A stretch of DNA of 63,309 nt, the filler included, from Folioceros fuciformis (Eukaryota), in assembly GCA_049999805.1 (NCBI GenBank). It is 5 parts of 4 records of this genome, joined end to end, with 100 filler letters (N's around TTAATTAATTAA, not from the genome) between each part and the next. Parts side by side here need not be neighbours in the genome. Positions count along the whole stretch, not along the records: positions 1 to 22,150 come from JBNGIO010006379.1; 4 more parts are not named here. One strand, 5' to 3'. Made by a program: the position numbers and the translations under genes. Below the pieces are notes generated by a model that saw nothing but the letters and a program-made list of their open reading frames with translations, searched no databases and had not been told where the DNA came from. Below, one piece after another: positions 1-63,309 of this stretch (within the stretch, counting starts at the first letter, position 1; each line of letters opens with the position of its first letter).

Positions 1-480
1 ACGATTTTGTGCGCAATATCGTTTTGTGCGAACAAATTGTATGAAAGACCCTTAGATGAGTAGGTAAAAGGTAAGACCAAGTAGGTGTTGCTAAAAGAAG
101 TTGAGATCACCCAACCTTGGTGTGTAGACAATGCCATTTCCCTTGAAGGCCACTCATAAGAGCATGAGCTACAAGGGTCTGCACAGTTGCCAGCCCTTTC
201 TCTAATCAGACAACATCAACATTGCAAGAACAAGTTGTAGGTGGAGAGGTTAGGCTGAATTTGTCTTCCATACTAATGCCCATATACTTGCAGCAAGATT
301 CAAGACATTGACATGTTCTTCACAGGGAATTGGGGTAAACGAAGAAGATGGAGGTGGAATCCAAGAGAGGCTCAACAAACATAGGATATCGCAGAAACGG
401 AAAAGCGTAGCAAAAACACGGCTCACACTCGAAGAAAGTGAAAGGCAAGTAGTGTTTGATGAATAAGAAAGCGATGAGAT

Positions 481-745
481 TTGTAACACTCTATTTTCAT
501 TAGAAGTGGTTGGGTGAGGTTTGCAACCTGCGATTTTGATTGGAAGTGATTGGACGGATTCAATCTAAAATGAAACAATAGGTAATGCGGTAAGGTTTGC
601 AACACGCAATTTTCGTTAGAAGGAATGCGATGCAGTTCGCAACACACAATTTTCATTAGAAGTAATGCGGTGAGGTTTGCAACACGCAATTTTCATTAGA
701 AGTAATTGGGTGAGGTTTGCAACATGCAATTTTTTATTAGAAGTG
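481..745. repeat. Degenerate ~40-bp tandem repeat (consensus AGTAATGCGGTGAGGTTTGCAACACGCAATTTTCATTAGA)
   Basis: GGTTTGCAACA..CAATTTTCATTAGAAG recurs with a 40-nt period at about 581-740, with looser copies from about 481. Confidence 0.85.
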
Positions 746-799
746 ATTGAATGGATTTAACCTAGAATGAAACAAGAGGTCATGCCTTGCTTGCGGAAT

Positions 800-912
800 G
801 TGCCAGGGTTGTTGTGTTTGGTCGCATGGTTACCATCCTTGTGCTAGGTTTGTTGTATTTGGTCACATGGTTGCCATCCTTGTACCAGGGTTTTGTGTTT
901 GGTCACATGGTT
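800..912. repeat. ~41-bp tandem repeat, about 3 copies (GGTTGTTGTGTTTGGTCACATGGTTGCCATCCTTGTGC)
   Basis: TTTGGTCRCATGGTT occurs three times at about 41-nt spacing. Confidence 0.8.
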
Positions 913-1268
913 CAAAGATGGATGGCAACTTAGAGTTAAAGCAGAACTTATGTTTTGCGCCTTCAAATACGAAGAACAATAGCTCATTTTGATATAGGAA
1001 ATAAGAAGTCGAGGGTCAAAATGTTTTCTGAATATGTAGTATGCGACAAAAGGTTTGTGCAAACGCACACCTGGGACTTCAATGAATAGTGCAGCACTGA
1101 TAAAAGTTATCACGGCCGCTGAACGTGGACTTTTCTCCTAAGGGAGGCGAAGTTTTAAGGGCTCTATACCGTTGATTTCCATACGTACGTACTTCACCAA
1201 GAGTCTCCAGCAGAAAGTTCCCGCCTGTTGCCAATTAATAACTGAACTTGGGATGAGCCTACACATCT

Positions 1269-3525
1269 TTATGGCTGAAAGAAATCATCGCCCTGAATTC
1301 TTGGGTGCGCCCATAGCCTAAAAAATCGGTTAGCTGACGGCGATCCACGGTCTTCACCATCCTCATCNNNNNNNNNNNNNNNNNNNNNNNNNNNNNNNNN
1401 NNNNNNNNNNNNNNNNNNNNNNNNNNNNNNNNNNNNNNNNNNNNNNNNNNNNNNNNNNNNNNNNNNNTCCTCATCCTCGTCTTCAGTGTCGCTTCCGCTG
1501 CCCAACGAAGAGGTCGCGCCGGGTTGATCTTTCACGATGTACCTAAGCACCTGAGAAAAAGAACACAAAACTCTTGAAAATTTCCTACACAAGACATAGG
1601 CCGCAATACTGGGGGGAAACATGGCGAGAGAGAACGCGCCTGCTCGGGAGTCAGAGGCCTCAGTCTGTGCTGCTCGTGTTGACCAGCCCCTCTGTTGCAG
1701 CCAGGCTTGCTTTCTCGCTTCCAAGGTAGCTCGCTCATCCAAAGGACGCAATTACAATTCAAGCAGTACGCTCTGTTGGAGAGAAAGAGTGAATGTGGAC
1801 TGGCTGCCGATGTACAACGCAAAATATCCTCAGTTAGCACTGGCGTTAGACGTGTCAGAACGGGACTGCAACCAATCCAATTAAAGAAAAGCGGGAAGCG
1901 TTAACGACCTTTGCGACCAGCTTCGAACGTCTTGAGCCAGGTTCCGGGTGTGGGAGGAGCTATACCAGCAACTCCAGCGGGGATCTGAAAATCAACCTCC
2001 CTGTCCGTACTGGTGGCAAGCAGGAACAGGTACATAGAGCGCCAAAGAGAGTCATCCGTGGCCGCAGCTCTCCAGTCCCTATCAAAAACCAATGTTGGTT
2101 TGATCAGTCGTCTCCCTACCAGTATGTACATTTGGACCACCTCTCATCCAAATCAGATTGAACTACTTGATTCCCCACCACATCACAGATAATAAGCCTT
2201 GCAAGCCCCACACAAACTCCAACCGTGCCTCTGGAATTCAATCAACCAGGCACACTACCATCCACCAACTCATAATAACTCTTCAAGAGAAAGGTTTGGA
2301 CCTGCACACAGCACGAGCTGCTGCTAGCCCAGAAGCATCCAAAAATCCAAAGACTTGGACCAGAACATCATGAGGGAGTGGAACATGGTCTGGCACACAT
2401 CACAATAACGATGTCTCAGATTCCAATGTCAGGCCCAAGGGGACAGAAATTGCTGTACTACCTAGCCTCCTGTCGTTCATTCAGCCTGGAGTCACTCAAA
2501 CATGAGAACATCCTCCGGATCCACGTTAGATGGTGCACCTTCCTAGAGATATGCCATGCCAATTAAGTCCAACGCCAACATTCAGAACGACCCAAATGCA
2601 AGAAAGAACACTTCTTCTGGAGAAACAAAACTAGAGGCCATGTGCTCACCAGAAACTTCCTCCTGCTGCCTTTTACATCGGCGGCTCTGAGCAATTGCAG
2701 CATGCTTGTACTCGTTTGCAGCTGTAAAGCGTCGCTGTTTGGGCAGCGCACTCTCCGCAGCTAGCAGAAGCGCATTTGCTGCTGACAGCTCCCTACTTGT
2801 ATCCAAGCTGCAAAAGTGCGGCAGCCGTATCCGACGATCAGGAACCTGACGCTACCGACCACGAGCCGTCTGCAGACCATTCCAGGGTACACGCGGACAA
2901 CCCAACGTACCTGGGCAGTGCGCGGAACGCCACAAGCACATCATCAAACAGCGCTGCCTGAACCATTTTGGGCACCTTGGTGTACGCTCCCTTCAACAAG
3001 GCAGCTAACTCCTTGCAAGCTTCCACATAATCTGATCTGCACAAGCAGCACAATCCTTGCCTCAAAATCTGCCCAACCGCCACGCGATCTAGGCCATACA
3101 CAAGAAAACGCTCCCATCCATTCTGACCACGCCCTTCCCAATTCACGCCCTAGTTTGGGTTTGGGCCACAATCTCCCGTGAAATTCAAAATGCACAAAAC
3201 AACGGCACTGCACATCCCGTCAATTCACCAACACCAATATTCCCCAAACACATCAAACACCCTCCCCTTCGGCACAAAGAACCTCCAAGCGTAAGCATCA
3301 AGCGACGGCTCATTCTGTCGGGACAACGAGGGCAAACCTGCGGCCGAGAGCATCACGGATCTGGAGCTCGGCATAACGGCGCTGCATGATGGCGTCTAAA
3401 CTAGCGGCAAGCTGCCGCGCAAGGCGCTGCCATGCTTCAGGCCACACGAATCCCCCCGACGAGCGACTGCCGCTGCCGCCAGCACCCCGGCTAGAGCCCG
3501 ACTCGTCCGTCGAGGGAGCCTGCAT
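1269..3525 (-). CDS. F-box protein, At5g52880-like, about 7 exons
   Basis: Spliced peptides: MQRRYAELQIRDALGR / DYVEACKELAALLKGAYTKVPKMVQAALFDDVLVAFRALP / SAANALLLAAESALPKQRR / F-box LPHDVLVQVFGFLDASGLAAARAVCR-DWRAAATDDSLWRSMY / SNRAYCLNCNCVLW / acidic tail ending FRLWAHP. Start at 3525 or 3387. The last exon contains an N gap. Confidence 0.85.
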
Positions 3526-3928
3526 TCCGGATGTGTATCTTGGATAACATGTATGTACATTGCGAGCACGAAGGCAGGAGACGGCGACCGGCAGCCGCCA
3601 GTTGTCCCGTTGCGCTACGACCGTCCGGACCTGGTCTCCGCACGTCGCTTGAGTATACCAAGGAAGAAGAGGCCCAGACGCTATGACACGCGAGTGGCCT
3701 GCATCGACCACATATGCCTTAAGAACGTCGTCTTCCTCAGTGCGCGTCCGGTTCGACCGCGGCCAGGAGAAACACATCACGACGTTGTTGTCGAAATAGC
3801 CGCAGTCGCTAAGTGCTACTGGGTGAGAATAAAAAGAAAGAAAAGAATGTCTACACGTTTGCGGCTATGTGTCACTACAAATGGAGGACCCTTACACCTA
3901 ATAGGTCGTCGCCTTCCTACAAACTAGG

Positions 3929-5665
3929 TCATTTGGAACCAAGGGCAAAAGACAACTTGGGCCTCGTGTTCTTCTTGCCTAAAATCTTCATCTGTTCTGC
4001 TCGACCCTGCTCGTCTTCGAGCTTTTTCCTCCTCAGAGCCTCCTCCTTTTGGCGTTGTAAGGCTTCCAGCTCCTTATACCGCTCCTCCTCCTTCCTCGCT
4101 TGTTCTTCGGCTGCCCTTCTCTGCGACTCCTCGATCTTCTGCTTGTTTTCCTCCAGCATTCTCTCCAGCTCTTCTTTTTCTCGCCTGCTCTGTTCCTGTG
4201 GGGGCAGACGAGATGCAGTCCAGTGAAGATAAGTAAGGTAAGTGGGATGCATGCATCCATAAGGGATGAGCACCAAAGAAACTGAGGCTTGAGGCTGGCG
4301 TGACCGACCTCTTTTCTCCTGGCCTCAGCCAAGGCCTCCTGCTTCTCCTTCTCCAGCTGGGCTGCAACGTCTTCCAGGATCTGCTTCCGGCCCTCTTGGA
4401 TCCTGGAGTCGATCTCGGCCATCACTTCGTCCGAACTCAGGGCTTCCTGCACCTTCTTCTTGACGGCTTCTTCTACTCGTTTGGCAGCCTCTTCTTGGAT
4501 GAGCTTTAACTCAATCTCTTGCTGGCGCCTGCCATCCAACTAGTCACACAACGTGCAATCATTGCTACCTGACTGTACACCTGCGGGCGAGAGAGCAAAC
4601 CACACATGTGCCACATTCTCCAGACCCCTAGCATAGCTTTGGCAGAACTTGAAATGCACAAGCCTGTTCACTTGCACTCCTGAACTTATTAAGGGTAGGT
4701 GACCGCGAGCGGCTGCGACTTGCACGGCGCTTCACTCGCCTTGGAGTAGGAGAAACGGATCTACTTTTGTGCCTGATAAACACAACAAACGACCAGTCAG
4801 CAAAGGTGCGGCAGCAGCAGCACCACAAACAAGACTCCGTGCGGATGACGGAAGCGAGAGGAGACCACCCTGCCCTGCCCTGTTCTGCCCNNNNNNNNNN
4901 NNNNNNNNNNNNNNNNNNNNNNNNNNNNNNNNNNNNNNNNNNNNNNNNNNNNNNNNNNNNNNNNNNNNNNNNNNNNNNNNNNNNNNNNNNGCTACCACTG
5001 CATACTGCATCCTGGCCCAAGCCCTTGGATATGAATTTTTTCCCAGCCAGCCAGCCAGCCAGCCAGCCTGCAAGCCAGCCAGGCACCACCCGTTCCCCAA
5101 AGCAAAAGCCTGATGCTAACCCCAACCCTACAAGTACAGCACAAACGGGGCCCGGAGCTGAAAGCAACAGGGTTAGGCGCATCCATGGCAGCATTACCAG
5201 AGGGGGCAGAGGGCGGCCAGCCATCAGGGTTCAGCAGAGTAGAAGCAGAAGCAGAGCGTATGGAAGGGGTGGTCCTGCTTTTTTTGCTTTATCTCCAAGA
5301 CAGCGTACCGGCAGCTTCATGAACCCCCAATCCTTCCATCCCGAGCCTGCTTGCTCCCAACTCATTCTCATTCCTTCCCTTCTCTTTTTCTTTTTTCCTC
5401 CTCATCAAACCTCTTGACACAATCGAGACACTCACACGGCTTCTAGCGCAACAACAACAGCAGCAGCTCAAAGATGCCAAAGCATGGGGCCATCGTTTCT
5501 CTCTGTAACACACCTGCCGTGAGAATGAGCATGTGGAGGTGAGCGGCTTCTATGCTCACGCCTGCTCCGTCTACTGCTGTGTCGATGGCTTGGGGGTGAC
5601 GGAGAGCGGACGGGAGACCTGCGCCTCCCCTTCCGGGGAGGCGACCTCGAAACAGAGCGCGGCAT
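3929..5665 (-). CDS. ARGLU1-like arginine/glutamate-rich (RS plus coiled-coil) protein, about 4 exons
   Basis: RS-rich N-terminus MPRSVSRSPPRKGRRRSP, then RRQQEIELKLIQEEAAKRVEEAVKKKVQEAL and the conserved C-terminus EQMKILGKKNTRPKLSFAL*. Confidence 0.88.
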
Positions 5666-6418
5666 GCCTTGCCTTGCAACTTGCAAACTTGCGAGCCCTT
5701 TGGGACCGGCACGCCGTGTCCCAGCCGGGAGCCCGAGCCCGAGCCCGAGCCCAGACCGGAACAGCAACGGGAGGGCTCCGATTCCCTTCCTTACAAGCTT
5801 TGCATCATCCAACTCAATCCTCCCGCTCGCCTCACACTTCCAGTCATCAACTCCCGAGCCTCACCTTTCCCACCACGTAGGTCTGTGTGAAAAGCAAGCC
5901 TGTGCTTCAAATTTCACCGCCTTAATAGCCGAGTACCTGTACAAGGCGCCATCCTAGGCTCCACCTTCTTTCAACTGTTTATATCATATCCAACACTAAA
6001 AAAGACAACTCGTCTACCTACTGTAATCCACTTCGGCAGAATTGATCTTTTTATTCCGAGATTCTCGTCCTCAACAAATTTGTATCTAATTGACCGTATT
6101 TCCATTCAACCTATGTGATATATAGACAAAGGCCCGGGTGTCCAGTAGCACAAGCACGGGACAGCAGCAGTGATTGGGGTGGGGTGGTGAGCTCGGTGAA
6201 CTGGTACATTGTATAGTCCTTGGACTGGTTGTCATATTATAACGGAAACCAACTGACGGCCTCATGCGTTTTAGAAGTCCCTGTTGGTGGATGACAGGGA
6301 AGTGGATGTCTGCCACCTCAAAGTTAAAACCTTTGCCTTCAAAAATAAGGTTGGGGCAGTCTCCCGTGGTCAAAAAGCTTTAGTTCAAGTAGGGGATGAG
6401 AAAGACAAAAAACCACTA

Positions 6419-8240
<1,822 letters not shown>

Positions 8241-9208
8241 TGCCAGGCCGGCTGCTGGGACGCGCACTCTCCGCTGCAACAGCTCACGATCGCAAATGCC
8301 GAAATAAACTTCGCTGTGAATTGCACTGAGAAGACATTACGGCAAATGCTGAAATAAGCTTTGCCGTCGCAGGGCACGAATCGCAAGGACAACGTATACA
8401 CATGGGGTGCAACAATTTCAATAAACTGGTCCTTCTGCAGTTACTCTCTGCGACTGTGTCACGACCAGATCCGTGGTCCCCTGCTTTCATACAACGCCTG
8501 CGATGGGCCTCTCTCGAAATTTTAGCTCATGTTGGTGAAGATGTTGCGAGGTAAGTTCCTGCGTTGTGTGTAGATGGAGCAGCACTCCAGTGGGCATGTG
8601 ATTCCAGCCAGCAGCGTCCACACGAGAATGCAGAGGGAGCATCTAGTTTAACTCGGTCCTGAATCCTTTGTGCTGTTTCACAACACAGAGCGTCATTCTG
8701 GAGACAGGACCATCATTCCGAGAGAATGTGGTTACGATTCAAGCTTCAAGCGCGTTCTGTCCTTGCCATCACCCACATGTTCCAGAGACCGTGGGCATCG
8801 GAGAGCATGCCAGTGATGGTGGGCATGGGAGAACGTGGAAGAGAATGATGGGCTTCGGCCGGTATGAATCATCCGTGCCCGGCGTCAGACTTGCTCTTGG
8901 ATCCCTCTCTTCTGGATTCGGACAAGTCTACCACGACCCACGTCTCCACCCGCATCCTCCTCGCTGCCTCCGTTCATCTTCAGACAATCGTCACCAGCCT
9001 GCTAGTACCAATTTTGTTTCCCATTTCTGCCTCTAGGACCGCACCCACAACCACCTCCAAGTGAGGACGGTAATATGCGCAAAGCTTCGGGACGCATGTG
9101 TGTTGATTTTGGAGGCTGCGGTATCGGAGGTATGGTGTGGTGGCAGTAACCGGGCATTCGGACTTTGTTTGGTGTGAAGGCTCAAATTTCGACGGCGGGC
9201 CCTAAAAG

Positions 9209-12112
9209 ATGGCCACAGTATGGCAACCGGACCGGGTGTGGAGGCAAGGAATTGGTGTGTGTACAGAGATTCCACGAGGAGCTCCTGGTCACCACATCTT
9301 AGAGAGTCAACTCCTGTCAAACAGAGCCTCCAGGTGCAGCACTGTAAGGAGCCCAGCACTTCCTCTTTCGAGAAAATGTGTGGGTGGGGACGAGTTTTCC
9401 AGCGATGGTCGTTGCCAGGAGCAGGAGCGCTTGTGGCAACAGCTTTTTCTTGACCCTGGCATGTGGTGGGACAACAGACGAGCTAAGAAGAGCTCCCGTT
9501 CGCCTGACTTCCGGCGTAAGGGTTCTGGCGAGGTGCTGTGGTTGAACGACACGTTCAAGCCAGCTTGGGTTGATGAGCTGCTCATTTCCTTGGATGTACA
9601 AATGGGTCATTGTCACTCTCCTTCCGAGTCCAGTTCTCCGGATGAGCCTGAATCTGGCAGGCGTGCAGGATCAGAAGTGGGCGTTGTCATGGCCGTGAAC
9701 ACGTTATGCCAGCAGGGGAAGCTTTGTGAGGCAGTCAGAGTCCTGGAATCTCTGACGCAAACAGACTCTGCTGTTTCTCAATCTCTGATCTGCAATGTGC
9801 TGAAATTGTGTACCTCTAAGAAGGATTTGGTTGTGGGGCGACGACTTCATGATGTCATCGTCAAACTTGGGTACGAGTCGAATGCTTACGTGGGGAATCA
9901 CGTCTTGCGCATGTATGCATGTCGGGGTAGGCTACAGGAGGCCATGGATGTGTTCACCAGGATAGGCAGGCCAGATGTGATCACGTGGGGTTCTATCATC
10001 TCTGCGCATGCTAAACATGGGAAACCCAATGAGGCCATACTACTGTACCATGAAATGCGTAAGTCAGGAGTGAAGGCTAATGGCCACGTCTTTGTAGCTG
10101 CCCTTCAAGCTTGTGCACTTGCCGTCGACTTGGAATCTGGAAGAAAAGTGCACTATGATGCGTTGCACAGTGGCATTCCCACTAACTTGTTTGTTGCCAA
10201 CTGCCTAGTGGACATGTATGCCAAATGTGGCAAACTGGAAGATGCACGCAAATGTTTTGACAGCATGGCCTTAAAGGATGTTGTGACATGGAATGCGCTG
10301 ATATCTGGGTATGCACAGCAGGGACTGGGCCAGGAGGCTCTTGTTCTGTATGGACAAATGGAGGAAGAGGTCTCCATTTTGGCTAACCATGTTACGTTCG
10401 CTTCTCTTATGAAGGCCTGTGGAAGCACTGGCGCCTTACAAAAGGGCAGGCAGCTGCACTCTCAGATTTTGAAAAGAGGACTGCTAGATGACATGCTGGT
10501 GGGCACCTGCCTGGTGGACATGTACGCAAAATGTGGTGAACTGGAAGATGCACGCCAGGTTTTTGACAGCATGGCCTCAAAGGATGTAGTGACATGGACA
10601 GCGCTGATTGCTGGGTATGCACAGCATGGACTCGGCCAAGAGGCGCTTGTTTTGTATGCAGAAATGGAACAAGAGGGCCTCATTTTGGCTAATCATGTTA
10701 CGTGTGCTTGCCTTCTGAAGGCCTGTGCAAGCACTGGAGCTTTGCAGAAGGGCAGGCAGCTGCACTTGCAGATTGTTGAAAGAGGCCTGCTGGATGATGT
10801 AGTGGTTGGCAATTGCCTAGTGGACATGTATGCAAAGTGTGGTGAGCTTGAGGACGCACGTCAGGTTTTTGACACCATGGACACCAAGGATGTGGTGACA
10901 TGGACCACTCTGATTGCCGGGTATACTGAGCAAGGTCTCAGCCAAGAGGCGCTTGTTGTGTATGAACAAATGGAGCAGGAGGGCCACATTTTGGCTAACG
11001 ATGTTACTTTTGTGTGCCTCGTGAGGGCCTGTGCAAGCACCTGTTCCTTACAGAAAGGCAGGCAGCTGCACTCACAGATTGTTGACAGAGGCTTGCTGGA
11101 CAACGAAGTTTTGGGCAACTGTCTGGTGGACATGTATGCAAAATGTGGTGAACTGGATGATGCACGCAGGGTTTTTGACAGCTTGAATACGAAGGGTGTG
11201 GTAACCTGGACCGCCCTAATATCTGGCTATGGTGCTTGTGACGAAGGTCACATGGCCCTAGCTTGTTTCGAGGAGATGTTAGTGGCCGGCATTCAGCCTG
11301 ATGATGCTACTTTTACTTGCCTTTTATCAGCATGCAGTCATGGGGGACTGGTTCACGAGGGTCGAAAGCTCTTCGATTCCATGCCTCAACAGCATGGCAT
11401 CAAACCTACTATCGAACACTTCATTTGCATGATTGATCTTCTTGGGCGTGCAGGCCATGTAGATGAGGCAGAGAAGATTCTACTGTCATGCGAGGCCCAA
11501 AGTAACATTGTGGGCTTGACATCTTTATTGAATGCCTGCAAAAGTCACGGGGACATAGAGAGGGCGGTCTGGTGTTTCGAAAGAATTGTTAAGCTGGACC
11601 CCCAAGAGGCGACCGCATATGTGCTCGTGGCCAACGCCTACGCAGACGCAGGTATGTGGGCCGATGTGGAGAGGATTGAAACACTGAGAAGGGCAGCAGG
11701 AGCTAACAAGAAACCTGCCGTGGCAACCATTGAGGTGCACAAGCAAGTGCATAGATTTGTGGTGGGAGAAAGGAGAGAGGATGTTGGGCTGAAGGCAGAG
11801 AGCACAAATGCACGTGTGAAGCAGGAAGGAGGCCACGTACCTCACACGAATTTGGTGTTGAAGCCACTGTCAGAAAAGGAGAAGGAAGACGCACTTTGTG
11901 GGCATGCTGAGAAGCTAGCTCTGGCTTTTGGCCTCTTGAACACTCCCAGTGGGACACCCCTGGTGGTAACGAAGAACCTACGCATGTGCAGTGATTGTCA
12001 CGGATCCACAGAGATCATGTCAAGGATTGAGCAGCGAAGCATCGTTGTCAGGGATGGGTACCGGGTTCACCGATTCGCAAATGGCTGCTGCAGCTGCAAG
12101 GCTCGACCGTGA
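9209..12112 (+). CDS. PLS-class PPR protein with N-terminal OSB/PDF-like motif and C-terminal DYW:KP (GRP-type) deaminase-like domain; candidate organellar U-to-C editing factor
   Basis: Intronless 967-aa ORF with L-S-P triplets (LVDMYAKCG..DA..VFD.M..KDVVTW), P2-L2-S2, E motifs, KKPAVATIEV, HAEKLA, KNLRMCSDCH and terminal CSCKARP. Confidence 0.95.
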   Translation: MATVWQPDRVWRQGIGVCTEIPRGAPGHHILESQLLSNRASRCSTVRSPALPLSRKCVGGDEFSSDGRCQEQERLWQQLFLDPGMWWDNRRAKKSSRSPDFRRKGSGEVLWLNDTFKPAWVDELLISLDVQMGHCHSPSESSSPDEPESGRRAGSEVGVVMAVNTLCQQGKLCEAVRVLESLTQTDSAVSQSLICNVLKLCTSKKDLVVGRRLHDVIVKLGYESNAYVGNHVLRMYACRGRLQEAMDVFTRIGRPDVITWGSIISAHAKHGKPNEAILLYHEMRKSGVKANGHVFVAALQACALAVDLESGRKVHYDALHSGIPTNLFVANCLVDMYAKCGKLEDARKCFDSMALKDVVTWNALISGYAQQGLGQEALVLYGQMEEEVSILANHVTFASLMKACGSTGALQKGRQLHSQILKRGLLDDMLVGTCLVDMYAKCGELEDARQVFDSMASKDVVTWTALIAGYAQHGLGQEALVLYAEMEQEGLILANHVTCACLLKACASTGALQKGRQLHLQIVERGLLDDVVVGNCLVDMYAKCGELEDARQVFDTMDTKDVVTWTTLIAGYTEQGLSQEALVVYEQMEQEGHILANDVTFVCLVRACASTCSLQKGRQLHSQIVDRGLLDNEVLGNCLVDMYAKCGELDDARRVFDSLNTKGVVTWTALISGYGACDEGHMALACFEEMLVAGIQPDDATFTCLLSACSHGGLVHEGRKLFDSMPQQHGIKPTIEHFICMIDLLGRAGHVDEAEKILLSCEAQSNIVGLTSLLNACKSHGDIERAVWCFERIVKLDPQEATAYVLVANAYADAGMWADVERIETLRRAAGANKKPAVATIEVHKQVHRFVVGERREDVGLKAESTNARVKQEGGHVPHTNLVLKPLSEKEKEDALCGHAEKLALAFGLLNTPSGTPLVVTKNLRMCSDCHGSTEIMSRIEQRSIVVRDGYRVHRFANGCCSCKARP

Positions 12113-12542
12113 CAACAAAAGCAAGAAGTCTTTATCAAGTGGAGACTACCACACCAGGGTTCAAGCTACTATTAGAAGCAAACTCGCAACTACATGAAAG
12201 AATGACCTAGCTATGGAAATTGGAAGATCCATTGTATGCGATACGCTTGATGCGTCAAGGAGTGGATGAATTAGTACTTTGATGAGAAGAGGGCGGAGCA
12301 TGATAATTTAGGCAACTAGTTGGGCGTGAGGGTGGAATAGGAATATTACTTAGAAAGGAAAGTTGGCTGCAACCTCAAGCCTAGGTGGGAAGGCCTCTTC
12401 TAATTAAGGAAATCCTGAAATAAGTGCCCATGTTTAAATGCGCCCTTTATGCCTTTCCGAAGTAGAGGTCATGAATACCTCTTACCTTATCAAATATAGA
12501 TAAATATCTCTTACCTTATTAAATAGGGTGCTTAGAGTTACA

Positions 12543-12636
12543 GTAAAAGCATGTATTGTGTAAAAGCATGTATTGTGACGCTTGGGATAGGACTTGTTGT
12601 TAGGATAGGACTTGTTGTTAGGATAGGACTTGTTGA
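12543..12636. repeat. Short tandem repeats (TAAAAGCATGTATTGTG x2; GGATAGGACTTGTTGTTA x3)
   Basis: Direct repeats visible in AT-rich intergenic DNA. Confidence 0.8.
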
Positions 12637-12914
12637 GTTTGGGCTATAAATAGGCATTATGTAGTCCAAGCTTATTATTCTTGTTGTTCTCACATCAAGT
12701 GACCAATCTTCTCACATTTACTGCTCATTGATCTTCATACTTGTTGTTATCACATTTCTGCTATTCACGTGGGCATCATGTCACTTCACTTTCATTTCAA
12801 TCTTAGATGAAATCATTGCATGTGTCTAACTTCATGGACCTAATCTTTTCTCCTCATGTGATTAGGTTAAGCTATTAAACAACGACAACCATAGAACACA
12901 ATCAATCAACAAAC

Positions 12915-13729
12915 ATGATCAAGTGTACTAAGAAATACTACATAAGGACATCCATCCTTTGGATTTTATTATGTGGTAGAATTGCGAATGATGACGAGTT
13001 ACAACATATACAATCAGTCATGTGCAACTTGGAGTGGGTGATAACAGAATATGTATCTTTAGCTGTCAGGAAAGTGAAGGCTAAAGCCCTTAAACTTGTT
13101 GACGAGTTTGTTGTATCTTATTTTTATGGGATACCCAAGAGTAGAGGAGAACTTCATTTAATGAGAAATAACACTAGGGTTCTCGAAGCTCTAGATTTAT
13201 TTGCCATCTCGAATGATTTGAATGTGAAAGTGGAAGAAGATGGTCAACAACACTCATCAAAGACCGCACCAGATGTACTACAATGGGCATGTAGAGTAGG
13301 AGTACCTCCTTCATCTTCTTTTATCAACAAACAAACATAATGGAAGCTCTATTTGGGATTAGTGCACAAGATTGTACATGTTTCACTTCTTGGGATTTCA
13401 CATTACATGACATGACCAACAATTCAATCAACAATAGAGTACCTTATGGTATGGACCTTGAGCTTATTGCACAACATATATCACTTCTGAAAGAAGTTGT
13501 GAGACAAGCTGAGGAAAGTTGTGACCTTGATGTTGCAAATCCTAAAGATTTATCTTTGAGAAGTAAGGCTCAATCAACAATCCAAGGTTCAAAGTTGTAT
13601 TTGGAGCACAACCTTGTTGTCTCAAGACCACATGTTCCTGAACGCCAACAAGATGCGACAATAGGGTGTGCATTTCCAAGATGTATTACAAGATTCTTGA
13701 TTGAATCTCTTGAGCTTAATGATATGTAG
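12915..13729 (+). mobile_element. AT-rich decayed coding region of a dispersed repeat family (probable TE relic), product unknown
   Basis: Two abutting ORFs of 141 and 129 aa. Segment 13174-13300 has a diverged second copy at about 20516-20640. Confidence 0.4.
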
Positions 13730-14384
13730 TAAATAGTATGTTCCCCACTTAAGATAACCAACTAATGATGATATGGGGATTCATACCCACACATAAAACA
13801 TCACCATTCTATGAGGATCTGTTTCAGGACATATTCAGTACGGTTGTTCCCCCTATAGAACTCATATCTCATGACCATTTGCGTGCTATGCTTAGTGGCG
13901 GCTCATATGGGAAATGGAATCGGTTGTTAAGCGATCACGATTAATCCTTTCGCTGTGGTGTGCGTGCGTTCGAGGTGCCGAAAACCGGGTTTGGTTCAAA
14001 TGAAGTAGATACGATTATAAAGAAACGCCTACTTGCGCCACTTCGATTAGGGTTTAGGGGTTTGGGGGTCATGGTCCCTAAACCCACGGTTCCGTCATTC
14101 TGGATTTGTGCTACGCACTCTCAAATCCGCGTACGATGGAAGAACCGCAAGCATGCCGACGGAAGTCCCACAAGCGTTAGGGTTATTGTATCTTTTAGCG
14201 ATTGCTCCCTCTCCTCCCTCTCCTCCCTCTCCTTCCTCTCAGGCCTAGAAACAGGCCCGGTGCAGGAGAGCTGGGACGGCACGTTTCACAGAGACGGACA
14301 GTCATGGAATTGCACGGCTCTTGCTCGAGCTGGCCGTGCATGAGAGTTCTAACGGTGCTAGGTTTTTAGCAAGGGAATGTGGTC

Positions 14385-14790
14385 AATCGGGCCTGAGGTG
14401 ACGAGGATGTTGTCATCACCAAGCCGCAGCTGAGGCTTATTGACGCTGCCAACCAAGTGGAAAACATGAAGGTGAAGGAAGGGAGTCGTGGCAGCTGTGA
14501 CCGATTCCTGAGTCTGAGCGGCCTACCACCAGCTCGGCTCAGCCTCGCCGAGGTCATGGATACGGATATTGTTTTTTTCTTCGGAGTTTGGAGACCACTT
14601 CGCCATAACCACTGCTCTACCTACATCCCAGACATCCCCGAGTACAAGCCACGCTGGAGAGTCGGGGAGGAGCGCGGCGGAGGCGTGGGGATGCCCCACA
14701 GCGTCATTGTCATCAGGAATACCTTTCAATTCTTCGTTCTGCGTGACCTGCCCGTCTCGAAACGGCCCAAGGCACGATGCATGCCCGAAA
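14385..14790 (+). pseudogene. Decayed partial duplicate of the adjacent IFR/PCBER-like gene
   Basis: ATCACCAAGCCGCAGCTGAGGCTTATTGACGCTGCCAACCAAGTGG and TCGGAGTTTGGAGACCACTTCGCCATAACCAC align with about 15385-15430 and 15564-15600, with indels. Confidence 0.8.
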
Positions 14791-14979
14791 GAGAACAACA
14801 TGAGATGCTTACCAAGCTTATAGAAAAAGTGGCCATTTTGTCCTAAGCCGCCACTTGGACGAAGCTTACTGTCAGAGGTACTGTTGTTGCACTGTATTGC
14901 CTCTGAGTCCACTCTCGCAATGACATGACACAGTCTTCTCACTCGGCACCTCATCCGGAAGGTCTTCAGGTGTGTCGCG

Positions 14980-16420
14980 ATGGCGCAGGGCTCGGACAAG
15001 GCGGACAGGATTCTGGTAGTTGGAGCTACAGGATATGTTGGCCGCTACATTGCCTTGGCCAGCGCGAGGCTGGGGTATCGAACCTTCGCCCTCGTCCGTC
15101 CCTCCTCCCTCTCGGATCCCGCAAAAGCCCCGGTCCGGCGGGACCTGGAAGACGTTGGAGTCACCTTCCTGCCGGTAACTCCAGGATGGCTTGAAACGCG
15201 TTTCAGTAGCATAGTATGTAGGTGTGATAGCCAGGTGGTGCAGCAGGGTTTTGAAGCTGCGCTGCGGGGGGTTTGACAGGGGGATTTGGACGACCATGGG
15301 AGCTTAATCCAAGCGTTGAAGCAAGTGGACGTGGTGATTTCCCTTGTAGGAGGATTCGGGGCTGAGGTGACGAGCATGGTCGACATCACCAAGCAGCAGC
15401 TGAAGCTGATTGAGGCAGCCAAGCAAGTGGGAACCATCAAGGTGAAGGGAGCAAGTCCTGGAAGTACTGTGAAAGGATTTTTGAGAGGGCTAGGAGTGGA
15501 GTGGCGCTCACCACCATGTAGGCTCTGTCTTACGGTGTGGCCTGGGTGCAGAGGTTTCTGCCCTCGGAGTTTGGAGACGACTTCGCCAAAACCACCGCTC
15601 TGCCTCCCAGACAACCCCTGGTCCGAGCCAAGCTTNNNNNNNNNNNNNNNNNNNNNNNNNNNNNNNNNNNNNNNNNNNNNNNNNNNNNNNNNNNNNNNNN
15701 NNNNNNNNNNNNNNNNNNNNNNNNNNNNNNNNNNNAGATTCGGGAGGCGGTGAAGGCGTCAGGGCTCGCCTACACCTTCGTTGTCAGCAACACCTTTCAA
15801 GGCTTCTTTGTCGCCGGCCTGTCTCAAGAAGGTCTCACCACACCACCAAAAGACAAGGCCGTAATCTACGGCCACGCCAAAGGTCTGTTACCACTTCCCC
15901 TCGCCCGTGATATGCGCAAGCCAGGCAAGCGGGCTGCTCACGCTGAACCACGTCGGGATACAACCGTCGTGCAGCTTTTTTTGTGGAGGAAGAGGACGTG
16001 GCAAGCTACACAGTCAGAGCTGCGGTCGATCCCAGAGCTGAGAACAAGGTGCTCTACATCAGGCCCGCCAGCAATAAACTGAGTCACCTGGAGCTGGTGG
16101 AACTGTGGGAGAAGAAATCCGGGTTTCAGTTGGTAAAGACTCAGCTGGAAGAAGAGGACGTCTTGAAGCGGGTGAACGGTAGGAACCTTGTTTACCCTTT
16201 CGCACCATAGCACTTCATGTTTCCACCCTAGTAATCTTGGTGCGTATTGCTCTCAGAGGCGTCGTTTCCTGCCGACATCTTCACGGCTTTTCTCTACTCT
16301 CTTTACGTCAAGGGAGATCAAACCAGCTTCGAAGTGCCTTCAGATGCGGTAGAAGCAACGCAGCTGTTCCCAGAGGTCCAGTACACCACAGTCGATCGGT
16401 ACTTGGACAGGTTCTTGTGA
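14980..16420 (+). CDS. NmrA-family isoflavone reductase/PCBER/PLR-like NADPH reductase, about 5 exons
   Basis: RILVVGATGYVGRYIALAS, QALKQVDVVISLVGG, KRFLPSEFG, conserved K..IREAVKASGLAYTFVVSN, EDVASYTVRAAVDPRAENKVLYIRP and YTTVDRYLDRFL*. Confidence 0.92.
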
Positions 16421-16660
16421 CTTGAGGAACCTTCGGGGCTGGCTTCCATCGCCTGCGATCGTGTATAGTGTTGTGACCCTTATCTCCGTGCATATTACAT
16501 TCAGTCCATAATCCGCTGTACCGTACCTTGGTTGTTGCAACTTTGTCGGACTGCGTACTTTTTAGCATCTGTTTCAGTCCAGTCGCAGGCTGAGACCTGG
16601 GCACTATCTATTCATATCCCGTGGCGCGACGTCGAGTAGCATTATTGTCTTGCTGATAGA

Positions 16661-16768
16661 CTTCTGCCCCGTCTCCCTGTTGCGACCGTCGCTTGCCTTC
16701 TGCCCCGGCTCCTTGTCGCTCGTCGCTTGCCTTCTGCCCCGGCTCCTTGTCGCTCGTCGCTTGCCTTC
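16661..16768. repeat. 34-bp tandem repeat just upstream of the GST start codon
   Basis: GCTTGCCTTCTGCCCCGGCTCCTTGTCGCTCGTC is exact at 16691-16724 and 16725-16758, with a degenerate copy upstream. Confidence 0.9.
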
Positions 16769-16777
16769 GTAGTGGAA

Positions 16778-17727
16778 ATGGCTCCCAAGGTTTACGGAAC
16801 GGCCGCTTCGACTTGTACGGCCAAGGTGCTGGCTACTCTGTTCGAGAAAGGAATGGAGGATGTGGAGCTGATCCCTGTCAATCTGGGAGTCGGCGAGCAG
16901 AAGAATCCCGAGTTTCTTAAGCTACAGCCTTTCGGTGTGATACCTGTCTACGAGGACGAGGACGTCACTCTCTACGGTCAGTGTTTCTTTGACGGGGTTT
17001 GGCAACGCCATGCATTTGTAGCAAGTGCCATTTCTCGGATTTCAGCCGGCAGCTCAGAGTGTCGTGGGAAGTAGTGCATTGCAGCAAAGTGCGATTGCTC
17101 GGAGCTCCGCGGGTAGCTCAGATCTTCGTGGGAAGCACTGCATTTCAGTGAGGGAATGGAATGTGCAGCTCAGAGTTTCGTGTGTTTGGGGTTGAGAGGC
17201 AGCGATCGGGCCGGACGGGTTGCACTGGAATGCACCTCGTTTGAGTTATGCGGCTGACGGGTTGGAGCATTGTTGCAGAATCGCGTGCCATCGCCAGGCA
17301 CGTTGCCCACTAGCACGCCCTGGAGGGGACCCTTCTGTATGGGGAGACCATCGTGGACACGGCAGTGACTGAGCAGTGGCTGGAGGTGGAGTCGCAGAAT
17401 TACAACCCCCTCGTCTCCACCATTGTCTTTCAGCTCGTGGTTCTCAAGCTACGCGGGGACCAGACCGATGAGAAGCTTGTGCAGGAGAAACTGGCCCAGT
17501 TGGAGAAGGTGCTGGATATCTACGAGGAGCACCTGTCCAAGAGCAAGTATCTGGCCGGGTCCTTCTTCAGCTTGGCAGATCTGTCCCACCTGCCTTACAC
17601 CCACTACTTGATCAACGTCGCCGGGAAGCCTGATTCGGTCAGGAGCCGGAAGCATGTGAACGCCTGGTGGGAGGACATCTCTTCCCGCCCTTCCTGGAAG
17701 AAGGTTTTGGAGCTGGCCAAGCAGTGA
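16778..17727 (+). pseudogene. Phi-class glutathione S-transferase with an in-frame TAG (pseudogene or null allele); exons 16778-16976 and 17279-17727
   Basis: MAPKVYGTAASTCTAKVL..KLQPFGVIPVYED..LY|ESRAIARHVAH*..EQWLEVESQNYNP..YLAGSFFSLADLSHLPY..WWEDISSRPSWKKV. TAG at 17311-17313. Confidence 0.88.
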
Positions 17728-19079
17728 GCTGTTCCCAGTTCCGTAGTTTACAACCTCTTAGTTGTGGGCTAGGCTGGAATGTGAAGATCGGACGGGAGCG
17801 CGTCTTACGCACTTTCTCCTCTCCGCATACTGGCTTCTTTGGACCTCATGAAAAGTGAAGTTCATGCCTTTTTTTTTCTGTAGGTCCCTATTTGTCTTTT
17901 TTTTTTTTTGTCTTCGTCTGTGCAAACCAAGAACGGTCACCCCTGTCACAGGCTGGTTTTTCGACAAGGTAGAAACAATCCCTGATCTCAGATCGTGTGG
18001 GTTCTCAGGGGCTCAAATCACTAGGACTTCACTGAACGGTCCATCGATGCAATGGTACAGGCACGAAGATCGTGGTTGCCTCTTCTTTCCGCCCAATTTG
18101 GGATGTCTGAGAATCTGAGGCATCACATGGCTCTGATTTCGTGTACGTGAAGCTGACCTGCAACCGCACAACAATAGCTTTGCTGAAAACACCAGCCTAA
18201 GACGTTTTCAGCCGCTTGCATCTGCTTTTGATAACTCGGAGCAGGTCAGAGCCTGAGTCGCTGACGCCTCGGTAAACCTCGACTCTGTCGAAGTGTTTGA
18301 TTCCATCAGAGGAGCAGTCTAGCGGCCCCATCATCATTTAGAGTGATGCACAAAAGATTGGGTGCAAGGAACGAGTGATGGCAGGAGTTGGATCCAGCAC
18401 AGGCACAGGATGTAAAATGCGCAGGTTGTGTTCCGTTGTCACCTCGAGCTACGAGTTCTCACGTATCTTCCAGCGCCTTTGAAGCCACCGCCATATGTCC
18501 TTCAACTGAGAGGTCCTCCCAGTCTCAGCTGGCCAGCGATTCTCTGTCCGACTTCAGGACCCCATGAGGTGAAGTGAAGTGTCAGAGTCTATCAAAGAGC
18601 ACTTGACCCTACCAACTGTGGAATCGTACGTACATATCAAAAGCGTAATAATCCCTAGAACCCCTCCATCTGCGAATCGGAATCGAACCCGCCCTGAGCG
18701 CGGCCCCCGTTACACGGAGTATATGGCGGTAACCTCCAAGAAAAATATCCAAAATAATGTTATAAATTGCAAACAGCATCAATTTCTACCCACCATTGAG
18801 GACATGAGGACTACCTGGGTCAACATGCTTGTTTGGGTCTCTTATCTGTAGAAAGGTATTTTATATTATTAAAAAAGAGATAAGAATCCCATGTCCTCCA
18901 AGGAACAACCTCGCTACGCCAAAACGTCTAGCCCTTTCAATATCATTCTCAAAAATTATTTGCTGTTTTTAAAATATCATGATGTAGAATAACAAAAGAG
19001 ATGTAGAATAACAAAAGGTCTACTCACCATTGGTGACCAATGTGCGCTGTCCAAGGCCACGTTTGACCTAGAAACCACT

Positions 19080-20415
19080 ATGGCCAATGTCCTCTATCCA
19101 AAGAAGACCACCACATAGGCACATGACTCTGACTCTTAAGAGCAAGGGGATGAAAGTATACCCATCTTGTACGGCAGAATACTTATGAACTTTGGCGCTT
19201 GCACAACCCTAGGTCGTTCCAAAGAGGTTGATGATAATGTCTCTCAAATTGAATCCCTAGTGCGATTTGTAACAACCATATTAGCGACACAAACCTATTC
19301 TCCTATAATGAAAAAAAATGTAACAACCATATTAGCGACACAAACCTATTCTCCTATAATGAAAGAAAATGAAACCCTCTTGCACAAAGTATATGGATGC
19401 TCTAGAGCCTATACGAAAGAAACTCACACTCCCTAGCCATTGAGAATATAACATCTTGAATTGCATGATCCCTCAACCCTTCCCTAGAAAAGGAGGTAAA
19501 ACCTTACAAGCCTCCAAAGGTAAAGAGTCTCTTACTTGCCTAAGAGATACTTGTAAAGGGAAAATGCCTTCCTCGTGGCCCAAGATAAAACCTTCAATAA
19601 GAGGGAATCTTGCAGCAAAAAAATGAGAGGCCAAAATTGGAGCTANNNNNNNNNNNNNNNNNNNNNNNNNNNNNNNNNNNNNNNNNNNNNNNNNNNNNNN
19701 NNNNNNNNNNNNNNNNNNNNNNNNNNNNNNNNNNNNNNNNNNNNNATATGAGGGTCACCGATTTGTTAGAGGTCCATGATATGAGCCAAATCTTCATCCA
19801 ACGTTGAATCCACAAACCCATGAACAAAATAAAGAGGTCTCACATAAACACTCGAGACTCGAAATCCTTGTAAGAAGGCGATATCGCCTCCCGAATATAG
19901 AAGGAGGTGAGTGATGCTTAAAGAGGACCAAACCGTGCCTTTAGACAATGTAACCCTCAACCCCACTTCAGAGAGCTCTTACGAGAAGAAATCAAATGCT
20001 GCTTTGACTATAATTCTTTGCCCAACAATATGAGTGTCATTAGCCACTTATGAGAAAAGGCATTCCCTACATGCCAAAGCACTAAAAGACAACATTTGAA
20101 AATGTGCCATTGCAAAAAGAGCACCCCTTAGCAAATCCTCTTGCCTTATGCTTCTTGCTAAATAGAAAAACTGAGACTCCCTTAATACTCGAGACATGTT
20201 GGTAATAGAGCTTGAATGGCGAGCTATATAAGGAGCAAACAAAAGGTATGAGACTTACTAATTGACCTCCTACACTCTTGAGCTCTGAGAAGATGGTGAC
20301 CCTTGAGATAATGTTGAAAGCATTTCCGATATCAACTTGCAAAGCTATCTAGTGAAGATGTGACTTGAGGGCTGCTTGGATGCTGAAGGCGGCTGATTCA
20401 CATCCACCTAAGGAT
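19080..20415 (-). mobile_element. Degenerate non-LTR retrotransposon (RT plus probable restriction-like endonuclease; CRE-like)
   Basis: GGCESAAFSIQAALKSHLH*IALQVDIGNAFNIISR (RT motif region), a degenerate QGD.L motif, and a distal K..KY...FIPLA segment. Many stops and frameshifts. Confidence 0.7.
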
Positions 20416-20715
20416 GTGTAGAAAGGGCCTTATTCAAGTTCGACTAAGTATAGACAAATGCATGTCTCCTTGTGTTACGAAATAGAAGGGTAGAACCCTT
20501 CATTATGGAATAAGGCTAGGATTTTGAACGCTTTAGAAGCTTTTGCCAAGGCCCATGATTTGGATGTGGAAGTGGAAGAAGATATCAATAACATTCTTCA
20601 AAGAAGATGCTTGATGTAATAGGATGGCCATAAAGTAAGGTTGGGTTCTATACCAACCAACCAAGGCTCTATATAGCCACGTTCCTAGCCACACATTATA
20701 GAATAGATGTGCTTT

Positions 20716-20775
20716 TGTTAATGGTGTTGTTACCTTGTTAATGGTGTTGTTACCTTGTTAATGGTGTTGTTACCG
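20716..20775. repeat. 20-bp tandem repeat x3 (TTGTTAATGGTGTTGTTACC)
   Basis: Exact direct repeats. Confidence 0.9.
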
Positions 20776-21865
20776 TATTACCTTGGTATAGAATGGATAT
20801 GCCTGTGCTAATGCAGTTGTTAGCCGGAATAGATGTGCCTAAGCTAATGGGCTCTTTACCATAGTTTTAATATTAAACTGAAATATATTTTGATGAATGT
20901 TTGCATCCTATGCTCTCAAAGTTTAGTGGCGGCTGGGAAAGGGAACCACTTTTGTGAAGTGATCATGGGTACTCTTTTGGCTCCGCATGCGTTCGACGAC
21001 ATGGGAAACCGGGTTTGGTTCAGACCAAGTAGATTAAAATATCGAATGCCATAAGTAGTCGATGATGTATCTGGCCCAAATGTGGCGTATACCGAGGGGA
21101 GGGAGTGAGGGCCATGTTCTTCACCCTCATCTTGCAACAACGGGGAATGCGACCGTTTTTCCGTCTGGCTGACCAGTCAGTTTCCAGTTCACTGATCTAC
21201 TATAGCTGATTCCTGAACCTGCTTCGTCAAGAGACGAGGAAGGTTCAGGACTGGGAGTCCCAAATCACCTCAAATCTAAACTAAATCTTATCTGCAGACA
21301 CCGAACTTTTCTGTGGTCGCCAAGACCCAACACATGTTTGTGCACCAGCATCTGAGATTGACAACGTAGAAGCACCTTCCTGGCTCACGAAGTGTCTCGG
21401 TCATGCCGTCTCGGTAGTCCTAGATCTCTGTCGTCTTGATTGTTATCAGAGGAGCAATCGTGCACCTCCTCCACCAAGTAGGGCTGTGCTTAGAAGCCTG
21501 AATGCGAGGTACCATTCCCCATAAAAGGATTTTGATTCACGGCAGCTCCAACAGGACGGAATATGACAGCGCGTCTTCCCTTGGCACCTTCGGCTGCAAG
21601 TACGTACTCATGTCTGTTTCAGTGGCATCCATCTCCCCCATGGTTCCTTCACTGGCGTCCTCCCATCTTCAGCTACAAGCGAATTCTCAGCAAGACCCCA
21701 CCAAAAAGTTCGGGGGTTCTGGCACCCACTCCTGCTGCCCTCCTTGGACCCATTAGCTTCCTCCATGCTGGTAGCGCCTGCAACCAGGGCACTTGGATCC
21801 ACTGGGTGGTGGACAGGTAGTCACGGCTTTCAAGATAGGGACTGAACACGTCAGTCGTTGAGCAG

Positions 21866-22150
21866 TTAGCAGAATTCTTCTGCCAGTTCCTCTTCCTCCT
21901 GCACCGGTAGATCGAATTCGTGCAACAGCCTTCTCCATTTTCTGATCTGCCCATCCCAGCTGCGCTTGCTGCAGATTTGGCGGATGTTGGGCGTTGCAGG
22001 GTCTGTCTTTCTCCTCGCGGGCTTGGGCACCTGTTCCAGATACCGCTCGTACCCGAGCGTGTTCTTCCCGTAATCGATCTGCTTCTGCCTCTGCTGCAAC
22101 CGGTGAGGGTCCGACTCCTCTACGCACTTGGCCCCCGGCTTGGCGCTCTT
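21866..22150 (-). CDS. SLBP: Histone mRNA stem-loop (hairpin) binding protein, RNA-binding domain; 5' end lost in the gap
   Basis: RLQQRQKQIDYGKNTLGYERYLEQVPKPARRKTDPATPNIRQICSKRSWDGQIRKWRRLLHEFD matches the SLBP signature RQKQI.YGKNT..Y..Y...VP...R....P.TP......S.R.WD.QI..W+..LH..D. Confidence 0.9.
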   Translation of the reverse strand, partial: KSAKPGAKCVEESDPHRLQQRQKQIDYGKNTLGYERYLEQVPKPARRKTDPATPNIRQICSKRSWDGQIRKWRRLLHEFDLPVQEEEELAEEFC

Positions 22151-22250
22151 NNNNNNNNNNNNNNNNNNNNNNNNNNNNNNNNNNNNNNNNNNNNTTAATT
22201 AATTAANNNNNNNNNNNNNNNNNNNNNNNNNNNNNNNNNNNNNNNNNNNN
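22151..22250. other. Assembly linker N44-TTAATTAATTAA-N44 (contig join); same linker at 36843-36942, 54236-54335 and 59169-59268
   Basis: Identical 12-mer with stops in all frames, centred in 100-nt N blocks. Genes are truncated at these points. Confidence 0.95.
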
Positions 22251-22895
22251 CGGCGTTGCCTGCCTGGCATGTTGTCTCAATTCGGGGTTCGCCGTGCCGC
22301 AGTGGCGCCGTCGTGCGCCTCTTCGCCGACGGTGGCGGCAATTGGAAGGTAAAGAATGTTCTTCAACTGGCGCTGTTGCTGCCGCGCTCTGCTTGCCATG
22401 GCAGAGCTGGTGTGGTGTGGTTTGCTGCCTGGCATGCGATGATGTTTGCCTGGTTTCAGTGTTTTGGTACCGGTGCACCCCTCAATGGCAGAGAGCTGTT
22501 TGCTTTGCTGTGGCAGGCTGGGCCCCGTAAGGGGCCTAGGATTTAAGTGACACGTGCTTGGAGGCAGCTTGGTGCGTGAGCAACTCAGCACACGGCATGA
22601 ACGTCTGAGGTACCGTGTGGTTCTGTCATTTATATGATTTGGAAGGTTGGGTAGGGCGTGGAAGAAGGGTAGGATTTGGAGAGGAAAGAAAGTTTCTTTT
22701 TCGTATATGAGTGTTCTCGTTTGCGGTTATGTGTTCACGACAGCAATGTAATTGATCCGTTGTTTGTGTTCTCCAGCGCGAGAGCTGGTACAAGTACTTC
22801 ATTGCAGTTGTCGCTCAACAGCGCGACAGAAGAGACTGGTGCGATGCGTCTGCGCTTGGTGTAGCCCTTCTGCACCTTTGGTTCAATCGGAGTTT

Positions 22896-25800
22896 ATGAC
22901 TGTGCCGTGGGGACGTGGCGCAGGAACAGGTTCTTCGGCCAATATGTGGTTTTACGTCGCCGAGAACGGCGGCTCGTTCGAGTCGGAGTTCTCGGGTGAC
23001 ACTGCCGTGTATCGGGTGAAATCCTGGCTCGTCAGTCGCACCGGAATCGCAGTGGCTCATCAGATCCTTATGTGTGGCGTTGCTCGCTTGGATTCGCGGA
23101 AGACTCTGGCCTATTACGGTCTTCCTGATGATTCACGCCCTGTCGTGTTGTACAGTAAGCAACGGCTCGTTCCGAATGCCCCGCCTCCACCACCGGAAGA
23201 GGTGGAGAGAGATGATCCTCATCTGCCTTCGCCTTTATCGGCAACATCTAGTCACCCTTTGGATGATTGTCCTGATCCTGCCCTGAAGGTCCTACGTCAG
23301 TATGAAAGTCAGTTCACGCATCATCTTCACGAGGCGGACGCTTTTTTGGCTGCTAGCACATCAACGTTGGAAGTTTGCAAAAGGCTGCTCATGGAAATTC
23401 AGGTGCAGGAATTTGCGCTGGGTACTGGCCTGAAGAGCCTGCAACAATACGATCCGCAGTTCAATGAATTCATCAACGCCTACAACTGGCAATATGACCA
23501 ACACTCCGAGATTTTGCGGAATCTGGACAGGGACTTAAGAAGACTCCAGGCTTGTAAGCTTCATCCTGCTCTAAGATCAGAGGGGTGCACCACTTTGCGT
23601 GATTGCCTCAATGAAGCAACAGTCCAGGAAGCGGTAGAGGAATGTAAGCCTTATCTTCGACACATTTACGCAAAGGGTATGGAGTGGAAAAGCAACTTAG
23701 CAGATTTGCAGCAGACGGTGCAGGAGCTCCTAGAGCTTCAACCTGTGGTTGATGTGCGCTCCCTAGAAGCTCAAATGGAACAATATTCTTCTCTCCTAGT
23801 GGAACAGTCGAGCATACGACAGACCCTCAGGTTCTTCACTGGTGCCCTAGCTGTCTTGCCTTTTTCCTTGTGGTCACGGTGTCCTAGGTCTTGCTTATGT
23901 GCAATTTCGTTCGCAGTGATTGAAGGATGACTGCGTGCGTTTCTAGCTCTCCACTGAATCGTGCTACATTGTTGTGTTTGTCTCATCTGCAGTAAGGACG
24001 TAAAGACTATAAAGAATTTTGTAGAAGAGCGAAGTTCCAGCCAATTTTCTTCTCAATGGTCTTACGATGGGGCTTCCAATCGTAACTATATCAGACCACA
24101 TGATGCACTGTCTGCCTATCGACCTATGCTTGAAATTCATAAGGCCAAATTGCTTCCAAGAATGTCAACGTTGGATTCTCAATTTGCACAGTTTTTGGAG
24201 CACTGCGTGAGGTGTAAGAACTCTATGAGCCTTTGTGTTCACACCCGCATGCAAGGTGTAGCAGCTGTGCAGGCGATCATCAAGGGCATGTTGTCTGAGC
24301 TGCCTGTCTACAGAGAGGTAATGAGCGAGGGGCAGAATATGTTTCAGAGACTGGAAATGGTGCGGAAGGTGGGATTATGTTATAAAGCTTGTCTAGCTGA
24401 GGTAGTACGGAGGGAAAACTCCAAGAAATTATATATGGGTCAGGGGGGTCAGTTAGCTGAGAAGATGGCCCGGACCAGGGCGACAGAGGTGGCCCGACGT
24501 GATGCATTTCTCAAGACTCACGGTAAATCCCTTACTCCGGAGATATTACAGAGGATGGGTCTCTTTGAGAACCCCAGTCAATGCGTTGTAAATATTGCTC
24601 CTTATGATGAGCATTTGCTTAAGATAGATGTAGCTGATATTGACAAGTACTCCCCAGAGCACTTGAGGGGTTTATATCGTAGTGAGCTCCAGACTGCAGG
24701 CTACGGGGAAGAACAGCAGCGAGGGGAGTCTAGGGATAACAATGGTGTACATACAGAAGATGATGGTAGCATTGATGAGATAGCTGGTACAAGCCGATTG
24801 GAGGTGGAGAACACGTTTCTAAAATCTCAGCTTGCTGCTGCTGTGGCGATCATCTGCAGCCTGGATCCAGAGATGGAGGTCGAGGACGTTGGACAAGGCA
24901 AGGAGTTCGGTGATAACGCTGACAATTTAGTGGTGAGTAGCAGACTTGCTTTTCGGAAAACCACAGAGGCTCTGAGGTTGAAGGACGATTACGTGCAGCT
25001 TCTTAAACGCCAACTAGCCGTAAAAGAGGCGCAGTGCTTGTCCTACGAGAAGCGGATAAAAGACCTGGAAGCATGTAATCAGCACTTGTACATAGAAAAC
25101 CTCAAACCTTTTCCTGAAGAGCAGGGCCATCCTGTAGCAGGCGGTGAGTGTGCAGACTCAGATGTCTCTGAAGTCACAGGGCTAGGGAGGATGGGTACAG
25201 CCCCTGAGCCAATGGATGAAGGTGTGAGCAGTGAGGTTGAGTGTGGCCAAAGGCAACTTGGCCCATCAAGTACAGTGGAACATCCTTGCACCCCAGCTGA
25301 GCAGACTGGCCCCGGATGGGAAGGAGATACGACAATGTGTGACGTGTCTGCCGCCGGACTTGCTGTTGATGCTGCCATGGTTGATGGTCGGAAGGAGAAT
25401 GCAGACACCAGTGAAAATTGGGTGTCAGACAGATGTGCTGACTCTACAGAGCAGGCCAATGTAGGTAGATGTCCTGAGCTGCTCCTTCCCAAATTTACAG
25501 GAGAGACAGCAGAATGTGGAGGGGGGTTACAAGCACCCGTATCCCCAGCCGTGGAGAGGGTCACAGCTGCTCCAGAGGCAGCGAACGAGGCAGATGACCA
25601 GTTGGCATCTTTGCAGTCTGCACTGTTTGATAAAACGAGGCAGTGTGAATTGGCAGAAGTCCGGATCAAGTCAGCGGAAGACGCTGCAGATCGCCTTCGT
25701 GCGGAGCTGGATCGCCTCCACGCAGAGTTGGAAAGAAATACTGCACATGTTAATGAATGCCAGGTATGCTTGAAATGGTATGCTTTGTCTTCGTGGTTAC

Positions 25801-27162
25801 AGGTGATGGACTGATAAAATGCCTTGAATTGAATTTGTCGAAGGAAAACTGTGCTCACTTGGAGAATCGGCTACACGATGCACTACAAGAAGCAAGAACA
25901 CACCGTTGTGCCGCTGAGCGACGAGCTGCTGAGTATCAGTCTCTCCGTGCTTCAAGTGTAAGGCTCTGTGGTCTAATGGAAAGACTGAGGAACTGTATCT
26001 CTGCTACTGGAGGGGCAAATGTGTTTACAGAATCTCTACGGGCACTTGCTATATCTGTTTCAAGGTGAATTTGCTGAAAACCCTCTCATTCTCTGAACTT
26101 GCAGAACAAGCATAGGAAGTTGTTGGCTGACCTTGATTTCTGGTGTTGGCAGTACCAGTGATGCCGGTGATGATGCAGCTGAGTTTCGTGCATCCATCAG
26201 GGTTTTAGCAGATAAAGTGGGAACTCTTGCTCAGCAACGAGCTGAGTTGCTGGAGCGTTGCAGCATTGCAGAGAGTGCGCAAACTGGTCTGAAGAAAGAC
26301 CTGGAGGAAAAGTCTGAGTTGTTGAAGAATTTCTATGCTAAGCGGAAGGCGGAGAAGCAGGTACTCAATCAGCCATTGTTTTCAGATTTTTCACCTTAAG
26401 AGCCTGAAGAGTACCTTCTCCCTTTTACATCTACCCCTTGTCAACCGTTTGGCTTTTATACAGACATGGGTCCCATCCCAGGACCGGTTGAGGAATTTTA
26501 CCTGATTGTGTGGTTTTCATCCTCCCGTTGATTAGTACCTTATTTTCCCCCTTTTCTGTTTTAGTAAATTTCAGACTGGCGTCCTTCCCACCGAGATTCT
26601 TAACTGTCGATCGGATCGAGACATGGGGTTTGTCCTTGTATATTAGCTTTTCTGTTTCCTACAGGCTGTCCTACTCAAAGTGGACTTTCTTATCATGCCG
26701 CCTTTGTGGGGTCCTGGATCAAGAGTTGAATAACTGTTGAAGACTTTTCATGCTTATCATGTGATAGTCAATGCGTTTGCATGGCAGGCAAGCAAGGAGA
26801 AGATATGCTTCACACGCTTCAATGTGCATGAGCTTGCGGTGTTTATGCCGAATGCTGATGGTCATTACGAGGCTATAAATGTGAACTGTCCAAACTACTA
26901 CTTGTCTGACGAATCTATTGCATTGTTTTTGGAGCATCCTCCAAATTCACAACAGTATATTGTGGGTCAAATAGTACACATTGACCGGAATATGGCAAGG
27001 CCACCACCTGACGGTGGTTGTCCTCCATCTGGGAATGGGAGTAGCAGTGAGGCAATCACAGGAGGGGTTCCGAAATGTCGCACTAACCCTTATGGCTTAC
27101 CCATTGGAACAGAATATTGTGTTGTTACGGTGGCCATGGCTCAGATTTCACTTGTGCCTTGA
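22896..27162 (+). CDS. ATG11: Autophagy-related protein 11; exons about 22896-23830, 23993-25763, 25844-26064, 26153-26360, 26788-27162
   Basis: N-terminal YVAENGGSFE ubiquitin-like region, HPLDDCPDPALKVL, YKACLAEVVRR, NCAHLEN.LH.A..EARTH.CAA.RRA.EY, and C-terminal KEKICFTRFNVHELAVF..NCPNYYLSDES..NPYGLPIGTEYCVVTVAM. Confidence 0.95.
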
Positions 27163-27684
27163 GATTGTCCCCAATCCTCTTCTGTCTGGTTGGGTGGCAC
27201 TTTTAACTGTAATGTTCATCTGAGCAGTGTGTATCTGAGCAGGGTTTATGATCGTGAATTTGACCACACTTGTATATTGTGCTTCCTTCATCTATTTGAA
27301 CGGCAGCTGGAAGGGGAAGGTCCTTATGCTGGAGATTGTAAAAGAGCAGGAGACCTTTGTTTTCTGTCTTTGGAGTTTCCACCGGCCTGACAGTAGGCTG
27401 TGCACGAAAGACGAAAAGTCTTCAGACAGCTGGTGAAAGCTGGTTAATAGGATTCATTTTATGTAGGGAAGTAGTCACAGGTACACAGAACAAATTTGTA
27501 CAAATTATCGCTCCATGATATGAATTTTAGGAAGAAAATACGAATGTAAAGATTTTAAAAACAAACAGACTGGAAATGGTGAAAACGTTGCACTTCACAC
27601 ATTACACCCTCGGTTGAAAACTTGTTCCTAGACACTCCCAATAGTGGAATACAACATGTACAACACCTCGATCAACCCCACAGG

Positions 27685-30185
27685 TCACACACCAGAATGA
27701 TCTACATTTCTGTCAATTCCCCAGTACATGATGAGCCCAGTGCTGATCAATATAGCTCCTACTCCAACGAAGCTAGTGATTGACACCGCTTTACCTAAAA
27801 ATATAACCTCAAGCAAGTACAGGAAGACGACCTGCGAAACACGAGGAAATGTCAGGACCGCAGAGCTACAATCGGAATGTGAACCTATGCGAACCGCAAA
27901 GGAGCACCTGAAGATACAACATGAAAGTCGCTCGTCCTGCCTTCTCCAACTGCAGAGCTCGCGCGCAAAGAACCTGCCAGTTCCAGGATGGACCCAAGGT
28001 TACAGTACAACTTTCTCTATGTGGTCGCTCTTCTGTACCTCAATTTACCTGGCCCAGTAGAGCGATGAAGCTCACTAATATCATCCCAAGAAACTCTAAG
28101 ATCCCCGGCATCACAAACGTCTACAATCGACATCGAAGCTGTCAGGTTTGTGCCAAGGAAATGCTCAGACACATCTGTAAATGCCTGTCACGTAGAAGTT
28201 GATGTACCTGGAAGAAGAACATGCACAGCAAGGATGCAGGGCATGCAAGCACTGCAAATGCAAACACCGCAACTCTGCATCATTGCAATTGACAGCGTAA
28301 GCCATACATTTGATGTCGGCCTCAAACCCCTACACCTTTCATGGGAGTTTCAGGTATGGACTTACAGAGGTGGTTCTCCAGCCCTTCCAATTGCTCTAAC
28401 CAAGCAGAAAGAAGCTGCCCCAAAAGCAGCAGCAATTAGTGCTATGACTACTGAGAGAATATAATAGCTACTTGGAACAGGGATCCACGATACCATGCTC
28501 TCCCCTCCAAGGGCTTGACCTGCAAAATGGATAAACCCATGAAGTAAGCGGACAGCTTCACGATCCTAGAGACTGATAAACTCTTCAGGACAAAAAACTG
28601 ACTGATAAAAATGACCTCTCAGAAGGGTTGGCAGCATGACGAGGACAACACCCACAAGATTGCATGCTGAACCTGCACAGCTGTGATTTCAATATACATA
28701 CTAACGTACAAAAACACATGAATGTGCTCAGAACCGTCCAGTCGATAATAACTTCAGCACTGGCAGTCCATCCAACCCTTACCTGCCATATCTTTGACTG
28801 CCCAGTTCTCATTCAGAGTAAATCTGGCCAGGATGGCAGTGATTGCGAGGCTGGTGAAGCTGAGCACGGTTGCATCTTCTGTGGGAAGCGCATGGATGCT
28901 GCAAGAGATTTTTTGAAGTGGCCAACATGGTGCCTGTCAAAGGCTGATGCAAAAGAAATGATGCCCAAGCATGCCAGATGGTTATTAACTTCCTAAGCTA
29001 TCACCAAACATGACGCCGACTGCCAAACAAGCGAGTATTTCACAAATTAGGTGACATGCGACAGCTAAACCAGCAACAATGCTTTGGCTACTAGTGAGCT
29101 CACCTGTACAGGAAACCACAGAGTCCAAGGAATCCGGTAACAGCTCGAGCAACCAAAAGATCCCTCACGTTGTTGGAAAGTTCAAAGGCATATCCAGTTC
29201 GCTTTAGACCAATGAATGAGACCACACCAATCACCGCGCATCGAATGAATACCGTCTCAAAGAATGGCACTGAATGCACTGTGTAGCGGACAGATGGCTT
29301 CAGTGACCCAAGAACAGTCTCTGAGCTCGTTTGCATTCTCAGAAGCCAGGACTACACCACGACCTACTCCATTGCATGCAGAAATGGGATCAAATGAACC
29401 AGGACTCAGCGACCTGCAAGAAGCTTGACAAGAAGCCCCATTAAGCTATAAGCAAGAGATGACAAAGTCATGCACACTACTCCAGAAAAGCCGGATCCAC
29501 CCCATATCCACCACAGGGCTTCAGTCAAACCGGCGAGCTCAGTGGAGTTGAAATTTTTTTGCCTTCGTTCCTGCAAGACCGACCACCTATCAGAATCTCA
29601 TCAGAAAACTACCTACATGCAACCTGCAGGAAACACGCATTTTCATGCCGCCTGTCTGAAGCTAACTTTCAGACTGCAAGCACAGAGAGTCCATGGACAG
29701 ATTCTAGCACCAGGTACTCCAGCCCTGTGTGCGGTACCTTCCTTCACACGTCTACAACACACCTCATTTGGCCGCAAGACTTTTCACCTTGGCACGACGC
29801 TCACCTTAGATGAAGATTGTGAAGCAAACAGGGATGAAAACTGGACGCGCTTCACTGTCACAGACGTGGAATGAGACGGACTGGACAAGGACTTTGTTGT
29901 AAGGGTCCGCGGTGATCCAGTCAACGGGACAAGTTCGCTTCCCCCATGATCGTCATCAATGTGCGCAGAACCCACCTTGGATTCCCTTCCTCGCTCTGAG
30001 TTCACACGGGATCTCGATGGGGACAGAGCCCTCCCCTCCCTCTCTGCCAGCACTCTAGATCTGGAAGGAGACTCAGGCCTGTCATAGGCCTTGGCAGTCC
30101 TCACAGGACCCACGTTGGCAGGCCTCTCCAGATTCAAAACATACTCATCCGGCCGAGAAGCTGGAAAATCCGTATTGGAAGCCAT
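27685..30185 (-). CDS. EamA/drug-metabolite transporter (SLC35G-like, At2g05755-like), multi-exon
   Basis: WWIWGGSGFSGVVCMTLSSLAYSLMGLLVKLL, PFFETVFIRCAVIG, LLVARAVTGFLGLCGFLY-SIHALPTEDATVLSFTS and last exon LITSFVGVGAILISTGLIMYWG..V*. Confidence 0.85.
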
Positions 30186-31270
30186 CCAAAGTGACAAATA
30201 GAAGGAACCCACAATGCGCTGGTATCATGGGCGAGCTGCAGCATCACAGGAAAACCACCACCTTCGCTTGAAGATCAACCAACCACCCTCCATGGCAAAT
30301 CTAAAGGAAGAGAAACCCATGCCGACACGATTTCATTGCCACCTACACTTCATGGTAAAAGATGTTCCAGCAAGACCACCTCAACAACTTCCTGCATGAC
30401 TGTGCATGCCCCGTGTGCGTGCGTCCCAGACTTCAGACGGACAAGGAATTTCGGGCATTCGCGGGTGCGACCAGATTGCATCCGTCAAGCCTGAAAGAGC
30501 AGCTATTATAGGGAATAGACGCATCATAATTTTATTTCACCCAGCAGGGTTGAAAATACGTACTGCATGTATGTAGTGTATGTAGGTTGCGTTGCGTGCG
30601 TTGCGTTGCGGTCATGACATGACGTCTCGACTTGATTTAGTCTAGCTACGTATGTACATATGTATTTCATTTTCTCTTTTCCTTTTCCTTTTCCTTTCAG
30701 CACCCGTTTGTTTTACCTGATACTGTATCCACCTCCATACATACTGTACATGTTCTATCAGGGCGGTCTGCGGAGAAAAGGAGGCGACACAGGTGGAGAT
30801 TGTCAGGGGATCTGTGGTCGCTGATTGGTCGCTGTCCAGCTTCCGAATTCCTGTACCAGGCAATTTTTCCTTGTGCTTCGATTGCTGTCTGCTGGAAGTG
30901 GAGTATGCTGCTTCGCATCTGGACGGCGTCTACTCTCAGATTTGTGCCTGTGCCTGTACGTTGCTGGCTGGTGACGGTGTTTTGCGCCTGTGTGTTTTGG
31001 GTTTTTGCAGAGCACGGGCTGTCCCGTCCCCCACGAGTTTGAAGCTCTTGGATCGTGTGGTTGCAGGTCGTGGATGTGGACGCAGGTGTAGTGGCTGCCA
31101 TAGCCTCTTTCGTTGGGTATTGGGTGCAATTCGAGCAACATGCTCATCTCTGACCTGTGATATACTCTTCTTGCTTTGTGCCAGGATTTGCGGGGCATCC
31201 TTGTCGGAGCGTGAGAAGGAGGTGGAGGAGGGTGCGACGTCTTCCCACCTAGTCATAAGCTCAGCTTTTC

Positions 31271-33733
31271 ATGTCCAGCTTGTCCACTCCTGGAGCCGCA
31301 TCAGCCTCTACTTCCAAGCATCTTCCTCTGCCCCCGGCCCTTAACCATGGACTTTCAGCAGGTGACAGCTCCGTCGTCCTTCGTTCTCCCCCTTCCACGG
31401 GGGGAGACGAGGGGCTGGTGCGAGGGTGTAGGTCTGTTGGTGTCGATGGTGAAGGGGGCCAGGAACATCTCGACGGCGGGCGCAAGAAGGTGCTCAATCC
31501 TTTTGCCCAGGAGTTTGTCCCGGGCCCGCCTCACCATCAGCCCGATGCTGGGGAGGGCTTTAGAGCAACAGCCGGGGTCTCTGATGATGGTGTGAGCCAT
31601 GGAGACGAGGCAGGGAAGCAGATTGCGGGTCCCATTTCCAATCCTCCTCCGAACCACGCTGGTGGTCTCACGAGCAGCTTTGGTGGAAATCGCAGGGGTT
31701 CTCGCTGCAAGCGAGGAAATTCTCAGGCGCCTGCCCCTGCGTCTGCACCTATACCTGCTGCATCTTCGGGAGGACGCCGAGGGCAAATGTTGAATGCTAA
31801 CCACTTGTTAAATTTTCAGTATGATCGTTTTCAGCGACCACCCTCACGACCTGCTCCACCGCAGCGTGGCAAGCAGAAGCAGCGGCCTCAGCCCTACAAC
31901 AAGGAGCTTTTCTTGCAGGCCAACTTCCGGTTTCTGGTGTCGGATTTGGGTGATTATGCACAGAACGCCAGTGACCCCGACAAGATGCTGGAGTGGGAAG
32001 ACGTGGCAGCGGTGAACGTGTTAGCACCTCAGCCTCTACAGTGCCCCATCTGTCTGGATAGTCCACCTGTGTGCCCCCAGATCACGTCTTGTGGCCATAC
32101 GTTTTGTTTCCCCTGTATTCTGAGGTATATGATGATGGGGGAAGAGAATCCGAGTGGGGACTACTACAAGAAGTGCCCTCTGTGCTTTGCAATGATCTCT
32201 TGCAAAGAGATGCGCACAGTATCAGTGCACAGCGTGAAGCAGTACGAGGTTGGTGATGTCCTCAAGTTCACCCTGCTTGTTCGGCGAAAGGACTCCATCA
32301 TACCATTTGAGAGCAGAGGGAGGCGGAGCTCTCTGTCATACAGCACAGATGGGTATTGCCAAGTTTTCTCCAAGTTTTCCCTCACCTCGGATGCAGAGCA
32401 AACTACCAATAAAGCTCTGTCAGAGCTGAAGGAATGGATGGAGAGAGTGCAGGTGGAAGGCTCGAATGAGGATCTTGAGTTGCTGCCTTATGGGTTGGCA
32501 GCGACTGAGCAAGTGCAGCGGAGGAAAGTGGCTTGGGGACAGCATAGGGCGTCGGAGTTCTTGAGCAGTAGCCCTAATGTGAGACAGAGGATTATGGCCC
32601 AAGCCAAAGCAGGTGAACAGCTTGCAGAGAGGGTGGGAAATCTTGAATTGGAAGGCCAGCGGCAAAGTCCCTCAACTGGAAAAGGAGGATTCTCAAGAAA
32701 GGTAGATGTTGCAGCAGAGACAGAGGCAGCCCTGGCGGAGCTAAGAGAGAGGGCTGGTTGGGTGTACGAGAGCGCTTTCTCGGATGATGAAGGTGAAGAA
32801 AAACCAGAGGGGCGGGTGAGGAGCTCGAATCAGCGTAATCTGGTTCAGTGGGAGCAGTGGGTTCCAGATCATGGGGTAGAAGTGGCTGAAGGCAAAGAGG
32901 CAGAGGCGAAGGAGGATGCTGGAGACGAAGAAGCAGAGTCGTACTACTTCTATCAGGCGGCAGACGGGCAATCACTGATCCTCCATCCACTTAACATGAA
33001 ATGCCTTCTGCAGCATTTCAGGACTTACGAGGCTCTCCCTTCCAGTATACAAGCGAAACTGGTGGAGTTGGAAGCTGTGACCCAGACAGAAGCAGCAAGG
33101 AAGCGATTCCGTTATCTGAGCCACCTTCCTTTGACAACAACCTTCTACCTTTGCGAGGTAGATCTAAGAGATCAGATTCCGGCAACAGCCTTCCATCCTT
33201 TTTCAGAAGAGCTGCGGATCAGGCAGAACCGACGCCAACGGGTTGAGCAGTTGGAGAAGCAGCAGAGAAAAGAAGAGCAGCGGCTTGCAGCAGCGACTGC
33301 ATCCGCTAAGTCTGTGCGATTTCCTCATGCAACGGACTTCGTTCCCATCGTAAAGTCTGCAAATGCCGCTGACAATTCTGAGGTCCTGGACACAGGGGCG
33401 GTGCAACCAGGCAGTGCCCCGTCACCGAGCCCCCCAGGGTTGGAAGAACGGAAACGTTTTTCCAGCGTTGCAAAACTGGGTTATGCCTCAGGACATGACG
33501 CACCCAATCTGTCTGAGACCAGGGCAGTAGATGCTTCGTCTCCTTCCCAGTCGTCTGAAACAGGCGGAAGCAGTGGCGCAACCCCACTTACTTTTGCTGC
33601 CATTATCCAAGCTCAGGTTAATGCAAAGCCCAGCCAGGAGGAGAGTCAAGGGCTCCGGGGTTCTGGCAGTGGTAAGAAAACGAAGAAGGGTGTAAAAGTG
33701 CTGTTGTCAACAGCTGGGGGAAGACGATACTGA
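31271..33733 (+). CDS. RNF10: RING finger protein 10 (RNF10/Mag2)-like E3 ligase, intronless CDS
   Basis: NANHLLNFQY, YNKELFLQANFRFLVSD, C3HC4 RING CPICLDSPPVCPQITSCGHTFCFPCI..CPLC, YYFYQAADGQ..ILHPLNMKCL, RKRFRYLSHLPL and VLLSTAGGRRY*. Confidence 0.93.
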   Translation: MSSLSTPGAASASTSKHLPLPPALNHGLSAGDSSVVLRSPPSTGGDEGLVRGCRSVGVDGEGGQEHLDGGRKKVLNPFAQEFVPGPPHHQPDAGEGFRATAGVSDDGVSHGDEAGKQIAGPISNPPPNHAGGLTSSFGGNRRGSRCKRGNSQAPAPASAPIPAASSGGRRGQMLNANHLLNFQYDRFQRPPSRPAPPQRGKQKQRPQPYNKELFLQANFRFLVSDLGDYAQNASDPDKMLEWEDVAAVNVLAPQPLQCPICLDSPPVCPQITSCGHTFCFPCILRYMMMGEENPSGDYYKKCPLCFAMISCKEMRTVSVHSVKQYEVGDVLKFTLLVRRKDSIIPFESRGRRSSLSYSTDGYCQVFSKFSLTSDAEQTTNKALSELKEWMERVQVEGSNEDLELLPYGLAATEQVQRRKVAWGQHRASEFLSSSPNVRQRIMAQAKAGEQLAERVGNLELEGQRQSPSTGKGGFSRKVDVAAETEAALAELRERAGWVYESAFSDDEGEEKPEGRVRSSNQRNLVQWEQWVPDHGVEVAEGKEAEAKEDAGDEEAESYYFYQAADGQSLILHPLNMKCLLQHFRTYEALPSSIQAKLVELEAVTQTEAARKRFRYLSHLPLTTTFYLCEVDLRDQIPATAFHPFSEELRIRQNRRQRVEQLEKQQRKEEQRLAAATASAKSVRFPHATDFVPIVKSANAADNSEVLDTGAVQPGSAPSPSPPGLEERKRFSSVAKLGYASGHDAPNLSETRAVDASSPSQSSETGGSSGATPLTFAAIIQAQVNAKPSQEESQGLRGSGSGKKTKKGVKVLLSTAGGRRY

Positions 33734-35471
33734 TGGTATGTTCTTGCGCACAGTATGTAGGCAAGAGTAACCCTACCTCGCTGCCTTTGCAGATGTCTAA
33801 CCCCAGCCGTTTTCCTGTTGCTTGCTACCTAGTATCCCTGTTTTTTTTTGTGTGTGTGCCTGTGTGTCTTTTCTGAAGGAGCATCTGTTCCCAATTGGGG
33901 TCACTCACTACTATTATAATGGAAAAGTACAGGTGTATGTATCCACAAGCAGCGATTTCCCGTCCTCAGTCTGAACAGGCCTGGCCTCTAGAAATCGTTA
34001 AGGGATGTGAGCGTGGCAAGTCCGGGTGCATGGTCTCAGGTTTGGGCATCCCTGGGAGCTCAAGGCCGCCGGTGCCTGTGGCAGCGCCCACCAAACGACA
34101 AGGGATGCCGATTGTATCAGGATATTGTAACAATGTGGTTCAGTCCTGTCTTGGTCCTTTGACCTGTCAGCTAAACGCTCTTCACCGCTTTTTCCGTAGC
34201 AGACAGCTACAGTACCTCCCGCGGGGTCCTGGGCCCGGGCCTGGATCTGGACGCCATCTCCGTCCTGTAAGAGGCCACATGAGATCGTCAGTTCAAAACA
34301 GTGAAGGACACACACAGCTCGAGCAAGACAAGAAAAGGAGGGGAGCAGCACCGACTCCGCCGCTTCGTTTTCGAAAGGCTTAGTCCATAATGCCATGTGC
34401 TGACACTGCCGTTAGCCAAAGAACTCGGAACAAGGCGGAGAGCGGAGAGCAGCAGGTTCCCGGTAAAGTGTACATTTGTACATACGTGTGTACGATGTAC
34501 ACAGTACGCCGCTACCTCATAGTGACAGTACCGCTCTGCCGACTCCTGACATGATGATTCTCTTTGAATAGAAATGGTTCGAGGCGATGACGCGATCCCT
34601 TGTTGAGATCTGTCATCATGATTCCCCGGGATGATTCTTATTCGGAATTGACGGGAAATCTCACACGAATGAATGCAGGTCGAGGCCGGTATTTGACAGT
34701 CAAGGCAAAGTTCATTGCACTCCGCCATTCAAAGGATATGGTCTTCGTTTTCTGGTCTTGGGCTGACGAGTGCCTAACTACACTGCCTGCATCACGACCA
34801 AAGGCAGAGTCTTCCAGCAATGGCCAACGCCAGAAACAACAAGGCTAGCCAGGGCGCAGATAATCTCAATCCACAATTGAACCATACAAGGTTTCGGTTC
34901 AAGCACCACATAGCACAAGATATGCTTTTCTATACGTACTCAACCGAGAAAGACACTTTACAGAACATGATGACAAGACAACACCAGCTCGCAGTACTCC
35001 GTGGTCCTCCGGCTGAAACCTGTTGTTTCTGCACTACAGGGTTGGGTTTCTGCTATACCACCCTCTCTAGAATCACTAAATTAAATGGGAGGGAGGTCCG
35101 CACGGGATAACATGGTACATCCAACATGGCTAGTAGTAAGGTTTACCCAGCCGAAACAGATCACATCAATATATGCATAGGTGAGTGTGACACAAGCCCC
35201 AACCTTCCCACCACCACGACTTCCACCACCTAGCCCTGGATATACTAATATCGAACACAAGCCACAATGACCCTTCAACATATATCCTGCAAGAGAGAGA
35301 TCTCTCAGCCGGGTTGCACTCCCTGCTAGAAATACGAAGTTCCCCTTTTCCTGGGGTCGACTCGTCCCCACGGATGGAAGTCCTCACGTCGTGAAGTCCG
35401 ACATCCAGGAAAGACAATGACTTGGGGTACTGTAGGGCCTGACTTGAGAACCGGAAATACACGGCCTTAAT

Positions 35472-36842
35472 TCAATAAGGCCGGACCACGCCATGCCTGT
35501 CAGAGGTAGGCGCCCGATTGTGGCGTTGTTCTCTGAAGAGCCGAAGAAGAGCTGATGCCTGAAAGGAAAGGAAAGTTGAAAGTGTTAGAGCCTCAATGCA
35601 CAACAAGATTCAGCAGTACACGCTTGGAGCTGGAGGACGAAACCCAGGGCCAAGAATTACCTTTTCTTTGGCGCGAGCAGTGCCAGTTTGAGAAAGGGCG
35701 TGCAATGGTGGTATAGCTCCTTCTCGCAACACCATAGCTCGATGTTTGTTGCTTACCATACATAACTGCAGAAGAGCAGCTGCAGCATTCTCCTTTCCTC
35801 GAGGAGACCCAGCTTCGACGACCTCCACAAGTGCAGGAATACCTCCTTCATCTCCAATAGCAACCTTACCCTCAGGTATAGTTGCCAAATTGGCCAAAAC
35901 TGCCACTGCCTTGTCCACCATGCCAGCGGCAGGATCCGACATGAGCTCAACTAGGGGTTTGATAGCCCCATGTCGCACGATCCTGGCCTTGTTGTCATGG
36001 TAAATGGAAAGGTTGAAAAGTGCAGTGGCTGCATCCTTCTTTCCCCTTGGAGAACCGTTGATAAGTAAATGCACCAAGGGCGGGATGGCACCAGAAGCTC
36101 CAATGGTCACCTTGTTGTCATCCATAACCGACAAGCTGAAGAGCGTAGCAGCAGCGTTCTCCATAGCCTCCGGGTTCCCGACCTTGAGCACATGCACTAG
36201 AGGATCGATGGCACCCGCAGCCGCGATCTCCGACTTGTTGATGTCGTTGATGGATAGGTTAAGCAGCGCAGTTACTGCATTCTCTTGCGTCTTGGCATCG
36301 TGAGATCTCAAGAGCGCAACCAAGGGCCGCACAGCTCCGGAATTGGCAATAGTGATCCGGTTCTCCATGTTGAACTTGGCCAGCAGCCGCAATTCGGCCG
36401 CGGCAGCCCGGTGCACCTCAACAACGTCAGACTGCAGATCCAGCACCAATTGATCCACCCTCTGCTGCGTGGCATCGTCCGTGCCGGACATGACATCAGG
36501 CACAGCGGCGGGCACGATCCTCGGCATGGAATGCTCCCGATCCTCCCCTCGCCTCCTCCACACCATGGACGGCCTGTCCGGAACACGCGCCGGAGACCCC
36601 GGCTCATCGCTAAAGCCCGGGGACGCCACCTGCAACTGGTGGTGCGCAGAGGGCGGCAGCCCATCCAGCTCCCCCGAGAAATCACTGAAGGAAAAGGCTC
36701 CATTAACCGAACGAGGAGAGTCGGCGTGCACCACGTCTGCAGCGGCAGAATTCTGCGCATCCTCCTGGCTAGAAGACGCACTGGATCCAGACGACGTACG
36801 GCTGTGGTCGACAAGGAAATCTCCTTCCCCTGCACCCCCAGC
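35472..36842 (-). CDS. ARM-repeat C-terminal part of a PUB4-like U-box E3 ligase (5' end lost in the gap)
   Basis: AAAELRLLAKFNMENRITIANSGAVRPLVALL, QENAVTALLNLSIN, RGKKDAATALFNLS and RGKENAAAALLQLC. Intron 35559-35660, last exon ASALLRLFREQR..PY*. Confidence 0.9.
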
Positions 36843-49049: not shown

Positions 49050-52000
49050 GAGGGCGAGGTAGATGAGGCAAAGGAAAAAGAGCAATAGCTTAGGGGTTCT
49101 CAACCTGATAAAACCTATGAGGGAATGCCCTCTAATGGGCCTTTGGTAAGGCAGCATGGGGTACAAGGACCAACATCGCAATAGCCACCAGCAAACGGGT
49201 GGGTTGGCAATCATTGTCTTTAGAGGGGACTTTTTACCCTCACCCTTAGTTCCTTGCATTTCCTTGCATTTGCATCACATGAGCTGGAGCCTAGAGCAAA
49301 GTCCGGTGTCACTGTTGCAATGCACAAAAAGCACTAGAAGCAACAAATCTGTAGGTTATGCTTGTAGGAACCCTGTAGACTCGACTCTTAGCAATGCCAA
49401 CACATAGCCAAGAGTGGGAGTGTGGTCGCCGACCCCAATTCCCAATCCCATTGGGGCTCTAGACTCCCCCTCCAACCTCCCAAGGATAGCCTACTTGCAT
49501 TCTCAACAACGTTTTCTTCCACACTAGGGCCCTATCCCCATCCCCATCTGCATTTGCGGGGCACATACATATCTATTATCTATTGGTAAATATACCCCCA
49601 TATTCTCTATGTCATGGAGGAGTCCGGTGGCGAACCTGCCATGCATGAGAGGAGAGTGGGGCTGTGCTCAGCATGCTATCGTTGTTGCTGTTGCATCAAT
49701 TAGCATGAAAAGAGGAAAGATGAAAAACACATCAGCTATTGGAAAGCTTAAACATTGAAGCACTTAGGGTTTAGAGACCTCAATAGGTGGTTCGAGCAAA
49801 GAGGAGCAAAGCCACCACCATGACGTGGGCTGCTATGCTCTCTTGCCTACGGGCCACCTCACATCATTGTTGCCGATTCAAACACTTCCACCATCCCCAA
49901 TTGGTTGCCTCTACTATGGCTTTCATCATAGCTGGCCACATGCAACTCCCTGTTCTATTCCACTCGCTTGGTCGGGTGTGGGTGAAGCATTGATGCCTTT
50001 CTCCTTTGTTGACCTAATAGGCCCTGACTTGAGAAGTTGTGAGAGGCGACAAGTGGCGGGGGAGGACTACAACATGTGAGGATGAGGCCTAGGGTGGCTA
50101 TGGACGACTAGGGTTGGCCACGTGTGTAGAGAGCTTGTTGCCACTGGCTACCTATGTCTGGGGAGAGGGGGACATGCCCAAGGGGGTGTGTGTGGTTATG
50201 AGAGATAAACAAGAGGTACTCTCAAGCGCACATTGCACCATTGCCCAATGTGGACTGCCCGAATTGGGCCAAATCCTTTGTCTAGCCTTGTGACACACCA
50301 CCACACATGATGAACAAGTGGATGGTTGGAGCAGACCAAAATGGCCAAGCACAAGTGCTTAAGGCTATACCAACAATAGTGGTTGGTACAAAGGCAACTT
50401 TATATTCCTTGCTTACTACCTTGCTTCCCTCGCTCCACTCCCATCAATGTTTAGTTGCAAGCCTAGAACAAGTTGTGCACCGATGCGGCAGAGAGAAGAG
50501 CCACTATAATGCAACAAGCGCTATAGCAATAGCCATGGCGGCGGATCAATCAAACCCTACCTTATGCACTTGTTGTTTTACTTTATTCATTGTATTCATA
50601 TGAGAGTCTAGTGTAGTGTAGTGTAGCTTAGTGTAGGGGGGTGCATAGTGTGACAAAGATGGAGATCGAGCCAGAGTCACAACCCTAGGTTGGGTTGCGT
50701 AAGAAGGAGTCAGATCTAGGTCGACTCAACTTGACTCTCTTCCCCTTTTGCTTTCTACTCCACCACTCCTATGTGGCCTCTACCTTCCATCTCTCTTATT
50801 CACGTACCTCCAAAAGCATCAATTCTTGTGTCCACAACATTTCTCTTACATGTCTCCATTTCCACAAGAGCTAGAGTGTTGGACCACAACGCACGCAATG
50901 GGTACTGTTAATGATACCTATGTCAACAATTATGTGTGTCTTCAATAGGCCTTCTACTCATACATTTAGCTTATTGTTTGTGATCTGACCCTACCTAGTT
51001 GTCCAATTCTCATCTTTGTTGGTTGAAAGGTCTCTTCCAGCTAAGTTCATATGAATTCTTTTCTTCACAAAAAACTTCACGAAAAAAAGTTATGCATGTC
51101 TTTTTGTTGTGCAAGCGTGTGACATCACCGCCTACCCCACAAACAATGATGGGGACTGTGATGGTAATGGTGGTGGTTTAAAACCGATCTAATTTGGCCC
51201 CCTATCAACAAGAGGGTAGGAGGGTAAGTCAAAACCGTAGTCTCAAATTTCACGGGGGCCCATACTCTCCCTGCCTCGTCCTCCCTACACTTGGTACTGC
51301 TTCAAGTTCTAGAATCCCTACACTTTCTGTCTCTGCCCCCTTTCTCTATGCCATGATAAGCCTACTCCCATAGCTTGATTATGTGCCTCTGCCTAAGACT
51401 TTGTACTAGGCCAAGGCCAGGATAGGCCAAGTTGGTCAGCTTTTACGTGATAGCATACAAATCTAGTCCGATTGTGCTAATCTTGGGTTTTGCTAATACC
51501 GACCTCACTAGCCTTAGATGCCTTGCTATCGGTACTTGTTCAATGTCTCAATATTTTGTGGCGTACATAGAAGTGAGAGGAAACATAATACAAGGCAAGG
51601 CAAGGCGGGAGGTGCACATGTGTCGAATCTCTCGGTCACCCAGCTTAAATCTGGATGTAGATGCGAAACACCCTTCATATGATTGCATGGTACATCACCA
51701 CCATGTTGGGCCATAGCCTACTATGTGGTGCATAAGGCCCACATGCACATTGGACCACTATGGTCTGGCCATGCCCCCTCTCTATTCTAGTCTAGTACCA
51801 CAAGTTGTCATCCTGCATCCTTCCTATTCTATTTCAAAAACAACACCCAATCTTTGGTTGCCTCCCCTTCCCCTTTCTTCTTTAATGTGTCGCGTAAGTT
51901 GCATATATATCTATTGTACTTGTTTTTCTCGTCCCAACGGCAAGCTAGGCTCCTTTATAAAAGTAAACAACACCACAAATTCTGGCACCCCATTAATGAT

Positions 52001-54235
52001 ATACTATATTGGCGTACTCAAAAATTTGTGCATAATAAAGATGCCAACTAGCCTACCCTCGCCACCACCCGGCCCTTGCCTATCATTCTTTCTTTACTAT
52101 TAGTTATATAACAAGAATATTTGATCCATATCTTACGACATAGTATCTCATTCCATGCATATCGCATCAATATTTGCATATTGTGTTCATGTAGCTCGAG
52201 AAAGTAAAACACCTTCATATGTACTGTAGGAAATGTGGAGATGAAAAGACATGACACTAAACACAACCTTTGTGGTGTATGCATCCTACTACTTGTTTCT
52301 ACACTTGGACCTTAAGGGAGGTGGGGTTGTGGTGCCTATAGCTTGGTTTGGTCTTGATTTTCATCCAATGTGTTTGGTATCAATTAGTTCCCCGTTCTCA
52401 AAATGAGAGAGAGTTCCATGGGGATGTGGGAACATTTGTAGTTAATGATGTAGCAGGGGGGAAGTAAGGAAGCAAGCAAGCAAGCAAGCCATAGTTAATT
52501 GACTCCAGAGGAAGAGATTTCAAACTCAATGTTGCTATTGACTAGAAGGCTTGGTTTTGAGAAAGCGAAGTAGAGAGGAGTGCAAAGTGGAGGAGAGTGC
52601 TAATGAGATGAGACGAGATGACACAAGTAAGGTGAAGCCTTGTCGGTGTGGGGTGTCAAGTGCTCATTGGCAAAAGAAAACTTGCCACTATAAAGCCCAT
52701 GCTGCAAGCCATTGTTTGCGTGTGGTATGTGCATAGATTTGTAGTAGGCCCTGACTCTAGCTTGGGCCCCAACACCTGTTTCGTTATGAGATGAGTGAAG
52801 TTTATTCTCAATTCAAGGAAAGAAGAACCCTACAAGAAGAAAGGCAGGCTTAAACCCAAACAAAGGCCCAAACCCTAGCCCCGACTCAAGCCTGTGTTTT
52901 CTAGAAAAGTAGATGGGAGCTCCCTTCCACTTTGCAAGAACCCCTTGTTGCATGCCTCGAGGCATGCAAGGATTGCGCTTAGCGGCCATTTATTGGCATG
53001 TTGTGGCTTGTTTTCAATCGTGACTGTAGGCAATAAATGGGGTGAGTGAGATTATGATCATGCGTATAGGTCATGGGGTACATAGCATAATTGGCAGTAG
53101 GGCAAGACAAGGCATGGCAAGGCAAGCACATCGATGACTTGAGATCAAGCCCCCAACCATATGAAGCGAGGCCCTCTACAACCTACTACTAAGTCGCACT
53201 ATCATCATCACATGCCATCTGGCTCCCAATTTCCTACATGCATGCTATTAATGCCTAGCATAGAGACAATTAAAACCTAGAATTAAGCGTTTTTGATATC
53301 CACGTCCAACCCTATGGCCCATTGTGACCTAAATCGGCCCTTTCACCTCATTGCGCCCTATCCCTTTTATCAACTGCAATAGCCGCTACCTGACTCTACT
53401 CTCCTCCTTGCCCTACCCTTCCTTACCCCTATGGTCGCCCGTTATGGTAAAGATGGCTACCCTTACCCATTCTCGTCCACTTGCACGGGGCCTCCGCTAC
53501 CTTGCCTTCTCGACTTTCTTTTTTAGCTCAGCCATGAAGCAATTAATTAGCCATTGACCTAGGTTGGGCTGTTCGGCTTCCTGTGACATATGAACCCTTT
53601 TCCTCCATCATCCAATCTTATTTGGGCTAAGTTGCTCTCGATGAGCCCCTACCAAGATATCCCACTTCATGGGGTCGCTTTGATTGAATCCTCTTACATA
53701 CAACACATATGCATGTATTTACTACCTTTCCCCTAGAGTAGATCCCTTAAGAAGGAGTAGGCTAAGTACTTCACTACAAAGGTGTGCAGCTTGGCTTGAG
53801 CTCTAACTCCCAAGTGTAAGTGACAAAACAACACGTTCTGCCAATTTTAGATAGACCTTGGTAATACCGGAGCTGGAGTTGCTAACCCCCATACCAAGGC
53901 CTTGGTGGTGTTAAAGGAGCTATCACACACCTTAGCGAGGCATCTAACACAAGGCAAACTGAGCAATAAGCAAGGCATGGCAGTGGTAGCCCTATTCCAG
54001 CGCCCTCTGTTTTCCCCCTCTTTCTTAACTAATGCCAAGCATGGCCAGGGCAGGCTTGGCAGTTGGAGCCAAGTTTTTGAATTGCACTTCACCTCTTCAC
54101 CCACTGACAGAGGCTATTAGGGGGTGTCAAGCACAACTCCCTTCCCTGCCAACAACACACCCAACTATGGGTCACATGTGCAATTGCACTAGCATTCAAG
54201 ACACATGTGACCTACCTCCTACACATCCCTGCTTC
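49050..54235. mobile_element. Gene-free, CpG-poor decayed repeat/TE-like DNA, unclassified
   Basis: No ORF above 130 aa and no recognisable domains. CG is scarce and TG/CA abundant relative to the genic regions (judged by eye). Confidence 0.35.
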
Positions 54236-54746
54236 NNNNNNNNNNNNNNNNNNNNNNNNNNNNNNNNNNNNNNNNNNNNTTAATTAATTAANNNNNNNNN
54301 NNNNNNNNNNNNNNNNNNNNNNNNNNNNNNNNNNNAATGAGATGAACTCATGAACTAGAAACCATATGTTCAACCCTTTGTTGTTGAGAAATGAATGTTG
54401 TGTAAGTTCTACCCGCCCTTTCTTGATATGGGCTGCCTCTATGATAGCTAAACTAAGACTTCGGGTCCCAAGAGATATGCCGATCATTGCCTAGACCGCT
54501 CCACGCCCAAATTCAGAGTTAGCTTGCAATCTTTTCTCCTCGGTTCACTCATACACCTCAAGTTTCCTTTGCTCCATCACTCGCGTCCAAGTGCTTTGCT
54601 CCTCCTCAATGAGCTGCGTTTGTTACCCTCTCACCTAGACCATGGGATGCAATCGTCCAGACCTGCTCGTTCTTGAATGCATCGAGCTAGCCAGCCATGA
54701 GACATGCAACGCGATCTAAATCAAGGAACACGGATCTTGCTTGTAG

Positions 54747-54847
54747 GTACGGCCCAGACAGGCCCAAATACATGGGCCCGTTCTCCGGCGAGCCCCCGAG
54801 CTATCTGAAGGGAGAATACCCCGGCGACTACGGCTGCGACACGGCCG
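54747..54847 (+). pseudogene. Isolated Lhcb (LHCII chlorophyll a/b-binding) exon fragment
   Basis: [33 protein letters not shown] versus the LHCII consensus [33 protein letters not shown]. Preceded by an acceptor-like TGTAG. Confidence 0.88.
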
Positions 54848-55399
54848 ATAACTCGATAGAAGCAAGCGCGTTCGGAATCACATATTGTCCGAACAGAGAG
54901 CGCGTAGTTTAGCGAAATGCCTTTTGTACAGCATCGCTCCACAGTAATGTACACACTGTGAATGTGCCTTGCATATGAAGTTCTTTCAAACCGTGTGGAT
55001 ACTTTGTCCCACTGCCATCCATTGCATATCCCATCCCCGTGGGAAACTGAAGATATGTAATACCTTTTTGTCCACAAACTTTATAGGCATACTTTATTAA
55101 AGCTCGATATCATGTCAAAATGACATACCATCATATGCAAATGAACTATATATACTATATATGTGTGTTGTACATGATATTATTTTATCAATACAAGTAG
55201 ACGTTCTAGGTTATTTTGCAAGCTCACAATTAAGTTTATCATCTTGATGTCTTCTTGAGATTACATAGTGCATATAGATTGTGAACCTAGCTACTTGTGT
55301 TGTTACACGCTTCAAGAAAGGCAAAGGGCAAACACCTTTTGAGAGGATATTGCTTAGCTTCCCTACTAAGTGTATGAAATCGAGCTTCCTTGATCCAAA

Positions 55400-57019
55400 A
55401 TGGAGCGTAACCTTGGGGAAGACAAATTGGTGAGCGAAATTCTTAACCAAGCTAATGAAGTGATGTGGGATAAGACTTGCACAGATGCTAGTCATCAACA
55501 ACCATGCAACACAATCTGTGAACAAACCATTCGTGGCAAACCACATAGGATTGAAGTTAGCGAACGACAAAGGAGTGCAAGTCATGAAGAAGCTATAATA
55601 GCATGTAGACAACCATGGTCTATGGAACTTTATGCACAAATTAGAGATGATCAACCATGGATTGAAGCAAGTAAACAGCCATGGACAGCCTGTGCAAGGG
55701 AACAGCAATGGAATGTTGAACAACCATGGACAAGTGCAAGTGAACAGCCATGGAGTGATGGACAACCCTGGGCAGGTGCAAGTGAACTACCATGGCCGCT
55801 CATAATTGATGAAGATTCAAAATCTTCATCAGATGAACAACCTACAAATGGGCAACCATGGGCTGGTGCAAGTGAACTCCCATGGCCGCTCATAATTGAT
55901 GAAGAATCATAATCTTCATCAGATGAACAACCTACAAATGGGCAACCATGGGTTGATGCAAGTGAACTACCATGGCCGCTCATAATTGATGAAGAATCAG
56001 AATCTTCATCAGATGAACAACCTACAAATGGGCAACCATGGACTGGTGCAAGTGAACTACCATGGCCACTCACAATTGATGAAGAATCAGAACCTTCATC
56101 AGATGAGCAAGCTACAAATGGACAACCATGGTTCCAAAGCTATGAAGAAACCACTGTCAACCATGGTTTCAAATCTATGTCCATGCAATCTTATTGGGGA
56201 AATTTGCATGATGCAAAGCTGAAGGCATTATCAATGAGCAAGTGGCTGCTAGCCTACATCCATGGGGACGAGATCATGGCATTCCCACATTTTGGAAAGT
56301 GGGAAAATTGCAACAACAAGATTTCGAAGGATCTCATTGTACAGTCTTTCCTTGAATGGAAAGTCCCAATGAACAGCACAGAGATCTTAAAAGTGAAGAC
56401 CTTTTACAACATAGGCGAGAACACTTTTTGCATACTTGTGATTGACCCACTTACCGGGCAGAAATTGAAACAATGTGATGCAAGTGACATAATCTCGGAT
56501 GCATTGGTAGAGCAATGGTTGCCATTCACTTACAAAAGACCCAACACAAGAGATATCATGGAGGAAGCACTACCATTGGGGACCATATTTGAAGAGGGCG
56601 ACCAAGTGGTACAATGGGATCTTCCGTCTAGACTTATCATCAAGGATACACATTACAATGCTAGCTATCCTTGGTTTGAAACAACCAACCTTCCAGAGGA
56701 GCCAAAGGAATCGTGCACCCCATCAGGAGCAACTTGTCGAGTTGCATTTCGATTATTGGACGGTCAAGTAGTTCAACGTCGTTTTCTGTTGTCCGATCCT
56801 TCCTCTTATTTGTGGTTGTTTTGTTTGAAGCAACTGCAAGAGACTTGGTTGTTCCACAACTCCAATGAGGAGTTTTGGTTCACTGCACCAAGTAGACCTG
56901 GTGTTGCAACCAATTATACCTTGGATGCACTATCCTCAAAAACTATAGGAGAGACTGGTGTGGCAAATTGTGTGTTAACCATGGTATACAAAAAAGTCAA
57001 AATAATTACTGCAAAATAA
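55400..57019 (+). pseudogene. Divergent PUX7/UBXN7-like UAS-UBX protein with N-terminal QPW and 30-aa repeats; one in-frame TAA at 55910-55912
   Basis: ORFs 55400-55912 and 56177-57019 share a frame with no other stop. UAS-like GNLHDAKLKALSMSKWLL..ILVIDPLTGQKL and UBX CRVAFRLLDGQVVQRRFLLSDPSSYLWLFC..TIGETGVANC. Confidence 0.8.
55760..56130 (+). repeat. 90-bp coding tandem repeat x4 (GQPWAGASELPWPLIIDEESESSSDEQPTN)
   Basis: Near-identical units with a 90-nt period. Confidence 0.95.
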
Positions 57020-57793
57020 AAGCAAATTAAGCAAAGTGTTTCAACAAGGTATGCACTTTAGAGTTGCTCATTTTATAGAAGTGTAAATGTGTCAAGTATA
57101 AAAACACATTATCCAAATTTCTTAGAATGTCTCTCACTACTTTGGGAAGCAGTGTTTGTAGAGGCAACGAGTTATAATATCTTCCTTTCTCAAATTTGTA
57201 TTTTCCATATGCATCTCTTTGGCCAGCCTTTGGCCCTTTGGCCCTTTGGTGAAGAAAGCACTTTTTTTTGTGTTTAGAAAGAGGACTATCTGTGATTTTT
57301 GGCTGTTAGTAGAGGATAAGGAAATGCCTACCTCAATAAATAAAATTTTGGTTTAATTCAATTTTAAATAACTGCAAGGTACATTGCACGTGAATGCTAA
57401 AATTAGTGTCGCGAAGCAATATGGGGCAATGAAAACGAAACCGTGGATTCTCACACAGCATCAGGAGTCAGGACCTGGGCGGGTCCAATGTACCAAGTAA
57501 TGCTAGGTTCCCACGTAGCCCGAACCACCCTAAGCGATTTTTTTCCGGGGATTTTTTTCCCAGTTACGTGTGAACTATCCCATACCGGAACTCATGACCG
57601 AGAGTGGCCAAGTGCCTGAAACGGGTCATCACCGGTTCAGTACAACGGGCTGGCCTTGGCCTGTTCGCGATCAAACTCAAGTGTCCCTATGGACTTTGAC
57701 AAAGCTTAGCAAGTTTCATGCTCAACAAGCAGCTACGTTTTAGGTCGAAGCAAGCAGCTACGTTTTAGGTCGAAGCTCAGGGATTGACAATCT

Positions 57794-59168
57794 ATGGCCA
57801 ATGTGGAGCAAATGGTCGTCTACGACGTAGCCCTTGCCACACAAAGTGTAGTTTGAGACTTGTTTTATTTACTGAATTACTTTGAGGGGAGTAATGATGT
57901 TGCCATCACCGATTGCGGGCTATCTTTAAGATATGTGAGCATGGATGACCAAAGACTTCTAGATGATGCTCTTGATAACACTGTTCTTTCATGTCAACAA
58001 TTGGAGGCTGCTCTTGCAATTGCGGCCCGCACACGACAATTACCAAGGGGATTTCTAACGGGCATTCAATTATCAACGTACTATGTGAAACCCCGAGTAC
58101 AGGACATGTGGACTTTATACCTTCAAGTGGCACAAGAGGATCCAAAAAGGTTTGCCCGTTTCTATGGATTCCCATGGGCAACCTTTACGTACATTTGCAA
58201 TCTAGTTCATGACGCTGTTGACCCGACTCCAGTTCCTGGATTTGTGAACATCCTCGGGAGGATTATCTGTGTGCATAAACAAGTTCCCATTGCCTTAAGG
58301 AGACTGGCCACAGGTGATAGCTTTGTCTCTTTAGGTGACAGCTTCGGAGTGGGACAGTCAATTGCCTGCACAATTACTCACCGTTTTGTCAAAGCAATCA
58401 TATAGAAGGCTAGGCATCACCTTGCCTGGCCATCAACAGGTCAAATTGGAGGAAGTGAAGGCAGGATTCTTTGAACGACATGGCTTCATGGATTGTTGTG
58501 GTGCCATCGATGTGACCCATTTTCGGTTGGAACTGCCTGTAGGAGAAAACCAATGGGAGTATCGAGGAAGATACAAGGATCTCACAGTCGCAATGCAAGG
58601 TATCGTAGGCCCCAATAAGAAGTTCTTAGACGTAGTAACAGGCTGGCCAGGAGCTGCAAATGATACGAGAATTCTATACAACTCAGAGGTATATCACCAA
58701 GCCAATGCAGGTGCACGGCTGAATGGACCATCCATGCTCGTGGATAACGAGGAAGTGCGAGAGTATATCATCGGAGATGTTGGCTACCCTTTGCTTCCAT
58801 GGTTGATCATCCCCTTTCCTGGTCAAGGTTTGATGGCAGACAAAGAGTCTTTTGACTTCAAGCTATCCTCTTCTCGTATGGTCGTTGAGGACGCTTTCGG
58901 AGCACTGAAAAAGGTTTGGCGGATACTAGGTAGGAGGGTGTGGCGAGGCAACATCGACTACTTCAATGCGTTGACTTATGCATGTGTGCTACTGCACAAC
59001 ATTAGGATAGATCGTGGTGATGAGATAGATCCAAGAATATTGGCAGGCGAGGAGGACGACGAAGAAGATGGCATGCATCAAAACTTCATGGCAACTGGGC
59101 CCGAGAGTGCCGAAGGTCACTGGTTGAGAGACATCTTGATGCACATGTTATGGAGGAATGAGATGAAC
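57794..59168 (+). mobile_element. PIF/Harbinger-type DDE transposase (HARBI1/ALP1-like), disrupted
   Basis: HTH region IALRRLATGDSFVSLGDSFGVGQS, then GAIDVTH, GWPGAANDTRIL, IIGDVGYPLLPWLIIPF, SRMVVEDAFGALK and ACVLLHN. In-frame TGA at 57854 and a frameshift near 58400-58430. Truncated by the gap. Confidence 0.92.
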
Positions 59169-59268
59169 NNNNNNNNNNNNNNNNNNNNNNNNNNNNNNNN
59201 NNNNNNNNNNNNTTAATTAATTAANNNNNNNNNNNNNNNNNNNNNNNNNNNNNNNNNNNNNNNNNNNN

Positions 59269-62200
59269 GTCAGCTTCAGCCCTGTGGCTAGAGGAGTGGC
59301 ACATCCATTCGCATTGTCAAGACTGAATTTCTTCAAACAATCTCTGACGTACTTATACTGCGAAATAGAGAGCCTCCTTGCCTTCCTGTCTCTTGCTATC
59401 TCAATGCCGAGGCACCAGGTAAGTTCTCCTAACTCAGTCATTTCGAACTCTCTTTTAAGCAACAACTTCACCTTCTGCATCAAGCTACCCTTTCCAGTGG
59501 TTGCAGCAAGGATTAAATCATCTACATATAGCAGAAGAATCAGGAAATTCTTGCCCTCAGTCATCACATACAGCCCCGGGTCTGCATCACCTTGATTGAA
59601 GCCCATCTGCTTCAGATTAGTGTCTATCCGCTGGTTCCAGGCTCTAGGACTTTGTTTAAGTCCATACAAAGTTTTCTTTAGCTTGCACACTAATTGCTCT
59701 ATCCTTGGCTTTACATAACCCTCAAGTTGCTCCATATACAAGTCTTCTTCGAGGGTTCCATGTAAGAAAGCAGTTTTAACGTCCATCTGCTCTAAATCCA
59801 GGTCAAGATGTGCAGCTATGGCTAAAACCATCCGAAGGGTTGCGAATATGACAACTGGAGCAAAAGTGTCTGAGAAATCTATGCCAGGAATCTGTGAGAA
59901 CCCTCTCGCTACCAGTCTAGCCTTGTAGCGTTCAATGCTGCCATCAGCTTTCATCTTCCGGTGAAGACCCACTTGCACGAGATGGGTTTTCTGCCCTTAG
60001 GTAATTCCTCTAAGGTCCAAGTGCCATTCTTGATTACAGATGCGTACTCATCCTCTACAGCTTTCTTCCAATGTTTTGCCTCAGGTCCTGAATACGCTTG
60101 CTGCATAGAGACTGGTTCAGCAGAATCCGAGGTGGTTGCCTGCATGGCGTGAACAAACCATGTGGAAGGTGTTACTTCATCAGCTAGCTGTCCACCTTCG
60201 CTGTCCACCTCAGCAGATGCTGATGCCCCCACTGTGGGCACTTCCGAGGTAACTGCACCACCAACATCTGCCCTAGTTCCCTTTAACTTCTGGGCCCTGG
60301 ACACCTTTGCAGGCCTCCAGTCTTCCATTTCAAGGGGAGGCTCCTTCCAAGGCCTGTTCCTCTCACGCAAATTATATCTACCCCGCTCTTGTGAAACAGG
60401 TACATGAGCTCTGGGTGCCTGCGCTATGTGCTCTGCTGCATCCAGTCCTTCTACATATGTATCAGCTAATACATCATCATCCTCAACCGTAGCATCAATG
60501 TCATAGCCAGCATCTTCCTGGCCAGACTAATCAAAGTGTGACAACATCAAGCTGGTCTACGTCAGCATGGCTCAGCATGGGTGCCCCTCCGTCTGTATCA
60601 TCCTCGTCAGGCTCCTCTACTGGCTCAGATAAGTCAATCTCACTTCTATCTAGCTCCACACGAGCAGTAGGAGGATGCATCACATACTGTTCATCGAAAA
60701 TCACACTTCGTGCATGACTGACAATGCATGTCACAGGGTCATACAGCTTGTACGCTTTTATGCCATCAGTATAGCCTACAAAGACTAACTTATTTGCCCT
60801 GTCATGCAGCTTCGATGTTCTCTTCGGCTTGGGAACAAACGCATATGTGGGAGCACCGAAAATGCAGAGATGTCGGACTGTTGGTTTTCGTCCCCACCAG
60901 GCCTCAAATGGCGTCTGGCCAGGTAACACACGAGTAGGCAACTGGTTGAGCAGATAATTTGCAGTGTTCATGGCCTCAACCCAGTATCGTCTAGCTTGCT
61001 TCAGCAGGGCCCGAGCAGTTTCTTGCAAAAGTTGATTTTTCTTTTCTGCTACACCATTGAGCTGGGCTGTGTAGGGAACTGTGAGCTGCCTCGTGATGCC
61101 AAGATCCCGAAAAAATGCTTTAAACTCTCCTGAGATGTACTCCCCACCATTGTCAGATCGGAGGCATCGCAGATTGTGGCCAGTTTGGCGCCCACCCATG
61201 TGCAGGAAATCTTTGAAGTGCTGCAGAGTTTCACTCTTGTGCTTCAAAATATACAGGGTACAGTATCGAGTGAAATCATCGATAAACGTTAGGAAGTATG
61301 CCCCACCACCAATAGAGGGCACTGAGATGGGGCCACAGAGATCCGAATGCACTAGTTCCAGGGGTGTGGAGGCACGATGAGCACCAGTCTTGTCAAAAAT
61401 AGCCTCATGATGTTTCCCATAGATGCAGGACTCACACAACGGTAAGGCCCCCACTTGACCAGGTATCCCGTCAGTATACAAGGAACTGGCCGCCATTGCT
61501 GACAATTTTCTACCATTGGGATGTCCACAGCGCAAATGCCACAACATAGCTATCTCACCAGATGTGAGGTTGGCAAGAATACCAACAATATTCAGCATCG
61601 GCAAATTACTGCCTTCAAGACTCAGCTAGTAAATATCATTCACAGGAAAACCTTCTGCAAGGACGGCATCTGAATGCATACTATCCACAATGAGGCACTT
61701 GTCTCCCTTGAATAATACATTCAGAGTAGCGTCTGCAGTCAGCTTCCTGACAGAGAGTAGATTTTTGGTAACTGCAGGAACATGGAGAACGTCGTGCAGC
61801 ACAAGAGTCTTGCCATGATGCAAATGCAGAGTAACTGTACCCATCCCAACTATGGGTAAGGAGCTCTCATCACCCAGAAGAACAGACTGCACTTCCTTGT
61901 ACTTCTCATACTCACTGAATGAGGTCCTACTGTGAGAGATGTGCGCGGATGCTCCAGAGTCAACAAACCACGCTGCAGTATGGGTCCCAGCCGTGGTCAA
62001 ACAAATTGTAAGTATGACCAGTGGGTTCTTCTTCTTGACAGCTTGTGCAGTGTGCACCTCCGGGGAGCCTGCACCCTCTTTCTTGGGCTCACCAGCTTTC
62101 TTTTTCTGGCAATCACGAGCCCAATGACCTGGTATGCCACACCAATGGCAATTTCCAGCTTTCTTTTTACTTCCTGAGGCTTGTCCAGCAGTATTAGAAC

Positions 62201-63175
62201 CAGGTCTGCTATCCCTGGTTGAGCTCCAGCCTCCACGTCCTCTTTGGTATGGTTTGCCCCGTCCAGCAAACAAGGCCGTCTGACCTCGTTCATGCTGCTT
62301 GCCAGATTTAGAGGACAGCCTCGTGGCTTCCTCCTGCAGCAATGCCCCAACGACACCGTTAAATGTCAAGGGTTCTGCATCAATCTTCAAGGCTTTCGAC
62401 AGCCGGGCCTCCACCTTTGCCAATGCTTGCTGACCAGTGACAAACGGTCCAAAGCTGGGAGGGAGCGAGCTTAGCAACCTGCAACTCGCTTCGTAGTCAG
62501 TGATTTTCACACCCGTAGAGCATAACCTAGCTCGTGCACTTCTAAATCTCCCGATATAGTGCTCCACAGTCTCTCCTTCTGTCATTCTAAGACTGTGGTA
62601 TCTGGCTGATGCAGACATAGATGCAGCCATATCGTGGGAGGCAAACATCAATGCCAAGTGATCCCACATATCCTTCGCTGAATCTCCTGGCCCATCTGAG
62701 GCTTGTCTGATTATTTCGGGACCCAAACCTGACCGGATCAAGTTCCTAGCTCGAATATCCGCCAAAGCCCATACTGGCAGGTCAGCTGAAGTGGCATCAC
62801 TGATGGTTTTGCAGTCTCTCCGCTCACAATATGCCAGAGGTTCTTCTCTTCAAGCGCACCTTGCATGCGCATTACCCATATGTCATATTCAGCTCCAGTC
62901 ACCAAGCGGTCATTTTCCTTAAATCCGCCACTAGTAAGTGACTGCAACGCAGCCAGCATGTCATCTCTAGCTTTCTCTTCATCATCCATGTTGGGGTGAC
63001 TAAACCACGAAGTGTCTCTCTCTGACAGGTTTGTATTCACGGATGCAAGGGTAGAATCTGCATCTGTGCCCCTACTTGACTCACTATCTGACAAATCATC
63101 AACATCTATGATCCCGACTTCTTGCGCTAAATGACGAAGCCAGGCAGGTGTTCTATAGGAGTGACTCTCACTCAT
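59269..63175 (-). mobile_element. Ty1/copia LTR retrotransposon gag-pol (gag, zinc knuckle, protease, integrase, RT), degenerate
   Basis: CHWCGIPGHWARDC, WFVDSGAS, LWHLRCGH, LVHSDLCGP..FIDDFTR..LRSDNGGEY..NGVAE, KARLVARGFSQIPGIDF, QMDVKTAFLHG, LYGLKQSPRAW and LYVDD, in PR-IN-RT order. In-frame TAG at 61626 and frameshifts. Confidence 0.96.
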
Positions 63176-63309
63176 CTATCACAGCTACCAGCATCATTCG
63201 TCTCGACTTGTTTGTGTTGACAGTGGATGCATATTGTACGATTATCGTTAGCAGCCAAGGACTGACTAATTTTTGTATGTTCCAGAATGTGGGGCTGGGC
63301 CAAAACGAA

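What the first reader, a model, noticed from the sequence alone, without database searches (positions are those of the whole stretch)
11708..12112. DYW:KP (GRP-type) domain: candidate reverse U-to-C RNA editing enzyme
Seen: the PG box is replaced by KKPAVATIEV, the Zn-binding motif is HAEKLA rather than HSEKLA, CxDCH is intact, the segment between PG box and HAE is short, and the protein ends ARP rather than DYW. Established: KPAxA/HAE variants are typical of hornworts, ferns and some lycophytes, the lineages with U-to-C editing, and synthetic DYW:KP proteins have been reported to perform U-to-C editing. Inference: this is a native U-to-C editor. Native factor-site pairs and the amination chemistry remain poorly resolved.
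Basis: partly seen in the sequence, partly recalled or inferred. Interest (0 to 1): 0.75.

Follow-up and report, generated by a model that had tools for sequence, protein, structure and literature searches.

The report
PPR editing factor with DYW:KP domain
This is an intact plant nuclear gene for an RNA-binding repeat protein whose enzyme domain belongs to the known variant class linked to "reverse" uridine-to-cytidine RNA editing in organelles; it is one more member of a described family.

Summary
Window 11708-12112 (+) is the C-terminal domain of one intronless 967-codon ORF (9209-12112). The protein is a PLS-class PPR protein with 18 PPR motifs, E1, E2 and a DYW-family deaminase domain. The domain has the KPAxA box, HAE, Met92, Lys88 and CSDCH, is 133 aa long and ends in ARP.

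I built a tree of 118 DYW domains with the three diagnostic motifs masked. The query falls with the four GGRP-tailed proteins, inside an HAE/KP-type clade and away from 66 of 67 PG/HSE rows. It is KP-like at 6 of 6 KP/PG-discriminating columns.

U-to-C activity is inferred only from synthetic consensus KP proteins (PMC9478123, PMC11845758). No target, expression or assay data could be obtained.

The DYW:KP class and its GRP subgroup are already described, so this is a new member of a known kind.

Two extras came up. The N-terminus carries an OSB-type "PDF" single-strand-binding motif. Three PLS triplets form a 306-bp tandem repeat under purifying selection.

The parts
9209..12112 (+). Whole intronless ORF (967 codons plus stop) for a PLS-class PPR-E1-E2-DYW:KP protein. 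An in-frame TAA lies at 9203-9205, directly upstream of the ATG.
   Evidence: ORF list; sequence read; Pfam PPR, E_motif and DYW_deaminase; AF2 mean pLDDT 87.2; Foldseek top hit 9kfx_A at E 2e-39.
9209..9397 (+). Residues 1-63, predicted disordered. Candidate organelle-targeting presequence (inferred, not tested).
   Evidence: pLDDT below 50 for residues 1-63. No Pfam family in residues 1-164.
9416..9610 (+). Residues 70-134: one copy of the OSB-type PDF motif (WWDNR...PDF signature).
   Evidence: Alignment A1. Profile search found 1286 representatives at E<=1e-3. An SSB domain lies upstream of the motif in 5 of 25 scanned hits, and PPR repeats follow an N-terminal motif in 8 of 25. The profile matches the NCBI-named OSB1 of Physcomitrium patens, residues 258-316, i-E 1.8e-26. 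AF2 folds it at block pLDDT 71-89. It is the only copy in the six frames of the window.
9683..11506 (+). PPR tract, residues 159-766: five P1-L1-S1 triplets followed by P2-L2-S2, 18 motifs in all. This is the RNA-recognition part.
   Evidence: Segmentation by coordinates, consistent with Pfam PPR at 258-288 and PPR_2 at 663-710 and with the helix pairs of the model.
10198..11182 (+). 306-bp tandem repeat, 3.2 copies at 81% matches, corresponding to PLS triplets 2-4 (residues 358-663, window 10280-11197).
   Evidence: TRF. Pairwise identity 77-82% nt and 69-79% aa. dN/dS 0.17-0.24 with dS 0.63-0.75.
11507..11707 (+). E1 (11507-11608) and E2 (11609-11707) motifs.
   Evidence: Pfam E_motif at residues 780-842; segmentation.
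11708..12109 (+). DYW:KP domain, GRP-like subgroup; 133 aa counted from the second Lys at 11711. Sub-features: KPAVA box 11711-11725; H65-A66-E67 at 11903-11911; Lys88 at 11972-11974; Met92 followed by C93-S-D-C96-H97 (CSDCH at 11987-12001); Glu101; tail ARP at 12101-12109.
   Evidence: Translation; Pfam PF14432; PDB sequence matches 9kfx 2.5e-45, 7w86 3.1e-29, 7o4e 2e-25; tree; discriminating columns; near-invariant H899, E901, K922, C927, C930, H931, H954, C961 and C963 in 48 sequences.

Best explanation
Window 9209-12112 (+) is an intact, intronless nuclear gene. By the subgroup it belongs to, it most likely comes from a hornwort.

It encodes an organelle RNA-editing specificity factor of the PLS-PPR family whose catalytic module is a DYW:KP domain of the GRP-like subgroup.

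Proposed working, by step:
- The disordered N-terminus directs import into plastid or mitochondrion. This is inferred.
- The 18 PPR motifs bind a single-stranded RNA stretch one base per motif, with S2 opposite position -4. This is shown for relatives and inferred here.
- The residues at position 5 and the last position of each P and S motif, read by the PPR code, predict (5'->3', positions -19 to -4) U n n U Y n G A n U A n y G n n. Three further nucleotides are then contacted by E1/E2/DYW, followed by the edited base. The code is recalled from the literature and comes from no call.
- The zinc-dependent DYW:KP domain acts on a uridine and converts it to cytidine. [quoted passage not shown] The native nitrogen chemistry is unresolved.
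- The extra N-terminal PDF motif may add non-specific single-strand nucleic-acid affinity. This is speculative.
For: Gene integrity:
- The ORF is 967 codons, against 165 aa or less for the other ORFs in the neighbourhood.
- The three internally duplicated PLS triplets have dN/dS 0.17-0.24 at dS 0.63-0.75, so coding constraint has held since the duplication.

Architecture:
- Pfam finds PPR, E_motif and DYW_deaminase.
- The AF2 model has mean pLDDT 87.2.
- Its best structural match is the synthetic PPR-DYW/RNA complex 9kfx_A (E 2e-39, TM 0.76 on the target, 46% identity).

Catalytic residues:
- H65/E67, C93/C96, H97, Lys88 and the C-terminal H...CxC are all present.
- They sit at columns that are at least 90% conserved in 48 relatives.

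KP class:
- The domain has the KPAxA box, HAE, Met92 and a length of 133 aa. PMC11845758 gives 132-133 aa for DYW:KP domains and names Lys88 as essential. PMC9478123 names M92 and the conserved Ala of HAE.
- It is KP-like at 6 of 6 columns that separate 37 KP-clade rows from 67 PG rows.
- In a tree of 118 domains with the box, HxE and tail columns masked, the query groups with the 4 GGRP-tailed proteins (SH-aLRT 86).
- That group lies inside an 18-row starred set of GRP-, DRH- and other HAE-type rows (96) and a 38-row KP clade (87). 66 of 67 PG rows lie on the other side of the midpoint root.

GRP subgroup:
- The best hits, at 61-67% identity, end in GGRP.
- The query's only departure from the KP consensus is Lys->Glu at position 101, shared with the GRP rows, which have E, E, Q and T there.
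- I take this to be the Lys that PMC9478123 calls K103 and reports as Glu in GRP proteins. That mapping is my inference.

Activity of the class:
- Synthetic GRP-based KP2 and KP3 edit U-to-C in E. coli with no C-to-U detected (PMC9478123, passages).
- Lys88 substitutions abolish U-to-C (PMC11845758, passages).
- The crosslink/Schiff-base model is from PMC11332814 (abstract).
Against: - No enzymatic, genetic or transcript evidence exists for this protein.
- No organelle genome or editome of the source organism was available, so the predicted target could not be matched to any site, U or C.
- The evidence for U-to-C comes from consensus-designed proteins, not native ones. One of them, KP6, also performs C-to-U. 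True U-to-C could not be reproduced in vitro with KP6 (PMC11332814 abstract).
- HAE versus HSE does not decide the direction of editing (PMC9478123 passage), and Lys88 is conserved in PG domains too (PMC11845758 passage).
- The tail is KARP, whereas all 4 closest relatives have GGRP. The consequence is unknown.
- The GRP clade's support is 86 (SH-aLRT, quick search, 123 columns for 118 rows), which is not a starred branch.
- The hornwort origin is inferred from the subgroup only. The nearest relatives are unnamed assemblies.
Confidence: 0.68

Rival explanations
1. The protein is an active editing factor, but it deaminates C to U like canonical DYW:PG proteins, or it works in both directions.
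For: - The full zinc/glutamate deaminase site is intact.
- Synthetic KP6 also shows C-to-U activity, which carboxylic acids stimulate in vitro (PMC11332814 abstract; PMC11845758 passages).
- A few substitutions switch the direction of editing (PMC11845758).
- HAE/HSE does not discriminate the two reactions (PMC9478123 passage).
Against: - The query sits in the GRP subgroup. The GRP-based KP2 and KP3 gave U-to-C and no detectable C-to-U in E. coli (PMC9478123 passage).
- Lys88 is present.
- All 6 KP/PG-discriminating columns are KP-like and none is PG-like.
Confidence: 0.12
2. The gene is catalytically dead or a non-editing RNA-binding PPR protein, for example a stabiliser or a helper that lends its PPR tract. 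Alternatively it is a silent young pseudogene whose frame is still open.
For: - No expression evidence was obtained.
- The tail departs from the GGRP of its 4 nearest relatives. In PG domains the C-terminal triplet is needed for activity (PMC9478123 passage on D134/W136).
- Large PPR families do contain degenerate members. This is general knowledge, from no call.
Against: - The frame is open over 967 codons.
- The internal repeats show purifying selection, dN/dS 0.17-0.24.
- Every zinc ligand, the catalytic Glu and Lys88 are retained.
- The only deviation from the KP consensus at columns conserved at 85% or more is the substitution typical of the GRP subgroup.
- The AF2 model is confident throughout the domain.
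Confidence: 0.12
3. The protein acts mainly through its N-terminal PDF motif on single-stranded organellar DNA, as an OSB-like genome-maintenance factor. On this reading the PPR-DYW part is secondary.
For: - The motif is homologous to that of the NCBI-named OSB1.
- The PDF motif of AtOSB1 is reported to be sufficient for ssDNA binding (PMC6963530 passage).
Against: - There is only one motif copy and no SSB/OB domain.
- About 84% of the protein is a complete editing-factor architecture.
- The same N-terminal motif occurs on ordinary PPR-E-DYW proteins with canonical DYW tails: P0244 and P0228 and P0057 and P0083.
Confidence: 0.05

Closest known systems
Hornwort GRP-type DYW:KP PPR proteins, and the synthetic KP2/KP3 designed from them. 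Described by Gerke et al. 2020 and Gutmann et al. 2020, which I did not read and know only as cited in PMC9478123; I read passages of PMC9478123.
   Same: - PLS-E1-E2-DYW architecture.
- KPAxA box, HAE, Met92, Lys88 and a 133-aa domain.
- No Asp in the C-terminal triplet.
- Lys->Glu at the column I equate with K103.
- Same clade in the motif-masked tree.
   Different: - The tail is K-A-R-P, whereas the 4 nearest relatives have G-G-R-P.
- Best identity is only 61-67% over the last 268 residues, so no close orthologue was found in the searched collection.
- It carries an N-terminal PDF motif, which 2 of those 4 GRP relatives also have.
- I did not see the KP2/KP3 sequences themselves; they are in figures and supplements.
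Canonical DYW:PG C-to-U editing factors: OTP86 DYW domain (PDB 7o4e), DYW1 (7w86) and the synthetic PPR-DYW/RNA complex (9kfx).
   Same: - Same fold and overall architecture: 9kfx_A at Foldseek E 2e-39 and 46% identity, phmmer 2.5e-45.
- Same Zn1 ligands (H, C, C), catalytic Glu and active-site Lys.
- 69 residues from HxE to the C-terminus.
   Different: - PG box replaced by KPAxA.
- Ser->Ala in HxE.
- Val->Met before the first Cys.
- Ile->Leu at position 84 and Phe->Val at position 119.
- A 3-residue shorter stretch between the box and HxE.
- No DYW triplet.
- It falls on the other side of the tree from 66 of 67 PG rows.
[quoted passage not shown] I read passages of PMC6963530; the original description by Zaegel et al. 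2006 is recalled and was not read.
   Same: - The roughly 60-residue motif at residues 70-134 matches the motif of the NCBI-named OSB1 of Physcomitrium patens at i-E 1.8e-26, using a profile built only from PPR proteins.
- The same profile finds SSB-domain proteins with 1-2 C-terminal copies.
   Different: - There is no OB/SSB domain in this protein.
- The motif is N-terminal and single, and it is fused to a PPR editing factor.
- The protein is therefore not an OSB; it only shares the module.

Membership tests
PLS-class PPR-E-DYW RNA editing factors | Tandem P-L-S pentatricopeptide repeats ending in P2-L2-S2 | tested here: met
   Pfam PPR 4.5e-93 and PPR_2 5.2e-89. There are 18 motifs of 31-36 aa in P-L-S order. 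The model shows helix pairs throughout residues 155-765.
PLS-class PPR-E-DYW RNA editing factors | [quoted passage not shown] | tested here: met
   PF20431 E_motif, E 1.5e-15, residues 780-842.
PLS-class PPR-E-DYW RNA editing factors | C-terminal DYW-family deaminase domain with HxE...CxxC zinc site and deaminase fold | tested here: met
   PF14432, E 3.1e-32. HAE and CSDC are present. PDB matches 9kfx, 7w86 and 7o4e. Foldseek 9kfx_A with TM 0.76 on the target.
PLS-class PPR-E-DYW RNA editing factors | Edits a defined organellar RNA site | not testable with these tools
   No genome, organelle sequence or editome of the source is held.
DYW:KP domain (U-to-C-associated variant) | KPAxA-type box in place of the PG box | tested here: met
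   K-P-A-V-A at 11711-11725. Positions 3 and 5 are Ala in 33 of 37 KP-clade rows, against Gly in 67 of 67 and Ser in 64 of 67 PG rows.
DYW:KP domain (U-to-C-associated variant) | HAE instead of HSE at the zinc site | tested here: met
   Ala in 37 of 37 KP-clade rows, against Ser in 67 of 67 PG rows. PMC9478123 notes that this position does not by itself set the direction of editing.
DYW:KP domain (U-to-C-associated variant) | Conserved Lys88 (essential for U-to-C in KP2, KP3 and KP6) and Met92 | tested here: met
   With numbering from the second Lys, K88 and M92 fall exactly where PMC11845758 and PMC9478123 place them.
DYW:KP domain (U-to-C-associated variant) | Domain length 132-133 aa, 3-4 residues shorter than PG before HxE | tested here: met
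   133 aa. Box-to-HxE distance is 65, against 68 in PG. PMC11845758 gives 132-133 aa.
DYW:KP domain (U-to-C-associated variant) | Clusters with KP rather than PG domains in a phylogeny | tested here: met
   The tree had the diagnostic motifs masked. The query lies inside a 38-row KP clade (87) and an 18-row starred set (96); 66 of 67 PG rows are elsewhere. Limits: quick search, 123 columns, and reference rows labelled by their own motifs.
DYW:KP domain (U-to-C-associated variant) | Occurs in a lineage with U-to-C editing (hornworts, lycophytes, ferns) | tested here: inconclusive
The nearest named relatives are a lycophyte and ferns at 49-53% identity. The GRP/DRH neighbours suggest a hornwort, but only via the statement in PMC9478123.
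DYW:KP domain (U-to-C-associated variant) | Catalyses U-to-C conversion | not testable with these tools
   This needs an expression assay or a knockout.
GRP subgroup of hornwort DYW:KP | C-terminal triplet G-R-P | tested here: not met
   The tail is A-R-P, preceded by Lys. The 4 nearest relatives have G-G-R-P. The R-P is kept and, as in GRP proteins, there is no Asp. I therefore call it 'GRP-like'.
GRP subgroup of hornwort DYW:KP | Lys (K103 of PG numbering) replaced, by Glu in GRP proteins | tested here: met
   Position 101 is Glu. It is Lys in 33 of 37 KP-clade rows and 54 of 67 PG rows, and E, E, Q, T in the 4 GRP rows. Equating this column with 'K103' of PMC9478123 is my inference.
GRP subgroup of hornwort DYW:KP | Forms one clade with GRP-tailed proteins | tested here: met
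   A 5-row group of the query plus P0002, P0003, P0004 and P0015, SH-aLRT 86, not starred.
OSB (organellar ssDNA-binding) proteins | PDF motif | tested here: met
   Profile match to the NCBI-named OSB1, i-E 1.8e-26. 1286 representatives at E<=1e-3.
OSB (organellar ssDNA-binding) proteins | N-terminal OB-fold/SSB domain | tested here: not met
   No SSB family in the whole protein or in residues 1-164. It is not an OSB protein.

The most novel reading that the evidence does not exclude
The OSB-type PDF motif fused to the N-terminus is a functional accessory module of PPR editing factors. It would be a sequence-independent single-strand nucleic-acid clamp or nucleoid tether that raises the affinity of the PPR tract or places it on nascent organellar transcripts. 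It recurs on both C-to-U (PG) and putative U-to-C (KP) factors of seedless plants. I found no open paper linking the PDF motif with PPR proteins. If the reading is true, this gene would be a native, PDF-assisted U-to-C editor with a testable predicted target.
Probability: 0.3. Interest if true: 0.55.

Novelty: new member of a known kind. Interest (0 to 1): 0.3.

Why it matters
U-to-C editing is the one pyrimidine transition for which no native enzyme-site pair has been shown. The papers I read rely on consensus-designed proteins, and the nitrogen chemistry is still a model (PMC11332814 abstract; PMC11845758 passages). PMC9478123 stated in 2022 that no U-to-C factor had yet been characterised. 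The listings show no title reporting one since, though I did not read all of those papers.

An intact native GRP-like gene with a readable PPR code is a usable candidate for such a test. It is, however, one of many family members, so its value is as material and not as a discovery.

The PDF-PPR fusion is a small, cheap-to-test addition to how editing factors might engage nucleic acids.

Tried and rejected
- Whole-genome search of the window's own assembly: no genome is held. I therefore could not count KP against PG genes or reach organelle contigs.
- Expression: the look-up of sequencing runs listed no holder on record as RNA. Nothing on expression was learned either way.
- N-terminal motif by word-indexed search (17 candidates, none scored) and by the protein atlas (no usable hit). 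Both were uninformative. The HMMER profile search then worked.
- The listing of cluster members to obtain names for motif-bearing proteins: the database was switched off. I obtained a named OSB1 relative through instead.
- Earlier scan notes: none by place, sequence or words.
As a result PMC13386178 was seen only in a listing.
I repeated the segmentation from coordinates alone.
- Target prediction stops at a degenerate motif, because no organelle sequence could be searched.
- L-motif, S1-4 (N/G), P1-1 (G/N) and S2 (I/N) code pairs were left as 'n' or 'y' instead of being guessed.
- I considered, and rejected, that the domain might be a PG type with chance substitutions. All 6 discriminating columns and the masked tree say otherwise.
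- Supplements not seen: Fig. S2 of PMC11845758 and Supplementary Fig. 3 and Table 2 of PMC9478123 hold the KP/GRP alignments. They could sharpen the GRP comparison.
Full report
**1. What is at the coordinates**

Window 11708-12112 (+) translates without a stop into 134 residues plus the terminator. It begins with the KKPAVATIEV box, contains HAEKLA and CSDCH, and ends in ARP. The opposite strand is broken by stops.

The stretch is the 3' end of a single ORF, 9209-12112 (+), of 967 codons. It is the only ORF longer than 165 aa that overlaps 8000-15000. An in-frame TAA lies directly upstream of the ATG.

Pfam finds PPR repeats (PF01535, 4.5e-93; PF13041, 5.2e-89), the E motif (PF20431, 1.5e-15, residues 780-842) and the DYW deaminase family (PF14432, 3.1e-32, residues 875-964).

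The 'short segment' amounts to three residues. The distance from the box to HxE is 65 in the query. It is 64-65 in most HAE-type relatives and 68 in the great majority of PG/HSE relatives, while HxE to the C-terminus is 69 in both. The alignment puts the gap early in the stretch between the box and HxE. That stretch is the region OTP86 structural work calls the gating domain (PMC7611903, passages).

**2. Anatomy of the protein**

I segmented the protein by coordinates.

| Part | Residues |
|---|---|
| Pre-PPR N-terminal region | 1-158 |
| Five P1-L1-S1 triplets | 159-663 |
| P2-L2-S2 | 664-766 |
| E1 | 767-800 |
| E2 | 801-833 |
| DYW-type domain | 834-967 |

An AlphaFold2 model, made from a 48-sequence alignment, has mean pLDDT 87.2 and pTM 0.73. 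It shows helix pairs across the whole PPR tract and a mixed alpha/beta C-terminal domain. Residues 1-63 and 132-154 are below pLDDT 50.

Foldseek's best solved match is the synthetic PPR-DYW protein bound to its target RNA, 9kfx_A (E 2e-39, TM 0.76 normalised on the target, 46% identity). Other PPR structures follow. By sequence the last 170 residues match 9kfx (2.5e-45), DYW1 7w86 (3.1e-29) and the OTP86 DYW domain 7o4e (2e-25).

**3. PG or KP?**

A search with residues 700-967 returned 2835 proteins at E<=0.001 among 6015 candidates, of which the best 120 were listed.
- The top hits, at 55-67% identity, are unnamed assemblies. Their tails are GGRP (P0002, P0003, P0004, P0015) or mostly DRH.
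- The named relatives are a lycophyte (Diphasiastrum, 53%) and ferns (Ceratopteris, Adiantum, 49-50%).
- Canonical PG/HSE/DYW proteins of gymnosperms and others lie at 40-47% identity.

I extracted 118 DYW domains. P0006, P0038 and P0065 were dropped for lacking a terminal HxE...CxxCH domain. I labelled the rows by their own motifs: 67 PG, 27 clean KP including the query, and 24 mixed.

I then built an IQ-TREE tree with the box, HxE and last-three columns removed.
- The query groups with the four GGRP proteins (SH-aLRT 86).
- That group lies within an 18-row starred set of GRP-, DRH- and other HAE-type rows (96).
- The set lies within a 38-row clade that holds only KP and HAE-type 'mixed' rows (87).
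- 66 of 67 PG rows lie on the other side of the midpoint root.

In a column-by-column comparison of 37 KP-clade rows with 67 PG rows, six columns discriminate the two: positions 3, 5, 66, 84, 92 and 119 in KP numbering. The query is KP-like at all six.

With numbering from the second Lys, the domain is 133 aa, and Lys88 and Met92 fall exactly where the literature places them. PMC11845758 gives DYW:KP domains as 132-133 aa and shows Lys88 to be essential. PMC9478123 states that V95 of PG corresponds to M92 of KP.

The query's only departure from the KP consensus, at columns conserved at 85% or more, is Lys->Glu at position 101. It shares this with the GRP rows (E, E, Q, T). This fits the statement in PMC9478123 that the conserved Lys 'K103' is Glu in GRP proteins and that GRP proteins lack the otherwise conserved Asp of the tail. 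Equating the two columns is my inference.

The tail itself is K-A-R-P, whereas the four relatives have G-G-R-P, so 'GRP-like' is the accurate label. PMC9478123 describes GRP and DRH as the two hornwort variants. This is my only basis for saying that the window probably comes from a hornwort.

**4. Is the gene alive?**

Residues 358-663 are three PLS triplets that form a 306-bp tandem repeat (TRF: 10198-11182, 3.2 copies, 81% matches). They are 77-82% identical in DNA and 69-79% in protein.

Between copies, dN/dS is 0.17-0.24 at dS 0.63-0.75. The duplications are therefore old, and the copies have since evolved as coding sequence under constraint. The specificity positions differ between copies (N/N, T/N and T/N for the P motifs; T/D, N/D and N/G for the S motifs).

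All zinc ligands, the catalytic Glu and Lys88 are present at columns that are at least 90% conserved in 48 relatives.

I could obtain no transcript evidence.

**5. How it most likely works**

By analogy with characterised PLS-DYW factors, the PPR tract binds single-stranded organellar RNA one nucleotide per motif. [quoted passage not shown]

I read the fifth and last residues of the P and S motifs with the published PPR code: N/D = U, T/D = G, T/N = A, N/N = C or U. The code is recalled and comes from no call. This gives, for positions -19 to -4, U n n U Y n G A n U A n y G n n.

The edited base is expected to be a uridine. In the current model, Lys88 attacks C4 of the uridine to give a Schiff-base RNA-protein intermediate that is resolved to cytidine (PMC11332814 abstract; PMC11845758 passages).

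What is shown here is the architecture, the intact site and the class membership. What is inferred is the import into organelles, the target, the direction of the reaction and the chemistry.

**6. An unexpected N-terminal module**

Residues 70-134 carry a WWDNR...PDF signature that four of the first 120 hits also showed by pattern search.

I built a profile from the query and those four PPR proteins and searched 1.84 billion representatives with it. It found 1286 proteins at E<=1e-3, 567 at E<=1e-10 and 68 at E<=1e-30, with a median of two copies and up to 13 among the best 150.

Pfam on 25 of the hits gave the following:
- an SSB domain upstream of the motif in 5;
- PPR repeats downstream of an N-terminal motif in 8, two of them with canonical DYW domains;
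- a kinesin in 1;
- weak, unrelated families in 1;
- nothing in 10.

Among the best 150 hits, 10 are PPR proteins, all with the motif near the N-terminus.

A relative of one SSB-plus-motif protein is named by NCBI 'protein OSB1, mitochondrial [Physcomitrium patens]'. The PPR-derived profile matches its residues 258-316 at i-E 1.8e-26. The module is therefore the PDF motif of the organellar ssDNA-binding OSB proteins, which is reported to be sufficient for ssDNA binding in AtOSB1 (PMC6963530, passages).

AF2 folds the motif with block pLDDT 71-89 between two disordered linkers. Among the 120 DYW hits it occurs in 5: two GRP, one DRH-like and two PG. Only P0015 among these is independent of the profile.

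Two full-text searches found no paper that connects the PDF motif with PPR proteins. Subscription papers are not covered, so I do not claim the link is unpublished.

**7. Comparison with what is known, and novelty**

The DYW:KP class, its restriction to hornworts, lycophytes and ferns, its hornwort GRP and DRH subgroups, and the U-to-C activity of consensus-designed KP2, KP3 and KP6 are all in print (PMC9478123, PMC11845758, PMC11332814; a hornwort review, PMC10030945, passages).

This gene is a new member of that known kind. It differs in small ways (ARP tail, PDF motif, recent-looking triplet repeat), but not in kind.

I found no report of a characterised native factor in the listings (6 papers; 25 papers, 23 listed). 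I read only the papers named above.

**8. Verdict**

- Observation: confirmed.
- Interpretation: partly supported. The class is established, and the reaction is plausible but untested.
- Novelty: low.
- Interest: 0.3, mostly as a ready candidate for the still-missing native factor-site test, with the PDF-PPR fusion as a side lead.

Noticed in passing
window 9416-9610 (+), residues 70-134 of the PPR protein: An OSB-type PDF motif is fused to the N-terminus of a PPR editing factor. The same fusion recurs on other PPR and PPR-DYW proteins of both PG and KP type. No open paper links the two.
   Followed up: yes
window 10198-11182 (+): A 306-bp tandem repeat of three whole P1-L1-S1 triplets at 77-82% nt identity, with dN/dS 0.17-0.24. 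The specificity residues have diverged between copies. It looks like PPR-tract growth by triplet duplication.
   Followed up: partly
window 10280-10999 (+): The P1 motifs of triplets 2-4 are 36 residues long, against 35 for P1-1 and P2. I did not compare this with other hornwort-type PLS proteins.
   Followed up: no
window 60531-62669 (-): Two adjacent ORFs with copia-type LTR-retrotransposon domains: gag, zinc knuckle and Pol beta-barrel in one; integrase core and SH3-like in the other. This is a plant retroelement with its frame split between ORFs.
   Followed up: no
window 39292-40464 (-) and 43998-44834 (-): Two neighbouring PRISE-like Rossmann-fold (progesterone 5-beta-reductase/iridoid synthase-like) ORFs. 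The second matches only the C-terminal two-thirds of the profile. This is possibly a tandem gene pair.
   Followed up: no
window 22896-25814 (+): Two consecutive ORFs match the N- and C-terminal halves of the ATG17-like autophagy domain. They are probably exons of one ATG11/ATG17-like gene.
   Followed up: no
window 7743-8240 (-), 14980-15276 (+), 31271-33733 (+), 35610-36566 (-): The flanking ORFs carry CoA-binding, NmrA-like, RING-finger and armadillo-repeat domains respectively. This is a gene-dense eukaryotic nuclear region at about 40-57% GC.
   Followed up: no

Follow-up and report, generated by a model that had tools for sequence, protein, structure and literature searches.

Outside seed plants, PPR editing factors seem to act mostly without partners, and the way in which U-to-C editors locate their target sites and stay bound to them is little understood. 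In the Folioceros fuciformis DNA analysed here (the window, a stretch of 63,309 nt including filler, from assembly GCA_049999805.1), one open reading frame encodes a PPR protein in which the repeats are preceded by a segment resembling the PDF motif of plant organellar OSB proteins. The locus raises the question of whether this segment is a genuine PDF motif, whether it belongs to the working protein and what it could do there.

The predicted protein, P0001, starts at the first ATG past an in-frame TAA (9203–9205) and consists, from the N- to the C-terminus, of a presequence, PDF domain, linker, PLS-class PPR array, E motif and DYW:KP deaminase, laid out as follows.

9209..12112, + strand: intronless open reading frame of P0001, 967 aa, stop codon at 12110–12112 (ORF call, translation and Pfam)
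9209..9394, + strand: residues 1–62, predicted disordered N-terminus and presumed targeting presequence (AF2 pLDDT 30–38)
9401..9604, + strand: residues 65–132, whole predicted folded PDF domain (AF2 pLDDT 91–96; profile match to residues 70–130)
9431..9583, + strand: residues 75–125, PDF motif core of 51 residues, LWQQ...DELL (translation, profile and alignments)
9605..9670, + strand: residues 133–154, predicted flexible Ser/Pro/Glu-rich linker from the PDF domain to the first PPR helix (AF2 and sequence)
9671..11545, + strand: residues 155–779, PLS-class PPR array (12 Pfam PPR stretches, PPR_2 5.2e-89; AF2 helix pairs from 155)
11546..11734, + strand: residues 780–842, E motif (PF20431, envelope 1–63 of 63; its end overlaps the KP box)
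11711..12109, + strand: residues 835–967, KP-type DYW deaminase (PF14432 at 875–964; sequence; KP/PG definition from part of PMC11845758)

Pfam detected PPR repeats (4.5e-93), E_motif (1.5e-15) and DYW_deaminase (3.1e-32), and the repeats are followed by the E motif and a DYW deaminase with HxE...CxxC, the organisation of a PLS editing factor. The deaminase carries a KKPAVA box (NKKPAVATIEV), HAE, CSDCH and the C-terminus CSCKARP. Lys-Pro thus replaces Pro-Gly in the N-terminal box and the protein ends in the triplet ARP, which corresponds to the KP versus PG distinction as worded in an excerpt of PMC11845758 (Lys-Pro instead of Pro-Gly in this box, with a variable C-terminal triplet). PPR-DYW:KP proteins of hornworts, lycophytes and ferns are candidate U-to-C editing factors, a group that also has the designer members KP1–KP6. 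As described in excerpts of PMC9478123 and PMC11845758, P0001 has in common with them the PLS array, E motif, DYW domain with KP box, HxE, CxxC and a non-DYW C-terminus, its ARP being close to the hornwort 'GRP' variant given in the same excerpts. Judged from these domains, the gene would encode an organelle RNA-editing factor of the PLS-class PPR, E and KP-type DYW kind, a reading that is part of the joint explanation towards which we lean below. Assignment of the motif to a separate upstream gene was ruled out, since motif and repeats lie in a single uninterrupted frame. Downstream of the stop, the bases read (12113–12640) showed no poly(A) tract.

The original prediction had placed an OSB-type PDF motif between a presumed transit peptide and the first PPR of this protein, and the location held: nucleotides 9431–9583 (+) encode residues 75–125, which follow 74 N-terminal residues and precede the first PPR helix (residue 155, AF2), and by Pfam together with the deaminase sequence the motif comes ahead of the repeats in a DYW protein of KP type. 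We built a PDF HMM only from 85 motif copies located behind SSB/OB domains, in 35 Pfam-SSB proteins. This profile, which addressed the prediction of a match to OSB PDF motifs, matched residues 70–130 with 71.6 bits (i-E 1.9e-24, Z=1), compared with a top score of 13.8 bits among 1000 shuffles of residues 66–135, and nothing else in the six-frame translation of the window scored above 4.2 bits. An exhaustive phmmer scan with residues 66–135 against 1.84 billion representative proteins returned 594 relatives at E≤1e-3, 141 at E≤1e-10 and 17 at E≤1e-30; the top single-copy matches showed 50–60% identity over ~60 residues, with E down to 2e-15.

The core reads LW..LF.DP..WWDNR..K....PDF..K......LWL.....P.WV, and the pattern given in the original prediction agreed with the consensus that we derived, LWkdLf.nP..WWDNR..K.NPk.PDFKHKdtGeaLWl.s..P.WVl.kL, every core position of which is kept in P0001. 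Twelve columns were invariant across the 24 sequences of alignment A1 (W76, F80, P83, W86, D88, R90, K93, P99, D100, L110, P118 and W120). The PDF signature itself is P99-D100-F101 inside the 51-residue core (alignment columns P34 and D35 invariant, F36 at ≥90% in the 24 sequences), in line with the ~50-residue motif with a Pro-Asp-Phe signature described in parts of PMC6963530 and PMC4166229. The core contains 8 aromatic and 9 basic residues.

Convergence or a chance low-complexity resemblance could be entertained, with Pfam having no model for an independent verdict (no family on residues 1–164 at E≤1) and two word-index searches, with the motif alone and with residues 66–135, giving no scored match. 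The latter is a property of the index and not an absence, given the 594 relatives in the exhaustive scan; the ESM Atlas gave no usable match. Against such a coincidence stand the identity and E-values reached among 1.84 billion proteins, the score of a profile derived solely from SSB-linked copies relative to the shuffle maximum, and the 12 invariant columns. We regard it as extremely improbable and, to the extent that sequence statistics can decide, already refuted. Comparison at this level confirmed residues 75–125 as truly homologous to the PDF motif found behind the SSB-like domain of OSB-architecture proteins.

The motif is described as plant organellar in parts of PMC4166229 and PMC6963530. 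The role of the motif as the ssDNA binder of OSBs is stated in excerpts of PMC6963530, PMC4166229 and PMC6451138, all of which cite Zaegel 2006; the first of these gives the AtOSB1 motif as sufficient for ssDNA binding, and the last attributes binding to the PDF domains and not to the OB fold. OSB proteins and P0001 have in common the ~50-residue motif with the same invariant core (LW, P, WWDNR, K, PDF, K, LWL, P-WV). In contrast to P0001, OSBs have an SSB/OB-like domain ahead of the PDF motif, and carry 1–4 C-terminal copies where P0001 has a single N-terminal one, its partner being an RNA-binding PPR array with a deaminase instead of an SSB-like domain. Pfam found no PF00436 match in P0001 at E≤1, and our own OB-region profile, which matched 72 of 151 sequences (from the survey of the best 150 of 594 relatives), found none either. 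Lacking an SSB/OB-like domain, P0001 is therefore not an OSB by its domain content and has only the PDF module in common with this family.

The domain survey covered the best 150 of the 594 phmmer relatives. In 35 of these 150, a Pfam SSB domain preceded the motif copies (22 of 74 at E≤1e-3; 13 of 76 at E≤1e-5). Another 11 of the 150 were PPR proteins, and in each of them the motif came before the repeats. These PPR-fused relatives carried 1–3 motif copies and a spacer of 20–35 residues to the repeats, like P0001. An alignment of 13 PPR-linked sequences (A2; 28–38% overall identity) showed 13 invariant columns in the motif and no conservation of the residues ahead of it, which in several homologues number just 2–22. 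One relative, P0132, is a canonical PG-type DYW editor with an N-terminal PDF motif (box KKEPGRTWIEV, C-terminus CSCRDYW) and has the sole complete DYW domain among the 11 PDF-PPR matches in the best 150 of 594. The implied tie of the motif to KP-type domains was therefore not exclusive. With 11 PPR proteins, one of them PG-type, the PDF-PPR fusion, as identified from sequence, is recurrent and extends beyond proteins of KP type. In a tree, the PPR-linked copies clustered apart from the SSB-linked copies, and a single clade for the PPR-linked copies was not rejected (p-AU 0.752). No description of this fusion was found in the searched literature, the reach of which did not include Zaegel 2006, Gerke 2020 and Gutmann 2020.

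To address the structural organisation of the N-terminal region, we used AF2 on a 364-residue model, in which residues 1–62 were disordered, 65–132 ordered (pLDDT 91–96) and 134–151 floppy (pLDDT <50 at 134–143 and 148–151), with PPR helices from 155. The PDF domain modelled alone reached pLDDT 92 and pTM 0.78, with a helix at 65–81, short strands at 86–88, 101–103 and ~109–110, and a helix at 121–132. The domain is thus confidently predicted to fold autonomously over residues 65–132. A Foldseek search of the PDB with the pLDDT-92 model found no solved relative (best E 2.7), a wide VIA-align run over 48,161 chains peaked at Z 4.5 with none ≥5, and phmmer against PDB sequences gave chance matches only (E≥0.19). 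The predicted fold appears to have no solved relative among the structures searched, which does not by itself make it a new fold, and the structure therefore gives no independent hint of nucleic-acid binding.

A small, compact, autonomous domain on a flexible tether, as modelled here, is typical of docking modules. The PDF domain could then be a protein-protein or oligomerisation module that docks the editor onto OSBs, nucleoid proteins or other PDF-PPRs, building a multi-factor editosome without touching nucleic acid. Tandem PDF arrays of up to 12 copies per protein, the AtOSB2 tetramer reported in an excerpt of PMC6963530 and the dozens of apparent paralogs carrying the same domain, possibly as a common handle, would fit such a role. 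However, the sole reported activity of the motif is ssDNA binding, for which it suffices (excerpts of PMC6963530 and PMC6451138), and its invariant residues include aromatic and basic ones, well suited to stack on nucleic acid and to contact its phosphates. We consider docking unlikely as the role of the domain and prefer single-strand binding.

The evidence for paralogs came from contigs of three public sequencing runs, X1, X2 and X3, the kind of which was guessed as RNA, no run being listed as RNA. Short contigs 90–95% alike piled up over the motif region in all three; those with a variant at nt 9483 numbered 31, 51 and 62, counts that include alleles and errors and suggest dozens of paralogs with the same N-terminal region. 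Contigs of the relatives diverged before nt 9328, and the ATG at 9209 was not common to them, their loose ends suggesting a start two codons before residue 41. Joints near the motif in X2 and X3, skipping 124, 72 or 352 nt, had non-canonical ends, occurred in one contig each and were absent from X1; they were for these reasons rejected as introns and read as paralog differences. Contigs identical to the window were found in X1 at 8687–9423, 9496–9846 and 11965–12438. Neither the uncovered parts of the stretch nor the apparent limits of this cover, 8687–12438, served as transcript evidence.

These observations bear on whether the motif might be an inherited relic outside the working protein, removed with the targeting peptide, bypassed by a downstream start at Met131 or Met161, or carried by a silent retrocopy. 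The motif lies near the N-terminus and, with so few residues preceding it in several homologues, could overlap a targeting signal; in-frame ATGs do occur at residues 131 and 161, the start codon of the paralogs is seemingly lost in this copy, and hornwort PPR families reportedly expand by retroposition (part of PMC13386178). On the other side, the frame is open, its motif segment scores 71.6 bits and retains all core residues, conservation of the motif in frame before the repeats of 11 diverged PPR proteins does not extend to the residues preceding it, a confident fold is not expected of cleaved presequences, and window-identical contigs exist in X1, subject to the guessed kind of that run. 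The relic explanation is thus quite improbable. Removal of the motif with the transit peptide in particular is unlikely, because a confidently predicted fold with 12–13 invariant residues contrasts with the disordered and unconserved residues before it, and we infer that the domain survives import processing.

Taken together, we modestly favour a PPR-DYW:KP editor with an acquired and retained PDF domain serving as an accessory single-strand binder. The gene would have acquired one PDF copy, a module of ~50–65 residues that binds ssDNA in plant OSB proteins, and the domain would remain in the mature protein, folding on its own and tethered by ~20 flexible residues to the N-terminal end of the PPR array, which faces the 5′ side of the RNA. 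There it may act as a sequence-nonspecific single-strand nucleic-acid binder, reinforcing the sequence-specific binding by the array. The slightly favoured ligand would be RNA just 5′ of the PPR footprint, giving higher affinity or keeping the site unfolded. Alternatively, the domain might bind ssDNA of the transcribing nucleoid and so place the editor at nascent transcripts. The original prediction had suggested that the motif could tether the editor to nucleoids or R-loops, keep its target single-stranded or stand in for MORF-type cofactors. OSB1 and OSB2 reportedly prefer ssDNA over RNA, according to an excerpt of PMC4166229, which weakens the RNA version.

The published descriptions of PPR-DYW:KP proteins, as excerpted, cover the C-terminal domains and mention no N-terminal accessory domain, in contrast to P0001 with its PDF domain before the array. 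MORF/RIP, ORRM (RRM) and OZ1 proteins and RRM-PPR fusions resemble this PDF domain as accessories through which a PLS editor gains further contacts with nucleic acid or protein, but none of them is related to it in sequence, and MORF/RIP, ORRM and OZ1 act in trans, whereas the PDF domain is fused in cis. An excerpt of PMC13386178 confines MORFs to seed plants, and non-seed plants may therefore use other helpers. WHIRLY proteins, an organellar single-strand DNA/RNA-binding family tied to editing through an OsWHY1/TRXz/MORF complex (part of bioRxiv 10.1101/2024.08.28.610128), offer a functional analogy only, since they differ in fold and family and act in trans via MORFs. As a bolder and doubtful extension, PDF-PPRs might make up an ancient subclass of PLS editors that has gone unrecognised and goes back to one fusion origin, spanning PG (C-to-U) and KP (U-to-C) types and present in dozens of copies in this lineage, in which an OSB-derived ssDNA-binding domain would couple editing to the transcribing nucleoid or to unfolded nascent RNA, as a cis counterpart of the MORF-type helpers lacking in non-seed plants.

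If the accessory-binder explanation is true, a conserved, folded OSB-type single-strand-binding domain on the 5′ side of the repeats would give the editosome a new accessory component, and the known roles of the PDF module would no longer be confined to DNA maintenance. Those who design synthetic C-to-U or U-to-C editors would gain a natural domain to append, one that may increase affinity or processivity.

P0001, the 967-aa product of the open reading frame in question, is encoded in one uninterrupted frame of 967 codons at window positions 9209-12112 on the plus strand, beginning at the first ATG downstream of an in-frame TAA at 9203-9205. A Pfam scan matched no family in residues 1-164 and recognized the following domains:

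PPR repeats, 12 stretches, plus strand, Pfam E 4.5e-93
Residues 780-842, plus strand, E motif (Pfam)
Residues 875-964, plus strand, DYW deaminase domain (Pfam)

Because the deaminase carries a Lys-Pro box (NKKPAVATIEV), HAE, CSDCH and a CSCKARP C-terminus, its sequence places it in the KP type as defined in the available part of PMC11845758. The final ARP is similar to the 'GRP' variant that PMC9478123 names for hornworts. The portions available of PMC9478123 and PMC13386178 restrict the KP subgroup to hornworts, lycophytes and ferns and associate it with U-to-C editing. The long open reading frames adjoining P0001 are ordinary plant nuclear genes (ATG17-like, RING, U-box ARM and two PRISE-like), accompanied by two mobile elements toward the 3′ end of the window, which contains 852 N:

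58335-59216, plus strand, Harbinger-type DDE transposase
60531-62849, minus strand, Ty1/copia gag-integrase region

At 22752-25814 (+), two successive long frames each match a portion of the ATG17-like autophagy domain, one covering profile positions 7-155 and the other 234-353, and probably represent separate exons of a single ATG11/ATG17-like gene. The adjacent PRISE-like Rossmann-fold frames at 39292-40479 (−) and 43998-45143 (−) (E 3.9e-27 and 1.1e-22) are apparently a tandem duplicate.

The original prediction placed an OSB-type PDF motif ahead of the PPR array, and its 51 residues correspond exactly to residues 75-125 of P0001 (nt 9431-9583). In the available parts of PMC4166229, PMC6963530 and PMC6451138, members of the OSB family carry an SSB-like domain and, after it, one to several Pro-Asp-Phe motifs of 50 residues. 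Because Pfam has no model for the PDF motif, we built our own profile. When 1.84 billion representative proteins were scanned exhaustively by phmmer with residues 66-135 of P0001, 594 relatives were retrieved at E≤1e-3, of which 141 passed E≤1e-10 and 17 passed E≤1e-30; the best 150 contained 420 motif copies, 1 to 12 in each protein. Of these 150 proteins, 35 had a Pfam SSB domain ahead of their motif copies (22 among the 74 scanned at E≤1e-3 and 13 among the 76 scanned at E≤1e-5). The HMM made exclusively from the 85 motif copies of those 35 proteins matched residues 70-130 of P0001 at 71.6 bits (i-E 1.9e-24), compared with a best score of 13.8 bits among 1000 shuffles and none above 4.2 bits in the other six-frame segments of the window. 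The 85 copies had themselves been retrieved with the P0001 query; this circularity does not explain the 71.6 bits, because the copies are 40-50% identical to the query, are repeated within each protein and are tied to an independent Pfam domain. The assignment to OSB-type PDF motifs is thus borne out, homology stands at the level of sequence, and a chance likeness between non-homologous motifs is extremely improbable. P0001 is nevertheless not an OSB protein, since it lacks an OB/SSB domain both in the Pfam scan and against a profile built here from the sequence preceding the first motif, which matched 72 of 151 sequences (the 150 best matches and P0001) but not P0001.

Other architectures occurred among the matches. 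Neither the OB-like region nor PPRs were found in 67 of the best 150, many of which were short fragments. P0002 (1160 aa) and others carry very long tandem arrays, with up to 12 copies located per protein, far above the one to four of Arabidopsis OSBs in the literature available. In P0052 (1526 aa), three PDF copies, together with an OB-like region, precede a kinesin motor domain (Pfam Kinesin 1.8e-86), an arrangement that reflects either a genuine fusion or a gene model joining two neighbouring genes.

PPR proteins accounted for 11 of the best 150 of the 594 matches (P0007, P0056, P0092, P0100, P0108, P0115, P0117, P0132, P0136, P0140 and P0150). In all 11, the motif (1-3 copies) lay N-terminal to the repeats, separated from the first PPR by a spacer of 20-35 residues that was alike across proteins. 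Identity to P0001 over the first 364 residues was only 28-38%; 13 motif columns were invariant among PPR-linked sequences, and the stretch ahead of the motif was not alignable. The short fragments P0081 (55-60% identical), P0142 and P0149 look like N-terminal pieces of additional PDF-PPR proteins. A link to KP-type proteins, as implied originally, proved not to be exclusive: P0132 combines the motif with a complete PG-type DYW domain (KKEPGRTWIEV ... CSCRDYW), and therefore the fusion is not special to the KP type. PPR-linked copies group together on motif trees, PPR linkage requiring 7 changes on a tree of 383 copies versus a shuffled mean of 14.8. When 18 PPR-linked and fragment rows of a 100-row tree were constrained together, lnL was higher than in the free search by 16.45 and the topology was not rejected (p-AU 0.752), so that trees of only 69 columns permit, and do not prove, a single origin of the fusion.

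AlphaFold2 modelled residues 66-135 (24-sequence alignment) as two helices flanking three short strands, with pLDDT 92.0 and pTM 0.78. In a longer model of residues 1-364 based on 13 PPR-linked sequences, pLDDT was 30-38 at residues 1-62, 91-96 at 65-132 and below 50 at 134-143 and 148-151, with PPR helix pairs beginning at residue 155. This ordered segment between low-pLDDT stretches argues for a predicted autonomous domain, flexibly tethered to the PPR array; the disordered stretch ahead of it could harbour the targeting signal. Foldseek found nothing in the PDB at E≤1e-3 (best E 2.7), and the highest Z from VIA-align over 48,161 chains was 4.5; these searches saw no solved relative, which does not in itself make the fold novel.

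The window holds a single copy of the motif. Contigs of three public runs (X1, X2 and X3, whose RNA or DNA kind is a guess) were mapped to 8400-12700. X1 contigs matched at 8687-9423 (0 differences), 9496-9846 (1) and 11965-12438 (0), and all three runs held very many short contigs 90-95% alike across 9264-12143, a span that takes in the part coding for the motif. At 9483, a C>A variant appeared in 31, 51 and 62 contigs of X1, X2 and X3, respectively, and the most repeated PPR site, 10525, in 64, 98 and 111. These counts, which mix paralogs, alleles and errors, suggest that dozens of paralogs carry the PDF-bearing N-terminus. Upstream of nt 9328, 17 X2 and 19 X3 contigs diverged from the window, their consensus ending ...GAAATGGG, with an in-frame ATG two codons ahead of P0001 residue 41. 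The window copy reads AGA GCC at this position, and its frame continues as far as the ATG at 9209. The paralogs may therefore start at the ATG two codons ahead of residue 41, with a presequence of ~36 residues, and the 5′ end of the window copy may differ from theirs or be extended.

A PPR array and the RNA it binds run parallel, the N-terminal repeats sitting on the 5′ nucleotides. A domain tethered N-terminally is therefore within reach of RNA lying 5′ of the footprint, or of another molecule close by. PPR-linked PDF copies keep every core residue in the profile and alignments, and a motif that is a mere relic, cleaved off, untranslated or unexpressed, appears quite doubtful. The 51-residue core of P0001 includes 8 aromatic and 9 basic residues. 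Single-stranded DNA binding is the sole activity reported for PDF motifs in the available parts of PMC6963530 and PMC6451138, where the motif suffices for it in AtOSB1 and the PDF domains, not the OB fold, bind; OSB1/2 reportedly prefer ssDNA over dsDNA or RNA (PMC4166229, in part). A protein-docking or oligomerisation module is unlikely, and we somewhat favour a putative accessory, sequence-nonspecific single-strand binder. As such a binder, the domain would add affinity or keep the editing site unfolded if its ligand were upstream RNA, and would bring the editor to nascent transcripts if it were nucleoid ssDNA. Since MORF helpers are restricted to seed plants in the available part of PMC13386178, it would be plausible for a lineage with KP-type proteins to use a helper that acts in cis.

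The literature searched contained no description of PPR proteins that carry a PDF motif, although an earlier mention may exist, and the available main text of a 2026 survey of editing-factor domain fusions contains neither 'OSB' nor 'PDF'. The editing-factor class and the ssDNA-binding module are thus known, and their combination is an architecture for which the literature searched offered no description. While the function of the domain is what we infer, its presence on PPR proteins is, as read from sequence, a solid, recurrent and directly testable observation.

Follow-up and report, generated by a model that had tools for sequence, protein, structure and literature searches.

The window analysed here is a stretch of 63,309 nucleotides from Folioceros fuciformis, and is a chain of small contigs. 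The contig at positions 54336–59168 contains a frame of 539 codons, together with a fragment of a chlorophyll a/b-binding (LHC) protein gene upstream of it and a transposase gene downstream. The features, with positions counted along the window, are as follows.

54336–59168 (no strand): small assembly contig between N44-TTAATTAATTAA-N44 linkers; a self-closing unit of 4,821 bp (N runs, terminal overlap, read contigs)
54691–54912 (+): LHC protein gene fragment, N-terminal part only (phmmer against PDB chains)
55400–57019 (+): chimeric frame of 539 codons, an orphan repeat-rich N-terminus followed by UAS and UBX (translation, homology)
55610–55771 (+): short Q(P/Q)W repeats, residues 71–124 (motif positions, 42-bp period); length differs between the assembly and read sets X1 and X2
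55760–56119 (+): four tandem 90-bp/30-aa units, each with a 25-nt near-palindrome (Tandem Repeats Finder, in-frame reading)
55910–55912 (+): internal TAA at codon 171, within the second of the 30-aa units (frame reading; AAA, GAA and GAA in the sister units)
56189–56533 (+): UAS (thioredoxin-like) domain (PDB 2dlx, Foldseek, AlphaFold2)
56732–56995 (+): UBX (beta-grasp) domain, diverged (Pfam below threshold; Foldseek)
57941–59168 (+): PIF/Harbinger-type DDE transposase gene (Pfam); the frame crosses the joint to a TGA at 54351–54353
58403–58405 (+): TAG within the transposase frame; codon for E, K, D or Q in eight homologues (homologue alignment)
58443–58445 (+): AAA run with one A more than X1 and X2, which puts the window copy of the transposase out of frame (reads)

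The self-closing unit and its transposase gene

The two ends of the contig share an exact overlap of 12 bp, found in one of the three complete contigs in the window, and the joint (59156 to 54336) is bridged by read contigs of X1 and X2, two each, at depths of 360.6 and 259.2. Whether as a circle or as a tandem array, the unit is self-closing; in X1 and X2 the closure is seen at the joint only, and the main-depth read contigs leave 54665–54838 uncovered. These main contigs have depths of 220–393, compared with 7–20 for diverged copies and LHC-like contigs, where depth is not a copy number. Variant copies of the unit are present in independent reads.

The LHC fragment was recognised by phmmer against PDB chains, which gave 171 distinct sequences at E ≤ 1 with LHCII chains at about 1e-15; it has no match in Pfam, and Rfam identified nothing in the contig. 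Run X5, the kind of which is guessed to be RNA, matched only the LHC-like stretch 54579–54955 and nothing in the 539-codon frame, which has no bearing either way on expression of the frame.

The transposase gene lies 0.9 kb downstream of the UAS-UBX frame, on the same strand and within the same self-closing unit. It matches Pfam DDE_Tnp_4 over the full model (positions 1–158, E 3.5e-25) and Plant_tran (2.8e-11), and has 46 homologues, with plant HARBI1/ALP1-like proteins at 33–41% identity. The residues that we take to be the D, D and E of the DDE-domain motifs are kept in the translation. X1 and X2 leave out one nucleotide at 58443 at full depth and so are free of the transposase frameshift; since they lack it, other copies of the unit may be intact and functional.

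PIF/Harbinger two-gene transposons consist of a transposase and a Myb-like ORF1. The unit resembles them in having an accessory frame upstream of, and on the same strand as, a DDE_Tnp_4 transposase. It differs in that the accessory frame is UAS-UBX rather than Myb-like, in that neither terminal inverted repeats (TIRs) nor a TTA/TAA duplication was found, and in being self-closing. A Myb-like ORF1 was not found: neither the ORFs upstream nor the frame's N-terminal part matches any Pfam family. A search of the contig for TIRs with a 3-bp target-site duplication gave 36 inverted pairs, none beyond chance quality, the best candidate being 17 nt at 76% with unmatched flanks.

The initial annotation had proposed capture by retroposition or by a transposable element. 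What stands of this is an intron-free frame beside a Harbinger transposase in one multi-copy unit, and the colinearity of the frame with the parent coding sequence (profile positions 109–403), where introns in the parent are assumed. A poly(A) remnant and flanking direct repeats were looked for and not found, and no run of A follows 57019. Because TIRs, a target-site duplication, a Myb-like ORF1 and a poly(A) trace were not found, the frame is established neither as transposon cargo nor as a retrocopy, and the route of capture is unproven. We note an AATAAA near 57337, downstream of the frame.

A UAS-UBX module behind a repeat-rich N-terminus

The frame runs on the plus strand from an ATG at 55400 to a terminal TAA at 57017–57019. 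As the initial annotation had read it, this is a single frame free of introns, with one internal TAA at a codon that is AAA, GAA and GAA in the other three 30-aa units. It was also described as AT-rich, which is true only in a mild sense: GC by codon position is 0.50/0.43/0.35, compared with about 0.42–0.57 for the window. The two stops in the frame are both TAA, whereas the other five frames of the same stretch contain 16–48. One internal stop in 539 codons, despite only 21–37% identity to any relative, points to past coding constraint; the long open frame could also reflect a present-day function. Within the frame, the window differs from X1 and X2 at six positions (four non-synonymous and two synonymous), too few to indicate drift or constraint. 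The internal TAA may be confined to a single copy or reflect an assembly error: the 90-bp repeats fragment the k-mer read contigs, with no long piece across 55815–55997, and there is no difference at 55910 among the 40 of 185 read-versus-window differences listed.

The N-terminus is an orphan of 240 amino acids. It contains the short QPW repeats and the four 30-aa units that were originally noticed, with 11 Q(P/Q)W motifs in the frame as a whole. Tandem Repeats Finder identifies a 42-bp unit repeated 2.5 times at 55692–55795 and a 90-bp unit repeated 4.2 times at 55758–56131 (93% matches, no indels), the in-frame starts of the 30-aa units being at 55760, 55850, 55940 and 56030. The length of the array depends on the sample, with a 24-nt insertion after 55691 in X2 and an 18-nt deletion at 55700 in X1, and structural variants of the 5' part of the ORF occur at read depths of 10–90. 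This part of the protein belongs to no Pfam family, is not recognised by Atlas, and has no match among 6,670 word-sharing candidates in a word-index protein search. Its predicted structure has a pLDDT of 40; it is acidic, rich in Trp, Ser and Pro, and probably disordered.

The array had been interpreted as a multivalent SUMO- and ATG8-binding module, and this interpretation goes no further than a reading of motifs. The ATG8-interacting (AIM) core W-x-x-[LIV] occurs 10 times, compared with 9.4 ± 2.7 in shuffled sequences, and is therefore not enriched. A SUMO-interacting (SIM)-like motif, with a hydrophobic L-I-I core followed by a run of D, E and S, is present in three of the four 30-aa units and has been lost from the fourth. 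The SIM core with acidic tail is found three times, compared with 0.146 per shuffle, and at least once in 11% of shuffles; the three count as one event because the units that carry them are 93%-identical recent duplicates. Neither motif passes a test of beyond-chance presence and independent conservation across shuffles and the four 30-aa units. SIM-bearing CDC48 cofactors and phospho-SIM proteins include Ufd1, PIAS and RNF4, which the frame resembles in the L-I-I core and D/E/S run of three of four units, as a pattern match only and in units that are recent duplicates. In its accessible text, PMC8181520 names SUMO-binding CDC48 cofactors as a class, and describes ATG8 binding by PUX7 as going via the ubiquitin-interacting motif (UIM), which is absent from the frame.

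The C-terminal 299 residues form a colinear UAS and UBX of the UBXN7/PUX7 family. A family profile built without the window sequence matches them with an E value of 3.3e-40, unbroken over model positions 109–403 of 407. The relatives came from an exhaustive phmmer search, which gave 115 matches at E ≤ 1e-3, the best genuine one at 1.8e-18; a word-index protein search with the C-terminal part yielded none among 1,632 candidates. The family alignment has 86 rows, the window sequence and 85 homologues picked down the list of 115, with short fragments and junk excluded; two repeat proteins at the top of the list, P0001 and P0076, were spurious and were likewise left out of the alignments. In the 20 top-ranked matches that were scanned for domains, UBX was found in 19, Thioredoxin_7 (UAS) in 18, UBA_4 in 16 and UIM in three.

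Both domains are genuine but score weakly in single-sequence searches. The UAS domain is identified by PDB 2dlx, the UAS of human UBXD7 (E 1.1e-5; Foldseek 7.6e-5), with pLDDT mostly above 90, although Pfam Thioredoxin_7 does not match the frame. For UBX, the Pfam PF00789 score of 15.5 bits (E 0.02), over model positions 5–35 only, falls short of the 21-bit threshold. The AlphaFold2 model, made from the 86-row alignment, gives UBX a pLDDT mostly above 90 (residues 205–292 of the C-terminal part) and leans on that alignment of homologues. Foldseek matches this model to 2cr5 (2.5e-5), to 9v9o, which is the PUX5 UBX with CDC48A-N (3e-5), and to 3r3m, 8hrz and 5x3p (to 9.5e-4), among which are the UBX domains of FAF1, p47 and UBXD7. 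The proposal of a divergent UAS-UBX of the PUX7 kind behind an unrelated N-terminus is supported by the profile, 2dlx and Foldseek.

The ubiquitin-associated (UBA) domain is absent, as had been suspected: Pfam identifies none, the UBA columns of the family alignment are gaps, and the UBA part of the profile (positions 1–108) has no match in the six frames of the whole window. No UIM was found in the frame by Pfam at E ≤ 1, where only three of the 20 scanned homologues score for it, and the linker (residues 146–180 of the C-terminal part) does not align to the EE-x-L-x-x-A-x-A-x-S stretch of the homologues.

The closest known proteins are PUX7 (plants), UBXN7/UBXD7 (animals) and Ubx5 (yeast), where the best sequence and fold matches are found. 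The frame shares with them the C-terminal order of UAS then UBX, the LPEEP...C-R-V...R-F stretch, and Pro-Gly in the S3-S4 loop. Unlike them, it has neither UBA nor UIM and begins with the orphan repeat N-terminus, its identity to them is low (21–37%), it lacks introns and occurs in multiple copies, and in the window copy it is disrupted. Of the 86 aligned members the frame has diverged furthest, keeping 58% (and so losing 42%) of the columns that are conserved in at least 90% of members, compared with a median of 97% and a minimum of 77% for 81 others. Its end branch is 2.48, compared with a median of 0.63 and a next-longest of 1.57, in a FastTree tree that was used solely for branch length, 35 of its 83 inner branches being unresolved.

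The divergence appears to extend to the surface through which a UBX binds CDC48. In the accessible text of PMC8181520, a crucial proline of the UBX S3-S4 loop enters a pocket of p97-N. The frame keeps this Pro (P in 73 of 85 homologues) and the following Gly (70 of 85), with one inserted residue and with Arg where I, V, F or M precedes Pro, giving R-P-G for [I/V/F/M]-P-G. Two near-invariant UBX residues are changed, P213 (80 of 85) to Leu and R217 (79 of 85) to Val. Recruitment of CDC48 by this UBX is doubtful from its sequence, because of the Arg before the loop Pro and these two substitutions.

Origin of the chimeric gene

We think it reasonably likely that the frame is a real, recently coding chimeric UAS-UBX copy, associated with a transposon and broken here, in a self-closing multi-copy unit of 4.8 kb. 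It is a curious transposon-associated gene copy rather than a demonstrated new adaptor. The module would descend from UBA-UAS-(UIM)-UBX adaptors of CDC48/p97 of the PUX7/UBXN7/Ubx5 kind, would have lost the UBA and UIM, and would have gained an acidic N-terminus that grows and shrinks through tandem duplication. The chimeric gene appears to travel with the transposase gene and a captured LHC fragment in a unit that probably exists in many near-identical copies, as a tandem array or possibly a circle. Its origin may lie in transposon-mediated or RNA-mediated capture. The window copy would be dead, with the adaptor frame cut short by a TAA and the transposase disrupted by a TAG and a frameshift; an intact copy would be a ubiquitin-blind UBX protein, at most occupying the CDC48 N-domain via an altered surface.

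Gene capture by plant DNA transposons is already known, as are UBX adaptors. According to the accessible text of PMC8903248, Pack-TYPE elements are non-autonomous, TIR-bounded and composed mostly of gene fragments. Our unit resembles such transduplicated copies in plant DNA transposons in having host coding sequence and a gene fragment beside a Harbinger-PIF transposase, in many copies; it differs in that TIRs were not found, in that it includes a transposase gene, and in that the captured frame is almost complete and far diverged from any parent. What is unusual is a near full-length, long-maintained and radically remodelled CDC48-adaptor module travelling with a transposase in a self-closing amplified unit, and a full-text literature search found no paper joining a Harbinger transposase with a UBX domain. 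If intact copies are expressed, they would constitute a natural experiment on a segregase adaptor that swaps its substrate-recognition head for a repeat array, and a test of whether mobile elements tap the CDC48 system. If they are not, the locus would cleanly exemplify a chimeric pseudogene of recent origin and a repeat unit left by assemblers as an unplaced 'circular' contig.

Alternative readings of the locus

It is rather unlikely that the gene is a lineage-specific, fast-evolving host PUX paralogue beside a Harbinger-derived gene, tandem-amplified, with a TAA that is private or an assembly error. UAS-UBX forms lacking UBA do exist: three of the 20 homologues scanned are of this form, one Atlas cluster, of proteins 320 aa long, has Thioredoxin_7 in 90% and UBX in 66%, and among the Arabidopsis PUX proteins UAS is present in six and UBA in nine of 16 (PMC8181520, accessible text). 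The nearest named relatives of the transposase are also annotated as host-like (ALP1-like/HARBI1). Against this, the gene is packed together with a gene fragment and a transposase of a TE-like DDE kind, in a self-closing, high-depth unit with structural variants, and shows the most extreme loss of family-conserved residues.

We consider it decidedly unlikely that the frame is functional transposon cargo, with UAS-UBX in place of the accessory ORF1 and recruiting CDC48 either to the transposition complex or to targets that SUMO or ATG8 marks. The long open frame, on the same strand as a transposase that keeps D, D and E and in one amplified unit with it, is consistent with such a role, as are the Pro-Gly of the S3-S4 loop and the X1 and X2 copies free of the frameshift. 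The missing TIRs and target-site duplication, the stops in both genes here, the loss of P213 and R217, and AIM and SIM motifs within chance argue against it. In addition, in bins 56118–56441 and 56766–57089 a single main contig accounts for all of the depth in X1 and nearly all in X2, whereas for the transposase part there are diverged copies at low depth as well, so that the adaptor seems to have joined a single subfamily late. By analogy with phage Mu, which relies on ClpX to dismantle its transpososome, one might go further and imagine a Harbinger-kind transposon in which the Myb-like gene is replaced by a CDC48/p97 cofactor, a ubiquitin-blind UAS-UBX with a fast-changing acidic Trp/Ser array. 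Such a cofactor would deliver the unfoldase to SUMO-marked chromatin or the transposition complex, and the element would be maintained as a 4.8-kb unit, tandem or circular; this we regard as quite improbable.

An extrachromosomal circle, either transposon-derived or plasmid-like, would account for the self-closing contig, for a joint that falls within the last codons of the transposase, and for the uniformly high depth. A tandem array, however, looks no different once collapsed in a short-read graph, a circle excised by cut-and-paste would bring the two ends of the element together and no such ends are seen, and the variant units with deletions are in keeping with an array ageing in a chromosome. 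We regard a circle as very improbable compared with an array.

Slightly less probable still is a non-autonomous Helitron-like or other gene-shuffling element that joined the LHC, UAS-UBX and transposase pieces in one orientation. Rolling-circle elements can leave tandem copies, and three unrelated gene pieces do lie on one strand within 4.8 kb, but the unit contains no Rep/helicase and its two large genes are near full length rather than fragments.

Finally, a variant nuclear code, in which the in-frame TAA and TAG are sense codons and both genes intact, can be practically dismissed. In its favour, both genes contain a single TAA or TAG and lack an in-frame TGA, sister repeats and homologues show E, K or Q at these sites, and the stops that interrupt window frames with 100 or more open codons to either side number four TAG, three TAA and two TGA. 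However, this tally of nine is not significant, just one such codon occurs in a Gln- and Glu-rich frame, and the frame ends at a TAA about eight residues past the end of the homologues, beyond which the next 92 codons contain three TAA or TAG, compared with one in the preceding 539.

The chimeric frame and its UAS and UBX domains

The chimeric frame contains two stops, both TAA, against 16 to 48 in each of the five other frames over the same stretch. The frame and its repeats comprise the following features.

55400–57019, + strand: chimeric frame, with ATG start and terminal TAA
55910–55912, + strand: internal in-frame TAA
55692–55795: 42-bp tandem unit, 2.5 copies (Tandem Repeats Finder)
55758–56131: 90-bp tandem unit, 4.2 copies, 93% matches, no indels (Tandem Repeats Finder)
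55760, 55850, 55940 and 56030, + strand: in-frame starts of four 30-residue units

The sister units carry AAA, GAA and GAA at the position of the internal TAA, and the protein has 11 Q(P/Q)W motifs. The initial annotation had described 539 codons broken by one TAA where sister repeats have GAA or AAA, with QPW repeats and four 30-residue units preceding a UAS-UBX pair that lacks a UBA domain. All of this is upheld, the domain assignment by the profile and structural matches described below.

Pfam identified only UBX in the frame, at E 0.02 and a score of 15.5 bits where the cut-off is 21. A word-index protein search with the C-terminal part (residues 241–539) gave no relative among 1,632 candidates. 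An exhaustive search with these residues matched 115 proteins with E ≤ 1e-3, 43 of them at ≤ 1e-10 and none at ≤ 1e-30. Among the best 20 of the 115 matches, Pfam found UBX in 19, Thioredoxin_7 (the UAS fold) in 18, UBA_4 in 16 and UIM in 3. The one protein without UBX, P0001, was rejected as a relative, as was P0076, likewise a repeat protein and a spurious match. P0001 is a tandem-repeat protein with six matches to residues 32–96 and no relationship to UBX proteins; it ranks first, and the head of the list can therefore mislead.

UAS and UBX are colinear with those of the homologues at 21–37% identity (alignments of 22 and 86 rows). A profile of 85 homologues, built with the window row left out, matches the frame with E 3.3e-40 over model positions 109–403 of 407; the UBA part of this profile matches nowhere in a six-frame translation of the entire window, and neither Pfam nor alignment with the homologues places a UIM in the frame. 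Among solved structures the match is 2dlx, the UAS of human UBXD7 (E 1.1e-5). AlphaFold2, run on the 86-row alignment, predicts two confident domains in the C-terminal part, at 24–138 and 205–292, with a low-confidence linker between them (mean pLDDT 77.8). Foldseek matched this model to the UBX domains 2cr5 (2.5e-5) and 9v9o, the PUX5 UBX with CDC48A-N (3e-5), to those of FAF1, p47 and UBXD7, and to the UAS of 2dlx (7.6e-5). In the ESM Atlas the C-terminal part adjoins clusters of Thioredoxin_7 plus UBX, with a score of 0.93. PMC8181520 reviews the UBX adaptors and the domains that they carry.

The frame is strongly diverged from this family. Of the columns that at least 90% of members conserve, it retains 58%; among the 81 other scorable members the median is 97% and the lowest value 77%. 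It ranks lowest at every conservation threshold tried. Its end branch in a FastTree phylogeny of 86 rows measures 2.48 changes per column, where the median is 0.63 and the next-longest 1.57. The S3–S4 loop proline of UBX (P in 73 of 85 homologues), described in PMC8181520 as crucial for entry into the p97-N pocket, is present, as is the glycine after it. These two residues do not by themselves imply CDC48 binding, because the residue before this proline is Arg where the family has a hydrophobic residue, and the first hairpin is altered at two near-invariant positions, P213 (80/85) to Leu and R217 (79/85) to Val.

The N-terminal half and its motifs

The N-terminal part resembles nothing recognized: Pfam assigns no family to the first 170 residues, a protein search found no relative among 6,670 candidates, and the ESM Atlas gave no recognition. 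A single-sequence structure model of it is unconfident throughout (pLDDT 40.4). Residues 1–250 contain 49 D+E, 13 K+R and 16 Trp.

The repeats had been read as a SUMO- and ATG8-binding array, a reading that does not rise above chance. Across the whole protein there are 10 matches to the W/F/Y-x-x-L/I/V core, where 1,000 shuffles give 9.4 ± 2.7. Three of the four units have a hydrophobic core with a D/E/S run after it; shuffles average 0.146 such motifs, and 11% of them contain at least one. The units are 93% identical in DNA, so that the three occurrences are copies of one event, and an Ile-to-Thr change has already removed the motif from the fourth. The ATG8 contact of PUX7 is its own UIM, according to PMC8181520, whereas the frame has no UIM.

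Each 90-bp unit contains a 25-nt near-palindrome (55807–55831, 55897–55921, 55987–56011 and 56077–56101), so that the opposite strand also carries an acidic, Ser-rich open frame (55651–56139, 162 residues).

A self-closing 4.8-kb unit with a transposase

Between the small contigs that make up the window stand N44-TTAATTAATTAA-N44 linkers, each a six-frame stop spacer. There are five 100-N gaps as well, and adjacency across any such point is meaningless. The linkers and the features on the frame's contig (54336–59168, 4,833 bp) are as follows.

22151–22250, 36843–36942, 54236–54335 and 59169–59268: linkers
54691–54912, + strand: N-terminal fragment of a chlorophyll a/b-binding protein (LHCII chains, ~1e-15)
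57941–59168, + strand: PIF/Harbinger-type transposase (DDE_Tnp_4 3.5e-25, Plant_tran 2.8e-11)
58403–58405: in-frame TAG in the transposase; E, K, D or Q in 8 aligned homologues
58443–58445: one surplus A in the transposase, absent at full depth from X1 and X2, two DNA read runs of one sample

The contig has 12 identical bases at both ends, an overlap that neither of the window's two other complete contigs has. Read contigs join 59156 back to 54336 (two each in X1 and X2, depth 360.6 and 259.2), and across this joint the transposase frame continues one codon to a TGA at 54351–54353, where homologues also end. Together these show a self-closing unit of 4,821 bp, in a tandem array or circle. An extrachromosomal circle is nonetheless very unlikely in our estimation.

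Main-path read contigs have depths of 220–393, compared to 7–20 for diverged copies and for LHC-like contigs sharing variants with X5, a run guessed to be RNA. This hints at tens of copies of the unit, although depth is no copy number. Over bins 56118–56441 and 56766–57089 one main contig carries all of the X1 depth and almost all of the X2 depth, whereas the transposase part has additional low-depth copies at 85–95% identity. The adaptor therefore looks like a late addition, and the transposase family seems wider than the unit, with the caveat that read contigs can miss rare variants. The repeat array is unstable: relative to the window, X2 has 24 nt inserted after 55691 and X1 lacks 18 nt at 55700. 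In some variant units (read-contig depth 10–90), sequence within the frame's first 550 bases is different or absent.

The transposase has 46 homologues, the best at 51% identity; named plant proteins annotated as HARBI1 or ALP1-like are at 33–41%. Plant DNA transposons, Harbinger-PIF included, capture coding DNA, according to PMC8903248, and a narrow full-text literature search found no paper that brings together Harbinger, a UBX domain and a transposase. No convincing terminal inverted repeats were found in the unit, no Myb-like ORF by Pfam in the N-terminal part of the frame or the upstream ORFs, no Rfam family in the contig, and no poly(A) trace 3′ of the frame. Helitron-like shuffling is given marginally less weight than a circle.

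History and present state of the frame

Roughly one random substitution in 25 creates a stop, as estimated from the genetic code. On the sequence evidence, the frame cannot have been drifting neutrally for most of its history, because its identity to any relative is only about 30% and yet a single stop interrupts its 539 codons; until recently, the frame or its parent was coding. Between the window and X1/X2 the frame shows six differences, four non-synonymous and two synonymous, a split compatible with drift. We hold, with slightly better than even confidence, that the frame is a transposon-associated chimeric UAS-UBX copy within an amplified 4.8-kb unit, recently coding and dead in the window copy.

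We consider a fast-evolving host PUX paralogue, tandemly amplified, unlikely. Live transposon cargo is more doubtful still: the frame and the neighbouring transposase are both broken in the window copy. Any intact copy would encode a UBX protein blind to ubiquitin, its head acidic and disordered, that could at most occupy the CDC48 N domain via its altered UBX. A variant genetic code, which would read through the internal TAA, can scarcely be entertained, because the terminal TAA sits where homologues end and three TAA/TAG follow within the next 92 codons. The premature TAG and TAA in the unit's two large genes are read as decay. Each is the sole premature stop of its gene, and both sites have Glu, Lys or Gln in relatives or sister repeats, one G/A/C-to-T step away.

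Low-depth read contigs link 57526 to 58203 through 37 unrelated letters, and others start matching at about 57500. Both kinds could represent deletion derivatives or further transposase-family members, and may mark one element end. The LHC fragment lies 0.5 kb upstream of the frame, and high-depth X5 contigs match this piece only, at 85–99% identity. The contig at 59269–63309 (− strand) is a Ty1/copia element with gag, protease barrel, integrase and reverse transcriptase; an in-frame TAG at 61626–61628 separates two long open stretches, and the frame changes near 60528.
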